The notes beneath the pieces are model-generated. The model made no database searches. It was not told where the DNA came from and was given only the letters and a program-made list of their open reading frames with translations. 64,000 bases of DNA from Macrostomum hystrix (Eukaryota; Animalia; Platyhelminthes): assembly GCA_950097015.1 (NCBI GenBank), contig CATNEN010000001.1:6076001-6140000 (forward strand). The letters are read 5' to 3'. How positions within the stretch are numbered: the first letter of the stretch is position 1; each line of letters starts with the position of its first letter. Shown in pieces: positions 1-64,000 of this stretch. The translations under genes were made by a program, and so were the position numbers.

Positions 1-3000
1 CATTCTGTAAAATCAGCTCCTCATTCTGTAAAATCAGCTCCTCATTCTGTAAAATCAGCTCCTCATTCTGTAAAATCAGCTCCCCATTCTGTAAAATCAG
101 CTCCCCATTCTGTAAAATCTGCTACCCATTCTGTAAAATCTGCTCTTGATTCTGTAAAATCAGTCCCTCATTCTGTAAAATCAGCTCCCCATTCTGTAAA
201 ATCAGCTCCCCATTCTGTAAAATCTGCTCTTGATTCTGTAAAATCAGTCCCTCATTCTGTAAAATCAGCTCCTCATTCTGTAAAATCAGCTCCTCATTCT
301 GTAAAATCAGCTCCTCATTCTGTAAAATCAGCTCCCCATTCTGTAAAATCAGCTCCTCATTCTGTAAAATCAGCTTCTCATTCTGTAAAATCAGCTCCTC
401 ATTCTGTAAAATCAGTCCCTCATTTCGTAAAATCAGCTTCTCATTCTGTAAAATCAGCTTCTCATTATGTAAAATCAGCTCCTCATTCTGTAAAATCAGC
501 TCCTCATTCTGTAAAATCAGCTCCCCATTCTGTAAAATCAGCTTCTCATTCTGTAAAATCAGCTCCTCATTCTGTAAAATCAGCTCCTCATTCTGTAAAA
601 TCAGCTTCTCATTCTGTAAAATCAGCTCCTCATTCTGTAAAATCAGCTCCTCATTCTGTAAAATCAGCTCCTCATTCTGTAAAATCAGCTCCTCATTCTG
701 TAAAATCAGCTCCTCATTCTGTAAAATCAGCTCCTCATTCTGTAAAATCAGCTCCCCATTCTGTAAAATCAGTCCCTCATTCTGTAAAATCAGCTTCTCA
801 TTCTGTAAAATCAGCTTCTCATTCTGTAAAATCAGTCCCTCATTCCGTAAAATCAGCTTCTCATTCTGTAAAATCAGCTTCTCATTCTGTAAAATCAGCT
901 CCTCATTCTGTAAAATCAGCTCCTCATTCTGTAAAATCAGCTCCCCATTCTGTAAAATCAGCTTCTCATTCTGTAAAATCAGCTCCTCATTCTGTAAAAT
1001 CAGCTCCTCATTCTGTAAAATCAGCTTCTCATTCTGTAAAATCAGCTCCTCATTCTGTAAAATCAGCTCCTCATTCTGTAAAATCATCTTCTCATTCTGT
1101 AAAATCTGCTCCTCATTCTGTAAAATCAGCTCCTCATTCTGTAAAATCAGCTCCTCATTCTGTAAAATCAGCTCCTCATTCTGTAAAATCAGCTCCTCAT
1201 TCTGTAAAATCAGCTCCTCATTCTGTAAAATCAGCTCCTCATTCTGTAAAATCAGCTCCTCATTCTGTAAAATCAGCTCCCCATTCTGTAAAATCTGCTC
1301 TTGATTCTGTAAAATCAGTCCCTCATTCTGTAAAATCAGCTCCCCATTCTGTAAAATCAGCTCCCCATTCTGTAAAATCTGCTCTTGATTCTGTAAAATC
1401 AGTCCCTCATTCTGTAAAATCAGCTCCTCATTCTGTAAAATCAGCTCCCCATTCCGTAAAATCTGCTCTTGATTCTGTAAAATCAGCTTCTCATCCTGTA
1501 AAATCAGCCACTCATTCTGTAAAATCAGCTCCCCATTCTGTAAAATCTGCTCTTGATTCTGTAAAATCAGCTCCTCATTCTGTAAAATCTGCTACCCATT
1601 CTGTAAAATCTGCTCTTGATTCTGTAAAATCAGTCCCTCATTCTGTAAAATCAGCTCCCCATTCTGTAAAATCAGCTCCCCATTCTGTAAAATCTGCTCT
1701 TGATTCTGTAAAATCAGTCCCTCATTCTGTAAAATCAGCTCCTCATTCTGTAAAATCAGCTCCTCATTCTGTAAAATCAGCTCCTCATTCTGTAAAATCA
1801 GCTCCCCATTCTGTAAAATCAGCTCCTCATTCTGTAAAATCAGCTTCTCATTCTGTAAAATCAGCTCCTCATTCTGTAAAATCAGTCCCTCATTTCGTAA
1901 AATCAGCTTCTCATTCTGTAAAATCAGCTTCTCATTCTGTAAAATCAGCTCCTCATTCTGTAAAATCAGCTCCTCATTCTGTAAAATCAGCTCCCCATTC
2001 TGTAAAATCAGCTTCTCATTCTGTAAAATCAGCTCCTCATTCTGTAAAATCAGCTCCTCATTCTGTAAAATCAGCTTCTCATTCTGTAAAATCAGCTCCT
2101 CATTCTGTAAAATCAGCTCCTCATTCTGTAAAATCAGCTCCTCATTCTGTAAAATCAGCTCCTCATTCTGTAAAATCAGCTCCCCATTCTGTAAAATCAG
2201 TCCCTCATTCTGTAAAATCAGCTTCTCATTCTGTAAAATCAGCTTCTCATTCTGTAAAATCAGTCCCTCATCCCGTAAAATCAGCTTCTCATTCTGTAAA
2301 ATCAGCTTCTCATTCTGTAAAATCAGCTCCTCATTCTGTAAAATCAGCTCCTCATTCTGTAAAATCAGCTCCCCATTCTGTAAAATCAGCTTCTCATTCT
2401 GTAAAATCAGCTCCTCATTCTGTAAAATCAGCTCCTCATTCTGTAAAATCAGCTTCTCATTCTGTAAAATCAGCTCCTCATTCTGTAAAATCAGCTCCTC
2501 ATTCTGTAAAATCAGCTCCTCATTCTGTAAAATCAGCTCCTCATTCTGTAAAATCAGCTCCTCATTCTGTAAAATCAGCTCCTCATTCTGTAAAATCAGC
2601 TCCTCATTCTGTAAAATCAGCTCCTCATTCTGTAAAATCAGCTCCCCATTCTGTAAAATCTGCTCTTGATTCTGTAAAATCAGTCCCTCATTCTGTAAAA
2701 TCAGCTCCCCATTCTGTAAAATCAGCTCCCCATTCTGTAAAATCTGCTCTTGATTCTGTAAAATCAGTCCCTCATTCTGTAAAATCAGCTCCTCATTCTG
2801 TAAAATCAGCTCCCCATTCCGTAAAATCTGCTCTTGATTCTGTAAAATCAGCTTCTCATCCTGTAAAATCAGCCACTCATTCTGTAAAATCAGCTCCCCA
2901 TTCTGTAAAATCTGCTCTTGATTCTGTAAAATCAGCTCCTCATTCTGTAAAATCAGCTCCTCATCCTGTAATATCAGCCACTCATTCTGTAAAATCAGCT

Positions 3001-6000
3001 CCTCATTCTGTAAAATCAGCCACTCATTCTGTAAAATCAGCTCCCCATTCTGTAAAATCTGCTCTTGATTCTGTAAAATCAGCTCCTCATTCTGTAAAAT
3101 CAGCTCCTCATCCTGTAATATCAGCCACTCATTCTGTAAAATCAGCTCCTCATCCTGTAATATCAGCCACTCATTCTGTAAAATCAGCTCCTCATCCTGT
3201 AAAATCAGCCACTCATTCTGTAAAATCAGCTCCTCATCCTGTAATATCAGCCACTCATTCTGTAAAATCAGCTCCTCATTCTGTAAAATCAGCCACTCAT
3301 TCTGTAAAATCAGTCCCTCATTCTGTAAAATCAGCTCCCCATTCTGTAAAATCAGCTCCCCATTCTGTAAAATCTGCTCTTGATTCTGTAAAATCAGTCC
3401 CTCATTCTGTAAAATCAGCTCCTCATTCTGTAAAATCAGCTCCCCATTCCGTAAAATCTGCTCTTGATTCTGTAAAATCAGCTTCTCATCCTGTAAAATC
3501 AGCCACTCATTCTGTAAAATCAGCTCCCCATTCTGTAAAATCTGCTCTTGATTCTGTAAAATCAGCTCCTCATTCTGTAAAATCAGCTCCTCATCCTGTA
3601 ATATCAGCCACTCATTCTGTAAAATCAGCTCCTCATCCTGTAAAATCAGCCACTCATTCTGTAAAATCAGCTCCCCATTCTGTAAAATCAGCTCCCCATT
3701 CTGTAAAATCTGCTACCCATTCTGTAAAATCTGCTCTTGATTCTGTAAAATCAGTCCCTCATTCTGTAAAATCAGCTCCCCATTCTGTAAAATCTGCTCC
3801 CCATTCTGTAAAATCTGCTCTTGATTCTGTAAAATCAGTCCCTCATTCTGTAAAATCAGCTCCTCATTCTGTAAAATCAGCTCCTCATTCTGTAAAATCA
3901 GCTCCTCATTCTGTAAAATCAGCTCCCCATTCTGTAAAATCTGCTCTTGATTCTGTAAAATCAGCTTCTCATTCTGTAAAATCAGCTCCTCATTCTGTAA
4001 AATCAGTCCCTCATTTCGTAAAATCAGCTTCTCATTCTGTAAAATCAGCTTCTCATTATGTAAAATCAGCTCCTCATTCTGTAAAATCAGCTCCTCATTC
4101 TGTAAAATCAGCTCCCCATTCTGTAAAATCAGCTTCTCATTCTGTAAAATCAGCTCCTCATTCTGTAAAATCAGCTCCTCATTCTGTAAAATCAGCTTCT
4201 CATTCTGTAAAATCAGCTCCTCATTCTGTAAAATCAGCTCCTCATTCTGTAAAATCAGCTCCTCATTCTGTAAAATCAGCTCCTCATTCTGTAAAATCAG
4301 CTCCTCATTCTGTAAAATCAGCTCCTCATTCTGTAAAATCAGCTCCCCATTCTGTAAAATCAGTCCCTCATTCTGTAAAATCAGCTTCTCATTCTGTAAA
4401 ATCAGCTTCTCATTCTGTAAAATCAGTCCCTCATTCCGTAAAATCAGCTTCTCATTCTGTAAAATCAGCTTCTCATTCTGTAAAATCAGCTCCTCATTCT
4501 GTAAAATCAGCTCCTCATTCTGTAAAATCAGCTCCCCATTCTGTAAAATCAGCTTCTCATTCTGTAAAATCAGCTCCTCATTCTGTAAAATCAGCTCCTC
4601 ATTCTGTAAAATCAGCTTCTCATTCTGTAAAATCAGCTCCTCATTCTGTAAAATCAGCTCCTCATTCTGTAAAATCATCTTCTCATTCTGTAAAATCTGC
4701 TCCTCATTCTGTAAAATCAGCTCCTCATTCTGTAAAATCAGCTCCTCATTCTGTAAAATCAGCTCCTCATTCTGTAAAATCAGCTCCTCATTCTGTAAAA
4801 TCAGCTCCTCATTCTGTAAAATCAGCTCCTCATTCTGTAAAATCAGCTCCTCATTCTGTAAAATCAGCTCCCCATTCTGTAAAATCTGCTCTTGATTCTG
4901 TAAAATCAGTCCCTCATTCTGTAAAATCAGCTCCCCATTCTGTAAAATCAGCTCCCCATTCTGTAAAATCTGCTCTTGATTCTGTAAAATCAGTCCCTCA
5001 TTCTGTAAAATCAGCTCCTCATTCTGTAAAATCAGCTCCCCATTCCGTAAAATCTGCTCTTGATTCTGTAAAATCAGCTTCTCATCCTGTAAAATCAGCC
5101 ACTCATTCTGTAAAATCAGCTCCCCATTCTGTAAAATCTGCTCTTGATTCTGTAAAATCAGCTCCTCATTCTGTAAAATCAGCTCCCCATTCTGTAAAAT
5201 CTGCTCTTGATTCTGTAAAATCAGTCCCTCATTCTGTAAAATCAGCTCCCCATTCTGTAAAATCAGCTCCCCATTCTGTAAAATCTGCTCTTGATTCTGT
5301 AAAATCAGTCCCTCATTCTGTAAAATCAGCTCCTCATTCTGTAAAATCAGCTCCTCATTCTGTAAAATCAGCTCCTCATTCTGTAAAATCAGCTCCCCAT
5401 TCTGTAAAATCAGCTCCTCATTCTGTAAAATCAGCTTCTCATTCTGTAAAATCAGCTCCTCATTCTGTAAAATCAGTCCCTCATTTCGTAAAATCAGCTT
5501 CTCATTCTGTAAAATCAGCTTCTCATTCTGTAAAATCAGCTCCTCATTCTGTAAAATCAGCTCCTCATTCTGTAAAATCAGCTCCCCATTCTGTAAAATC
5601 AGCTTCTCATTCTGTAAATCAGCTCCTCATTCGTAAAATCAGCTCCCTCATTCTGTAAAATCAGCTTCTCATTCTGTAAATCAGCTCCTCATTCTGTAAA
5701 ATCAGCTCCTCATTCTGTAAAATCAGCTCCTCATTCTGTAAAATCAGCTCCTCATTCTGTAAAATCAGCTTCCCCATTCTGTAAAATCAGTCCCTCATTC
5801 TGTAAAATCAGCTCTCATTCTGTAAAATCAGAAATCAGCTCCTCATTCTGTAAATCAGCTCCCCATTCTGTAAAATCAGTCCCATTTCTGTAAAATCAGT
5901 CCCTCATTCTGTAAAATCAGCTTCTCATTCTGTAAAATCAGCTTCTCATTCTGTAAAATCAGTCCCTCATCCCGTAAAATCAGCTTCTCATTCTGTAAAA

Positions 6001-7870
6001 TCAGCTTCTCATTCTGTAAAATCAGCTCCTCATTCTGTAAAATCAGCTCCTCATTCTGTAAAATCAGCTCCCCATTCTGTAAAATCAGCTTCTCATTCTG
6101 TAAAATCAGCTCTCATTCTGTAAAATCAGCTCCTCATTCTGTAAAATCAGCTTCTCATTCTGTAAAATCAGCTCCTCATTCTGTAAAATCAGCTCCTCAT
6201 TCTGTAAAATCAGCTCCTCATTCTGTAAAATCAGCTCCTCATTCTGTAAAATCAGCTCCTCATTCTGTAAAATCAGCTCCTCATTCTGTAAAATCAGCTC
6301 CTCATTCTGTAAAATCAGCTCCTCATTCTGTAAAATCAGCTCCCCATTCTGTAAAATCTGCTCTTGATTCTGTAAAATCAGTCCCTCATTCTGTAAAATC
6401 AGCTCCCCATTCTGTAAAATCAGCTCCCCATTCTGTAAAATCTGCTCTTGATTCTGTAAAATCAGTCCCTCATTCTGTAAAATCAGCTCCTCATTCTGTA
6501 AAATCAGCTCCCCATTCCGTAAAATCTGCTCTTGATTCTGTAAAATCAGCTTCTCATCCTGTAAAATCAGCCACTCATTCTGTAAAATCAGCTCCCCATT
6601 CTGTAAAATCTGCTCTTGATTCTGTAAAATCAGCTCCTCATTCTGTAAAATCAGCTCCTCATCCTGTAATATCAGCCACTCATTCTGTAAAATCAGCTCC
6701 TCATTCTGTAAAATCAGCCACTCATTCTGTAAAATCAGCTCCCCATTCTGTAAAATCTGCTCTTGATTCTGTAAAATCAGCTCCTCATTCTGTAAAATCA
6801 GCTCCTCATCCTGTAATATCAGCCACTCATTCTGTAAAATCAGCTCCTCATCCTGTAATATCAGCCACTCATTCTGTAAAATCAGCTCCTCATCCTGTAA
6901 AATCAGCCACTCATTCTGTAAAATCAGCTCCTCATCCTGTAATATCAGCCACTCATTCTGTAAAATCAGCTCCTCATTCTGTAAAATCAGCCACTCATTC
7001 TGTAAAATCAGTCCCTCATTCTGTAAAATCAGCTCCCCATTCTGTAAAATCAGCTCCCCATTCTGTAAAATCTGCTCTTGATTCTGTAAAATCAGTCCCT
7101 CATTCTGTAAAATCAGCTCCTCATTCTGTAAAATCAGCTCCCCATTCCGTAAAATCTGCTCTTGATTCTGTAAAATCAGCTTCTCATCCTGTAAAATCAG
7201 CCACTCATTCTGTAAAATCAGCTCCCCATTCTGTAAAATCTGCTCTTGATTCTGTAAAATCAGCTCCTCATTCTGTAAAATCAGCTCCTCATCCTGTAAT
7301 ATCAGCCACTCATTCTGTAAAATCAGCTCCTCATCCTGTAAAATCAGCCACTCATTCTGTAAAATCAGCTCCTCATCCTGTAATATCAGCCACTCATTCT
7401 GTAAAATCAGCTCCTCATCCTGTAAAATCAGCCACTCATTCTGTAAAATCAGCTCCTCATCCTGTAATATCAGCCACTCATTCTGTAAAATCAGCTCCTC
7501 ATCCTGTAATATCAGCCACTCATTCTGTAAAATCAGCTCCTCATCCTGTAATATCAGCCACTCATTCTGTAAAATCAGCCACTCATTCTGTAAAATCAGC
7601 TTCTCATTCTGTAAAATCAGCCACTCATTCTGTAAAATCAGCCACTCATTCTGTAAAATCAGCTCCTCATTCTGTAAAATCAGCCACTCATTCTGTAAAA
7701 TCAGCTCCTCATTCTGTAAAATCAGCTCCTCATTCTGTAAAATCAGCTTCTCATTCTGTAAAATCAGCCACTCATTCTGTAAAATCAGCCACTCATTCTG
7801 TAAAATCAGCTCCTCATTCTGTAAAATCAGCCACTCATTCTGTAAAATCAGCCACTCATTCTGTAAAATC
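1..7870. repeat. 21-bp minisatellite/satellite array (CATTCTGTAAAATCAGCTCCT) with higher-order structure
   Basis: Continuous 21-bp period, running off the left edge. The rare variant GCTACCC recurs at 121, 1591 and 3712; ATCATCT recurs near 1083 and 4674 (offset 3591 = 171 x 21). ORFs 122..1087 and 3713..4678 are translations of the repeat. Confidence 0.98.
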
Positions 7871-8208
7871 GGGCCTTCATTCGGTTAAATTTTGCTTATC
7901 GATTATTCAACCTCGATCTGAGATTTTCAACCCCTGAAGGACACGCACGTCAATCTCAGAGTGTTAAGTGTACCATATGCTTTTCGTTCAACCTTTTTGA
8001 AGCTCTCGCCATGATTGTAATGCAGTTTCAGAGGCTAATCGACCATTTTTTACCTCTTACCCGATCAATGCAGCATGCAGGAAGGAAGGAATGGATTGAG
8101 AAAGTCAATACTTCTAAAGCTTTTCGCTTTTTTTCTGCCAAAAGGAACAGTAAACAAGAAATGCACTGCATTTTTAGTCGTGAATTATCTTTAGCAAGTC
8201 TAGCAAAA

Positions 8209-8670
8209 ATGCAATCTCGATCAGTGTACTCAATCAGCTGGTGCAATCTCAATCAGTGTGCTCAATCAGCTGATGCGATCTCAATCAGTGTGCTCAATCA
8301 GCTGATGCGATCTCAATCAGTGTGCTCAATCAGCTGGTGCAATCTCAATCAGTGTGCTCAATCAGCTGGTGCAATCTCAATCAGTGTGCTCAATCAGCTG
8401 GTGCAATCTCAATCAGTGTGCTCAATCAGCTGGTGCAATCTCAATCAGTGTGCTCAATCAGCTGGTGCAATCTCAATCAGTGTGCTCAATCAGTGTGCTC
8501 AATCAGTGTGCTCAATCAGCTGGTGCAATCTCAATCAGTGTGCTCAATCAGCTGGTGCAATCTCAATCAGTGTGCTCAATCAGTGTGCTCAATCAGTGTG
8601 CTCAATCAGCTGGTGCAATCTCAATCAGTGTGCTCAATCAGCTGATGGAATCTCGATCAGTGTGCTCAAT
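8209..8670. repeat. 32-bp tandem repeat (GCTCAATCAGCTGGTGCAATCTCAATCAGTGT) with 14-bp sub-repeats
   Basis: Direct periodicity. ORFs 8011, 8322 and 8354 are its translations in three frames. Confidence 0.95.
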
Positions 8671-8803
8671 GAGATAATGCATTCAGAAATAATGTTCTCA
8701 ACCATGTGGTTGATGTTAACGGTTTTTAGGTTTTAAGAGACAAAACAATATTATGTATTATATGAATCCTTATTTTTCAACCTTCTCAATTTGCAAACAA
8801 CAG

Positions 8804-11800
8804 CTAAGAACTTCACTTACAAAAACTGCACGGACAACTCAAGTGGCTCGTCATCAGTTCAGTACCAGCCGTTCAGTCGCGTGCTTTTCGCCAACTGCTC
8901 TGCGGGCTGTTACATCTCAGGCAGCAACTATAGTCGGATTAGCTACAACCTGAGTTGCAGCTGGAATGGAACGCTCATTACTCAACCGCCTGATGTCATC
9001 TGCCGACGTTATCCAGTTTGTCCGACAACTTCCCTGCCAACGTCGCTGCCCGCTAGCGGAATTCGACTGGGACTACCTTCGCAGGTGCAAAATCCGGCTC
9101 GAAATGGTATTGAATTTCCTCCTGGAACTATTGTGTCCATGGGTTGCTCGTCCGGCGATTGCTTAGAAGGCGGCAGCACCAATGCCACTGGCCGTAGAGA
9201 TGTGATGATCTGCGTCGATGACGCCTCTGGCGGAGGCAACGAAACAGGAAATTCAACAATGAGCAGCGAACCTAGCGAATTCGGCGCCAGTTGGAGATGG
9301 CTGGCTGGGGAAGAAGCGGTGCGTGGGGTGGTGGGTGCTGTGATGTGGTGGGTGCTGTGGGGTGGTGGGTGCTGTGGAGTGGTGGGTGCTGTGGGTTGGT
9401 GGGTGCTGTGGAGTGGTGGGTGGTGGGTGCTGTTGGGTGCTGTTAAGTGATGGATGATGTGGAGTGGTGGGTGCTGTGGGGTGGTGGATGCTGCAAATTC
9501 TGGGACTTCAATGTCTCAAATTTTCTCCACAGAGTCTGAGCTGTTTGAAACCGGCGTGCTACGGGAATGATATTCAGGAGCTGGTGAGCCTTCTCATTGG
9601 GTCGAGAAACGCCGTCACAAATGTTGGCTACATTCGGGATAACAGCAGTTTTGATGCAGATTTCCTGTGAGCGTTCACTTACCTTTCGCTCAGTCTCTGT
9701 ATAATAGACAACCTGCGTTGACTACCTTATTCATGTTGTATTTCAGACAGCTGATTAATCTTCAGCCAAGCATGACAAACTTCTTAAGTAAGATTGCTAA
9801 AGTGATCGTTGTGTGAAAATTCGATTTGAATGACAGTGTTTAAAAAATATCATTTCAGACAAGCGCTTTCCAGCCGGTGGTTTTATCACCTTTCGCTGCA
9901 ACCCTCCGTACTTTCAAAACTCCACCGTGGGACAGGATAGCATTGCTTGCACCTGTTCGGGTTGGCAAATCAGCGCCACGGAGTTCAGTTGCGACAGTGA
10001 GTCGATTCCAGGAAACTGAGGCTTGCTTGTTCGTTGTTGTTGTTCTAAAATTAGTTGCTACGAGAGTGGATGATTGTGAAAGACCATGAGAACACTGCTA
10101 GAAATGGGTTTGATTGGACTGAGTGCGTTTGGGTGCTAAGGTAAGAGAGATTGACAACTTAGGTCGTGCGGCTGGAGGCTGGAGGCTACCTACTCTTATG
10201 AAAAGTGTCGAGTGATGGCAATCTGATAAGTTCCTTGTTTCTCTTTTAGGAATTTATCACTTCCAGCAACTGCTGGCCGGGTGCCCCAGTAACACCCTTG
10301 TGGAGTGTGTTCCTTCTTACCAGCTCTGGTAGGTTCTACCACGAGTCTGGCGCTTACCCTTTGTAGTATAATCAATGGAATCACACGTCTGTGATTACGC
10401 TTTAATCGTTGGTTTAACGATTACTTGGAGAGGTTTAACTTAGCTCAAGAAAAGCCGTCTAATTAATACATAATTAATGAGGATAACTCAAGGAATTATT
10501 ACCACAAGTCTTGGACCTGGAGTCCGATCCACTTCAAATTCTTCTCTCCGTTTTCTCTTCTCGGCGAGACTCTGAATCTGGGCTCGCCTCGGAGTTCTTG
10601 TATTTATAGAGAATCGGACCCTCTCGGGTTCGATGAGTGCGTTCAAAGTACAGGTGTCAAACTGGTGTCAAAAAGTCTGGGTCAACGCTTGACAACTTGA
10701 GAGGATAGACTTTTTTACAACTAAACTAGTAGAAGCGCAAAAAGATGGATTATCGCTTTCTTGATTTGAGAAATTTGATTTGATACCATTAATAGTAGTC
10801 ACATGACTTTTGATTGATTTGTTTCTCCTTTTTTGGTAAAATTAATCACATGCTGCACTTCTAAAAAGTACTTTCTAAGTACTTTCTAAAGCTGTACTTT
10901 CTAAAAAGACTACTAAGCGGATGAGTAGAGTAGTGAGCGCATTATTAGTTAAAATAAATATTACCGTAATTCTACACTCTACAAATCTTGACTTGTTCAG
11001 GTGACAGAATACATTAATTGAATTTTCATTGTATCGAGAATGCACTTGCAGTTCTGATTAGCGAAATTGAAATAACAAAATTTCAAATGGATTTATATTG
11101 GGACATCAAGTCCATCCCTTCTCGGCTTGGTGAACTAAAGCACAAAGGATCTTTTAGACCAGTGGTTTCAGGATTTGAATTCTGACCGAGAGAGACCTGT
11201 GACCTTTAGCAAGACAGTCCATTCCACCGATGATTTATCGTTAGCCCAGCTATAAATACTTCCACATTCTCTCTGTGCTTTTTTACGCTCGCACGCCCTC
11301 TTATTGTACTTTCTCCTCTCTCCCTCTATCTGATCAACTTCTTAAATTCTCTTTCCTTTGCCTCGTCTCTGATTGGCTAGCTGCTCGTCTAGCTCGTCTC
11401 GTCCTCACCCCCTCTGGCCCGCCCTTACCCGTGTAGCCCATCTGCCCCTCCTTATCTTTGGTTAGATTCTCAGTCTAAAGACTCTGGATTTGTTAGTTTT
11501 TGATTCATTCGATCAGTGCCGTAAACACCGGCTCTTACTGTCAAGACAAAGTTTATTTTAAGTCTTCATATCGATATTACACGCCACGCAAGAATGGCAT
11601 GTACATACCAGCCTACTCACAGTAGCTCATAATGAAAGCAAAAACTTTTTTTCTTCACTAAAATGGCTTTTTAGGGGCCATCTATAGCTATCAGTTTGAA
11701 GTTTGAAGCTCTAAAAATAGGATTGGAATCGATTGCAATAAAAAATGACAACTTCAAGCCAACGAGAAAAATCGCTTTGAAACCTATTCCCCAAACAATG

Positions 11801-12780
11801 TTCAGGACACTGCCCAACCACTCATACTGGGCTAGGATCCAACAGCTGTCACGCAGGTAAATATTACACCTCCGACAACAACACCCTGACCAAGTACCAG
11901 CCAGTGGGCCAGTGCGAAATCACCTGCCACCCGGACTGGATGCTCAACCGACAGCTGGCACCTGAGAACATGGAGCAGCTGACACTGGCGACTGGAAATG
12001 AATCCAGAAGCCTAACGCTGGAGTGCTTGGACAACAGGACATTGGCGGGAATACCACAAGGCTTTGATCCACAAGCTGTGTGCGAGAGGAAGCCTTGTAT
12101 CAACTCCAGCCTGGTTGTGCCCGATGGCTCCCAATTGGCTCTGAGGAACTTCACCGAGCTGTACAACTCCCAGGTTGGTTGGTGGTTGGCAAGAATTACT
12201 GCTCGTAACAGAGACTAGTGTGATTTCCCATGGCAGAGCAATAATTGGGCCAAGTGACTGATACCAAAATTAGTCACACGAGCGGGGCATTTAAAATTAT
12301 CTGTAGCATTAAAAATCAGCATTATCTCAGCAGTGCAATTATAAAATGCGGTAAAAACGTTAGGCGTCAAGTTTTTTTTCACGAACCGCACTTCAACGCC
12401 TCGCAACCAGGAGAAAGTGTTCTTCCAGTGCGACTCAGCCTACCAGTGCAGCGACTCAGTCAACATCATCAAGAAGTGCAACATCGGCCCGTCCGACTGG
12501 CGCATTGTGAGCATTCGACATGGCTGCGCCAATCCGAACACCTGCCAGCTCAGAGACAGTCACAAGTTCGATGCCAGTATTGTGCAGACTAAGCCACCTG
12601 TTTGCATTCAGTGTGGAACCTACACTTTCACCAATTGGACCGTCGACTCGCTGATACCCTTGAATCAGCTGATTGAGTACAAATGTGTCTACGACCGCTA
12701 CCAGAACCATTCAGGCCTGATGCAGTGCCAGTGCGACGGCTTCTATAATGTCAGTGCGATCGATTTTCTGTGCGTTCCCG
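8804..12780 (+). CDS. Multi-exon Sushi/CCP-domain, cysteine-rich extracellular glycoprotein (partial). Exons 8804-9318, 9533-9666, 9747-9787, 9859-9996, 11806-12173, 12411-12780
   Basis: Six exons with AG/GT boundaries whose phases join in frame. Sushi-like patterns include FPAGGFITFRCNPPY...IACTCSGW...FSC and EFPPGTIVSMGC...MIC...W, with many N-x-S/T sites. Possible short terminal exon at 13087-13124. The 5' end was not found. Confidence 0.8.
9325..9492. repeat. GT-rich intronic tandem repeat (GTGGTGGGTGCTGTG-like)
   Basis: Degenerate ~18-bp units inside intron 9319-9532. Confidence 0.8.
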
Positions 12781-13900
12781 GTGAGTCGCTGGTTTAATAC
12801 CCTGGGATGCCTGTCTTGCAAATGCTTTGTATATTGTAGCCTCGGATGTTGGTAAGTAATGGTGAGTTCGTTATTTCTTATTTGTGACCTTTTTGCCACA
12901 AAAGATCATGTACCCTCTAGTAGATTGACAGGAGTCAAATGAGTTAAGTTTCATCAGCCTTCATCTGTGTAAGAAAATAAACTATAAACTGAACTGAAAA
13001 TCTTTCACATTTGCTCTCAATCTATACAAAAGTGAATACAATTTATATTATTTCTATTTTTTTCATAATTTCATCCAACCCTACAGAAATGGACGAAATG
13101 CTTTCTTACAGTCCAATTTTTTAAGTTGTGCTTGTTGGAGTTAAATAGCAAGTGTAAGCCTTGCAAATACGCTTCAGAACATTGTATTTGCATGGCTCAC
13201 ATGATTCGCGTACACGACGAGGCGTCCGTGGATCGATACGGCCTAGGAATGTGAGGAAGAAGTTCGGCGAGCGTTCGCTGGGGAGCGTGTGCGTGTGGGA
13301 CAAAGAAACAGCTGCCCCTGTGTTAGCAATCTCCCAGCGTTTCTCCCTCTCTCCCCATTCTGCCTCTGTTGTGCGCGCTGCTTGAATTTAAATACACTGG
13401 AAGCGAGAGGCAGAGCTTCGCTGCCGCTTTTCATGTGACTCCGGAGTCCACACAGAAACGGGCCTCTGGCCCGTGGAGCGTTTATCTCTCTGTTGCTGTG
13501 GCAGAAGGTAACAGGAAGACAAAACTTTCCTGATATAGCAAGAGAAATCACAAACTAGGTGAAAAATTCTTATCTCGCTACTGAAAGTCGAAGATTATCA
13601 ACAAATGAGCAGTTAGGACACTGTCTTGCTGCCTCTCGCTTCCTATTCCTCGCTTCATATTTAATGTCAAACAGCGCGCATGTGCAGATGCAGAATGGGG
13701 AGAGGGAGAACCGCAAAAAAGTCGTAAAATTTTGTTCGAAAAAGTCGTACTTTTGTCGAAGAAGTGAAGAAATCGGAAGAAGTCGGGTTTTATGTCAGAA
13801 AAAAGGCGGATAAATTTCTCGGTCATTCACATGAGAATATTGTGGAAGGAAGCGAATGTGAGAACGAGACTAGGGACCACGGAGAGCGATTACTAGTCCT

Positions 13901-14290
13901 GACAACAACAACATAGTACGCTGTCAGTGTCTAGTACAGCGTCACAGGGCGCGCTTGAGGGCCTGGGCGCGAACGAAGGCCGCGCCACCGGCAGAGTCCG
14001 GAGCGCCGGCATCATCCAGCAGGCAGTCGACGTAGCGCCGGGTACGCGCCTGTCCTCGCCGGTAGGGTGCTTGTACCGTGAGCAGCAGGACCTCCTGCGC
14101 CGGATCTGGGCAGTACGACTCGGCGCGGATGACGTGGCCTGCGAGCTGGAGTCGCCGATGGCGCAGAAGTACGCTTGGCCGGGCCAGGCCGGCGCGGCGG
14201 TAGAGTGCCGTATTGGAGACTCGCTGGTCGCCGATCTTGAAGGCAGCGCGCAGCAGGCCAGCGTGCGTGCAAGGCATCCCGTCTGCTTGA
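13901..14290 (-). mobile_element. 3' fragment of an RTE-like non-LTR retrotransposon
   Basis: Minus ORF 13942..14277 (RVSNTALYRRAG...RRLQLAGHVIR...RRG..RTRRYVD) matches the C-terminus of RTE-type ORF2. A short (TTG)n tail lies at 13901-13913, and the segment is abruptly GC-rich. Confidence 0.7.
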
Positions 14291-14291
14291 C

Positions 14292-16330
14292 ATGACCCAA
14301 GACCTTCTAGAAGACGAAGCTCTGGCTGACAATCGCACCGTGGGCTTCATCTTGGAGCAGCTGAAGCTCAGCATGGAGCCGTCATACAAAAGGAAGTACT
14401 CACAGCAGCTCATGGTGTTTGCTTACCTGCTGTATTCCACTAGTGCTGCGGCATATAAGACAATGCTGGAGCAGGACGCACTCTGCCTTCCATCCGATCG
14501 GACACTACGGTCCATCACAGCCAAAGTTGGCTCCAAGGAAGGTTTGGACAATGAAAGCTACCTGAAGTTAAGAGCATCCAAGCTGTCACAGATGGAGAAG
14601 ATTGTGACCCTAATGATCGATGAGATCTACATCGCCAGTCGGACTGAGTACAACAACGGCCAACTGACTGGACTGGACGAAGATGGTGCCGTTGCGTCAA
14701 CACTCTGCTGCTTCATGGTGAGATCCGTGGCTGGACCATACAAGGACATGGTGGCGATGCATGCGGTGGCAACATTGACGGCGAAGAAACTGTCAGAGTG
14801 GTTTCATCAGGCCATGGATGTCTTGAGAAGGCTGGCCTTCACCGTTGTTGCAGTCTGCGTTGACAACGCCGCTGTGAACCGCAAGTTCGTGAAGGGGCTG
14901 TGTGTGGCAGCAGCTTCAATCCATTCTTCGTCGACGAAGTGACCGGCCAGCCAGTGTTTGTGCTGTTCGACCCAGTGCACAATTTGAAAAACATCTATAA
15001 TAATTTTCGAACTCGAGAATTCTTCAGCTTCCCCACAACTCCACTTCTGCCTCATGCATCCGAAGCCCGCTTTGAGCACATCATTCAGCTATACCAACTG
15101 GAAGCCTCGAGACCTCTAAAGTTCGCGCATAAGCTGAATCCAGCAGTGCTGAATCCGAAGAGCGTCGAGAGGACATCTGTCAAGCTGGCAGTTGCCGTCT
15201 TCAATGAAGCTACTCGTGATGCGCTTGTCTATTACTCAGAGTGGAGAGGCAAGGCCTGGGAGGCCACTGCGGACTTAATCAGTCTCGTGGTGAAGCTGTG
15301 GCACATCCTGAATGTGAAGGCACCTTCCAAAGGAAAACGAAAGCGGGACATCAGTCAGGACCCTGTTCGCTCCTCGTTGGATTGGAAGCTGCAATTCCTT
15401 CGCGAGTTTGCCGACTTCCTAGACAAGCCTCAGGATTGCCCGGCTTGTCCAAGGAAACATTTCTGGCTTGTCGGGTGACCTGCCGCGCACTGGCTGCCTG
15501 CGCAGCGCACTTGCTGGATCGTGAAGGCTTCAATTACGTTCTCCTAGGTGCTCTGCAGTCGGACAGCATTGAGCGACGATTTGGATGGCTCCGCCAAATG
15601 TCTGGAGCGAACTACTACATTTCTGCGCGCCAGGTCAAGGAGAACAGCAGGAAGATTGCAGCAGTTAGCTTGCTAAAGTACTCAAAGTTCTCCATGAAGG
15701 AGATTGACAGCGCCATTGATGAGCCCAGTGACTGCAGTCTTACCAAGGAGCTTGTGAGCCGTCTGGCCAGTAGGCTGGAGATGGACTGCGAACCCAGGTC
15801 GGACGATCACATTGTCATCTACTACGTCACTGCTGCAGTTTCTCGGAAGTTTGTGCAGCGTCGAGCGTGTGAGCCGTGCAAGGAGCTGCTGCTGGAGCCA
15901 GAAGCTGCATCGCCACTGGAAGTTGACTGGGTTCCACCGCAAGCATCTTCATTCATCGAACAAATCAACCGCGGCGGCCTTTGCCAGCCGACTGAGCTTG
16001 CCTTTGCGCTGACTACTCACTGCTGGAGGATCTTCGAGGAGATTCGGCAAAAGGAGCCACTGCGTAAGGAATTCTTGTGCGCCCAACAGCAGCTGCAAGT
16101 CTTCTGTGGGCTCGTTGATGAGACGGCTGACGATACCCAGTATCTGGAGTCTTTCGCCCAGTTGACCACTTGCACGAGGGGACACGACGTCAAGACTGGG
16201 ATTTCGAAGGCGTTCTTTAATTGCATGATGAGCAACTTGGTCAAGGACATTTCCAACAGTGAGCGCGGAGGAAAGCGAAAGATTGCCAAACTTTCCAGCC
16301 AGTCTACTGCCAGCAGCAAAAAATTTACGA
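14292..16330 (+). pseudogene. P-element/THAP9-like transposase, frameshifted, N-terminus missing
   Basis: Three overlapping ORFs carry the motifs in order: LPSDRTLR, LMIDEIYI, VCVDNAAVN, LFDPVHNLKN, QSDSIERRFGWLRQMSGANY. Frameshifts near 14905 and 15430. No THAP domain or TIRs identified. Confidence 0.85.
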
Positions 16331-17186
16331 GTGCTACTATCGTTCTGCCATTCAATATGCTGCGTTTTGCCAAGTTTTTCATTTACGCATCTGTTTCCTC
16401 TTCTATTTTGGTGAGTTATTTTGAACAGACTACCCTGGACTCTCATTCGGCATCCGCGAGTATCAGCATTGAGTCTCACAAGCTGCATTTGATTCGAGTA
16501 ATGGCTATGCTTTTTATAAATATTCGAATGAAGAACCTGGCTAAGGATCTTTCACGCGCTGGAAGAAAACCCGGCAAGAGGCAAAGGCTGCTTCGAACAG
16601 CGATTTTTCTTAATTTGTAATCAGCGTATTCGCATATGGAGCCTGGTAAGTTATGGCTTCAATGCATTCTGTTTAAGCTTATTCCCGTGATAAACTATAT
16701 ATTTGCCATTAAATGCGTGCAAAAAATTCTAGATAAATTAAAAATGAATCTGTAGTTGTTAATTTGTTAATCTTATTTCTTACTGAGTCTGAATTTTCAC
16801 TAGTTACGAACATAAAGAAAAAAGAGACCCCGACAAGCTGAGTTGGCTGAGGGTAAGAATTGGAAAGGCCCGGCCACAATTATCGATCGTGGGGAAGTGG
16901 GCACTGGGGGTGCCACTTTTCCTACTAGGAAAAAGGCACAACTTTTTTTACCCTCATGCGCAGTCTAGTTATATTTCTTGGTCTGTGGTCACATGGTTTT
17001 TCTGTAGTGAACTTCCTGACAACACCGTGGGAAATGGTCTGCTCCTCTCTTCTAAAAAATCGATCGCCTTTCCTTATTTCCCCAATCTTCAAGCATGCTG
17101 TCTTCCGTGCTGCCAATGTACGTATAGTTTGGCAATGTACGTACAAATGTACATTCAAACTGAGCACGAGTTAACTTCTATAAAAG

Positions 17187-18062
17187 TATAGCGCTTCAAG
17201 TTTTGTCGTCTCTCTCGTGTCAATGTAGTCTAGCGGTCTGTTGCAGTCTCTTGTCTTGAAGGCTATACTTCCTAACGACTATCGTTCTCAGTATTAAGGC
17301 TGATCGATCTCTCGGATTCCTCTCTCTGAAGTCAATGAAGATAGAACTCAAACACAGTAAGTTTCTATTGAATTGCTAGCGTAATAGAACGTAGAGATGA
17401 CTCTCTAACAAAAATCAGCGGCGGACCTTTTTCCCGCGCTCCGCTTCGATTTATATATTGTTTGAAAATCACTCACTTGGGAGGGTGATACAACTTTATC
17501 AATCAGAGCGCTTGGTGATAATGGGTCGAGTGGGGTCGCAGCCCCGATTCCAAATCAGCACAAAACATTAGAATACTTGGTTGGCAGGCACGCCAACCCC
17601 TGTCCTATGGAGGGCGGGTCAAAGGCCTAAAAGTGTTAGTTGAGTTAGAAGATTGCCCGTTTCTATGGAATCCCCTTTATCTAGTGTTTGTTTGTCACTG
17701 TCCCTCCGTCGCTCCAGGTCTTCTTGGGCGGTCCCGGCCTCTTCCAGGTCTCATCTCCAGATAGGGCTCAGGCAGGCTCCGATGTTGTAGGCATGGCCGG
17801 GCCAGGTCGCGTCAGGCCGTGCCAGGTCGGGTGAGTCCGGTCGGGTCCATGTCACGTTGGACCTACGTCGGGCAGGATCGGGTCAGATTAGGCCGGGCCG
17901 TGTCATATCGGACCATACCAGGTTGAGTTGGACCGGGCCGTGTTGCGCTGAAATGCAAGTGAAAACTCGGGGCGAGTATTTATCTAATCTATCTATTCTT
18001 AGTTGCTTGACCTCTAGGCGAAAGTTTTCTCTCGAGTTCTTTTCAGATTTCTAAGTCTTATA
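17187..18062 (-). repeat. 3' LTR (876 bp), termini TATA...TATA
   Basis: Matches 28214-29089 with no differences noticed by eye. The identical 65-aa ORF is called in both copies (17857 and 28884). Confidence 0.96.
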
Positions 18063-18075
18063 TCATCCCCCTTTT
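18063..18075 (-). promoter_or_regulatory. Polypurine tract (AAAAGGGGGATGA)
   Basis: Purine run immediately upstream of the 3' LTR on the minus strand. Confidence 0.88.
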
Positions 18076-18743
18076 GATGAAATCCTTGACTAGTCAAGGG
18101 AGATGCAGCCTATTTTCTTACTCCCGTTGCTAATCTGTCTACTGCTAGTAGGTTTGAGAACATATAAGACGTTGAAATCTGAAATTATATTATATATTAT
18201 TATTATTGTATAATTGTTGTATTATTGTATAATATTGTATATTGCGTATTGTAATAATGTGTTTTTTTTCTTTTTTCTTAATTAGAACATTAATTTAAAT
18301 GAAAAATTCGTCATTCTGTGGCGGATCAGGGTTCTCCTGCCAATAATGTTGGCGCATTGATTCAGTCGTCGAACGTGTAGGGATAAGCCGAATTGTCAAG
18401 TGCTTATCTGTGTATAATAAAACAATGTGTGTATAATAAAACAATACGTGCTGGATCATGGAATTTGGTAGAGCCTTGCCTTTGTACTTCTTCGTTATTC
18501 TAAGCTTAGATTCAATTTGAGTGACGGGCCTGGCTTCCCCTAGTTCACTGGTCTGATGCTTCAGGTAGCGAGGCGCTTTCCCAAAGTTCTTTCCGTGAAA
18601 CTGGTTCTAGCCTCAGGATTGCACCTGAGTGAGAGTGTCACAATGATAGGACTTCCGGTCGAGACGACCCATCTGTCTTAACATTGTGTCAGTGTCTCAG
18701 CTCTCGTGTCTCCTTATGCCCTTACATTCACGTCCCTACATTC

Positions 18744-19508
18744 TTACTGACAAGTAGGCTCTTGCGAGGCTTCCAGTGCCGCCTTTAGCCGTGGCCACTG
18801 TAGCAACGCCGGCGAATACGTTCGAACTACTAGCATCTTCATTTCGCGGCAACTACTTTGAATTCCATGATAAACCAACGCATTGGACAAGTAATTAAAT
18901 AACTTAGTACATATCACATTAGGTTGCGGGCCCCAAGGGTGGATCAGGTTGACGGATAGCGTACGGCAGAGTGCCTTAATTATGACGCAAGTAAAGGCGT
19001 CTTGTTCTCCATAGTGAAAGAAAATTGTTGTACGGTTACGTAGAATGTTATAGTCAGAGAGGAGCCAGATGGGGTTATTGTCTTCAGCCAGGATGCGCTT
19101 TGTGGTCAGATGTGTTACTACGTTAGCTGGGATTCGTGGCGCATCCAGCATGTCCAGGTGAATGTCAAATAGTTTCATCTCACCGTGCCGATTAGGCTTG
19201 CTCTGGATGGGCTGTCTATCCATGAAGTCGTACAGCTCCGTAAATGATAGGTCTTTTTCTTCCCGTCTGTGTCTCTCTCTCAGCACTGTTGGGCACTGCG
19301 GCAGACCGTCTCTGGATCTTCTGATCTCCCATTGGGCTTGGAGATGTCGCCGTTGCTGTTCCGTGGCGGCGCTGTTCCTAATGTTCATCTCCTTCCCGAC
19401 TGCCGTGCTTAGTCCTGCCGATGGAAACAGTGGCTTGACCAGTGTGTAGGTCGTAAGCGGCTCATCGATGGTGCAATCATCCACTGTGTCTAGCTCCGTC
19501 GAATACAT
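18744..19508 (-). CDS. Accessory ORF of the LTR element, unknown function (~254 aa from ATG 19508)
   Basis: Open frame 18744..19613 between pol and the 3' LTR. The first ATG (MYSTELD...) is directly preceded by CAG. No signal peptide or TM segment is visible. Confidence 0.6.
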   Translation of the reverse strand: MYSTELDTVDDCTIDEPLTTYTLVKPLFPSAGLSTAVGKEMNIRNSAATEQQRRHLQAQWEIRRSRDGLPQCPTVLRERHRREEKDLSFTELYDFMDRQPIQSKPNRHGEMKLFDIHLDMLDAPRIPANVVTHLTTKRILAEDNNPIWLLSDYNILRNRTTIFFHYGEQDAFTCVIIKALCRTLSVNLIHPWGPQPNVICTKLFNYLSNALVYHGIQSSCREMKMLVVRTYSPALLQWPRLKAALEASQEPTCQ

Positions 19509-19675
19509 CTGATCATCCGAAGGGTGGGTTAAATATTTGTGAGTGGTTGAATAGTGACTACTTATAAGTAATGTAAAATATTCTATTCTAAAAATCAGAG
19601 TGCACACCAACAAAATAATGAAAATTAAAAATGTAAAATTGTCCGTCTACTTCCTCCCTTCCTTGGCATCAATTG

Positions 19676-22600
19676 TCAAGGAAGTTTCACTTTGCTCCTC
19701 AGGTTATACTTCTTCCGAGCGCTGTCAGCTTGCGCATCCAGCTCTTCTGCCTGCACGCTCACTTCCTTGGTGAATCGTTGTCTGGGCTGTCGCTGGTGTC
19801 GCTGTGGGTCGCTCGGTCTGAGGTCAGGAAGCATCACATGTGGTGTAGGCGTGGCCATTGGTTTCAGCCTGTCCGTGTGCACTTGAAAAGACTCCTGATT
19901 TGGATCATCGATTTTCCGAATTGTGACTGAGGTTTGGCTATTTCTCTTCATAATCTCATAGGGTCCTGTAAATTTTGCTTGGTGCTTTCCTTGTCTCATA
20001 GGAATCTGCAGCATAACTCTACTGCCTACTTCCAATGTAGTCAATTTGCGATTAGTATTGGCTATTCCGGTATTCTTCTCTTGAGCTATCTGTAGGTGAT
20101 GTCTCGCTATTTCTCTGGCTAGTGTTACAGCTTCTTTCATTCTAGATGCGAATGATGGCTCATCCATGTACTTTACCAAGTTCAACTGAGTAGTGAGTTG
20201 AGTAGGCATCAGAGGTCGTCGGGCGAAGACTAACTCGAATGGAGAGTAGGTTGATGATGCTTGCTTTGCCGTATTGTATGCGAACATCGTTGCTTGCAGG
20301 TACTTATGCCACTGGTCCGGATTCTCGGCTGTGTAGTGGCGTAGCATATTGTGCAGTGTGGAATGTAGCCGTTCTACCTGATTTGCTCGAGGATTATATG
20401 GGGATGTCAGAATATGTTTAATCCCCAATATCTCTAAAGCTTCGGCTAGTAGAGTTGCGGTAAAGTTCTTTCCATTGTCCGTGGACATCTCTATCGGGAT
20501 CCCAAAAGTACAAAACACTGTGAATAGTGTCTCTGCCGTCGTTTCCGCTGTGAGATCTGGGATCGGAATGGCGAATGCGAATTTCGAAAAACAACAAAGG
20601 ATTGTGAGTATGTGTGTTACCGTTTCATTCCTCACTTTAGTAGGCACCATTGGACCCACTATGTCGACTGACAATTTGTCCATTGGTCGCATTGGGATCT
20701 CCGAGAACTGAATCAGTCCCTTATGAGTTTTTCCTGATTTATTCCTGGCGCACTCTATGCAATTGTTGCAGAATCCTCGGATGTCGGATACCATGGTAAT
20801 CCAGAAGTAGTGTCTGCGGATTCTCTCTAAAGTTTTCTCAAATCCCAAATGTGCTGCTAATGGCAATGCGTGTAGTGAGTGGCAAATGGTCTCACGATAT
20901 TGAAACGGTAGAATGATCTGTTGTGTCTGATCTGCCGTTCGGTGTAGTACTCCTCCAATCTCCGCGTAGTCGGCCAGGTGTCTATCGATGTGGCGTCTGT
21001 ACTTCGAGGCCAGTGATTCCACTGCCGCTTCTCCGTTCCACGTTGCTCGGATGTGCTGGCAGAATGGGTCTTCCGCCTGGGCGTCCTTGAGTGCTTGCAG
21101 GTGTGGGATTGGGTGCGATATTGTAACGTAGTTGATTTGGTCCGTTGGTTTCTCATCGTATAATCTTGAGAGTGCGTCAGGTACGGCATGTGTGACTGAT
21201 GCTCCAGGTACATATTCGATCTGTATCTGAAACTGCTGTAGGTATAGTAACCATCTCAAAATTTGGTTGTTCTGCAGTATTCTGCCGGTGAGTAAGCCTC
21301 TGAGTGGAGCGTGGTCTACTCTCAGTAACGTGGGTATGGGAGCAGCGTATAAGAACTGTTCAAAGTTTCTGAATGCATGGTAGACTGCTAAAAGTTCGAG
21401 ATGAGTGATTCCGTACCTCGTTTCTGCATCTCTCAGTTGTCTGCTCGTGAACGCTATCGGTCTCTCCCGTCCCATCTCGTCTTTCTGCGAGAGCATCGCT
21501 CCTATGCCCTTGGTGGAGGCGTCACTCGAGACTATGAATTGTTTGTTGAAATCCGGGTGTGCTAGCCTGAGATCCTCGGCTATCCATTTCTTCATTGCCT
21601 CGAAAGTGTAGTTCGCTTCCTCGGTCCACTTTAAGTTGGTCTTCGTTGCCTGTCCTTTCGAGGTCGGTGCCCCTTTGAGCATATCCGTTAGCGGTTGTAC
21701 TTTCTTAGCATAATGTGGGACATGTTTCCTGAAAAAATTACACAATCCGAGGAATGCTCTTAACTGAGTCACATTGTCGGGCTTGGATACCTTTTGTACT
21801 TTGTCCACTAGAGTGCGGTCTATCTGGATGCCGTTCTGGTCGATCTTGTGTCCCAGGAAGGTAATGCTGGGTTGCGCAAATCGACATTTCTGGAGTTTCA
21901 GCTTTAATCCGTGCTTTTTCAAGGCTTCCAGAGTACTTTTGAGTGTCTTGAGGTGGTGCTCAAAGGTTTCCGTGAATACTAGCAAATCGTCCACATATGT
22001 AGAGACTCTCTCGATGCCTTTGAGGATGATGCTGGCAGCTCTAGACAAGGCCGCCGGGCTCGATTGTAATCCCATCGGTGCCCGTAGGAAGACTAGGGTT
22101 TCTCCATCCGGTGTAGAAATCCCGCAGTACTTCCTGCTGTCCTCATGCAGGGCCACTTGGAAGAATGCCTGGGCCATGTCTAGAGTCGTGAAGTATTTTG
22201 ATCCTTTGAGTTGAGCCAGCAGATCTGGAATCCTGGGCATGCACTGTCTCTCGGGGATCAACAATCGGTTCAGGTCCCTGAAGTCCACACACAGGCGATA
22301 CACTGGTTTAGCCTCCGGTGACTCCGATTTTTTCTTGACGAGGAGAATTGGTGAAATATACGGTGTCGGTGCTTTCATGAGAATCCCTTGCCTCTCCATT
22401 CTGTCTATCACCTTCTTCAGTTCTCCTGTCAGTTGGTGTGGAATAGGATATCTCTTGTTCAGCTTCACCTCCACATTCGGTTTTATGTGGAGTTCGTGTT
22501 TTGCTACTTCTGTAAATCCTATCTCGTCATCTGAGAGACAAAATGCTTCCTTGTTTTCCCAGAGGATTTCTCTTAGTTGTTCTTTCTGTTCCGCTGTTAT

Positions 22601-25600
22601 CTCAGCTCCCTGCAGATTAATCGCCTCTCTGAATTCTGTCTCTGTCATTGTCGGTGCCTGTTCCTGATTTGCGGCTATTTCATATGTCTCTATTTCTGTC
22701 TCATACGAACCTATGGCTGTATCTGGATACAGAGTGATTGGTCTGGCTGATTCGTTGGATATGAGAACTTGTACTTCTCCCTTCTCGTCCGGATGAACTA
22801 TCTCCTGAGTCATTCCTATCGCCTTCTTCTCGATGATACGCGTATCTGGCTCGAAAAGTACAGTGTCAGGCAGTTCCTCCTTTGAGTCGGTTCTGGCTGT
22901 GATTTGAGCTGTTTCCCATGGATTCAGGTTTACCACGCAGACTAATCTGATCTTATTTGTGGCTTCCTGGGCAGTTACTGTCATGATTTCATACGATCTG
23001 CCATTCAACTGTATCTGTTGCTGTTGGTAATTAATAGACATACCCTTCTGCAACTGACTTAAGTAATCAATTCCTAATAGTGCATGGTATCTCCCCGAAC
23101 TCAAATTCGGAATGACATGAAACTTAACGTTGACGATTGTGTCTCCTGCTTCGACTGGTAGAGTGATCATTCCGGATTGCGTGAGCTTTCCTCCGTGTAC
23201 TCCTTGCAGCTCAGTCGTCGGCTTTTCGAAGCTGTCACTGTAGCGGCGTGCCGTTGCTTCATCTATCAGTGATTTCTCTGCTCCACTGTCGATCAGCGCT
23301 CTGCAGGTTCGCACGCCGATCTTCAATCGCGTCACCGTGTATTTCTGGCTATTCGTGATTGCTGCCACTATCGGCGGTGGCCAGGCGCTAATCGTCGGGT
23401 AGATTGATGAAGCTGGAGGAGCTGACGGCATCATCGGCTGACTCTGTTCCGCGCTTGTAGCCGGTGCCGTTGGTGCTGGGCGCCGCGGGCCCGTGTGTCT
23501 GTGGCTGGTGCCTGTGCTGTGTTGTCCCCGCAATTCGTGTCGTTCTTGTGTTGCCTTTATCCGTCTTTGGATTGCTCGGATGCCTGGTCGCTCGTATTTT
23601 TTCCGGAGGAGCCTGTGACAAACTATTATAGTTTTGAGTATGATGTACACATATACACAGATTGCGGCAAATCCAACTGTTATGTTGAAAATATTGAGTT
23701 TTATACCTATCCATGGCGTCCAAGATGCGAAGTCATAAGTTTTAAGAGCTATGTTTGCCTCCAATGGTGGGAGGTCGATCGTTTCTGGATTCTTCTGCTT
23801 TGGTAGTTTGAATACTGTTCTCAGAAATTCTCTCTGATCCCTCATCTGCGTGTACAGATCGTGTACCGTAATCGGGCTTCGGATGTCTTCTATTTTGATA
23901 TCTGTTTCTGGTATAAAAAGAATTCGTTTGATCTTCGGTAATTTCATAGGCTCTATTCCCCAATCTTCGCTCTTCAATTTCCTTATCTGTATAGGTTCGA
24001 AGTTGGTGAAATTTAAATCGGCCTTGTACACTCTGTCCTCTTTGGGTAGAAGGTACCCAGTTTGATTCGAACATTCCTGAAAGGTGGGGTATTCTGTCTC
24101 AATTTCCATAGTTCTTACATTCAAGAATCCTGTACGGTTGGTCTCCGCTACTTTGTACTTCAACGGAGGCTTGGAGAAACATCGGCTTTGATTCCAGTGT
24201 GGTTGATGGAATTCAAAGTCAGTCACTGGGATGCATTTGAAGATTTCGACATGCTGAGCTATCGTTCTGGCCTTGAGATGCTCGTCTTTGAACAGTGTCC
24301 TCACTGCTAGTGTTGGTTGCATTCGTATGAAATCCTTGATGTATCTGAAAATGTTCTGTTGGATTCGGCATTGCTGAAGGATCACATGACGGGTCAGATC
24401 TCCAATTCGATTTTCCATCGTAAGTTCAATGCTCTGTAATTTCGCTGCTAAAGTTTCTTGTGATACTAGATCCCTCTTCTCTCTCTTTGCTGTGCTAGAG
24501 TTGTTAAAATTGCCTTGTACTATTAATAGGAATTCTGCTTCGGATCCTTCTGGCCTGACCAGCTTTCCTTGTTCTGACCTGAATAGTTTAGTTGTCGTTC
24601 CTCCGCATTTCAGTTCCATTGAGTGTGGCGGGTGCTTAAAAGTCAAGGCGTAGGTTGCATCCTTGGCCATGAACCATCCCGTGTGGATAGTTCCTTCTAT
24701 ACGCCTGTCTTCCTGGTACGGGCAGTCAATTGCAGCGCTGGGTGTCCAGATATATCTGTACTGGCGTTCTCCAGCGACCTTGAATGTTGTGTCGTAGAAT
24801 CGCAGAGCTTCCCATAGTTTGTTGGGTACTTGTCTCTCTAACGGCGCATCCTTCTCGACCTTTAAAGTGGATTCGTGAGAGCATTTTCCAATTGTGTAAT
24901 TACAATGACCTAGTGGGATGTACAGTGATGACATCTTCTTATTCTCCACGAAGAACGGAATTTTCGTTATCAGCGTGGATGCTGACTTTGTGTATCTGGT
25001 TTGGGTGCTAGCCGTTGGTTCGAATTCCTCTACTGTCCAGATATGAGTAGTAAAGCGTTCCGCTTTGTTCGGAGCTTTCCCGTCTTCCTGAAGGGTGCCA
25101 TCTGGGGTTTGGTATCCTTCCTTCCAGGACTCACACTCTTCCTCTGTGACCGGATGTTTCTGCACCGTAACAGTCATTTTTGGTCTTACCACTTTGGCTA
25201 TAATCGTTGTTAGTGCCACACTGGTGAAAACATACGTTTCTCGATAGCAGATCTTGAGTGTTGATCGGTGAGTGACCTGATTTGGTTTGAAGATTGTCAG
25301 GTTGATCGGCTGTCGGTGCTGCTGTATGCTGCTAGGCATCTTGCACTCGATATCCGGTGGCAGCTTGAAGATCTGTGGCCTGGTGGGCTCCGGGCAGTAC
25401 ATCGGTGTGTCCACCCATTGTTGGTGTCCTTGGCTTATCGTTTCCGCCGTGGTACAGAGCCATGCGAAGAGTAGAATTTTCAGCAGAAGTGCGCATGTCG
25501 GTCCTACCGGTGCCTTCCAGTGATTGCTAGTCTGTCTAGCCCTCTGCTCTCGCTTTCGTCCTTCGAGCTGTGGAGCGGTTTGAACTAGGGCCACTGTCGC

Positions 25601-27001
25601 CGTCTTGTTCTTCCTGTTCTGTCGCCTTGCCTGTATGACGTCGCTTTTCGCCCTTGTCAGTGTTGTCGCTTCCGACGTGCTGACTGCCAAGATGTGTGCA
25701 GCCTGGCTGGGCTGATTCTCCAATTCGGCTGGCTTCGGACTGGGGTCCTGAGTTGTGACCTCTGCGATCCGCTTTGGCTGTCGCCACTGCTGCTGACGCC
25801 GTTCTTGATAACTCCGGCGTGATCGGGTGCATTCCGACGTCCAATGGTTGTTCATGTCGCAGTTCTGGCAGTATCGCTGACCTCTGCAATCCTTTGCGAA
25901 GTGACCTTTCTTTCCACATTTGTAGCAATTGATATTACCTCTATCTTGCCTTCCCTGCGGTTTTACTTGGCCCCCGGTATTCTTACCGGTGTCCATGTTC
26001 CTTTGGTAGCACCTGTTGGCAGTGTGGCCTATCTTGTTACAGATCTGGCATGTCGGTCTCGGATTGTCGTCTGGGTACTTAGTTCTTGCTTCTTTCTGTG
26101 GCTGTGGGCCTCGGTCCTGGTTGCGCTGATCCGCTTTCTTGATTGTAGTCTCCATCTGAGCTACGATGGCTGTCAGCTTGTGTATGTCGTTGGACTCCTG
26201 TTCGAGCTCTCGCAGTGCTTGCCATTGAAGCGCCTCACGCACCATCTCCGGGACCGTCTGGTAACGTCCTCTGGCTAGATATAGTCGTAATGCCGGTGTA
26301 GCATTCTGTTGCACGTGTAGCATGATGTGGTCCTGGATGATGCGCTTGTTGCGGTTGATTCTAGCGCCTCTGTCATGGTCGTTCTCGCCTTCCGGAGCTG
26401 GTTCTTGGAACACTGAGTTCTCAACCAGTTGTGTGATGTCGGCTATAAACTTGTTGACGTCCTCTCCTGGGTGCATCTTCCTCATGGAGAGTTGTAGTAC
26501 CGCCGTAGGTCGGTCTATCGCTCTGGTGTCATACAGCTGTCGGAGTTGTGTTCGTACCTGTCCATAGTCTTCTCGGACGGCTTGTGGGAGTCCCGCGTAT
26601 TGATTACGTGCGTTAGGGCGCAGCATGAGTGGTAGCAGGCGGCATTTTTCTCCATCTGTTAGGCCATATGTCGCTGTCTGCAGTTCAAATTCGGTTAGCC
26701 ATTTGATGAATGGCTGTCCCATTTCGTAGTCTCCTGCCGATAGCTTGAGAGCTTGGACAATGGCTGGTAGGTCCCTGCCGTGTGCCATGGCTAGACGTTG
26801 CTGTAATTCGCGGACTTGGTTCTGGAGATCATCCATTGCGTTGTCCTCGTTGTCCGAGTCTGATGAATGCTCGTGGTTGTCGTCGTCGTGCTCTAACTGG
26901 TTTCCTGGCTGCTGTTGCAGTTGTTGCTGTTCAGGTTCTCCCGGTTCTGGAGTTCTGTTAGTGCCTGTTTGAATTTCTTGGTCAAGAGTTCCGTTATTCA
27001 T
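19676..27001 (-). CDS. Gag-Env-Pol polyprotein: Gag with 3 CCHC knuckles, internal signal peptide, class III (gB-like) glycoprotein, TM, aspartic protease, RT, RNase H, integrase
   Basis: The ORF track starts at TTG 27046; the first ATG is at 27001. Motifs in order: CQICNKIGHTANRC, CYKCGKKGHFAKDC, CQNCDMNNHWTSEC; CALLLKILLFAWLC; KREKR; TM IFNITVGFAAICVYVYIILKTIIV; LIDSGA; YVDD; SDAS...LELLA; HHCC; SVDIVGP / STDNG / QVER; TGPY. Confidence 0.96.
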   Translation of the reverse strand: MNNGTLDQEIQTGTNRTPEPGEPEQQQLQQQPGNQLEHDDDNHEHSSDSDNEDNAMDDLQNQVRELQQRLAMAHGRDLPAIVQALKLSAGDYEMGQPFIKWLTEFELQTATYGLTDGEKCRLLPLMLRPNARNQYAGLPQAVREDYGQVRTQLRQLYDTRAIDRPTAVLQLSMRKMHPGEDVNKFIADITQLVENSVFQEPAPEGENDHDRGARINRNKRIIQDHIMLHVQQNATPALRLYLARGRYQTVPEMVREALQWQALRELEQESNDIHKLTAIVAQMETTIKKADQRNQDRGPQPQKEARTKYPDDNPRPTCQICNKIGHTANRCYQRNMDTGKNTGGQVKPQGRQDRGNINCYKCGKKGHFAKDCRGQRYCQNCDMNNHWTSECTRSRRSYQERRQQQWRQPKRIAEVTTQDPSPKPAELENQPSQAAHILAVSTSEATTLTRAKSDVIQARRQNRKNKTATVALVQTAPQLEGRKREQRARQTSNHWKAPVGPTCALLLKILLFAWLCTTAETISQGHQQWVDTPMYCPEPTRPQIFKLPPDIECKMPSSIQQHRQPINLTIFKPNQVTHRSTLKICYRETYVFTSVALTTIIAKVVRPKMTVTVQKHPVTEEECESWKEGYQTPDGTLQEDGKAPNKAERFTTHIWTVEEFEPTASTQTRYTKSASTLITKIPFFVENKKMSSLYIPLGHCNYTIGKCSHESTLKVEKDAPLERQVPNKLWEALRFYDTTFKVAGERQYRYIWTPSAAIDCPYQEDRRIEGTIHTGWFMAKDATYALTFKHPPHSMELKCGGTTTKLFRSEQGKLVRPEGSEAEFLLIVQGNFNNSSTAKREKRDLVSQETLAAKLQSIELTMENRIGDLTRHVILQQCRIQQNIFRYIKDFIRMQPTLAVRTLFKDEHLKARTIAQHVEIFKCIPVTDFEFHQPHWNQSRCFSKPPLKYKVAETNRTGFLNVRTMEIETEYPTFQECSNQTGYLLPKEDRVYKADLNFTNFEPIQIRKLKSEDWGIEPMKLPKIKRILFIPETDIKIEDIRSPITVHDLYTQMRDQREFLRTVFKLPKQKNPETIDLPPLEANIALKTYDFASWTPWIGIKLNIFNITVGFAAICVYVYIILKTIIVCHRLLRKKYERPGIRAIQRRIKATQERHELRGQHSTGTSHRHTGPRRPAPTAPATSAEQSQPMMPSAPPASSIYPTISAWPPPIVAAITNSQKYTVTRLKIGVRTCRALIDSGAEKSLIDEATARRYSDSFEKPTTELQGVHGGKLTQSGMITLPVEAGDTIVNVKFHVIPNLSSGRYHALLGIDYLSQLQKGMSINYQQQQIQLNGRSYEIMTVTAQEATNKIRLVCVVNLNPWETAQITARTDSKEELPDTVLFEPDTRIIEKKAIGMTQEIVHPDEKGEVQVLISNESARPITLYPDTAIGSYETEIETYEIAANQEQAPTMTETEFREAINLQGAEITAEQKEQLREILWENKEAFCLSDDEIGFTEVAKHELHIKPNVEVKLNKRYPIPHQLTGELKKVIDRMERQGILMKAPTPYISPILLVKKKSESPEAKPVYRLCVDFRDLNRLLIPERQCMPRIPDLLAQLKGSKYFTTLDMAQAFFQVALHEDSRKYCGISTPDGETLVFLRAPMGLQSSPAALSRAASIILKGIERVSTYVDDLLVFTETFEHHLKTLKSTLEALKKHGLKLKLQKCRFAQPSITFLGHKIDQNGIQIDRTLVDKVQKVSKPDNVTQLRAFLGLCNFFRKHVPHYAKKVQPLTDMLKGAPTSKGQATKTNLKWTEEANYTFEAMKKWIAEDLRLAHPDFNKQFIVSSDASTKGIGAMLSQKDEMGRERPIAFTSRQLRDAETRYGITHLELLAVYHAFRNFEQFLYAAPIPTLLRVDHAPLRGLLTGRILQNNQILRWLLYLQQFQIQIEYVPGASVTHAVPDALSRLYDEKPTDQINYVTISHPIPHLQALKDAQAEDPFCQHIRATWNGEAAVESLASKYRRHIDRHLADYAEIGGVLHRTADQTQQIILPFQYRETICHSLHALPLAAHLGFEKTLERIRRHYFWITMVSDIRGFCNNCIECARNKSGKTHKGLIQFSEIPMRPMDKLSVDIVGPMVPTKVRNETVTHILTILCCFSKFAFAIPIPDLTAETTAETLFTVFCTFGIPIEMSTDNGKNFTATLLAEALEILGIKHILTSPYNPRANQVERLHSTLHNMLRHYTAENPDQWHKYLQATMFAYNTAKQASSTYSPFELVFARRPLMPTQLTTQLNLVKYMDEPSFASRMKEAVTLAREIARHHLQIAQEKNTGIANTNRKLTTLEVGSRVMLQIPMRQGKHQAKFTGPYEIMKRNSQTSVTIRKIDDPNQESFQVHTDRLKPMATPTPHVMLPDLRPSDPQRHQRQPRQRFTKEVSVQAEELDAQADSARKKYNLRSKVKLP
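23615..25495 (-). other. env: Envelope glycoprotein domain (class III fusogen, herpes gB/chuvirus-like) within the polyprotein
   Basis: Signal-like hydrophobic segment at aa ~518-533 (numbered from 27046), Cys-rich ectodomain with at least 7 N-x-S/T sites, furin site KREKR (aa 854-858), gB domain III/IV-like core, TM at aa ~1119-1143. Confidence 0.88.
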
Positions 27002-28198
27002 ATGCTGGTATTCAGGTCTATTGGTTCTTTGCGGAGTTGGCCGCAAATGATATGAATGTAAGTGATGCGTATTTAATCAGCTTGACTTCAGCAAAGTATC
27101 CTGTCAGTGTGTGCTCTGATCTATCTAAGATCTCACAAAATTTTAAGTGAAATTCAAATATGAGAAAAGGGGTAGAGGTATCGGATACGTTTCCGGCCAG
27201 GTGGTGCTGTCAATATGTAAAAATTTTTGTTGCCTTAGACAAATAAATAAGTGCATTTTTGTCGCGCTTATCGTGAGTGTGCGCTCGGCTAAATAATATG
27301 GTTGCAGCATTTTATACTCATGCACTTTTAATGATTAAGCATTTTAATTTTCCGCTTTCGGCCTTATCGGCTAGTTGGGCTACGCATTTCACTTTATTCA
27401 GAAATGCCTCGAGGTTGTCTCGTGGACTGGCTACCTAGGTTGGGGACACAAATACTTACCCTAACACGCTGTGTAGCAGATCTTCAGCGCTATGGGCGGG
27501 CTGCCGCGTTTGCTGGAGAGTTGAGTCAGATAGACGCAATGTATAGTGCCTAAGTGAGTTCTTCCCCCCTCTGTGTCCGCTCAGTCCCTCGTGCCAAGAG
27601 TATAACTCTCCTCAGAAGGTCTGCTATCCTACTGAGCCTATTGAAGCGCGCTATAACAATAAAAAGCCCTTTCCGGTGTACTTTTAATGCTGCAAATCAC
27701 TTGACAGGTCCTTTACCTGTGTTGAGTCGGCCGGCTCCTACAAAGGCTTCTTTTAAAGCCTAAGTTTTGATATGTGGTAATGCTGGTCAGCGCTGCCTGA
27801 ATTCTTTAACTGAGTACACCATATATAATAAATCGACTATAGTCCTATGTTTTAAACAACTTCCTGGTAGCCCCTCGCTATTGATGCGGCTTTGGTGAGT
27901 TGCTTCACCAATTGCTAAATATTTCTCTTCTAAGGAAAATCATACCGTAGCTTTGTACATAACTATTCTACTTTTTTTGTTTGTTTTTAGAATTTTATCA
28001 CATTTTTTTGAACTTTTTCAATAAGAAACGCACATGTCCTTTTACGACACGATGTAATTTACTTAGTAGAGAAACATTTGTGTGACAGCACTCATCCTGG
28101 CCTTCCGCGTTCCTTCCTCCACCGTCGGAAATTACTCAGCCATTACTGGTCGATGTCGTCAGGTTGAAAAGTGTAGACTGCTTGCTAGATGACTCGTA

Positions 28199-28211
28199 GG
28201 TCAGGGAACCA
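28199..28211 (-). promoter_or_regulatory. Primer-binding site complementary to the 3' end of tRNA-Glu
   Basis: The minus strand reads CG-TGGTTCCCTGACC just after the 5' LTR. The plus-strand GGTCAGGGAACCA equals the 3' end of metazoan tRNA-Glu(CTC). Confidence 0.85.
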
Positions 28212-28213
28212 CG

Positions 28214-29089
28214 TATAGCGCTTCAAGTTTTGTCGTCTCTCTCGTGTCAATGTAGTCTAGCGGTCTGTTGCAGTCTCTTGTCTTGAAGGCTATACTTCCT
28301 AACGACTATCGTTCTCAGTATTAAGGCTGATCGATCTCTCGGATTCCTCTCTCTGAAGTCAATGAAGATAGAACTCAAACACAGTAAGTTTCTATTGAAT
28401 TGCTAGCGTAATAGAACGTAGAGATGACTCTCTAACAAAAATCAGCGGCGGACCTTTTTCCCGCGCTCCGCTTCGATTTATATATTGTTTGAAAATCACT
28501 CACTTGGGAGGGTGATACAACTTTATCAATCAGAGCGCTTGGTGATAATGGGTCGAGTGGGGTCGCAGCCCCGATTCCAAATCAGCACAAAACATTAGAA
28601 TACTTGGTTGGCAGGCACGCCAACCCCTGTCCTATGGAGGGCGGGTCAAAGGCCTAAAAGTGTTAGTTGAGTTAGAAGATTGCCCGTTTCTATGGAATCC
28701 CCTTTATCTAGTGTTTGTTTGTCACTGTCCCTCCGTCGCTCCAGGTCTTCTTGGGCGGTCCCGGCCTCTTCCAGGTCTCATCTCCAGATAGGGCTCAGGC
28801 AGGCTCCGATGTTGTAGGCATGGCCGGGCCAGGTCGCGTCAGGCCGTGCCAGGTCGGGTGAGTCCGGTCGGGTCCATGTCACGTTGGACCTACGTCGGGC
28901 AGGATCGGGTCAGATTAGGCCGGGCCGTGTCATATCGGACCATACCAGGTTGAGTTGGACCGGGCCGTGTTGCGCTGAAATGCAAGTGAAAACTCGGGGC
29001 GAGTATTTATCTAATCTATCTATTCTTAGTTGCTTGACCTCTAGGCGAAAGTTTTCTCTCGAGTTCTTTTCAGATTTCTAAGTCTTATA
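28214..29089 (-). repeat. 5' LTR (876 bp)
   Basis: Direct repeat of 17187-18062, flanked by the PBS and the TSD AAAAG. Confidence 0.96.
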
Positions 29090-29337
29090 AAAAGGAGATA
29101 AAATGTGATCCTCGAAGAGAACCATAGCCATATGCAACTAAACTCAAATTAGAGTTTTGAACTTCATGGGAACCAGACGACACAGCAGCAACACAGTTGC
29201 ACTGTTTCTACGGTTGAACCGTAATACGGACCTTGCGTTTGTAAGTAATTTTTGCTAAAAATTAAAGGCCAATCTAATATTTTTTCACTCACTCTAAAAA
29301 CATTACTGATAAATCTAAGAATCCGCAATAAAAAATT

Positions 29338-31278
29338 ATGGAATTGGAACAGGAGGATCACTCAAACTACGAGGACAACTCAATCTCGTATATTGGTACA
29401 ACTTTAGTGCGATCTACTAGCTACATTATCTTATCATGGGAAAAGCTACCACCTGACTGGCGATCGGAGGACATATCAATCTCGTATATTGGTACAACTT
29501 TAGTGCGATCTACTAGCTACATTATCATATCATGGGAAAAGCTACCACCTGACAGGCGATCGGAGGACAACTCAAACTCGTGTATTGATACAAATTTAGC
29601 GCGATCTACTAGCTACATTATCTTATCATGGGAAAAGCTACCACCTGACTGGCGATTGGAGGACAACTCAAACTCGTGTATTGATACAAATTTAGCGCGA
29701 TCTACTAGCTACATTATCTTATCATGGGAAAAGCTAGCACCTGACTGGCGATCGGAGGACATATCAATCTCGTATATTGGTACAACTTTAGTGCGATCTA
29801 CTAGCTACATAATCTTATCATGGGAAAAGCTACCACCTGACTGGCGATCGGAGGACATATCAATCTCGTATATTGGTACAACTTTAGTGCGATCTACTAG
29901 CTACATTATCTTATCATGGGAAAAGCTACCACCTGACTGGCGATCGGAGGACATATCAATCTCGTATATTGGTACAAATTTAGCGCGATCTACTAGCTAT
30001 ATTATCTTATCATGGGAAAAGCTACCACCTGACTGGCGATCGGAGGACATATCAATCTCGTATATTGGTACAACTTTAGTGCGATCTACTAGCTACATTA
30101 TCTTATCATGGGAAAAGCTACCACCTGACTGGCGATCGGAGGACAACTCAAACTCGTGTATTGATACAACTTTAGCGCGATCTACTAGCTACATTATCTT
30201 ATCATGGGAAAAGCTACCACCTGACAGGCGATCGGAGGACAACTCAAACTCGTATATTGGTACAAATTTAGCGCGCTCTACTAGCATCGAATATCTGTCC
30301 TCGTATCATCCGTGCGATCATCCTGACAGCACAGTCACAACCTGTTCTGTACAACCGAAGGCAGAGCAAAACCTGGTGGAAGACATCGTTCTGCTGATCA
30401 GAGTAAAGTCCAAAAATCGTCTAAATGAACTACTGGACTGTTTCAAACAAAGAGGCATCAAACCTCTTTGTTTAGTAGCCACGCAAGAAGCACATGATGA
30501 GCTTTGTAGGTACAGTAGAAGTAATGGCTTCTCCTTGACGGTACTGAAGATCAGCGCTTTGACCTCCGAGTTCAGCTGGGACCATCCAACTATTCGTGAA
30601 CTGCTTCTTCACTGGCGGTCCCGGTTAAACAACGATACGGCTGTTGAAGTGCCCGAGCTCCTGCAATCGCTATGTGAGAACGAACAGGTCAAGTATCTGT
30701 TGCCTGACGATTTTTTTCTAGAAGATGATGAAAGTGACCTCAAATCAGTAAGCTCGAGGTGGCCTTTTTTTAATAGTGGTGCTAGCTGTCAGGAATTCAA
30801 AGTGGAAGAAATTTCTAAGCACCTCCCGAACGAATCAAACGACTATGAGTATAAAATTAATAATGGCGACCACGAGTCAGGTCCAGTAGTAATTTTAGAT
30901 GGATCTAACCTCCTTGCTGCGAAGGCCGGCGGCGTTGTGTTGACGCTAGCCGTTGAGTTAATCAAAAATAGAAATCCTGATGCCCACATTTTAACTGTCT
31001 TTAAGAAGACTCAGTTTAACGACCGTAATAACGACTTCCTAACCAAAGCTGGGTTTAAGGATATCAAAGGATCGTATGACAGCCTTGAATCCACTAGCAA
31101 CGTAGCTGACGATGACTTGGAATCACAGCGTCTGGCTATCCAGTTCAATGCAGCCTTGATTTCAAATGACCGCTTCAAGCAGAAAGAATATAACGAATTT
31201 AGGCCAAAGTTTGCTCCATTGCTGTACGAATACTTTGTCTATGGTGGTAGACTTTTCCTTCTGACACAAAAATCGTGA
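29338..31278 (+). CDS. Intronless protein with ~8 N-terminal 39-aa repeats and a C-terminal Zc3h12a/Regnase-like NYN (PIN-fold) RNase domain
   Basis: PVVILDGSNL...LAVELIK...ILTVF...DDDLESQRLA...LISNDRFKQ matches the VIDGSN / DD / SND catalytic pattern of Regnase and N4BP1 NYN domains. Confidence 0.78.
   Translation: MELEQEDHSNYEDNSISYIGTTLVRSTSYIILSWEKLPPDWRSEDISISYIGTTLVRSTSYIIISWEKLPPDRRSEDNSNSCIDTNLARSTSYIILSWEKLPPDWRLEDNSNSCIDTNLARSTSYIILSWEKLAPDWRSEDISISYIGTTLVRSTSYIILSWEKLPPDWRSEDISISYIGTTLVRSTSYIILSWEKLPPDWRSEDISISYIGTNLARSTSYIILSWEKLPPDWRSEDISISYIGTTLVRSTSYIILSWEKLPPDWRSEDNSNSCIDTTLARSTSYIILSWEKLPPDRRSEDNSNSYIGTNLARSTSIEYLSSYHPCDHPDSTVTTCSVQPKAEQNLVEDIVLLIRVKSKNRLNELLDCFKQRGIKPLCLVATQEAHDELCRYSRSNGFSLTVLKISALTSEFSWDHPTIRELLLHWRSRLNNDTAVEVPELLQSLCENEQVKYLLPDDFFLEDDESDLKSVSSRWPFFNSGASCQEFKVEEISKHLPNESNDYEYKINNGDHESGPVVILDGSNLLAAKAGGVVLTLAVELIKNRNPDAHILTVFKKTQFNDRNNDFLTKAGFKDIKGSYDSLESTSNVADDDLESQRLAIQFNAALISNDRFKQKEYNEFRPKFAPLLYEYFVYGGRLFLLTQKS
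29371..30285 (+). repeat. 117-bp in-frame tandem repeat (~8 copies)
   Basis: The unit EDISISYIGTTLVRSTSYIILSWEKLPPDWRS is repeated with minor variants. Confidence 0.95.
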
Positions 31279-31746
31279 ACTACGATCTAATTCTGATTCT
31301 GAACGACCGCTTTCGCGAACCCAGAGTTTCACATAGTAGAAATGGCGCTTTTCGAGAGATAAAGTAAAAAATATACGTCTTAGGTAGAAGATTTGATCCT
31401 TTCATACAGAAATCAAACACTGGAGAAGATGCGACCGGGCAATCTGGGACAAAAATTATCGCAGCCTCCATAATCCACAAACTACTAACTTTATTCTTCC
31501 CGAAGAGATCAGGAAAAAGGGGTCCCTGCCTCTCTCGCAAAATCCGTCTCCATATTCTGAGACAAAAATTATCGCGGCCACAATTCCAGAAGAGATCATG
31601 CCCAAAAAGTGAACCTGCAAAAAGTGAGCCAAGACAATCAAATTAGCGCTAAAATCCCAATCCCCAAACTAAAGATCCCAATCCCCAAACTAAAGATCCC
31701 AAACCTAGAGTGATAATCCTCTGAAAAAAAATTATTCTTAATAAAA

Positions 31747-32088
31747 ATGCTTATAATCGTCTCTCCAGGATCTTATTACACAAGGCATGAGACTAATTAC
31801 AAGAGTAAGTACCGATGCAAACTAGAATGCAGCGAGTACATGAGGAAATATTGGCCCGGCGTTGATATCAATGTCCCTAATATTAATCTAAGAGTTAAGA
31901 GTCACTGGTATCACAAGTATGGAGTAACTATAAAGGACTACGACAGCTATACTATAAGTTTGCAGAAATCATTAAGCAACTGTATTTTTTCTCACATTCT
32001 CTCAAAGATCCACGTCAATACAAACTCTTCCCCGTTGAAATCAACGCCAACCCCATCTTCAGTCTCAAACTGCAGCACAATCTCGTGA
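31747..32088 (+). CDS. Small hypothetical protein in the Polinton-like region
   Basis: ATG-initiated 113-aa intronless ORF convergent with the penton-like gene. No recognisable motif. Confidence 0.3.
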   Translation: MLIIVSPGSYYTRHETNYKSKYRCKLECSEYMRKYWPGVDINVPNINLRVKSHWYHKYGVTIKDYDSYTISLQKSLSNCIFSHILSKIHVNTNSSPLKSTPTPSSVSNCSTIS

Positions 32089-32778
32089 ATCTCCTTATTA
32101 CTCAGCACAACTCTTTTCACGGGATTTGGTTTCTCTACCAGCATCTGTCCTCCAGCAACATAATCAAGACTGAGATTACTTCTGATTAGAATATTCAAAC
32201 CCTTTACAATGTCTGCGATATTGGGTGCTAAGAACAAACCGCTTGCACTTAGCAGGGTCCTCGAAACAGCCCCCCGACGCTTGAGTGGCGGTCCGCGCTG
32301 TGGATTCTGCCTAATACACTTTCTTCTCGAATCCCAATTCCCTATACCAAGTGTAATCTTTAAACTCAACCTCCGCATCTTTATGAACCTGCATGACCAC
32401 TCTCATAACTGTGAGATCATAGGAAAATTTAACAGGGAATAGTTTATTCTCTGGCTTGCTCGCATCAGGTGTCTCAAAATGATTTCTCTTTGTAAAAACA
32501 ATTTCCAAGAAATAGTTATAGGTGTCCACGCTCTGTGTGCTTACAGGGAATACAACAGCCTTTTCTGCACCTTTCCATTTGTAATGAAACATATTATTTG
32601 CTGCCATCACATTGGGCACATTTGACCAACCAGTGAAATCGTTAAGATAGACATTGTAATTAGCACCGGGATCCAAACGAATCGGCTGCTCTAATTTCTC
32701 AACAAAAATCCCGCTTTGGTAATTAATTCGCCCTGTTATTGTAATAGGAATTATGGTAGATTCGCGCACGAGTGCCAT
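31992..32778 (-). pseudogene. Polinton/Maverick (adintovirus-like) minor capsid protein (penton), disrupted
   Basis: PIRLD..ANYNVYLNDFTGWSNVPNV..ANNMFHY...ELGF...ADI...VEKP...IHEIVLQF..EDG..VDFNGE fits the single jelly-roll penton pattern of Polintons. A stop and a ~60-bp GC-rich insert at ~32250-32313 split it into two ORFs. Confidence 0.72.
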
Positions 32779-32812
32779 AGACTATTTACGCACTAGGAAG
32801 CCTAGCATAAGT

Positions 32813-33052
32813 GCATTGATTTATGACCAAGTGTGTGCGCAAGACCAGCTCCTTCGGCCCATAGACAATACCCGTCTGGGATTTACTGCATAGTAGCTCA
32901 GAAGAGGGATGGCACGGAGATCAAGTGGAGTATCATTTACCGCACAGTTGCGGAATTTACTGCACACTTCAATCTATTTCTTTGATGGCCTTTGGGCCAT
33001 AAACTATACACGAGCTTGAGACGTTTACGCACACTTGGTTATATGTCAATGC
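32813..33052. mobile_element. Small element with imperfect terminal inverted repeats (MITE-like)
   Basis: GCATTGATTTATGACCAAGTGTG at the left end versus CACACTTGGTTATATGTCAATGC at the right end. No clear TSD. Confidence 0.45.
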
Positions 33053-33120
33053 TCTCCTTAGAGTGAGAAATAATATTGTTTAGTCTGTCAACAATCGCTT
33101 CCATTTTTACCCCCCTAAGA

Positions 33121-36100
33121 GAGCATCCTCCCAGGCAAAACCGTCTTAATCGCCTCGGTTTATTTACCGGGCGACAGGCCGGCAGTCCCTGAGGAGCTGA
33201 TCTCTCTGACTGAAACCTGCGCTACCAAAAACTATGAGCTCATGGTGGCTGGCGATATAAACGCCCACCACACCCACTGGGGGAGCTCTGACATTAACTC
33301 GAGAGGCGAGGACCTCCTTGCCTACATCCTAACCACGCCTCTGGAGTTCTGCAACACAGGGAGCACCCCGACATTTGACAATGGACGATGGTCTGAGGTC
33401 ATCGACGCCACTCTAGCCACACCTGGGCTCTACCAGAGCCTTAGGGAGTGGCAGGTTCTGCCGGAGACCTCCCTCTCCGATCACAAATACATCTCTTTCC
33501 AACTGGCGGGTGCACGCTGCACTAACCAGATCACTTGGAAAAGGAACGCTAGGAATACCGATTGGGAAGCCTTCAGGTATAGCCTCGAAGGAACCCAACG
33601 GAACCTCAGCCCCCCCGCCAACACCTGCGATGAAGCGGATGAGCTAGCTGAGTTTCTCACCAACTCGCTGACCACCGCCTTCGAGGCCTCCTGCCCCCTC
33701 AAAGCTTACAGAGGCAAAACTTCGGCCCCATGGTGGAATCCGCAGCTCGGCGAGCTCCGTCGAACGGCGAAGCGGCTGCACCGCAGGGCCACGAAGACAA
33801 AAAACCCGGCTGATCAGGCTGCGTATCTCGAAGCCATCCATAGCTTCAAGAAGGAAGTCAGAAACGCCAAAAACAGCAAGTGGCGGCAATACTGTGAGGA
33901 GCTTGAGGGCACTCGCCCCACCTCCAGAATTGTCAAAGCCCTCACGCTGGACAAAATGTCCAAGCTTTCGACGGTGAGGAAGGCCGATGGCCGACCCACC
34001 GAGAACCCTGGGGAAACGCTCGACACTATGCTCACAGCCTTTTTCCCCAGCGTGCCAGCAGGGACAGACCCCCCGGATCACACCGAGGGAGGTCATATCC
34101 TTGCGACGTCCATCATTACTGAAGACCGGGTTACCAAGGCAGCCCAGTCTTTCAAACCCTTCAAATCCCCGGGGCCGGACGGCATTATACCAGCCTTCAT
34201 CCGCGAGGCGGTAAAATGCCATGGCTTCCTCACTAATCTTTGCAAGCTCCTTAAGGCTTGCATTGTGCTTGGGTATGTTCCGAAGGCATGGACCGAGGCG
34301 AGGGTGGTTTTTATCCCCAAGCCAGGCCGCCCGGACTACCATTCCATTAAATCGTTTCGGCCAATTAGCCTAACCTCCACCATGGTCAAACTGATGGAGA
34401 GATTGGTGCTCTGGCGCCTCCTCTCTGTGGAGCTGAAAAATATGCCACTAAGCGGCAATCAACACGCCTTTCGGTCGGGACGTTCCACCGAAAGCGCTCT
34501 CCACGCTCTGGTGGACGCTCTGGAAAAGGCCGTCCTCGGGAACGGCTTTGCCCTGAGCATCTTCCTGGATATTGACGGGGCCTTCGACAACGTTCTCTTC
34601 GAGGCGTTTGACAGGGCCCTACGTATGCGGCACACGCATTCGCATCTTAGGAGGTGGATCATGTACATGGTCCGCCACCGCACTGCTACGGCACACCTTC
34701 TTGGACACCAGCGGACGGTCACTGTCTGCAAAGGTTGCCCACAAGGCGGCGTCCTCTCACCAGTTCTCTGGAACATGGTTATCGACGAGCTCTTACGAGA
34801 CTCTCAGCCAGACCCCATCCTAAAGGTCGGCTATGCGGATGATGTTACGGCAGTGGCATCTGGCCCGGTACTAGAGGCCCTCCGAGACCTTCTGCAAAAC
34901 TCTATCAACAACGCCGAAAGATGGGCAACTCGCCGCGGTCTGAAGCTCTCCGAGTCTAAGACAGCGGCGATCATGTTCACCAGCAAAAACAAATGGCATA
35001 TTCGCCCCCTGCAGCTGTATGGAAAGGACATCACCTTCCAGAAGCAAACTAAATGCCTGGGCATAACGCTCGATCACAGGCTCAGCTGGACTCTTCATGT
35101 CCATGCCAAAGCCAAAAAGGCCTTTGCGATCCTGGCGCAGCTGCGCAGGGCGGTGGGCAACACGTGGGGTCTCACCCCCAAACGCCTATGGTGGATCTAC
35201 ACTGCTATGGTCAGGCCGGCTGTCTCGTACGCCGGACTGATCTGGGCTAGTGCCCTGCAGCTTAAGACCTGCCATGAGACTCTTCGGAGAGTGCAAGGTC
35301 GCGCATGTCGAACGATCATGAGCGCCCCGCCATCCGCCCCCTTCGATGGCCTCAACGCCTTCTTGAACATCCTCCCGCTCGATATCTTTATCCGCGGGGA
35401 GGCGGCAAAAACCGCCCGGCGTCTCCTTGATGCCGGTGTGCGCTTCGTCCCCCAACGAGCGGCAGCGAAGCGAAAGCTCCTGCCGCACACGGACCTTTGC
35501 CTGAGAGACTTGGGTGCGAGCAACGGAATCAATGTCCTTACGGACGGTGAACCGTGCTCGCTCAACCTCCTTCAGCGCTTTAAGGTTCTCATCCCCACCA
35601 GGGACCAAGTTAGCGACCACTGGAACACCCAGGAGGTCCACTGCTACACGGACGGATCCATGAAGGATGGCTCCGCTGGCTTCGGGGTCTGTATCCTTAT
35701 CAACGGACGTGTTGTCGCCACACACGCCCAACACACTGGAAAATCCTCGAGCGTTTTCCAGAACGAGGTCCTGGCCATCAGCTCCTGCGCTGCGGAGTTG
35801 AATGAGAAAAACATCTCAGGCAGGACTATCATCTTTCACTCGGACAGTCAGGCTGCTCTGCAAGCCCTCTGTCACACCACCACAACCTCCCGGACAGTCT
35901 CCGACTGTGTCCGGCAGCTCAATAACCTGGCCGGTAAGAATACCGTCAGACTTCAGTGGATACCAGGGCACGCCGGTTTCCCTGGTAACGAGCTTGCTGA
36001 CCACCTGGCCAAGCAGGGAGGAGCCAGCTCTGCGCCGGGCCCCTCCCCCCGGCTCCGATTCCGAGCACCGTCATTTATCGTCAGATTAATGATTGGACTG

Positions 36101-36642
36101 CCAACCTCCATCTTACCCGGTGGAGAAGCACCACTAACTGCCGCCAATCCAAAGCGGCAGTTCCAGTGCCATCCGCTCGGCTCCGGAAGGTCCTTCTGAA
36201 CCAGACCCGGAAGGACATCCGGGCCCTCACCATGACCCTCACGGGCCATGGCTGCTACGCCAGACACTGTTTCCTCCGTGGAGACCTCCGGAGTGAACTG
36301 TGCCCTTTCTGCAACCTTGAGGACGAGGATGCCCTGCACTTCGTCTGCCACTGCCCTTTCTTCACCAGAGAGAGGCTTAATCACCTCGGACCAAACCCAT
36401 CCATGGACGATGTTTGCAGATCCGAGAACATCCCGCGGCTCGTCCGGTTCCTAAGGGCTACCAGACGAGCCTCTTTCTTCCCCAGCGAGGAACAAGCTGC
36501 AGGAAGGACCGAACACGGACCTCCCTGACTGGCCCCGCGCCATCGGCCGATTGCGGGTCTTTCAGGGATTAGCGGAATGGGCGACTCCCGCCTCCCCGCT
36601 GCGTCCGTCGGACCGCCCTGCAGATAAGTCAAGTAAGTCAAG
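33121..36642 (+). mobile_element. 5'-truncated non-LTR retrotransposon (I group, Loa/Lian-like) with APE, RT, RNase H and CCHC domains
   Basis: GDINAHH and SDH (APE); QGGVLSP and YADD (RT); YTDGS, SDSQA and WIPGH..GNE.AD (RNase H); CPFC..ED..HFVCHC. One frameshift near 36050. Tail (TAAGTCAAG)2. 12-bp TSD ACCCCCCTAAGA at 33109-33120 and 36643-36654. Confidence 0.95.
33242..36528 (+). CDS. LINE ORF2 (endonuclease-RT-RNase H-zinc finger), one frameshift
   Basis: ORFs 33242..36199 and 36166..36528. Confidence 0.88.
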
Positions 36643-36676
36643 ACCCCCCTAAGAAAAAATATTAAACTTTACTGGA

Positions 36677-37330
36677 TCAATTGTTGATCATGTTAAGCCT
36701 CACCTTCCTCTCAAATGCATAGATAATGTACAGGTCCACGGCTGTTGCGGCAGTCCTCTCAATGTTAGTCACGATATTCACCGGGCTGTTATCGGTAGGC
36801 ATTTGTCTGGCAGACACATCAGCGCCAAACATCGGATAAAGAGTTCCATATTGAAGAGCAGTGATAGCAATTCCATTGTTCTCTTTCACAGCCAAGTCGA
36901 CCAACTCGCTGTAAAATTTGCTTATCTTGTTTTCTTTGAAATTTCCATTTGTGGCAGTGCAGGACCCGTAAAGATTCTCACTGATTTCATGCTGAATGTA
37001 CCGCACATCTCCATGCATGTAGCGTATAATGCTATTTGGGTTTCTCAGGTTAATAATAATATACCTGGGATTGCTACATGATCCCTCTTTAATGCAGATG
37101 TTTGTTCTGGTTTCGTTTCGCTTATCTCGACACATGTAGGCCGTGTAGGCGACATCAATGTCCTTCTCTACTGCCTTGAGATAATCTGCTTTTAGTGCGG
37201 TCTTTGGCTCAATGATTTCCAAATACAGCTCGATTCCGGTTAGCTTCACATCCATCCTAGTGTGGTCCACCCCAGTCCACAACACTCTACTGCGATCATC
37301 TCTAGTCATCTTAAAGGTGTAGCTGAAGTT
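36677..37330 (-). pseudogene. C-terminal part of a Polinton/adintovirus-like major capsid protein (double jelly-roll), truncated by a repeat insertion
   Basis: VKLTGIELYL...P; NPRYIIINL; MH; F..NKISKFY; YPMFGADVS; VNI; LYIIYAFER match the second jelly-roll of Polinton MCPs. It is on the same strand as, and upstream of, the penton-like gene. Confidence 0.68.
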
Positions 37331-37794
37331 ACTAGACAGTGGAGAGATGAGGCAGGGAGGAGATGAGACAGGGGAGAGATGAGACAGGGAGGAGATGAGA
37401 CAGGGGAGAGATGAGACAGGGAGGAGATGAGACAGGGGAGAGATAAGACAGGGGAGAGATGAGACAGGGGAGAGATGAGACAGGGGAGAGATAAGACAGG
37501 GATGAGATGAGACAGGGGAGAGATGAGACAGGGATGAGATGAGACAGGGAAGAGATGAGACAGGGATGAGATGAGACAGGGAAGAGATGAGACATGGGAT
37601 AAACTATAAACCAGATGAGAGACAGGAAAGATGAGACAGGAGACACGGGAGAGATGAGAATCTCAATCTCCATATGAGAGAGATGAGACAGGGGAAAGAT
37701 AAGACAGGACTATAGGAGTTGGAGAGGCAACGGGCCGGATTTGGGAGCTTCGAGGGCCGCATCTGGCCCGCGGGCCGGAGTTTGCCGACCCCTG
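37331..37794 (-). mobile_element. Non-autonomous hAT (Charlie/SPIN-like) element end carrying an internal 20-bp tandem repeat
   Basis: The minus strand begins CAGGGGTCGGCAAACTCCGGCCCGCGGGCC, a typical hAT terminus. (GAGATGAGACAGGGGA..)n spans 37338-37708. Confidence 0.7.
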
Positions 37795-38529
37795 GCTTAA
37801 ACAATCCACAATAGCAATCCACAATACACCAATGCGCATAGTGCTATGGCTTTTCTCGTTTCACTCGTTTCTCGTTTATTATTTGTATTATATATTATGT
37901 GATAGCCTCAATTTTTTTTTAAATTGGTGCGCAAAATATTTTTTTTATGCTACGAATATTCAGAATTGTCATGTTTAACGACACGACTCGATAAAATTGT
38001 AGTATAAATACATAACGGGTTTCGTGAACGGAATTTAACCGTTTGGCCTGTCATTAAATTTGAGCTAAAACAGTTTAGTCTCTTTGTGAGTGCATATTCA
38101 AAAAGCCTTAGTTATTTCTAAATAGCTATACTGAGTGGCGCTAGCTTACTGCACAGTTGTACAAGTACTTCTGGTACAAGTACAAGATAGTAGTTTGCGG
38201 ATAAGACCAGAAAACAGTCATCAATGCATTCTAAGCTTATTTTGTTTAGTTTTATAGGTTCCGAATAAGCGATTCGCGAGCAGCAGTAAGCAATAGAGTT
38301 GAAGGCGCATATTGACATGCACAACCTACGAGTATAAGGTATTTAGGGACAATATCTTTCATTTTTATAACCAATAGCTGTAATTGCCAGACAGTATGGT
38401 AGAGCAATGAAATGAACAGGTACAATTACTCATTCAAGATCGATTGCAGAAACTGTATTCGAGTTAGTTTTCGAGTTAATCATTATGATTTTCAATTACT
38501 CGTATTTAGAGCTGCCAAAAGAGTAAAGT

Positions 38530-38900
38530 TCTGTTATAAAAGTCAAACATCAGCGTGCCACTGGCCAAAGCATGAATCTGCGCAAAGACCTGGATTGCCA
38601 GCGCAGGTGGTGCAGCTGAAAACTGTCTTCTTTTGTCGTTTGCTCTTGTAGCACTGCCTGCACCGCTTAGTGTTGGCCGAGCCTGTGCAGCTGTGGACTC
38701 CAGCCTCTTCAAGACATGTTGCTGTGGGACTCCGGCTGCAACCTGCTGCGCCCTGACTGGCCGGCTGCGTGCTGGTCCCGTAGACTGTATAAAGTATTCG
38801 ATAGTAGCCATCAGGAACTCCAGGAAGCAGAGAGACCCGCCGCAAGCTCGGTACACTACCCAGCCATTCCTGACCAGCACCAGGAAGAATTCGCGCCAAG
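38530..38900 (-). pseudogene. piggyBac transposase C-terminal fragment (cysteine-rich domain)
   Basis: NGWVVYR...LEF followed, after a frameshift, by H...KRCRQC...KKTVFSCTTC..NPGLC..SCFGQWH, the piggyBac CRD pattern. Confidence 0.8.
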
Positions 38901-39155
38901 CTTAGCGAACCATTTCTGAGTTCTTCGGCTTGATTTCGGTTTGTGTCGATGAAGTTCACTGTCTTCACAAACTAGTAACTAGATTTTAGCTATGGCCAGG
39001 ATATTGCTGTTCCGCATAAACGCACAGCCAATTCTTTCAGTGCATCCGGGACACCGCGGTTTGCACGCACGGTGCATGTAAGCAGGGTCTCTCAACTGTC
39101 TCATCTCTCTCCTGTCTCATCTCTTAAATTTCTTATCTCTCTTCTGTCTCATCTC

Positions 39156-42100
39156 TCCACTGGCTAATCTCTAGTATAGTCTCCACTGGCTAATCTCTAG
39201 TCAAGTCTCCACTGCCTAATCTCTAGTCAAGTCTCCACTGGCTAATCTCTAGTCAAGTCTCCACTGGCTAATCTCTAGTCAAGTCTCCACTGGCTAATCT
39301 CTAGTCAAGTCTCCACTAGCTAATCTCTAGTCAAGTCTCCACTGGCTAATCTCTAGTCAACTCTCCACTGCCTAATCTCTAGTCAAGTCTCCACTAGCTA
39401 ATCTCTAGTCAAGTCTCCACTATCTAATCTCTAGTCAAGTCTCCACTGGCTAATCTCTAGTCAAGTCTCCACTGGCTAATCTCTAGTCAAGTCTCCACTG
39501 GCTAATCTCTAGTCAACTCTCCACTGCCTAATCTCTAGTCAAGTCTCCACTAGCTAATCTCTAGTCAAGTCTCCACTATCTAATCTCTAGTCAAGTCTCC
39601 ACTGGCTAATCTCTAGTCAAGTCTCCACTGGCTAATCTCTAGTCAAGTCTCCACTATCTAATCTCTAGTATAGTCTCCACTGGCTAATCTCTAGTCAAGT
39701 CTCCACTGGCTAATCTCTAGTCAAGTCTCCACTGGCTAATCTCTAGTCAACTCTCCACTGCCTAATCTCTAGTCAAGTCTCCACTAGCTAATCTCTAGTC
39801 AAGTCTCCACTGGCTAATCTCTAGTCAAGTCTCCACTGCCTAATCTCTAGTATAGTCTCCACTGGCTAATCTCTAGTCAAGTCTCCACTGGCTAATCTCT
39901 AGTCAAGTCTCCACTGGCTAATCTCTAGTCAAGTCTCCACTGGCTAATCTCTAGTCAACTCTCCACTGCCTAATCTCTAGTCAAGTCTCCACTAGCTAAT
40001 CTCTAGTCAAGTCTCCACTAGCTAATCTCTAGTCAAGTCTCCACTGGCTAATCTCTAGTCAAGTCTCCACTGCCTAATCTCTAGTCAAGTCTCCACTGCC
40101 TAATCTCTAGTCAAGTCTCCACTAGCTAATCTCTAGTCAAGTCTCCACTGCCTAATCTCTAGTCAAGTCTCCACTGCCTAATCTCTAGTCAAGTCTCCAC
40201 TGCCTAATCTCTAGTCAAGTCTCCACTAGCTAATCTCTAGTCAAGTCTCCACTGCCTAATCTCTAGTCAAGTCTCCACTGCCTAATCTCTAGTCAAGTCT
40301 CCACTATCTAATCTCTAGTCAAGTCTCCACTAGCTAATCTCTAGTCTAGTCTCCACTGCCTAATCTCTAGTCAAGTCTCCACTGCCTAATCTCTAGTCAA
40401 GTCTCCACTGGCTAATCTCTAGTCAACTCTCCACTGCCTAATCTCTAGTCAAGTCTCCACTATCTAATCTCTAGTCAAGTCTCCACTGCCTAATCTCTAG
40501 TCAAGTCTCCACTGCCTAATCTCTAGTCAAGTCTCCACTGCCTAATCTCTAGTCAAGTCTCCACTAGCTAATCTCTAGTCAAGTCTCCACTATCTAATCT
40601 CTAGTCAAGTCTCCACTGCCTAATCTCTAGTCAAGTCTCCACTATCTAATCTCTAGTCAAGTCTCCACTATCTAATCTCTAGTCAAGTCTCCACTGCCTA
40701 ATCTCTAGTCAAGTCTCCACTATCTAATCTCTAGTCAAGTCTCCACTATCTAATCTCTAGTCAAGTCTCCACTGCCTAATCTCTAGTCAAGTCTCCACTA
40801 TCTAATCTCTAGTCAAGTCTCCACTGCCTAATCTCTAGTCAAGTCTCCACTATCTAATCTCTAGTCAAGTCTCCACTGCCTAATCTCTAGTCAAGTCTCC
40901 ACTGCCTAATCTCTAGTCAAGTCTCCACTAGCTAATCTCTAGTCAACTCTCCACTGCCTAATCTCTAGTCGTCTCCACTAGCTAATCTCTAGTCAAGTCT
41001 CCACTGCCTAATCTCTAGTCAAGTCTCCACTAGCTAATCTCTAGTCAAGTCTCCACTGCCTAATCTCTAGTCAAGTCTCCACTGCCTAATCTCTAGTCAA
41101 GTCTCCACTAGCTAATCTCTAGTCAAGTCTCCACTGCCTAATCTCTAGTCAAGTCTCCACTATCTAATCTCTAGTCAACTCTCCACTGCCTAATCTCTAG
41201 TCGTCTCCACTAGCTAATCTCTAGTCAAGTCTCCACTGCCTAATCTCTAGTCAAGTCTCCACTATCTAATCTCTAGTCAAGTCTCCACTATCTAATCTCT
41301 AGTCAAGTCTCCACTGCCTAATCTCTAGTCAAGTCTCCACTAGCTAATCTCTAGTCAAGTCTCCACTGCCTAATCTCTAGTCAAGTCTCCACTATCTAAT
41401 CTCTAGTCAAGTCTCCACTAGCTAATCTCTAGTCAAGTCTCCACTAGCTAATCTCTAGTCAAGTCTCCACTAGCTAATCTCTAGTCAAGTCTCCACTGGC
41501 TAATCTCTAGTCAAGTCTCCACTGCCTAATCTCTAGTCAAGTCTCCACTAGCTAATCTCTAGTCAAGTCTCCACTATCTAATCTCTAGTCAAGTCTCCAC
41601 TGCCTAATCTCTAGTCAACTCTCCACTGCCTAATCTCTAGTCAAGTCTCCACTGCCTAATCTCTTGTCAAGTCTCCACTGGCTAATCTCTAGTCAAGTCT
41701 CCACTATCTAATCTCTAGTCAAGTCTCCACTGCCTAATCTCTAGTCAAGTCTCCACTGCCTAATCTCTAGTCAAGTCTCCACTGCCTAATCTCTAGTCAA
41801 GTCTCCACTATCTAATCTCTAGTCAAGTCTCCACTGCCTAATCTCTAGTCAAGTCTCCACTGCCTAATCTCTTGTCAAGTCTCCACTGGCTAATCTCTTG
41901 TCAAGTCTCCACTAGCTAATCTCTAGTCAAGTCTCCACTGGCTAATCTCTAGTCAAGTCTCCACTGCCTAATCTCTTGTCAAGTCTCCACTAGCTAATCT
42001 CTAGTCAAGTCTCCACTGGCTAATCTCTAGTCAAGTCTCCACTGCCTAATCTCTAGTCAAGTCTCCACTGCCTAATCTCTAGTCAAGTCTCCACTGCCTA

Positions 42101-44172
42101 ATCTCTAGTCAAGTCTCCACTATCTAATCTCTAGTCAAGTCTCCACTGCCTAATCTCTAGTCAAGTCTCCACTGCCTAATCTCTTGTCAAGTCTCCACTG
42201 GCTAATCTCTAGTCAAGTCTCCACTATCTAATCTCTAGTCAAGTCTCCACTGCCTAATCTCTAGTCAAGTCTCCACTGCCTAATCTCTAGTCAAGTCTCC
42301 ACTGCCTAATCTCTAGTCAAGTCTCCACTGCCTAATCTCTAGTCAAGTCTCCACTGCCTAATCTCTAGTCAAGTCTCCACTGGCTAATCTCTAGTCAACT
42401 CTCCACTGGCTAATCTCTAGTCAACTCTCCACTGCCTAATCTCTAGTCAAGTCTCCACTGCCTAATCTCTAGTCAAGTCTCCACTAGCTAATCTCTAGTC
42501 AAGTCTCCACTGCCTAATCTCTAGTCAAGTCTCCACTAGCTAATCTCTAGTCAAGTCTCCACTGCCTAATCTCTAGTCAAGTCTCCACTGCCTAATCTCT
42601 AGTCAAGTCTCCACTAGCTAATCTCTAGTCAAGTCTCCACTAGCTAATCTCTAGTCAAGTCTCCACTAGCTAATCTCTAGTCAAGTCTCCACTGCCTAAT
42701 CTCTAGTCAAGTCTCCACTGGCTAATCTCTAGTCAAGTCTCCACTGCCTAATCTCTAGTCAAGTCTCCACTGCCTAATCTCTAGTCAAGTCTCCACTAGC
42801 TAATCTCTAGTCAAGTCTCCACTGCCTAATCTCTAGTCAAGTCTCCACTATCTAATCTCTAGTCAAGTCTCCACTAGCTAATCTCTAGTCAAGTCTCCAC
42901 TAGCTAATCTCTAGTCAAGTCTCCACTAGCTAATCTCTAGTCAAGTCTCCACTGGCTAATCTCTAGTCAAGTCTCCACTGCCTAATCTCTAGTCAAGTCT
43001 CCACTAGCTAATCTCTAGTCAAGTCTCCACTATCTAATCTCTAGTCAAGTCTCCACTGCCTAATCTCTAGTCAACTCTCCACTGCCTAATCTCTAGTCAA
43101 GTCTCCACTGCCTAATCTCTTGTCAAGTCTCCACTGCCTAATCTCTTGTCAAGTCTCCACTGCCTAATCTCTTGTCAAGTCTCCACTGGCTAATCTCTAG
43201 TCAAGTCTCCACTGCCTAATCTCTTGTCAAGTCTCCACTGGCTAATCTCTAGTCAAGTCTCCACTATCTAATCTCTAGTCAAGTCCTCCACTGCCTAATC
43301 TCTAGTCAAGTCTCCACTGCCTAATCTCTAGTCAAGTCTCCACTATCTAATCTCTAGTCAAGTCTCCACTAGCTAATCTCTAGTCAAGTCTCCACTGCCT
43401 AATCTCTAGTCAAGTCTCCACTGGCTAATCTCTAGTCAACTCTCCACTGGCTAATCTCTAGTCAACTCTCCACTGCCTAATCTCTAGTCAAGTCTCCACT
43501 ATCTAATCTCTAGTCAAGTCTCCACTAGCTAATCTCTAGTCAAGTCTCCACTAGCTAATCTCTAGTCAACTCTCCACTGCCTAATCTCTAGTCAAGTCTC
43601 CACTGCCTAATCTCTAGTCAAGTCTCCACTAGCTAATCTCTAGTCAAGTCTCCACTGCCTAATCTCTAGTCAAGTCTCCACTAGCTAATCTCTAGTCAAG
43701 TCTCCACTGCCTAATCTCTAGTCAAGTCTCCACTGCCTAATCTCTAGTCAAGTCTCCACTAGCTAATCTCTAGTCAACTCTCCACTGCCTAATCTCTAGT
43801 CAAGTCTCCACTGCCTAATCTCTAGTCAAGTCTCCACTGCCTAATCTCTAGTCAAGTCTCCACTAGCTAATCTCTAGTCAAGTCTCCACTGCCTAATCTC
43901 TAGTCAAGTCTCCACTGGCTAATCTCTAGTCAAGTCTCCACTAGCTAATCTCTAGTCAAGTCTCCACTGGCTAATCTCTAGTCAAGTCTCCACTAGCTAA
44001 TCTCTAGTCAAGTCTCCACTGCCTAATCTCTAGTCAAGTCTCCACTATCTAATCTCTAGTCAAGTCTCCACTGGCTAATCTCTAGTCAAGTCTCCACTGC
44101 CTAATCTCTAGTCAAGTCTCCACTGCCTAATCTCTAGTCAAGTCTCCACTGCCTAATCTCTAGTCAACTCTC
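39156..44172. repeat. 26-bp satellite array (CTCCACTGGCTAATCTCTAGTCAAGT), ~190 copies
   Basis: Strict 26-bp period. Variation is concentrated at one site (TGGC/TGCC/TAGC/TATC). Confidence 0.98.
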
Positions 44173-44546
44173 TAAGAAAAATGTACTTTTACGAATCCTA
44201 TTCTAGGTGTCCCATTGGATACAACTCTCAAACCCCTCCTGTCGCGTTTGGGTGAATTCAGGCACTAGAACAAACAATCAATTTATTTGCAATCCCAGTT
44301 GCAGTTTTGCAATTTACGGTCACTCCAATTCTAACCCACAAGCCGTTGTTGCTATGACAACAGAAGCAAGACTGCACAGCGAGACCTACGTGTGGTCGAC
44401 TCATTGATTGGTTGCTAACGCAAATAAATGGAATTTTGAAACATGAGCAGCTGTGCACAGAGGAGATTATGTGATTAAAAGCCGTACGTGTAATTTGTGT
44501 GCTCAGCTTTTCTAAGAACTAAGAACAACGGAATTAAGGCATAATC

Positions 44547-45609
44547 ATGAACAATGGTGTTTCTCTGGCTATCGCCTGTCTCTTTGGCTTCATATTCGGT
44601 AAGTTTAAGCTAATTTTTATCATATCAATATATGCCAAATATGTAAGCACAAGTGACATGATTGCCTGTGTGAAATCGCATGAGCACACTCTAAATTTGA
44701 CCATTTTAATTACTCCTCGCGCAGTTCCGTGCCTGGCTATTCAGTGCTACGCGGGTGCCGGGGCAATGATTTTTCAATTTAACTCTCCCGTTGATTGCGG
44801 CTCAAATCACACGAGCTGTTACAAGCTCACTTACGGCTCTCTGGTGAGACAATGAGCTGGGGTCTATGTGGATTGACATTATTATCATATCTAGGGCAAA
44901 TACGTACGTACAGATAGAGGTGTGAAAGCATTAATAGCAAGTAGGTAAAGGTGTGAAATGATTAGATAAGGAGCAGATAGATGTGTGAAAGCATTTGATA
45001 GTAATTAGGTAAAGGTGAGGAATGATCAGATAAGGGGCAGATAGAGGTGTGAAAGCATTGGATAGAAAGTAGGTAAAGGTGAGGAATGATCAGATAAGGG
45101 GCAGATAGAGGTGTGAAAGCATTTGATAGAAAGTAGGTAAAGGTGAGGAATGATTAGATAAGGAGCAGATAGAGGTGTGAAAGCATTTGATAGAAAGTAG
45201 GTGAAGGTGAGGAATGATTAGATAAGGAGCAGATAGAGGTGTGAAAGCATGTGGTAGCATGTAGGTAAAGGTGAGGAATGATCAGATAAGGGGCAGATAG
45301 AGGTGTGAAAGCATATGATAGCAAGTAGGTAAAGGTGTGAAATGATTAGATGAGGAGATAGTAGTCCTAAAGTACCTGAGGTAATTAGTACCATTATCTA
45401 TTTATTGGTTGGTAAGTTAATCAAATAACCTAGAAATATCCTATCCACAATGGCAGTACGCCAAGGGCTGTGGTGACGTGTGTCCCGCTACAAACTTCAC
45501 TGGCCTTTGCTTCACGTGCAGCAGCAGCCTCTGCAACAGCGACACGACGTTGGCTCCGTCGGCTTTCGGCTTCGCTGCTGTTGCCATAGCAACAGTACTG
45601 ATCAGCTAA
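44547..45609 (+). CDS. Ly6/uPAR-like three-finger, GPI-anchored protein, 107 aa; join(44547-44598, 44725-44843, 45457-45609)
   Basis: Signal-peptide exon, then IQCY...C...SCYK, KGC..VC...CFTC...LCN and a hydrophobic C-terminal tail. Splice phases are consistent. Confidence 0.85.
44911..45357. repeat. ~64-bp intronic tandem repeat (~7 copies)
   Basis: CAGATAGA(G/T)GTGTGAAAGCA recurs at 44911, 44974, 45038, 45102 and onward. Confidence 0.9.
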
Positions 45610-46007
45610 TTTCAACTAAATGTCCTTTTTCGTTAATTACACTAAATGAAACTAGAAAGTTCATTTAAAAAAACTGATTTAATTCTTTTTAATGGTTTCT
45701 TTTAGTTCTTTCTGTCCAATCCTACTACTTAAACAAAACTTTCTTTGATTATGTTTCTGTTGGTTATGCTATTAAAATCGTAGTTGTCTATAAAAATAGC
45801 GATGAAACAAATAAATAGACTCAATACAAGAGCCGTAAAATACACTGTGAGGTGGAAGCGTCCTAAATTTTTTAGGTTTGAAAAACTTAAAACTGACCTA
45901 AGTTCGAAATATCATGTGAAAGCAATAATCTATGCGAAATCAAGTTTTCTTTTCTTTTTTTTCAAAGAAAAAAGTACATTTTCCTGTACACTTCGATACA
46001 TACTTTT

Positions 46008-47695
46008 CCTGACACACCAGTGCTTCCACTTTACAATCTGATGCTTCCTCCTGATACACCGATGCTTCCTCCTGACACTCTTATTCTTCCTCCTGACAAC
46101 CCGATGCTTTCTCCTGACACCCCGAAGCTTTCTCCAGACACTCCGATGCTTTCTCCAGATACCCCAATGCTTCCTCCTGACACCCGATGATCCTTCTTAT
46201 TTTTCGTTGTCTGCTCCTGACACTTCGATGCTTCCTCCTGACACTCCTATGCTTTCTACTGACACCCGATGCTTCCTCCTGACACCCCGATGCTTCCTCC
46301 TGACACTCTTATTCTTCCTCCTGACAACCCGATGCTTTCTCCTGACACCCCGAAGCTTTCTCCAGACACTCCGATGCTTTCTCCAGATACCCCAATGCTT
46401 CCTCCTGACACCCGATGATCCTTCTTACTTTTCGTTGTCTGCTCCTGACACTTCGATGCTTCCTCCTGACACTCCTATGCTTTCTACTGACACCCGATGC
46501 TTCCTCCTGACACCCCGATGCTTCCTCCTGACACTCTTATTCTTCCTCCTGACAACCCGATGCTTTCTCCTGACACCCCGAAGCTTTCTCCAGACACTCC
46601 GATGCTTTCTCCAGATACCCCAATGCTTCCTCCTGACACCCGATGATCCTTCTTATTTTTCGTTGTCTGCTCCTGACACTTCGATGCTTCCTCCTGACAC
46701 TCCTATGCTTTCTACTGACACCCGATGCTTCCTCCTGACACCCCGATGCTTCCTCCTGACACTCTTATTCTTCCTACTGACAACCCGATGCTTTCTCCTG
46801 ACACCCCGAAGCTTTCTCCAGACACTCCGATGCTTTCTCCAGATACCCCAATGCTTCCTCCTGACACCCGATGATCCTTCTTACTTTTCGTTGTCTGCTC
46901 CTGACACTTCGATGCTTCCTCCTGACACTCCTATGCTTCCTCCTGACACCCCGATGCTTCCTCCTGACACTCTTATTCTTCCTCCTGACAACCCGATGCT
47001 TTCTCCTGACATCCCGAAGCTTTCTCCAGACACTCCGATGCTTTCTCCAGATACCCCAATGCTTCCTCCTGACACCCGATGATCCTTCTTACTTTTCGTT
47101 GTCTGCTCCTGACACTTCGATGCTTCCTCCTGACACTCCTATGCTTTCTACTGACACCCGATGCTTCCTCCTGACACCCCGATGCTTCCTCCTGACACTC
47201 CGATGCTTCCTCCTGACAACCCGATGCTTCCTGCTGACACTCCGATGCTTCCTCCTGATACACCGATGCTTCCTCCTGACACTCCTATGCTTTCTACTGA
47301 CACCCGATGCTTTCTCCTGACACTCCTATGCTTCCTCCTGACACCCCGATGCTTTCTTCTGACACCCCGATGCTTTCTCCTGACATTCCGATGCTTTCTC
47401 CAGATACCCCAATGCTTCCTCCTGACACCCGATGATCCTTCTTACTTTTCGTTGTCTGCTCCTGACACTCTTATTCTTCCTCCTGACACCCCGATGCTTC
47501 CTCCTGACAACCCGATGCTTCCTGCTGACACTCCGATGCTTCCTCCTGATACACCGATGCTTCCTCCTGACACTTCGGTGCTTCCTCCTGACACTCCGAT
47601 GCTTTCTCCTGACACCCCGATGCTTCCTTCTGACACTCCGATGCTTCCTCCTGACAGTTCGATACTTCCTCCTGACAGTTCGATGCTTCCTCCTC
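46008..47695. repeat. 21-bp minisatellite (CCTGACACTCCGATGCTTCCT) with a 228-bp higher-order unit
   Basis: The marker GTTGTCTGCTCCTGAC occurs at ~46206, 46434, 46662 and 46890. Confidence 0.95.
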
Positions 47696-47736
47696 GAAAC
47701 ATTTGACATTTGAAAACTTTTAAACTTTAATTTTAG

Positions 47737-48881
47737 TTAGTTCATCTCGGTGTTGGGACATTCACAAAGACCAGTCTTCGTGATTTGGTAGTCGACTTTT
47801 CGGCGGACCTGTTCGCTGAGTACAATGGCATACTTTTGCCCAAGCCAAGACCAACCACAAAGATGTGGAACATCTTTTATCCATTCAGCTGGCAATTGTG
47901 GCTCTGCCTCGCTGCCTCCCTTTTTGTGACCGCCTCCTGCGTGTGGTCCATAGCGTACTTCTCGCCTTTCTCAGCCGTCAATTTGCAATTGGAGTACGGC
48001 ATCACCGATGAGACCAGCTACCTTGAGTACCTGTGGGCTGTGACTGGCTGCTTCATGCAGCAATGCCAGGACTTCTATCCGTCGCTAATTCCCCAAGAAT
48101 CTCGCTCAGCTTTTGGTTCTTCTTTGCGGTCATTATCTCCGCGTCTTATACAGGTTGGGCCTCTTAAAATGAGGTATCGTCCAAAATTTGAGGTAGCTTG
48201 ATGTCAAATCTAAACTATCGTACCTGCTAATTTATGTTTCAAGCCTTCCTCACATCAACACTGACTGTCTCGGTGACACCGCTGCCAATCAAGTCACTGG
48301 ATGATATTGTGGCGCAGTCTGCTATCGTACCTGCAGCCATTCCAGGGACTAATTTGCACCAGCTGTTAAAATCTACTTCCAGTGTTGCCATCTACAAACA
48401 GATTGGCAATATTCTGCTTGACGCTCCAAATTGTCCTCTTGAGGTGCGTGATTCTCTGAATCCTACCCGCAATTTGATTTCCTGTCTTCCCTGCGTCGCT
48501 AATCAACTCAAAGTACGGCCGCGGGCAGAGGTAACGCAAAAGAAGGAACCAAAGAATAAAAGAGTTCAAAGAATGAAAGTGTGAATATAGGGCAGAAAGC
48601 AAAGACGAAAGACGCGATAGAAGTAGACGAAGTGCTTCTCCAGATCGAGTTTTACTTTCGACTTAGAGACTCTGAGTTGTCATGGCGACGTAAAAATCGC
48701 CCCTAACACCGCAGGCCCTTCAAAACGATAATATTGCCTGCTTCGGAGACGTCTCGCGGCTGCAATACTTTGCTAAAATCAATTGCAGCCAAGTCTTCCT
48801 AGCCGATGTGCGATTCAATGCGGCCACAGTGGCTTTCATCTACCCGGAGGATGCCGCCTACGCTGAGGCCATCGATTTCTA
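47737..48881 (+). CDS. Ionotropic glutamate receptor / IR-like subunit, internal exons (S1-M1-pore-M3-S2) with one apparent frameshift
   Basis: T..R..VVDFS; IFYPFSWQLW (M1); GCFMQQ (pore); WFFFAVIISASYTAFLTSTLT (M3); PIKSLDDI; S2 exon at 48715-48881. The frame breaks near 48080. Confidence 0.82.
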
Positions 48882-49014
48882 GTGAGTACATTGCTTGTGT
48901 TGTCTATAAGTGTCAATCGACGCATTCCGATGTTCTAAGTGGAGATAATCGTTATGCTTGAAGGCCGCGATTAAGTTATTAAAAACTGAGATTTTCCGAC
49001 CTATGTAAATTTCC

Positions 49015-49400
49015 TATAATAGTGGTTACGGATTTCTGACTGAGGCGTCGAGAGTTCGAATCTTACTCTATTGCCAGCTAGTTTTGTTGCCGAGCAAGAC
49101 ACTTATAGTTTCCTATTGCTGAAGTTCACTCAGCTGTTTAATGGGTCCCAGCATTAGCTGGGGGTAATTGAGGGTGGGTGTGGCTTCCCCCCAGTCCATG
49201 GACTGAACAGCCGTACGCAGCCCTCAGATGGAGCAGCAGGTCGCTCAGTTGTCGAGCCAATCGGATTGGACACTGTGGCTGGGTGTTTGGTTGCTACGGC
49301 TAGCTTCTATTCACTGGGACTGGTACTGTTGGCTGTTGGCAATTCGTTGCCAAGTTAGCTAGAATGAACAGCGCCGAATCGACCGAATAACGAGATCAAT
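49015..49400 (+). mobile_element. tRNA-derived SINE with a CORE-like central domain
   Basis: A box (TAGTGGTT) and B box (GTTCGAATC), followed by GAGCAAGACACTT...CACTCAGCTGTTTAATGGG. The 3' boundary is approximate. Confidence 0.6.
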
Positions 49401-49587
49401 GCCCATCAAGGACAGATTAACACATCTTAGATAGCTTTTTATTATTAAAAAATCTGCTTATAATTTAGCAGTACAATTAGACAAATCTATCTAGATAATG
49501 TACATTAATTTATTTCTACAATTTTTCGCCTATGCATCCGGTATAGCAATTATTGACCATAAAATAAATTATGTTTCATACATAACA

Positions 49588-50700
49588 TCAGGTGTCAGAT
49601 AAGGCTTCAGGTGACAGATAAAGCTTCAGGTAACATAAGGCTTCAGGTGACAGATAAGGCTTCAGGTGACAGACAAGGCTTCAGGTGACAGATAAGGCTT
49701 CAGGTGACAGATAAGGCTTCAGGTGGCAGACAAGGCTTCAGGTGACAGACAAGGCTTCAGGTGTGGTATAGGGCTTCAGGTGTCAGATAAGGCTTCAGGT
49801 TTCAGATAAGGCTTCAGGTGTCGGATAAGGCTTCAGGTTTCAGATAAGGCTTCAGGTGACAGACAAGGCTTCAGGTAACATAAGGCTTCAGGTTACAGAT
49901 AAGGCTTCAGGTGACAGATAAGGCTTCAGGTGACAGACAAGGCTTCAGGTGACAGATAAGGCTTCAGGTGACAGACAAGGCTTCAGGTGACAGACAAGGC
50001 TTCAGGTGTGGTATAAGGCTTCAGGTGTCAGATAAGGCTTCAGGTTTCAGATAAGGCTTCAGGTGTCGGATAAGGCTTCAGGTTTCAGATAAGGCTTCAG
50101 GTGACAGACAAGGCTTCAGGTGTCAGATAAGGCTTCAGGTTACAGATAAGGCTTCAGGTGACAGATAAGGCTTCAGGTGACAGACAAGGCTTCAGGTGAC
50201 AGATAAGGCTTCAGGTGACAGACAAGGCTTCAGGTGACAGATAAGGCTTCAGGTGACAGACAAGGCTTCAGGTGTGGTATAAGGCTTCAGGTGTCAGATA
50301 AGGCTTCAGGTGACAGACAAGGCTTCAGGTGACAGATAAGGCTTCAGGTGACAGACAAGGCTTCAGGTGTGGTATAAGGCTTCAGGTGTCAGATAAGGCT
50401 TCAGGTTTCAGATAAGGCTTCAGGTGTCGGATAAGGCTTCAGGTTTCAGATAAGGCTTCAGGTGACAGACAAGGCTTCAGGTGTCGCATTAAGGCTTTAT
50501 GCGACAGATAATGCTTGATTTGTCAGATAAGGCATCATTTGTCATATAAGGCTTCATTTGTCATATAAGGCTTCATTTGTCATATAAGGCTTCAGGCGAC
50601 AGATAAGGCTTCAGGTGTCAGACAAGGCTTTAGCTGTTAGATAAAGCTTCAGGTGCCAGATAAGGCTTCAGGTGTCAGATAAGGCTTATTGTATCAGATA
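49588..50700. repeat. 19-bp minisatellite (GATAAGGCTTCAGGTGACA)
   Basis: Direct periodicity. Confidence 0.96.
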
Positions 50701-51520
50701 GGGCTAACAATTATGTCAATTCCAATACTTAATTGCTCTTTTAATGCTACTAGAAGGTAGTATGCATTTAGGATTTCTCGACAATCATAGACAGTGAGTT
50801 TGTATACTGTAATGGACTTTATTATTATATATATAGAAACTTAATTACATTTTATATTCATTTTATGCTTCTAATGTACATTGGTGTTTATTGTGGTACT
50901 GTCTGTCTGTCTGTCTGTCTGTAACAATCTGAGTTAAGAAAGGCTATGCAGACAAGCTGGCTAGTTAAGGCAAAACTGTTAAACGTTTCGGGTTGAGTTA
51001 ATAAAAAATGAAAAAGTACTTATATATTAATCTTAAATCAACAAGCAAAGTGGATATTCGCGTCAAATAGATTTGGCCCACTTCAGTAGAATCATCTCTT
51101 GCTAGGGTTAGACTTCGCTTGAGAACAAAATACCAGTGAAATAGCGTTTATAAGGCCGGTTGAAAGATAGAGGGTCAGAGGCACTGCGCTGTTCTTGACG
51201 GCATCGAGGTTTGGCTTGCTGCGAGGGTAGCATTGTGCTCAAGTCTGAGCAGGCTAGGTACTCATCTCTAGTCTGTAGGAGGAGCATCCAAACAGGCAGA
51301 GGGGCAGATATAAAGGCCTGAGTTTCATATAAGCTTCTATACATCTGAAGCTTAACAGTCGTTACCAGTGACAACAAAGCAGCTCTTACTTATGCAATTT
51401 TTTTCTTGAACGAAGCTAACGATTTGAGTGGTTGATTCGCGAGCCAACGTAGTTAGGCTCAAAAACAACTCAAACGGAAAAATTGTCACCTCAGGAATTT
51501 GAGAAAAAATATTACTCAAC

Positions 51521-53334
51521 ATGTCTGGAGGTAAGTCAGAAAAGGAGTTTGGGGCTGTTTTTACTATGGCTTAGCACGTGACTATCTATAGAGCTTCATC
51601 ACTATTGACTGAGCATTCTTTCTATCATTGATTCTGGCAGGTAGGCAATGCTGTAATAAATAATTCAGCGTAGCAATCAGCATGGTTCACCCTCCCATGA
51701 TACAGCTTGGAGATAGAATGTAGAGAATGGGAGTATTTATCTGATTGGATCAAGCGCATTGTGCAGCAGAGCTAGAAAGCGAATGATAAGACTAGTGAGA
51801 CTACATTCATTCACTCTATTTCCCGGTTGTTAGGTGGCCGAAAGCTTTTTTATAGCTTCCCCTTGGCAACAAAATACCCACCGAAAAATCTCCCCGCAGC
51901 GACTAGTCCACGAAGGCAGCTACGAGCCTTCCTAACACAGAGCGCCCATTCAACTGGCACATCGCGGCGGCCGACAACAGCCTGTACTGGCACTGTCAGC
52001 TGCTTCGAGTCGGTCTTTGACACGGAACTGACGATCGAGGAAGTCAGACCAGCAACTAGCGTCAGCTCCAATATGATCACTCTGCCAGCCACGGTGGACG
52101 ACGCGAAGCTGCGCATGCTGTCACTGCGACGCCTGCAGGCTCTGAAGGCTGACGAACTGTCCAGAATGTCGAGGCGCAGCGGGGAGCTCAGAAACTACAG
52201 TCGGGAGCGTTTTCTGGATCGGATTCAGGCTAATGACTCTGTAAGAGAAAAACATATATTAATACTTGTATTACTAGTTTCTCACTTAGGAAGAAAGAGG
52301 CTCGTCTAGTAGCCCTGTAGAACCGGACAAGCTGTGGGATGTTCTCGGATTTGCAAACGTCATCCATGGATGGTTTCGGTCCGAGCTGATTTAGCCTCTA
52401 CCGGTTGAATGAAGGGCAGGGCATCCTCGTTCTTAAGATTGCAAATAGGACACAGTTCGACCCTACGGAGGTCTCCCCCGGAGGAAGCATGGCCTGTGAG
52501 GGTCATGGTGAGCGCCCTGGTGTCCCTCCGAGTTTTGTCTAGAAGAAACTGGAGCCGGGTAAGTAGCAGCTCTTGCAAGGCGCATCTATAGGCAGCGGTC
52601 AGCTGTTGATTGGGGGGGGACGCCACACACTCCCTCAATTACTGAAGCAAACTGAAGCAATGGAAAGTTAAGTGTCCTGCTAAAGGACACAAATTGTTCC
52701 AGCGGCGTCGGGAATCGAACCGTAGCACTAGGCTACAACGTCTGCAGCACAGCAGTACAAATCCTATTCTCACCCACAGACCCAGGCCGCAGCCAGAAAG
52801 CTAGAACCGGCACGACCGCCAAGACCATCTTCTAGCAGGTGTATTTTATCTCCCTACGTGACCATACCGAAGCCAACGGATGTAGGCGACGGCTTCTGTT
52901 GCGAAGCTGCTTCCACTGTCGAGGAGCTGGAGAACGGTCGGTCGCGTTCTCGAGCCCAACTGATGTCGCAGCTGCGCCTGCACCAGCCGACGCAGTCGGT
53001 GCGCTTCCGTCACGATCGCACAGCGCAGGAGCTAGCTCAGGAGGGCAGCCTGCCGAGTCGAAGCCTGTGCGAAGCGTTTCCATGGCAACCTGGCTACAAG
53101 TACACGCCGTATCCTACGCCAAAGCTGTTAGAATGGACTCGCGATGAAGCCGCTAGACGATTGGAACGCCAACGGTTGGCGGAGGAGTTTGACAGGGTTG
53201 AGACGCCGAAACCTGCTGCGACTCCGCCGACTCCGCCTACGTCGCCGCCGGCTCTTCCGCCGACCAACCCGATCGTACATGCCCCTATTGAGCCTACTGC
53301 TTCTACTCTAGTTGCTCATACAATTGAGCCGCCA

Positions 53335-53371
<37 letters not shown>

Positions 53372-53688
53372 CGAAATCTGGCCGAGTGAAAGGCGGTCGA
53401 CGCGGTCATCAGAAGCAACAGCAGCAGCAGCTGACGCCAGAGCAGCAGGCTCTACTGTTGGAGCAGCAACTGGCTGAGAAAGCTGCAGCTCGAAGACGCA
53501 ACTTTTCTGTTTCCACAATTGGAGAAGAAGAATTGGCTCAGAGTCGAATTGAGCAGCAACGACTGCTCGACGTTTGTCAGCGACTTAGGGATAGACAATT
53601 GGCCAGAGAGGCTGCGGCTGCAGCTGCGGCAGCGGCAGAGGCGGCCCTGAAAGCCGCCGCTGAAGCTGCCCTTGCGCCACCAGCACCT

Positions 53689-53722
<34 letters not shown>

Positions 53723-54318
53723 AGTCGGATAAGACTCCGAGAAAGAAAAGAAGCGGCTCGGCAGGCAGTGCCAAGAAGAAAAAATCTGCAGGCCAGGAGA
53801 AGCCGAAGTCGAAGTCGCGGTCGCCGCGATCGGCGTCAAGCGGCAGCGGAAAAACTGGAAAGGCTGGCAGCAGCGGAACGCAGAGTCGAAGCAGCAGCGT
53901 CAGCGGCGAAACTGCTCAGCCAAAGCCAACAGACGCTATAAAGAAGGCTAATCAGCAACAGCAGCAGCAGCCAAAGAAGGCGTCGCCGAGAGCAAAGTCG
54001 CCGAAAGGTGGAAAGAAGGGTCCGGTTTCAAAGAAAGGCAAAACGGCGCAGAAGAAAGCTCCGGCAGCTTCGTCAACACCCCAGCCACCGCCGCAGCCGC
54101 CGCAGGAGACACAGCCAGTCGAACCACCCGGCCCTGACCCGATCGACCTGCTGGCGGACGAGATCGAGGCCGCCCAGGTGTTCCATCGGACTAAGGCACC
54201 TGGAGAATTGCCAGATTTCCCGTGCCCCAGTTCAGAAGGAAAGTCGCGTCAGCAGCTGACCAAGGTGTGGTGGCAGCGACAGGCAATGCCTATTGGAGGC
54301 TTATCTCTGATTACGTAA
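51521..54318 (+). CDS. Uncharacterised low-complexity protein (polyQ/polyA/polyP, Lys-rich); join(51521-51530, 51834-52240, 52780-54318)
   Basis: ATGTCTGGAG|GTAAGT, TAG|G, TCT|GTAAGA and CAG|ACC junctions keep ORFs 51827 and 52858 in one frame. Confidence 0.7.
52285..52740 (-). mobile_element. Intronic composite: tRNA-derived SINE head plus the diverged 3' ORF end of the Loa-type LINE
   Basis: Minus-strand GGTTCGATTCCC B box and TGTGTCCTTTAGCAGGACACTTAAC. Bases 52285-52560 are a reverse-complement match to ~36190-36480 (RALTMTLTGH...ELCP.CNL..EDAL). Confidence 0.7.
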
Positions 54319-55189
54319 CGGCTATCAGTGTCAGACAGTTTTCATATAGTCTTATTATCTCTTCAGTTTATACTGTACACAATTGATAATAATAGTTCAT
54401 CATATTATTAAACATGTACTCTTTCGCCTCTGGAATTCATTTTCAAGTCCTCGAGTTAATATAGATTTATTTGTCTTGAAATCGTGCTATTATTTGATCT
54501 GAAAAAATGCGCTAAGCAAGGTTCTAATGGCATAAAGAAGTACTGAAAACATTTTTATGTCTGTTAAAAGTTTTGCTATACAAAAGCAGGTTAGTTTGAT
54601 TTCAGTGTTTTGCATAGTGTTCCAAACCGAAAGAAATTATTTTTTCATCAACGCATTCCTGAGGTCGATAAAATAAAGAATACTGAAAACTAAAACTTGA
54701 AACTAAAAATCAAAAAGTTTTAGTGTACTTTAAGCGATAGTTTGAATTAAAACAAAACAGATTTGAGTTAGAAAAATTGCAGGGTTTAATCTTGAGAAGT
54801 GGGGATTTAATAATCTATGACCAGGAAAGAGTTTTCAAGCAGCCATAGACGATTCGAACGATTTCCAAAAGAGACTGCACGGTTAAAGAGATTTACAAAA
54901 AAAACTACAAATTTCAAATTTTTGTCGGAGCAAAACAGTCAAACAAACACCTCATAAATAAATTGTTTGAACAAAATTTATAGCAAAGTTCAGCGATATA
55001 AAATATTTCAGTGAGGAACAAAACGCAGTTAAAATAGTCAGGTATATATTAATTAGCAATTTTTGGCATTTTTGTGATGTTCATTTATATTAGGAGCAAT
55101 AATTACGAGCGTATTATGAAGCCAAGTTCACATAGACAAAATGGCGCTAACCATTTCTTAAATGATTAATTGAGCATGCAGTGAGAAAT

Positions 55190-57879
55190 TTACTTAACCC
55201 ACCAGCTGCAGCCAGGGTTGACTTTGCGAACCAGAGTCACAATAGCGCCGGGTCGCAGTCGACGCTCTGTCAGATTTCCGCCAACCTCGTGCAGGCTGCC
55301 CCAGCTTTCACAGCCGACCCGACGCACAACTTCAGCTGCGGTTGTCTTGGGAGTCAGGCGGACCGCTTTCACAACAACAGAGGCTTGGTCTGCTGGCCCG
55401 ACTCTCACAGCGATGACTAGAGTGGCGGATGCCGGGTCTTCAAGCACTGTCGGCGACAGCAGCGACTGGGACGAAGAAGTGGAAGACAGCGGGGATGACA
55501 ATGGCGATATGAGCGGCTGACTGGACTGCAGGTGCTGTTCCAGCTGCTGCTGCTGCTGCTGCTGTTGCTGGCCTTGACGACTCGAGCCGGCAATCCGACG
55601 AAACAGTCGCACTGCAGCATGCGGTTGTCGCTGAGATGTCTCCCTCGGTGGCGGCAAGGGTGGAGGCATTTGTCGACGAAGCTGCCGAAGGGTAAAGTCG
55701 GGCACTGTCCAGACGATACTGCGATATTTGATCAGCATCTCCACAGCAGTGATGAGGCTGTGACTGTCCGTGAGCAGCTGCTCCGGCGACTGAGCAGGGA
55801 ATAGACTCGGCGCTGTCACGGTGGCTAGTGCTTGCAGCGTCATCTGGTTCTTGTGACGATAAGCGACAACCTTGATAGCGGAGAATCGAAATTATAATGC
55901 TTCAAAAAGAGACAAGTTTAAAAGTAGCAAGCATGTCAGGGGAGTGAGTGGCAGAGCGGCCTAACGCATCTGTATCTCGCACCAAGGTCCCTGAGCTCGA
56001 TTCCGTGTCGAGGCCGTATTGATTTTGGGCGCAGCCGCGAAATGAAGGCTTGGGACCTTGTCGTGCAATTTACACCCTCGAGGGCCAACCTTCCGGGCAC
56101 AGTGAGAGTGTACACTGCCTGACGATGAGAAAGTCAGGGCAGATATACACACCTTTGTGAGCCTGTGCCTGTGTACAGTATCCGTGTGCGTGTGTATGCT
56201 CATGAGTCAGCGGAATGGGCAGAACTGTCTCCTCGCTGGCTGCGGGTCTACTGTCACCAAATGATGCGCCAAAGCTTACAGCCGTGCTGCAAATATTATT
56301 ATTACATTAGCAAGCATATCAGCCTACCTTGGCAAATAGATCGACTAATTCTCTAAGTACCGCACTAGCATCGCTGGGCAGTAGTAAAACAAGCAAATTC
56401 AGTCCAAATAGCTTGTCCGTCTCGTCGCGCACCATTGGCAAGCAGGTGAAGCGTCCAGCGTCCCTCGGAGCTGCAGCGAGAGGACGCGGTAGCTCTCGCA
56501 GGCAGGTCTTCAACAGAGCGGCCGCGTCATGCGGATCTATCGACGACGCGACGGCAGCTTCGATGACATCTGGTCCGGCGCTTCGGAGGGCTCGAATTCG
56601 AAGCGCGGAGCCGGACACACGGAACAGCCCGCGAGTCGTCAATGCGTCCTCCCGGCTCAGACGCTGAGTAAGTAGGCGAATCATTCGCAGCAGACGATTT
56701 AGCTTGGCTTCGACTTTGGAAGTTTCAGACGCATCAAGTTTGTCGGCATCGTTGGTTGATTGTGTCTGTCCTCGGCTGCGTCGGCTTAGGAATCTGCGCT
56801 GCTTAGACTCAGCTGGTGTTGAGGACGTCGGTTGGTAGCATCGGTGCTTTGCAAACAGCGCAGCCAACTCGAGGCGAGCCAGACCGCGCACCTTTCGGCG
56901 ATCCAGTTCCGCCAGGTCTTCTATATCCGTGTCGCCTAGCGGGTTGTTTTCCGGCAGAATATAGGTCGGGTAGGCGCTCATACCATCGTCGTTAGTTTCG
57001 TCTGTCTTGCAACGGTGCAACTGATCGTCAGCCATTGTGCCGTTCGTGACGGCAGCTGCTACGTGACAGCAGCTGCCTTTGCAGACGCAACCACTGCAGT
57101 AGCGAGGCATCGGGGCTTGCTCACTCTGCGAAAAGTTTGGTTTGGCGCTTTTTTAGTACGCATCTAATCAAATACTGATGAACGTTTTGAAGGCCAATGT
57201 AACTCACCGGCAGCTGAACAGTTCCTCCAAAGTGGTATATCCTATTCTCAGTATGGAATTCCCCATCTGCAGATTCAGCTTCGTATGCTGCTTCATTTCC
57301 TACATCGTCGCAGGCCGTGATTTCTGGCAGCGGTCTTTGTTGAAAGCTGAACAGACGGCGAACATCCTGACGCTGGCAGCCACGCGAAGCCTTAACAGTT
57401 GCCACGCGACGTGTCACCGAATTCAACTGCCTCCACCGAGTTGCTCGTCGCCACCAAGGTGGCTCAGAATCCCATTGGCTGGCTTCCCAGCCTTCACTCC
57501 ATTGGTTGGTGTCAGTTGCGGTTGCGTTATAAGCCTCCCATTGAGTCGCGTACATGATGCTCTCATCCCATTGGCTGTCATCGGCGGCGCTAAGTAGTTG
57601 TTCCACATCAACTGACCTACGTGATTGGTTGGCACCGTTGGACATTCGCCATTGGCTGGAATCTCTTGAGCGACGCCATTCATTTACATCGGCTGAACGA
57701 CGCCAGTTGCCGCGAGACGCACTGCCATTCGCTGACGTAACGACTTGTTCGCGCTTTTGAACCGAGTCGCTCAAGTGTCGCCTTGGCGACGGGCGCTGCT
57801 GCTGCTGGAGGGCAGCCACTTTTGATGATCGCGAAGCTGCAACTAAAGGGCAATCGAATAGTAAAGTGCATCTAACCAA
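55190..57879 (-). CDS. RhoGAP, ARHGAP18/28 (Conundrum)-like; exons include ~57110-56328 and 55870-55190
   Basis: GLFRVSG (arginine finger), HDAAALLKTCLRELPRPL, NQMTLQALATVTAPSLF and the family C-terminal motif LHEVGGNLTERRL. The 5' exon structure is uncertain. Confidence 0.85.
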
Positions 57880-59436
57880 TGTGGGCCAGATGTACAGCCA
57901 GTGATTGGCACAGCCACAGCCACAACCCTGCGCATCAAAGGCTATGTTTAAGTGATCTGTCCATGGGCTGGGGTACTTTCCTCAACCCACCAGTTTTGCG
58001 CATGTGTAAAGTGAAGCTATAGAGACTTGAGTGTCTTTCTCTTAGACCTATACAGTTTTACCTGGGCTGAAGTTTGAGCCCCCAAACCTCTCGGAATTAA
58101 ACTTAGCTCTAATCGTCAATTTAGAAACTAGAATGTTGACTAGAAAATCAGAAAGAACGCGTTTACTGGCAAGAATCATAAGATAGAGTTTACATTATTA
58201 TAGATGATAACTTACCTTTTCAAATGCTTCTTATCGAGTTGAATTTGAGCCTCAAAGCAGGTAAAGCGTGTAATATATAAAGCCTGAAGTTAGAGGGGCC
58301 AATTTCGCGCAGAAAACTTTGTGACTGTACAGGCGCAAATAAATCACTAGTGTTGCCGACTGTCCATCAGTCCATGACTGAAGAGAAATTTATAGCCAAA
58401 TTTCAGCAAATATTCATGCTGCTAATATAATACAAGGCGAAGTTTATGCTTTTAAATATACAACGGAGTAGCGAAAGACGCGAGGCCGGTTAGAGCAGGG
58501 TCGGATAGGGCGGCTGCATTCATGTTGGCTCAACACTGCTTATTTGAATAAAGACTAAAGTGACTATCGCAACAAATACATTGGAATTTGCATTGCTCTA
58601 TACATACCTTCTGATTTTCAATGTGACCCAGTAGAATTGGCTACTGTGCCGTGTACACTTGGCGCAATGTAGTCTATAGCGTATTTGAAGAGCTCTCTGT
58701 AGAATGTGTGTTCGCAGACCGCAAGCTCATTTATTCCTATCTGGTGGATCTAGATCAAACACCCTGGCAAGTACTACTACACACTGACTTAGCTGCTGCT
58801 GGTTGTTAGAAATCGATTTCTAATAGCGCACGGACTCGCCGTGCTGTTGTATCTGAGTATAGTGAGCCTGCTCAGGCACTGCACGGCTACTCATGAGCTG
58901 CGGGGTTTCAGTTTGAATTTACAATAGTCTTTCAATTTAAATAGCTTAGTTCAATTGCTAGAATAAGTGTGAGACTAGCAAAGTTGTAGAGGCTTGAGCA
59001 ACGCTTTGACGTCACAGAAAGGCAGACGTCAAAGCAATACTAGTACAGATAATAAACTATTAATTATAGAACGCTTGCCGACCCCATTAAAATAATTTGT
59101 GTCGATTAGCAAGACACTTTACTCAGCATTGTTTAAGTTCATCCAGATGTTAAATGGGCAAAGTGTATTATTGCGTTGTCAAAACATCTTGACACACATC
59201 AGGTTCGAAACATTGTGATTATACATATAGACTATCGTTTTTTAATGCATTTTTTATGAAGTTGTTAAGTCACGATAAATTGCAATGGATTATGAGCGAG
59301 AAATTCACTGTTTTTATTAATTTAAGCAACAAGAACTTTAACAGGAAACAGATCAAGGATATAGCAAAGCAAACGAATACCAAAGTATTTAATTTTCGAC
59401 AGTTAGGACTTATAAGTACGAGCTATATATTCTTTG

Positions 59437-60749
59437 TTAGAAGTTGAACGTGCACCCATCGAAGAGGCAGTTGGCAAACATCAGCTGTTGCACACTTCGC
59501 ATGTCAACTTGAGCTTGCTGCATGACTGTTGCACTAGTGGTTGCACTCGTAGTCGCCTCGGTTGGTGGGGCCAAATTGTCACTAACAGCGGTAGCAACCT
59601 TCCTGAGGGTTCTGTCACGCTTGCGTGCGAGATAACGTCGAACAGTGGACTCCATAGGCATTCCTTTGTCGAAAAGATCTGCAATACGCGTGACGCGGAG
59701 GCAGTGATTCGTGTACTGCTTGGAGAGGTTGCACACACTACTAACGTGCTTCATGAATGCAGCCAACCAATTGACACTGCGCACTTGCGTAGCAGAGAAG
59801 CGAATTTGTCCTCCCGAATTGTTAGTCAGAGGGCGCGGAAAGAACGAGGACGAATTCTGCGGTAACAAACTCTGATAATGCAGGATCAACTCCCGCTGAG
59901 CGCCGTAGATCCGACTGTTTGCTCTGATTTCCCTTGCATTTTGTTGGATCGCTACTCTGGTTTTTTGTCTTTAACGGCGGCAACGCAAGATATGGATTCT
60001 CATCAGCGTCGACTTCTTCTTGGGGCGTGCCAACTTGCTTTAGACTTGACAGGTGTTCTTGAGCTCTCTCGCCCAGGACATACAGCAGCGTAAATAGTAC
60101 TCCATCTTGCAACCGTTCAGCTGTAGAACGGTCAAAATAAGCACGCATTTTCTGTAAATCACCTTCTTCTATTGGCTCGTGCTGATTGACAGTGCCTCCA
60201 TCAGCATGAAAATGCCGCACCTTTACTCGCAGCATCCGGTTGGCAGTGGCGAACTCGTCACTAGAAATAATATTTGCTCGACGCTTCAGCACGAGAGTCA
60301 AGTACCTCTGCACTCCAGCACGAATGCAGACCAACGTAGCTGGCGAATAGCAACTGCCATCAGATTTTTTTAGACAAGTAAAAGAACCTTAGAAATTCGG
60401 CCAAGCGACTGTCACTGATCACGCTCACATCCACAGCACCATGCTTCTTCAAAAACTCCACGAAAATTTTGCCATACAGAATCATGTGTTCTCGTGTAGT
60501 GCTCGGCAGTGATTCCAGTTCGACAACATCCATCGCACTGGGTAAATCAGATAGTTCTGGAAGCTCGATACTAGAAACCGCAGCGGCCTCATCAGCCGTC
60601 TCGATTTTAGACAGGTAGTCGATAAAATCTCCAAGAATTTTATCGGAACTGTGGTTCACGGCGCTCAGTTCACTCAGAAAATCTAGTTCAGTAGACGAGA
60701 CGCCATCTAAACTGTCGACCGGTAGATTTTTCCAGTTGATAAGAGGCAT
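59437..60749 (-). pseudogene. Crypton-type tyrosine recombinase (DUF3504-like), degraded
   Basis: LAEFLRFFY; IRAGVQRYL; F..AN..L; PIEEGDLQK; LQ..V.F.L.Y..G.R..E; YTNHCLRVT...LFDKG...S.VRRY (H-x-L-R and catalytic Tyr), spread over three broken ORFs. Confidence 0.8.
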
Positions 60750-61034
60750 TTTTAATTCGATTTCTCTCGCTTCTTGCTTCTAGTTCTTAACTTCCTAACA
60801 GACTTCATGGTCGAGCTTTTCTTTTAGAGAACTGTATTCTAAAAAATGTCTATGATCCGATTAGTCGGGGCTCTGCCCCCACACCCATGCAAGGGAGCTG
60901 CGCTCCTTTGACCCTGCTCACTGCCGAGCCAATATCTATGGCACGAAGACACTGCAGCGTTACTTAATGGCGTGGCTTAATGGCGTTACATAATGATCAA
61001 CCGAAAACGCTAGTCTATTTGATAATGCGCTTAT

Positions 61035-61117
61035 GTCTATGGTTTCAGAATTAAATAATGATCAGTGGCTTCGCCACTCGTGGCTGTGATCATTATCCAA
61101 GTCTGAAACCATAGACT
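61035..61117. other. Long imperfect palindrome/hairpin
   Basis: GTCTATGGTTTCAGA...ATAATGATCA...TGATCATTAT...TCTGAAACCATAGAC. Confidence 0.8.
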
Positions 61118-61132
61118 TAATCTACCATTATA

Positions 61133-62655
61133 CTTTTTTGCGATTGAATTCGTCTAAACTGCAAAACCTTTCGTCCACAAATGCTTTCTTAATGGGAGCT
61201 AAATTTAGATCATACCATTGACAACTGTGTTCACGCAAAACGGTTCATCCAGTTTGTAAAACATTTCGTCCCTTAGACTAGAGACCGAGTGTACTGTTCC
61301 TACCATAGTTAACACGCAATTGACAGTTCGCTTTTGCTATCACTACAGCTACAGCAACGTATATCTTCCATTCTGAACCCGGCAAAACAGTCGAAGATGA
61401 ACCGAGGCCCCTACCATCCAGTGTAACACGAAGACCACAGGCGATTAGCCTTGGCTGTTGAAGAAGGCCGCGACTGGAAACAACTGGCCGATATCCTTGG
61501 GATCAAGAGAAAGACAGCCAAAACGATTGTCGAACACCTACGTTCAAACCGGGCGCATTGAGAAGCTTCCATCAGCAGGTGGCCGTCCGAAGCAACTGCA
61601 AGAGCAGCAGATTGAGTCAACCATACATCGAGTTCCTCGAGGCAAACCCGTCCGCGACATTACAAATGATGCGGAACCATCTGATGCAACTTGGCAATGA
61701 AGGTCAACTTCCTCATGTCTCAACTATAAGTCGAGCACTTGACAAACAGCTGGTGACTTTGAAGCTGGCTAGGCAGATTACGTTTGATTGGAACGACTCA
61801 GTTGTGAAGGCGGTGAGATGTGAGTACGCACAGTGGATGATGAACGAAGGACACGACAGGAACCAGATTTTTCTCGATAAGTTCGGGCTGAACCTGTGGA
61901 CGGCGAGAACGGTATGTGGCCAGCGCGGACAAACCTGACTCTCTGCTTGGCCATATCTCCGCAATGGGGACTTGTTCACTATGCGCTGGTGGAAGGAGGT
62001 TTTCGAGCTCTAAATTTTGCAGACTTCTTAGTAGAGCTGGATGTCCTGGTGGAGGCTGAGTGGGTGGCGATCTTTGATGGGGCCCGCGCTCACCTTCAAG
62101 TCCCTGGACTTTCACCGCAACACAGCACCTATCAATTGCCACCGTACTCTCCGTATCTCAACCCAACTGAGCGCGCAGGGTCTTCCCTGAAGGCATCAGT
62201 GAAGAGGGCAATGTCAGTTCCCGCTATTCAGCACGAGCTCTCTAATCGGCAAGCTGCTGCTGCTGCGAACCTGACTCTGCATGCCTGGCGGATGCACATT
62301 TTGAAGAGAGGTCGAAGCTGCACTGCATGTGATTACACAGGAGAAGTGCCAGCAATGGACCAATCACACTGTGGGTTACTACGGCCGCTGTTTGGACTAC
62401 GAAGACATTTTGAACTAACATTCTAACAAGAGACACTGTTTTTGCTTTGTTCGATATCTCGTGATATCAAATAAAGTCGCTCCGTTTAACTGTTAGCTGT
62501 TTGGACGAAGGGTTTAGACGAAATGTTTTACAAACTGGATGAACCATTTTGCGTGAACACAGTTGTCTATGGTATAATCTAAATTTAGCTCCCATTAAGA
62601 AAGCGTTAGTCGACGAAAGGTTTTGCAGTTTGGCCGAATTCAATCGCAAAAAAAG
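61133..62655 (+). mobile_element. Tc1/IS630-like DNA transposon with ~140-bp TIRs and TA TSD; transposase degraded
   Basis: Inverted repeats at 61133-61270 and 62517-62655, flanked by TA. Motifs GGRP, HVSTISR, IFLD, IFDGARAH and LPPYSPYLNPTE, with a stop and frameshifts. Confidence 0.9.
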
Positions 62656-62714
62656 TATATTATTGTCAAGAATGATATAGTCATTGCACAAGCATGCGTC
62701 GTCACGACGATCAC

Positions 62715-62990
62715 CTAGGTGAAAGTATTCCTCACAATGTTGTTCTCGCCGTTGGCCTCGATCATCATGCGCTTAGAAGCCAGCGGTTGGCAGGCTTCGA
62801 CAGTAAGTTCCGTCTCGGACTCGGAAACAGTGGAAACGGAGAGACTGAATGCCTGCCAGTCCTTGAAAATAGACAACATCCACTCGCACTTCTTAATGGT
62901 GTTCGCAGGTACCGTGCCAGATATCAATGCCTCAGCCTCAGTTAAGATCGAGAGCTATAGCTATAGCTCAGCAAGTATAGCTTTTGCCAT
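62715..62990 (-). pseudogene. N-terminal fragment of a second Crypton-like recombinase
   Basis: VPANTIKKCEWMLSIFKDW resembles the P-x-N-T...W...F..W start of Crypton/DUF3504 proteins. Confidence 0.5.
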
Positions 62991-64000
62991 TCAATCTCAG
63001 TGTTTTGTCATTCATACTCAGCCCCCATAGAATTAATCCAACCAGCTGGCGCCGTTTGGCCCATAGACTATCGCTCTGTGCCATTCAATCTCGGGTTTTG
63101 TCTCGAGCTTTGAGCCTTCCACCCTAGGGAGCCGAAATAAATGGGATATATGACACATTTATACCGAGTATTCCATGTATTTTCCAATTCTATTCTAATT
63201 AGGCGTTGTAAGTAGAGTGAGTAAATTAATTTTAAAAAAAACTGCGACGCATTATTCAGAAATTATTGCCAAAGATCATGCGATCTTCTTAAAACTGAAA
63301 GGCTAAATTCACTTTAACAGGTAGCAAAGTGTGTGTGTGTGTGCGTGTGGTGTGTGGAAAAACTTATTTCTTACAAAGCAAAGAAATCATAAAACAAACG
63401 AACTACACGATAATCACACAATGCAGCAATAGCACCACGAGTGAAAGTACAGAAATAATGTAAAATAGCGCAAATAACCAATACGCAATATACTGTTCAC
63501 GGAAAATACACAAGTAAAAAAGTTTGACACAAATAAAACTTAAAAGAGTGATAACTTAGCAACCGTTTTTGCATGGCTACATTCAACAAGAATACAATTC
63601 GTCATCCAATCAAAATTCTATTGCCTTTCGTCGAAGCCGAACAGAATTTCTGTCCTCAGCTTCCAGCATCATCTGCATCACAATGTCCAGTCTCTGCGTG
63701 AGCACAGTTGAGAACTGTTCCATACTACTCACAGCCTTAGACATTGTTAGACTATTTCCAAACGGATTATGCCTGGACTGCGCATTGCAGTTGAAGCAGT
63801 GACTACTGGAACTGTCTGACTCTGTCTCCATGGGATTGGCGTTATCAGCAGTTGCTGTGATTTGTTGCAGCTCAGCGCGCATCGACTCGGCCCGAGTGGA
63901 GACGCACTCGGGAGACGCGGCGATTAGAGTTCGAATCCACAGGGCGGCATCTTCGGCCGAGGACGCCGCGAACCGATGCCCATTACGTGCAGCCCCATGG

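Follow-up and report, generated by a model that had tools for sequence, protein, structure and literature searches.

Does a gypsy-type retroelement of Macrostomum hystrix encode an envelope protein in frame between gag and pol, how would the joined product work, and is the arrangement new? A sequence-only reading of the window (the whole stretch of 64,000 nucleotides that was analysed) had described a single Gag-Env-Pol frame and knew of no described element with such architecture. The arrangement is confirmed below. The claim of novelty fails, as the gag-env-pol layout has been in print since 2019 (PMC6431247; also PMC13524379, in the part available).

Structure of the provirus

The minus strand of the window carries an intact 11.9-kb Ty3/gypsy provirus with both LTRs. 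Its ends and priming signals are as follows.

17182-17186, no strand: target-site duplication, left copy, 5 bp
17187-18062, minus strand: 3' LTR, 876 bp
18063-18075, minus strand: polypurine tract, read from the sequence, adjoining the 3' LTR
28199-28211, minus strand: primer-binding site, read from the sequence, 2 nt inside the LTR, beginning with TGG
28214-29089, minus strand: 5' LTR, 876 bp, identical to the 3' LTR, with a boundary that yields a perfect 5-bp target duplication
29090-29094, no strand: target-site duplication, right copy, 5 bp

The LTR pair is identical at 876/876 bp. An LTR edge at 17187 gives the 5-bp duplication and symmetric ends, and was preferred to one at 17186, where the duplication would have 4 bp. 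LTRs, primer-binding site, polypurine tract and a target duplication of 4-6 bp, the hallmarks of Ty3/gypsy elements, are all present, with termini that read TATA...TATA instead of TG...CA. A TATA-box-like motif lies inside the 5' LTR at 28484. The primer-binding site is presumably tRNA-Glu-like; no tRNA genes to match it were found within the 64-kb window. Its 12-mer is absent from the primer-binding-site table in the available part of PMC13524379.

Between the LTRs lies one long ORF with these parts.

19676-27001, minus strand: single ORF for Gag-Env-PR-RT-RH-IN, 2441 aa, ATG at 27001, stop at 19676
25496-27001, minus strand: Gag, aa 1-502, three CCHC knuckles, N-terminus lacking a Gly for myristoylation
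25445-25495, minus strand: internal signal sequence, aa 503-519, from hydropathy, with a basic stretch before it and predicted cleavage after A519
23690-25444, minus strand: predicted Env ectodomain of class III, gB/nyamivirus G-like, aa 520-1104, 12 conserved Cys, from Pfam and predicted fold
23618-23689, minus strand: transmembrane stop-transfer helix, aa ~1105-1128, with 9 K/R in the next 20 aa
23045-23335, minus strand: aspartyl protease, aa 1223-1319, DSG at D1238, Pfam RVP
21842-22336, minus strand: reverse transcriptase (RT) core, aa 1556-1720, YVDD, Pfam RVT_1 at E 2e-27
21230-21628, minus strand: RNase H, aa 1792-1924, Pfam RT_RNaseH
19859-20905, minus strand: integrase, aa 2033-2381, Pfam HHCC, DDE core and a weak p58 C-terminal match

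The stop-free frame (2466 aa from stop to stop) is real and single, and it lies on the minus strand; a plus-strand reading of the region is ruled out by 101 stops. From the ATG the product has 2441 aa rather than the 2456 first given. That longer ORF was counted from 27046, 15 codons before the ATG, and its residue numbers are therefore 15 higher than those used here. In ATG numbering the knuckles of Gag stand at aa 318, 359 and 378 and the YVDD of the RT at aa 1669. The ORF runs from Gag through the internal signal, the ectodomain and the transmembrane helix to protease, RT, RNase H and integrase, and the Pfam matches fall in the same order. No cargo domain (MATH, BIR, BCL2, SUMO-like, ankyrin) was found by Pfam in the 2441-aa polyprotein.

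The pol order PR-RT-RH-IN is that of Ty3/gypsy elements (Metaviridae), and the named database matches to the RT are mostly gypsy-type pol, the rest having uninformative names. We regard the family assignment, in which the sequence-only reading was right, as close to certain. The open frame, the identical LTRs and the duplication also bear out that this is an intact copy and not a decayed chimera; it is likely young and recently inserted.

Envelope segment and accessory ORF

A genuine env in frame between gag and pol is supported by the Pfam order, by a match to PF24664 (viral fusion glycoprotein; aa 848-984, E 3e-8, above its cut-off), by hydropathy and by a predicted gB-like fold. The topology is drawn from hydropathy and charge. 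Only two segments pass the threshold in an 11-residue hydropathy scan, the signal and the transmembrane helix. The cleavage site after A519 was placed by eye by the (-3,-1) rule, and a signal-like segment stands at the same place in the 11 relatives selected for the alignment display. Behind the helix this element has a strong basic stretch, yet the stretch has only 2-3 K/R in 8 of the 9 relatives shown.

The ectodomain is Cys-rich and, by prediction, glycosylated, as had been proposed. Over 583 aa it holds 8 predicted N-glycosylation sequons, a density of 1.4 per 100 aa versus 0-0.9 in the six other regions. Each of its 12 Cys is kept in 26 or more of the 28 relatives aligned. A furin-type REKR is found at aa 840-843 (24473-24484), and most displayed rows of relatives have a dibasic furin-type motif. 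The segment scores 0.96 in the ESM Atlas and was modelled with pLDDT 78 and pTM 0.52. Foldseek matches the model to gB (E 1.5e-20) and, as the best viral fold match, to nyamivirus G (Nyavirus G, E 3.5e-25), in line with the proposed fusogen fold; the TM-scores reach no more than a low 0.36, at an rmsd of 18 Å or more. Together with the pTM, these values make the inter-domain arrangement of the model unreliable. The ectodomain is flanked by a signal segment and a transmembrane segment, as the HSV/gB type of class III requires, to be read with the same low TM-scores. Of the two putative fusion loops in the model, the first has a hydrophobic hairpin tip and the second position is not hydrophobic. 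The insert is thus predicted to be a class III fusogen (herpes gB / nyamivirus G-like). Among the variant sites listed, 17/27 in the ORF are synonymous, as are 3 of the 4 in env.

A second frame behind pol, with its likely splice, was absent from the sequence-only reading.

18744-19508, minus strand: accessory ORF2, 254 aa, with an AG directly before the ATG as inferred splice acceptor
28146-28147, minus strand: inferred splice donor, exon ending at 28147 and intron starting with GT at 28146, from one contig of run X9

In that contig (number 24, depth 9.7) a 66-letter gap fits the junction exactly by length, and the intron has GT/AG ends; that run X9 is RNA is a guess, and its organism label differs from that of the main holders of the element. 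The first exon has 334 nt without an ATG. On the basis of this one contig, ORF2 is probably made from spliced RNA that joins the leader at 28147 to 19508. ORF2 has no Pfam match at E 0.1, and its best match among PDB sequences (E 0.55) is at chance level. The best ESM Atlas score (0.89) is below threshold and leans towards Peptidase_C48 (Ulp1/SENP), a lead only; no Ulp1 triad was established in ORF2, and a single-sequence model reached pLDDT 33. The one metagenome locus retrieved for ORF2 (L001) lies in a contig of bacterial appearance and was discarded as matching by chance.

Relatives and proposed working

A word-index search for Env relatives scored none of 2767 candidates; an exhaustive search then gave 64, mostly fragments. 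Among these, a CCHC motif precedes Env in 18, a protease motif follows it in 12, and both are seen in 7. RT or integrase stands after Env in 6 and before it in none. Complete proteins with the same order are P0086 of M. lignano, P0118 of Globodera rostochiensis, P0123 and P0007; the named relatives are gene models and could be spliced. Two further proteins were noted: in P0149 a BEL/Pao-type domain precedes Env, and in P0041 a putative Env-profile match lies behind the RT.

The nearest database protein, PAA86625.1 of Macrostomum lignano, is colinear over the whole length, with identities of 24% in the Gag region (E 9e-22), 30% in Env and 36% in the RT. In a FastTree tree of RT/RNase H, built with no labelled outgroups, the element clusters with that of M. 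lignano (SH-like support 96) and does not group with the nematode proteins P0118 or P0022. Contigs at least 99% alike come from two studies (72/113 in X1 and 82/150 in X2, covering 29/30 and 30/30 bins), and a sister subfamily that has diverged, as well as a relative from organism C, match across gag, env and pol. The small-share runs X10-X13 and X15-X20 carry no weight in this comparison. For the host RhoGAP gene the best database match reached 28%, to a protein with no name, and no close named match was seen.

The element is very probably a GAG-ENV-POL provirus with one ORF, whose product is likely threaded twice through the ER membrane and then cut into parts. The first four steps are putative and, in our view, probable. 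Gag would be synthesised in the cytosol, with Env directed into the ER by the signal at aa 503-519. Signal peptidase cleaves on the luminal side, after the signal, so a cut after about A519 would leave the signal on Gag as a C-terminal membrane anchor, and Gag would need a second cut. The two-pass topology proposed earlier is self-consistent, except that Gag would stay anchored and not be set free. Such an anchor would resemble the anchored capsid of flaviviruses and would replace the absent myristoyl anchor. The helix at ~1105-1128 would halt transfer and leave PR-RT-RH-IN in the cytosol, tied to the Env tail, and furin would cleave Env at REKR. The membrane-tied Gag, Env and Pol would then co-assemble and bud, after which the protease of the element would release Gag and the enzymes. 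RNA spliced from the leader (28147) to 19508 would drop the whole polyprotein and express ORF2, likely a regulator. A 1:1:1 ratio and the packaging of Pol through the Env tail are putative inferences, and enveloped particles passing between cells are a putative outcome that we favour by a narrow margin. The literature searched gave neither a description of such polyprotein processing or of the leader-to-ORF2 splice nor a full account of the processing and packaging of gag-env-pol polyproteins.

In an alternative reading, the same element and topology might yield no free infectious particles, with Env serving as an ER or membrane scaffold or as a cell-to-cell fusogen that would move capsids between neighbouring cells, e.g. 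from the soma into the germ line or from one stem cell to another; we consider this possible, at clearly less than even probability. It would accord with the viral contig collection, where a weak pattern search with a single Env protein as query found no Env relative, and with PMC13524379, which in the part available gives the transmission route as unknown for most env-bearing elements and inheritance as mostly vertical. The conserved Cys frame and the furin-type site suit a working fusogen, but they fit either reading, and the near-identical element under a second organism label (X9) may be a matter of transfer or of labelling. It is unlikely that the single ORF exists as a layout in the genome only, with alternative splicing or early termination giving separate Gag, Gag-Env or Gag-Pol messages in a ratio other than 1:1:1. 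In favour of this reading, retroelements usually require an excess of Gag, splicing from the leader of this element is itself likely, an AG sits 3 nt upstream of the Gag ATG, and with 13 upstream ATGs in the unspliced leader, translation of the polyprotein may depend on a splice or on internal entry. Against it, 0/13 joints listed are env-skipping gag-to-pol joints; of the four runs, three hold DNA or material of unknown kind, and contigs do not demonstrate absence.

There is a negligible probability that the locus is misassembled, or that a gypsy element and a captured viral gene were joined in a single, decaying chimera. None of the contigs listed spans the whole element or the Gag/Env junction, and the GC content of Env is somewhat below that of Gag (0.45 vs 0.53). 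Set against these points are the identical LTRs and target duplication, a frame open over 7.3 kb, the matching contigs in two studies with the sister subfamily and the organism C relative, and the same order in proteins just 30% identical; the colinear M. lignano polyprotein refutes such an origin. The checks for misassembly and same-order relatives that the sequence-only reading had named came out on its side.

Within the preferred provirus reading, a more far-reaching proposal is rather doubtful. It holds that the element belongs to a distinct cargo-free GAG-ENV-POL lineage with flavivirus-like budding (Gag on the Env signal peptide, Pol on the Env tail), that ORF2 has taken over the classical post-pol splice slot of env as a new regulator (resembling CERV/Rev, or modulating the host in the manner of a SUMO protease), and that the integrase uses TATA and not TG/CA ends.

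Comparison with known systems

In flaviviruses and hepaciviruses one polyprotein carries, after the capsid, the internal signal that serves the envelope protein. These are unrelated viruses with class II fusogens, and the analogy is one of mechanism only. Closer in layout is the giant gypsy element Burro / GYPSM1 of planarians, with env in frame between gag and pol, termed 'the first case' (PMC6431247). Burro likewise has one polyprotein, a Gag with three CCHC knuckles and accessory ORFs; its in-frame env matches mononegavirus fusion glycoproteins (PMC6431247). It measures 25-30 kb, with an ORF of ~4900-5100 aa full of MATH, BIR, BCL2, SUMO-like and ankyrin domains (PMC6431247), whereas the present element has 11.9 kb, 2441 aa and no Pfam cargo domain. 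Its likeness to Burro is one of layout; the element is not itself a Burro. In nematodes, work by Sacco et al. in J Gen Virol in 2022 is said to describe a continuous gag-env-pro-pol ORF with a nyamivirus-like Env and small extra ORFs. These endogenous retroviruses are non-canonical, with env and pol swapped in position (Sacco et al. 2022, as cited in the available part of PMC13524379). Also in nematodes, the gypsy element Cer1 of C. elegans makes from spliced mRNA the novel protein CERV, which is required for export of unspliced RNA (PMC10309623, in the part available); this is a precedent for ORF2 by likeness of layout only.

The nearest group is that of the GAG-ENV-POL Ty3/gypsy errantiviruses with an HSV/gB-type Env, reported from Platyhelminthes, Nematoda and Bryozoa and including Mlig_errantivirus_2 of Macrostomum lignano (Chary & Hayashi, eLife; PMC13524379, in the part available, as throughout this paragraph). 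Shared with it are the Ty3/gypsy pol, a gB-type Env between gag and pol, a polyphyletic occurrence and LTRs close in length (863 bp in that group against 876 bp in this element). Conserved Cys bridges mark that group, and 12/12 ectodomain Cys are kept here, counted without regard to the C1-C3 classes of the paper. The text seen of PMC13524379 holds no statement of a shared frame for the three genes and no mention of splicing or processing, and it calls the transmission route elusive. Neither the motif of the element nor the M. lignano label was matched in its supplementary file 2, and its figures and sequence repository may list closer relatives. Identity to PAA86625.1, which may or may not be Mlig_errantivirus_2, is only 24-36%. 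The element is a divergent, compact GAG-ENV-POL representative. Being compact, young and cargo-free, the copy lets its signal, furin site and anchor be read easily. What it adds to the description of this group is small: the likely spliced ORF2 and the TATA ends.

Organization of the element and its surroundings

The 11.9-kb Ty3/gypsy provirus lies on the minus strand and is organized as follows, with residues counted from the ATG at 27001.

28214-29089 and 17187-18062, minus: LTRs, 876 bp each, identical
2 nt past the 5' LTR, minus: primer-binding site (from the sequence)
adjoining the 3' LTR, minus: polypurine tract (from the sequence)
27001 (ATG) to 19676 (stop), minus: Gag-Env-Pol ORF, 2441 aa (ORF scan)
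aa 358-373: zf-CCHC (Pfam)
aa 848-984: viral fusion glycoprotein PF24664 (Pfam, E 3e-8, above cut-off)
aa 1223-1319: protease (Pfam)
aa 1556-1720: RT (Pfam)
aa 1792-1924: RNase H (Pfam)
aa 2033-2204: integrase (Pfam)
19508-18744, minus: ORF2, 254 aa, behind pol

A sequence-only reading had reported an ORF of 2456 aa. The open frame stands (2466 stop-free codons), but that start lies 15 codons ahead of the ATG. A plus-strand reading of the ORF was ruled out by 101 stops. The landmarks named earlier are all real by Pfam and motif script: three CCHC knuckles, hydrophobic segments at aa 503-519 (signal) and about 1105-1128 (transmembrane helix), the basic site REKR at 840, D1238 of the protease and YVDD at 1669. 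Eight sequons and 12 Cys were counted in the Env ectodomain by script.

Both LTR ends are TATA in place of TG...CA, and a perfect 5-bp target duplication flanks the pair, which agrees with the matching LTRs claimed before. We infer a recent insertion, because the LTRs are identical over 876 bp. The primer-binding site resembles what we take to be the end of tRNA-Glu; no tRNA gene was found within the 64-kb window. Other features of the window are listed here.

29338-31278, plus: 646-aa ORF lying 250 bp beyond the 5' LTR; it contains 9.5 in-frame repeats of 96 bp, and its C-terminal motifs (DGSN / SNDRF) are reminiscent of NYN/Regnase-type PIN nucleases (no such match by Pfam)
33119-36199, plus: non-LTR retrotransposon ORF, 1026 aa open (endonuclease, RT, RNase H)
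14241-15478, plus: P-element/THAP9-like transposase across two overlapping frames
55190-57981, minus: ARHGAP40/18-like RhoGAP gene with long exons, best relative 28% identical
59437-60388, minus: fragment with a weak QRICH1 match, reminiscent of Crypton-type tyrosine recombinases
61881-62426, plus: Tc1-type DDE transposase fragment
1-7870 (21 bp period), 39154-44172 (26), 46007-47694 (21), 49588-50705 (19): large tandem arrays

The Env segment and its relatives

The 627-aa Env segment groups with Monjiviricetes/rhabdovirus glycoprotein clusters (ESM Atlas 0.96; recognition value under the tool's reference level). An exhaustive search gave 64 Env relatives at E <= 0.001, and a model was built from the query aligned with 53 of them (pLDDT 78, pTM 0.52). 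Using Foldseek, herpesvirus gB was matched (best E 1.5e-20; 112 PDB matches at E <= 0.001), and nyamivirus, rhabdo-like and chu-like proteins were matched among viral G proteins (best E 3.5e-25). The predicted fold, matching herpesvirus gB and nyamivirus G, supports a fusogen in the inserted domain. On this model the family assignment (gB/nyamivirus G-type fold) is clear, but the domain arrangement is not, because TM-scores reach 0.36 at best. The first hairpin tip of the model is hydrophobic, the second not. Each of the 12 Cys of the ectodomain is conserved, being present in 26 or more of the 28 rows aligned.

The top Env match, PAA86625.1 of Macrostomum lignano (2852 aa), is colinear with the polyprotein (identity 24% in Gag, about 30% in Env, 36% in RT, 35% in integrase). 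The Gag-Env-PR-RT-RH-IN order, which the sequence-only reading proposed to look for elsewhere, is shared by this protein and, in a Pfam scan of 20 of the 64 Env matches and three of 84 pol matches, by database proteins P0118 (Globodera rostochiensis), P0123 and P0007; Env-PR-RT-RH-IN was found in P0022 (Ancylostoma duodenale) and P0119. These named relatives are gene models, whose exons may have been joined by splicing. Among the 64 relatives, mostly fragments, a CCHC motif precedes Env in 18, a protease motif follows it in 12, and both occur in seven; RT/IN lies behind Env in six and ahead of it in none. A BEL/Pao-type domain precedes Env in P0149, P0041 has a candidate Env-profile match behind RT, and one cluster of relatives contains a bryozoan protein. 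Duplicated or multiple aspartyl-protease domains were observed in P0122, P0123 and P0111, some of those in P0122 preceding Env.

FastTree was run on 88 RT/RNase H rows, with six dropped (two near-duplicates, four short matches). The element pairs with that of M. lignano (SH-like support 96; long branches), and the env-before-pol label (8 rows) changes five times, at least three of them forced. Judged by this grouping, a flatworm is the probable host.

Independent assemblies and a candidate splice

Sampled words of the element were 91-95% present in eight organism A runs from two studies. Contigs of four of 20 listed runs were compared with it over 16700-27900. Run X1 covers 29 of 30 bins and X2 all 30, and 72 of 113 contigs in X1 and 82 of 150 in X2 match at 99% or better; X14 (organism C) has a relative across all 30 bins. 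Contigs identical to the element extend across the transmembrane helix and reach the cytosolic tail; none of the pieces listed (454 more exist) bridges the Gag/Env junction or covers the full element. The element is genuine and no artefact: against the misassembly considered earlier stand matching contigs in two studies, and the open ORF, domain order and identical LTRs bear out the earlier view of it as real and intact.

Where the LTRs end, loose ends in X1 and X2 continue into different flanking sequence, and there are therefore further insertion sites. A sister subfamily, about 86-91% alike, was seen in gag, env and pol. Among 40 variant sites listed (1394 more exist), 27 fall within the polyprotein ORF, 17 of them synonymous; of the env sites listed, three of four are. 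The ORF2 region (18524-19500) forms long unbranched contigs in X1 and X2, in contrast to gag, env and pol, where two subfamilies separate; recombination may have made this near-identical region common to both, and contig depth is no copy number. An env-skipping gag-to-pol joint was found in none of the 13 joints listed, and contigs cannot prove its absence. One X14 contig skips 789 nt (a multiple of three) inside env, 23878-24668, possibly as an internally deleted copy of the organism C relative.

Run X9 (organism label B; RNA by guess) has pieces 95-100% alike. In its contig 24, the end of the LTR (record 10-28) is linked to the initial A of the ORF2 start codon at 19508 (record 95), and the 66 letters that separate them match, compared by length, the interval from 28212 to 28147. 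GT follows 28147, 19508 is preceded by AG, and no ATG occurs in the 334 nt between a TATA-like box and this candidate donor. A leader-to-ORF2 RNA splice, 28147 to 19508, is likely from this one contig. Retroviruses and errantiviruses express env by leader-to-downstream splicing, and by analogy an env-type expression pattern here likely serves another gene. No family was found for ORF2 in Pfam, ESM Atlas, PDB sequence and metagenome searches; ESM Atlas gave a sub-threshold Ulp1 lean.

Proposed processing and known systems

The internal signal would drive co-translational insertion. Luminal cleavage near A519 would leave Gag anchored by its C-terminus, in place of the free cytosolic Gag proposed before; Gag has no N-terminal Gly. 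The second helix would act as stop-transfer, and the 20 aa behind it hold 9 K/R, against only 2-3 for eight of the nine relatives shown. Furin would cleave Env, the polyprotein parts would co-assemble at the membrane, and the element's own protease would carry out maturation. Since the unspliced 1.2-kb leader (27002-28212) contains 13 upstream ATGs, translation of the polyprotein may itself depend on splicing or on internal entry, and a 1:1:1 ratio cannot be taken for granted. An AG just ahead of the Gag ATG is possibly a second splice acceptor. For signal-peptidase processing of such polyproteins no paper matched the full query, in a search with most subscription journals outside its coverage.

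The architecture had been thought undescribed, but the accessible part of PMC13524379, which cites Sacco et al. 2022, already reports GAG-ENV-POL gB-type Ty3/gypsy elements from Nematoda, Bryozoa and Platyhelminthes, with polyphyletic pol; of its 1512 tabulated elements, 10 are from bryozoans, 9 from flatworms and about 36 from nematodes, with M. lignano contributing one. In the Burro elements of planarians, too, env stands in frame between gag and pol (PMC6431247). The present element is a divergent, intact new case of this type. It offers a compact case for the polyprotein processing question, with a likely spliced ORF2 and TATA termini. It is not a Burro, the planarian giant gypsy elements being marked by giant size and cargo, neither of which it has; at the protease-RT interval Burro carries a dUTPase-like domain (PMC6431247); the corresponding interval here (23011-22502, about 170 aa) has no Pfam match. 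The CERV protein of Cer1, which a spliced mRNA encodes according to the accessible part of PMC10309623, offers a precedent for expressing ORF2 in this way.
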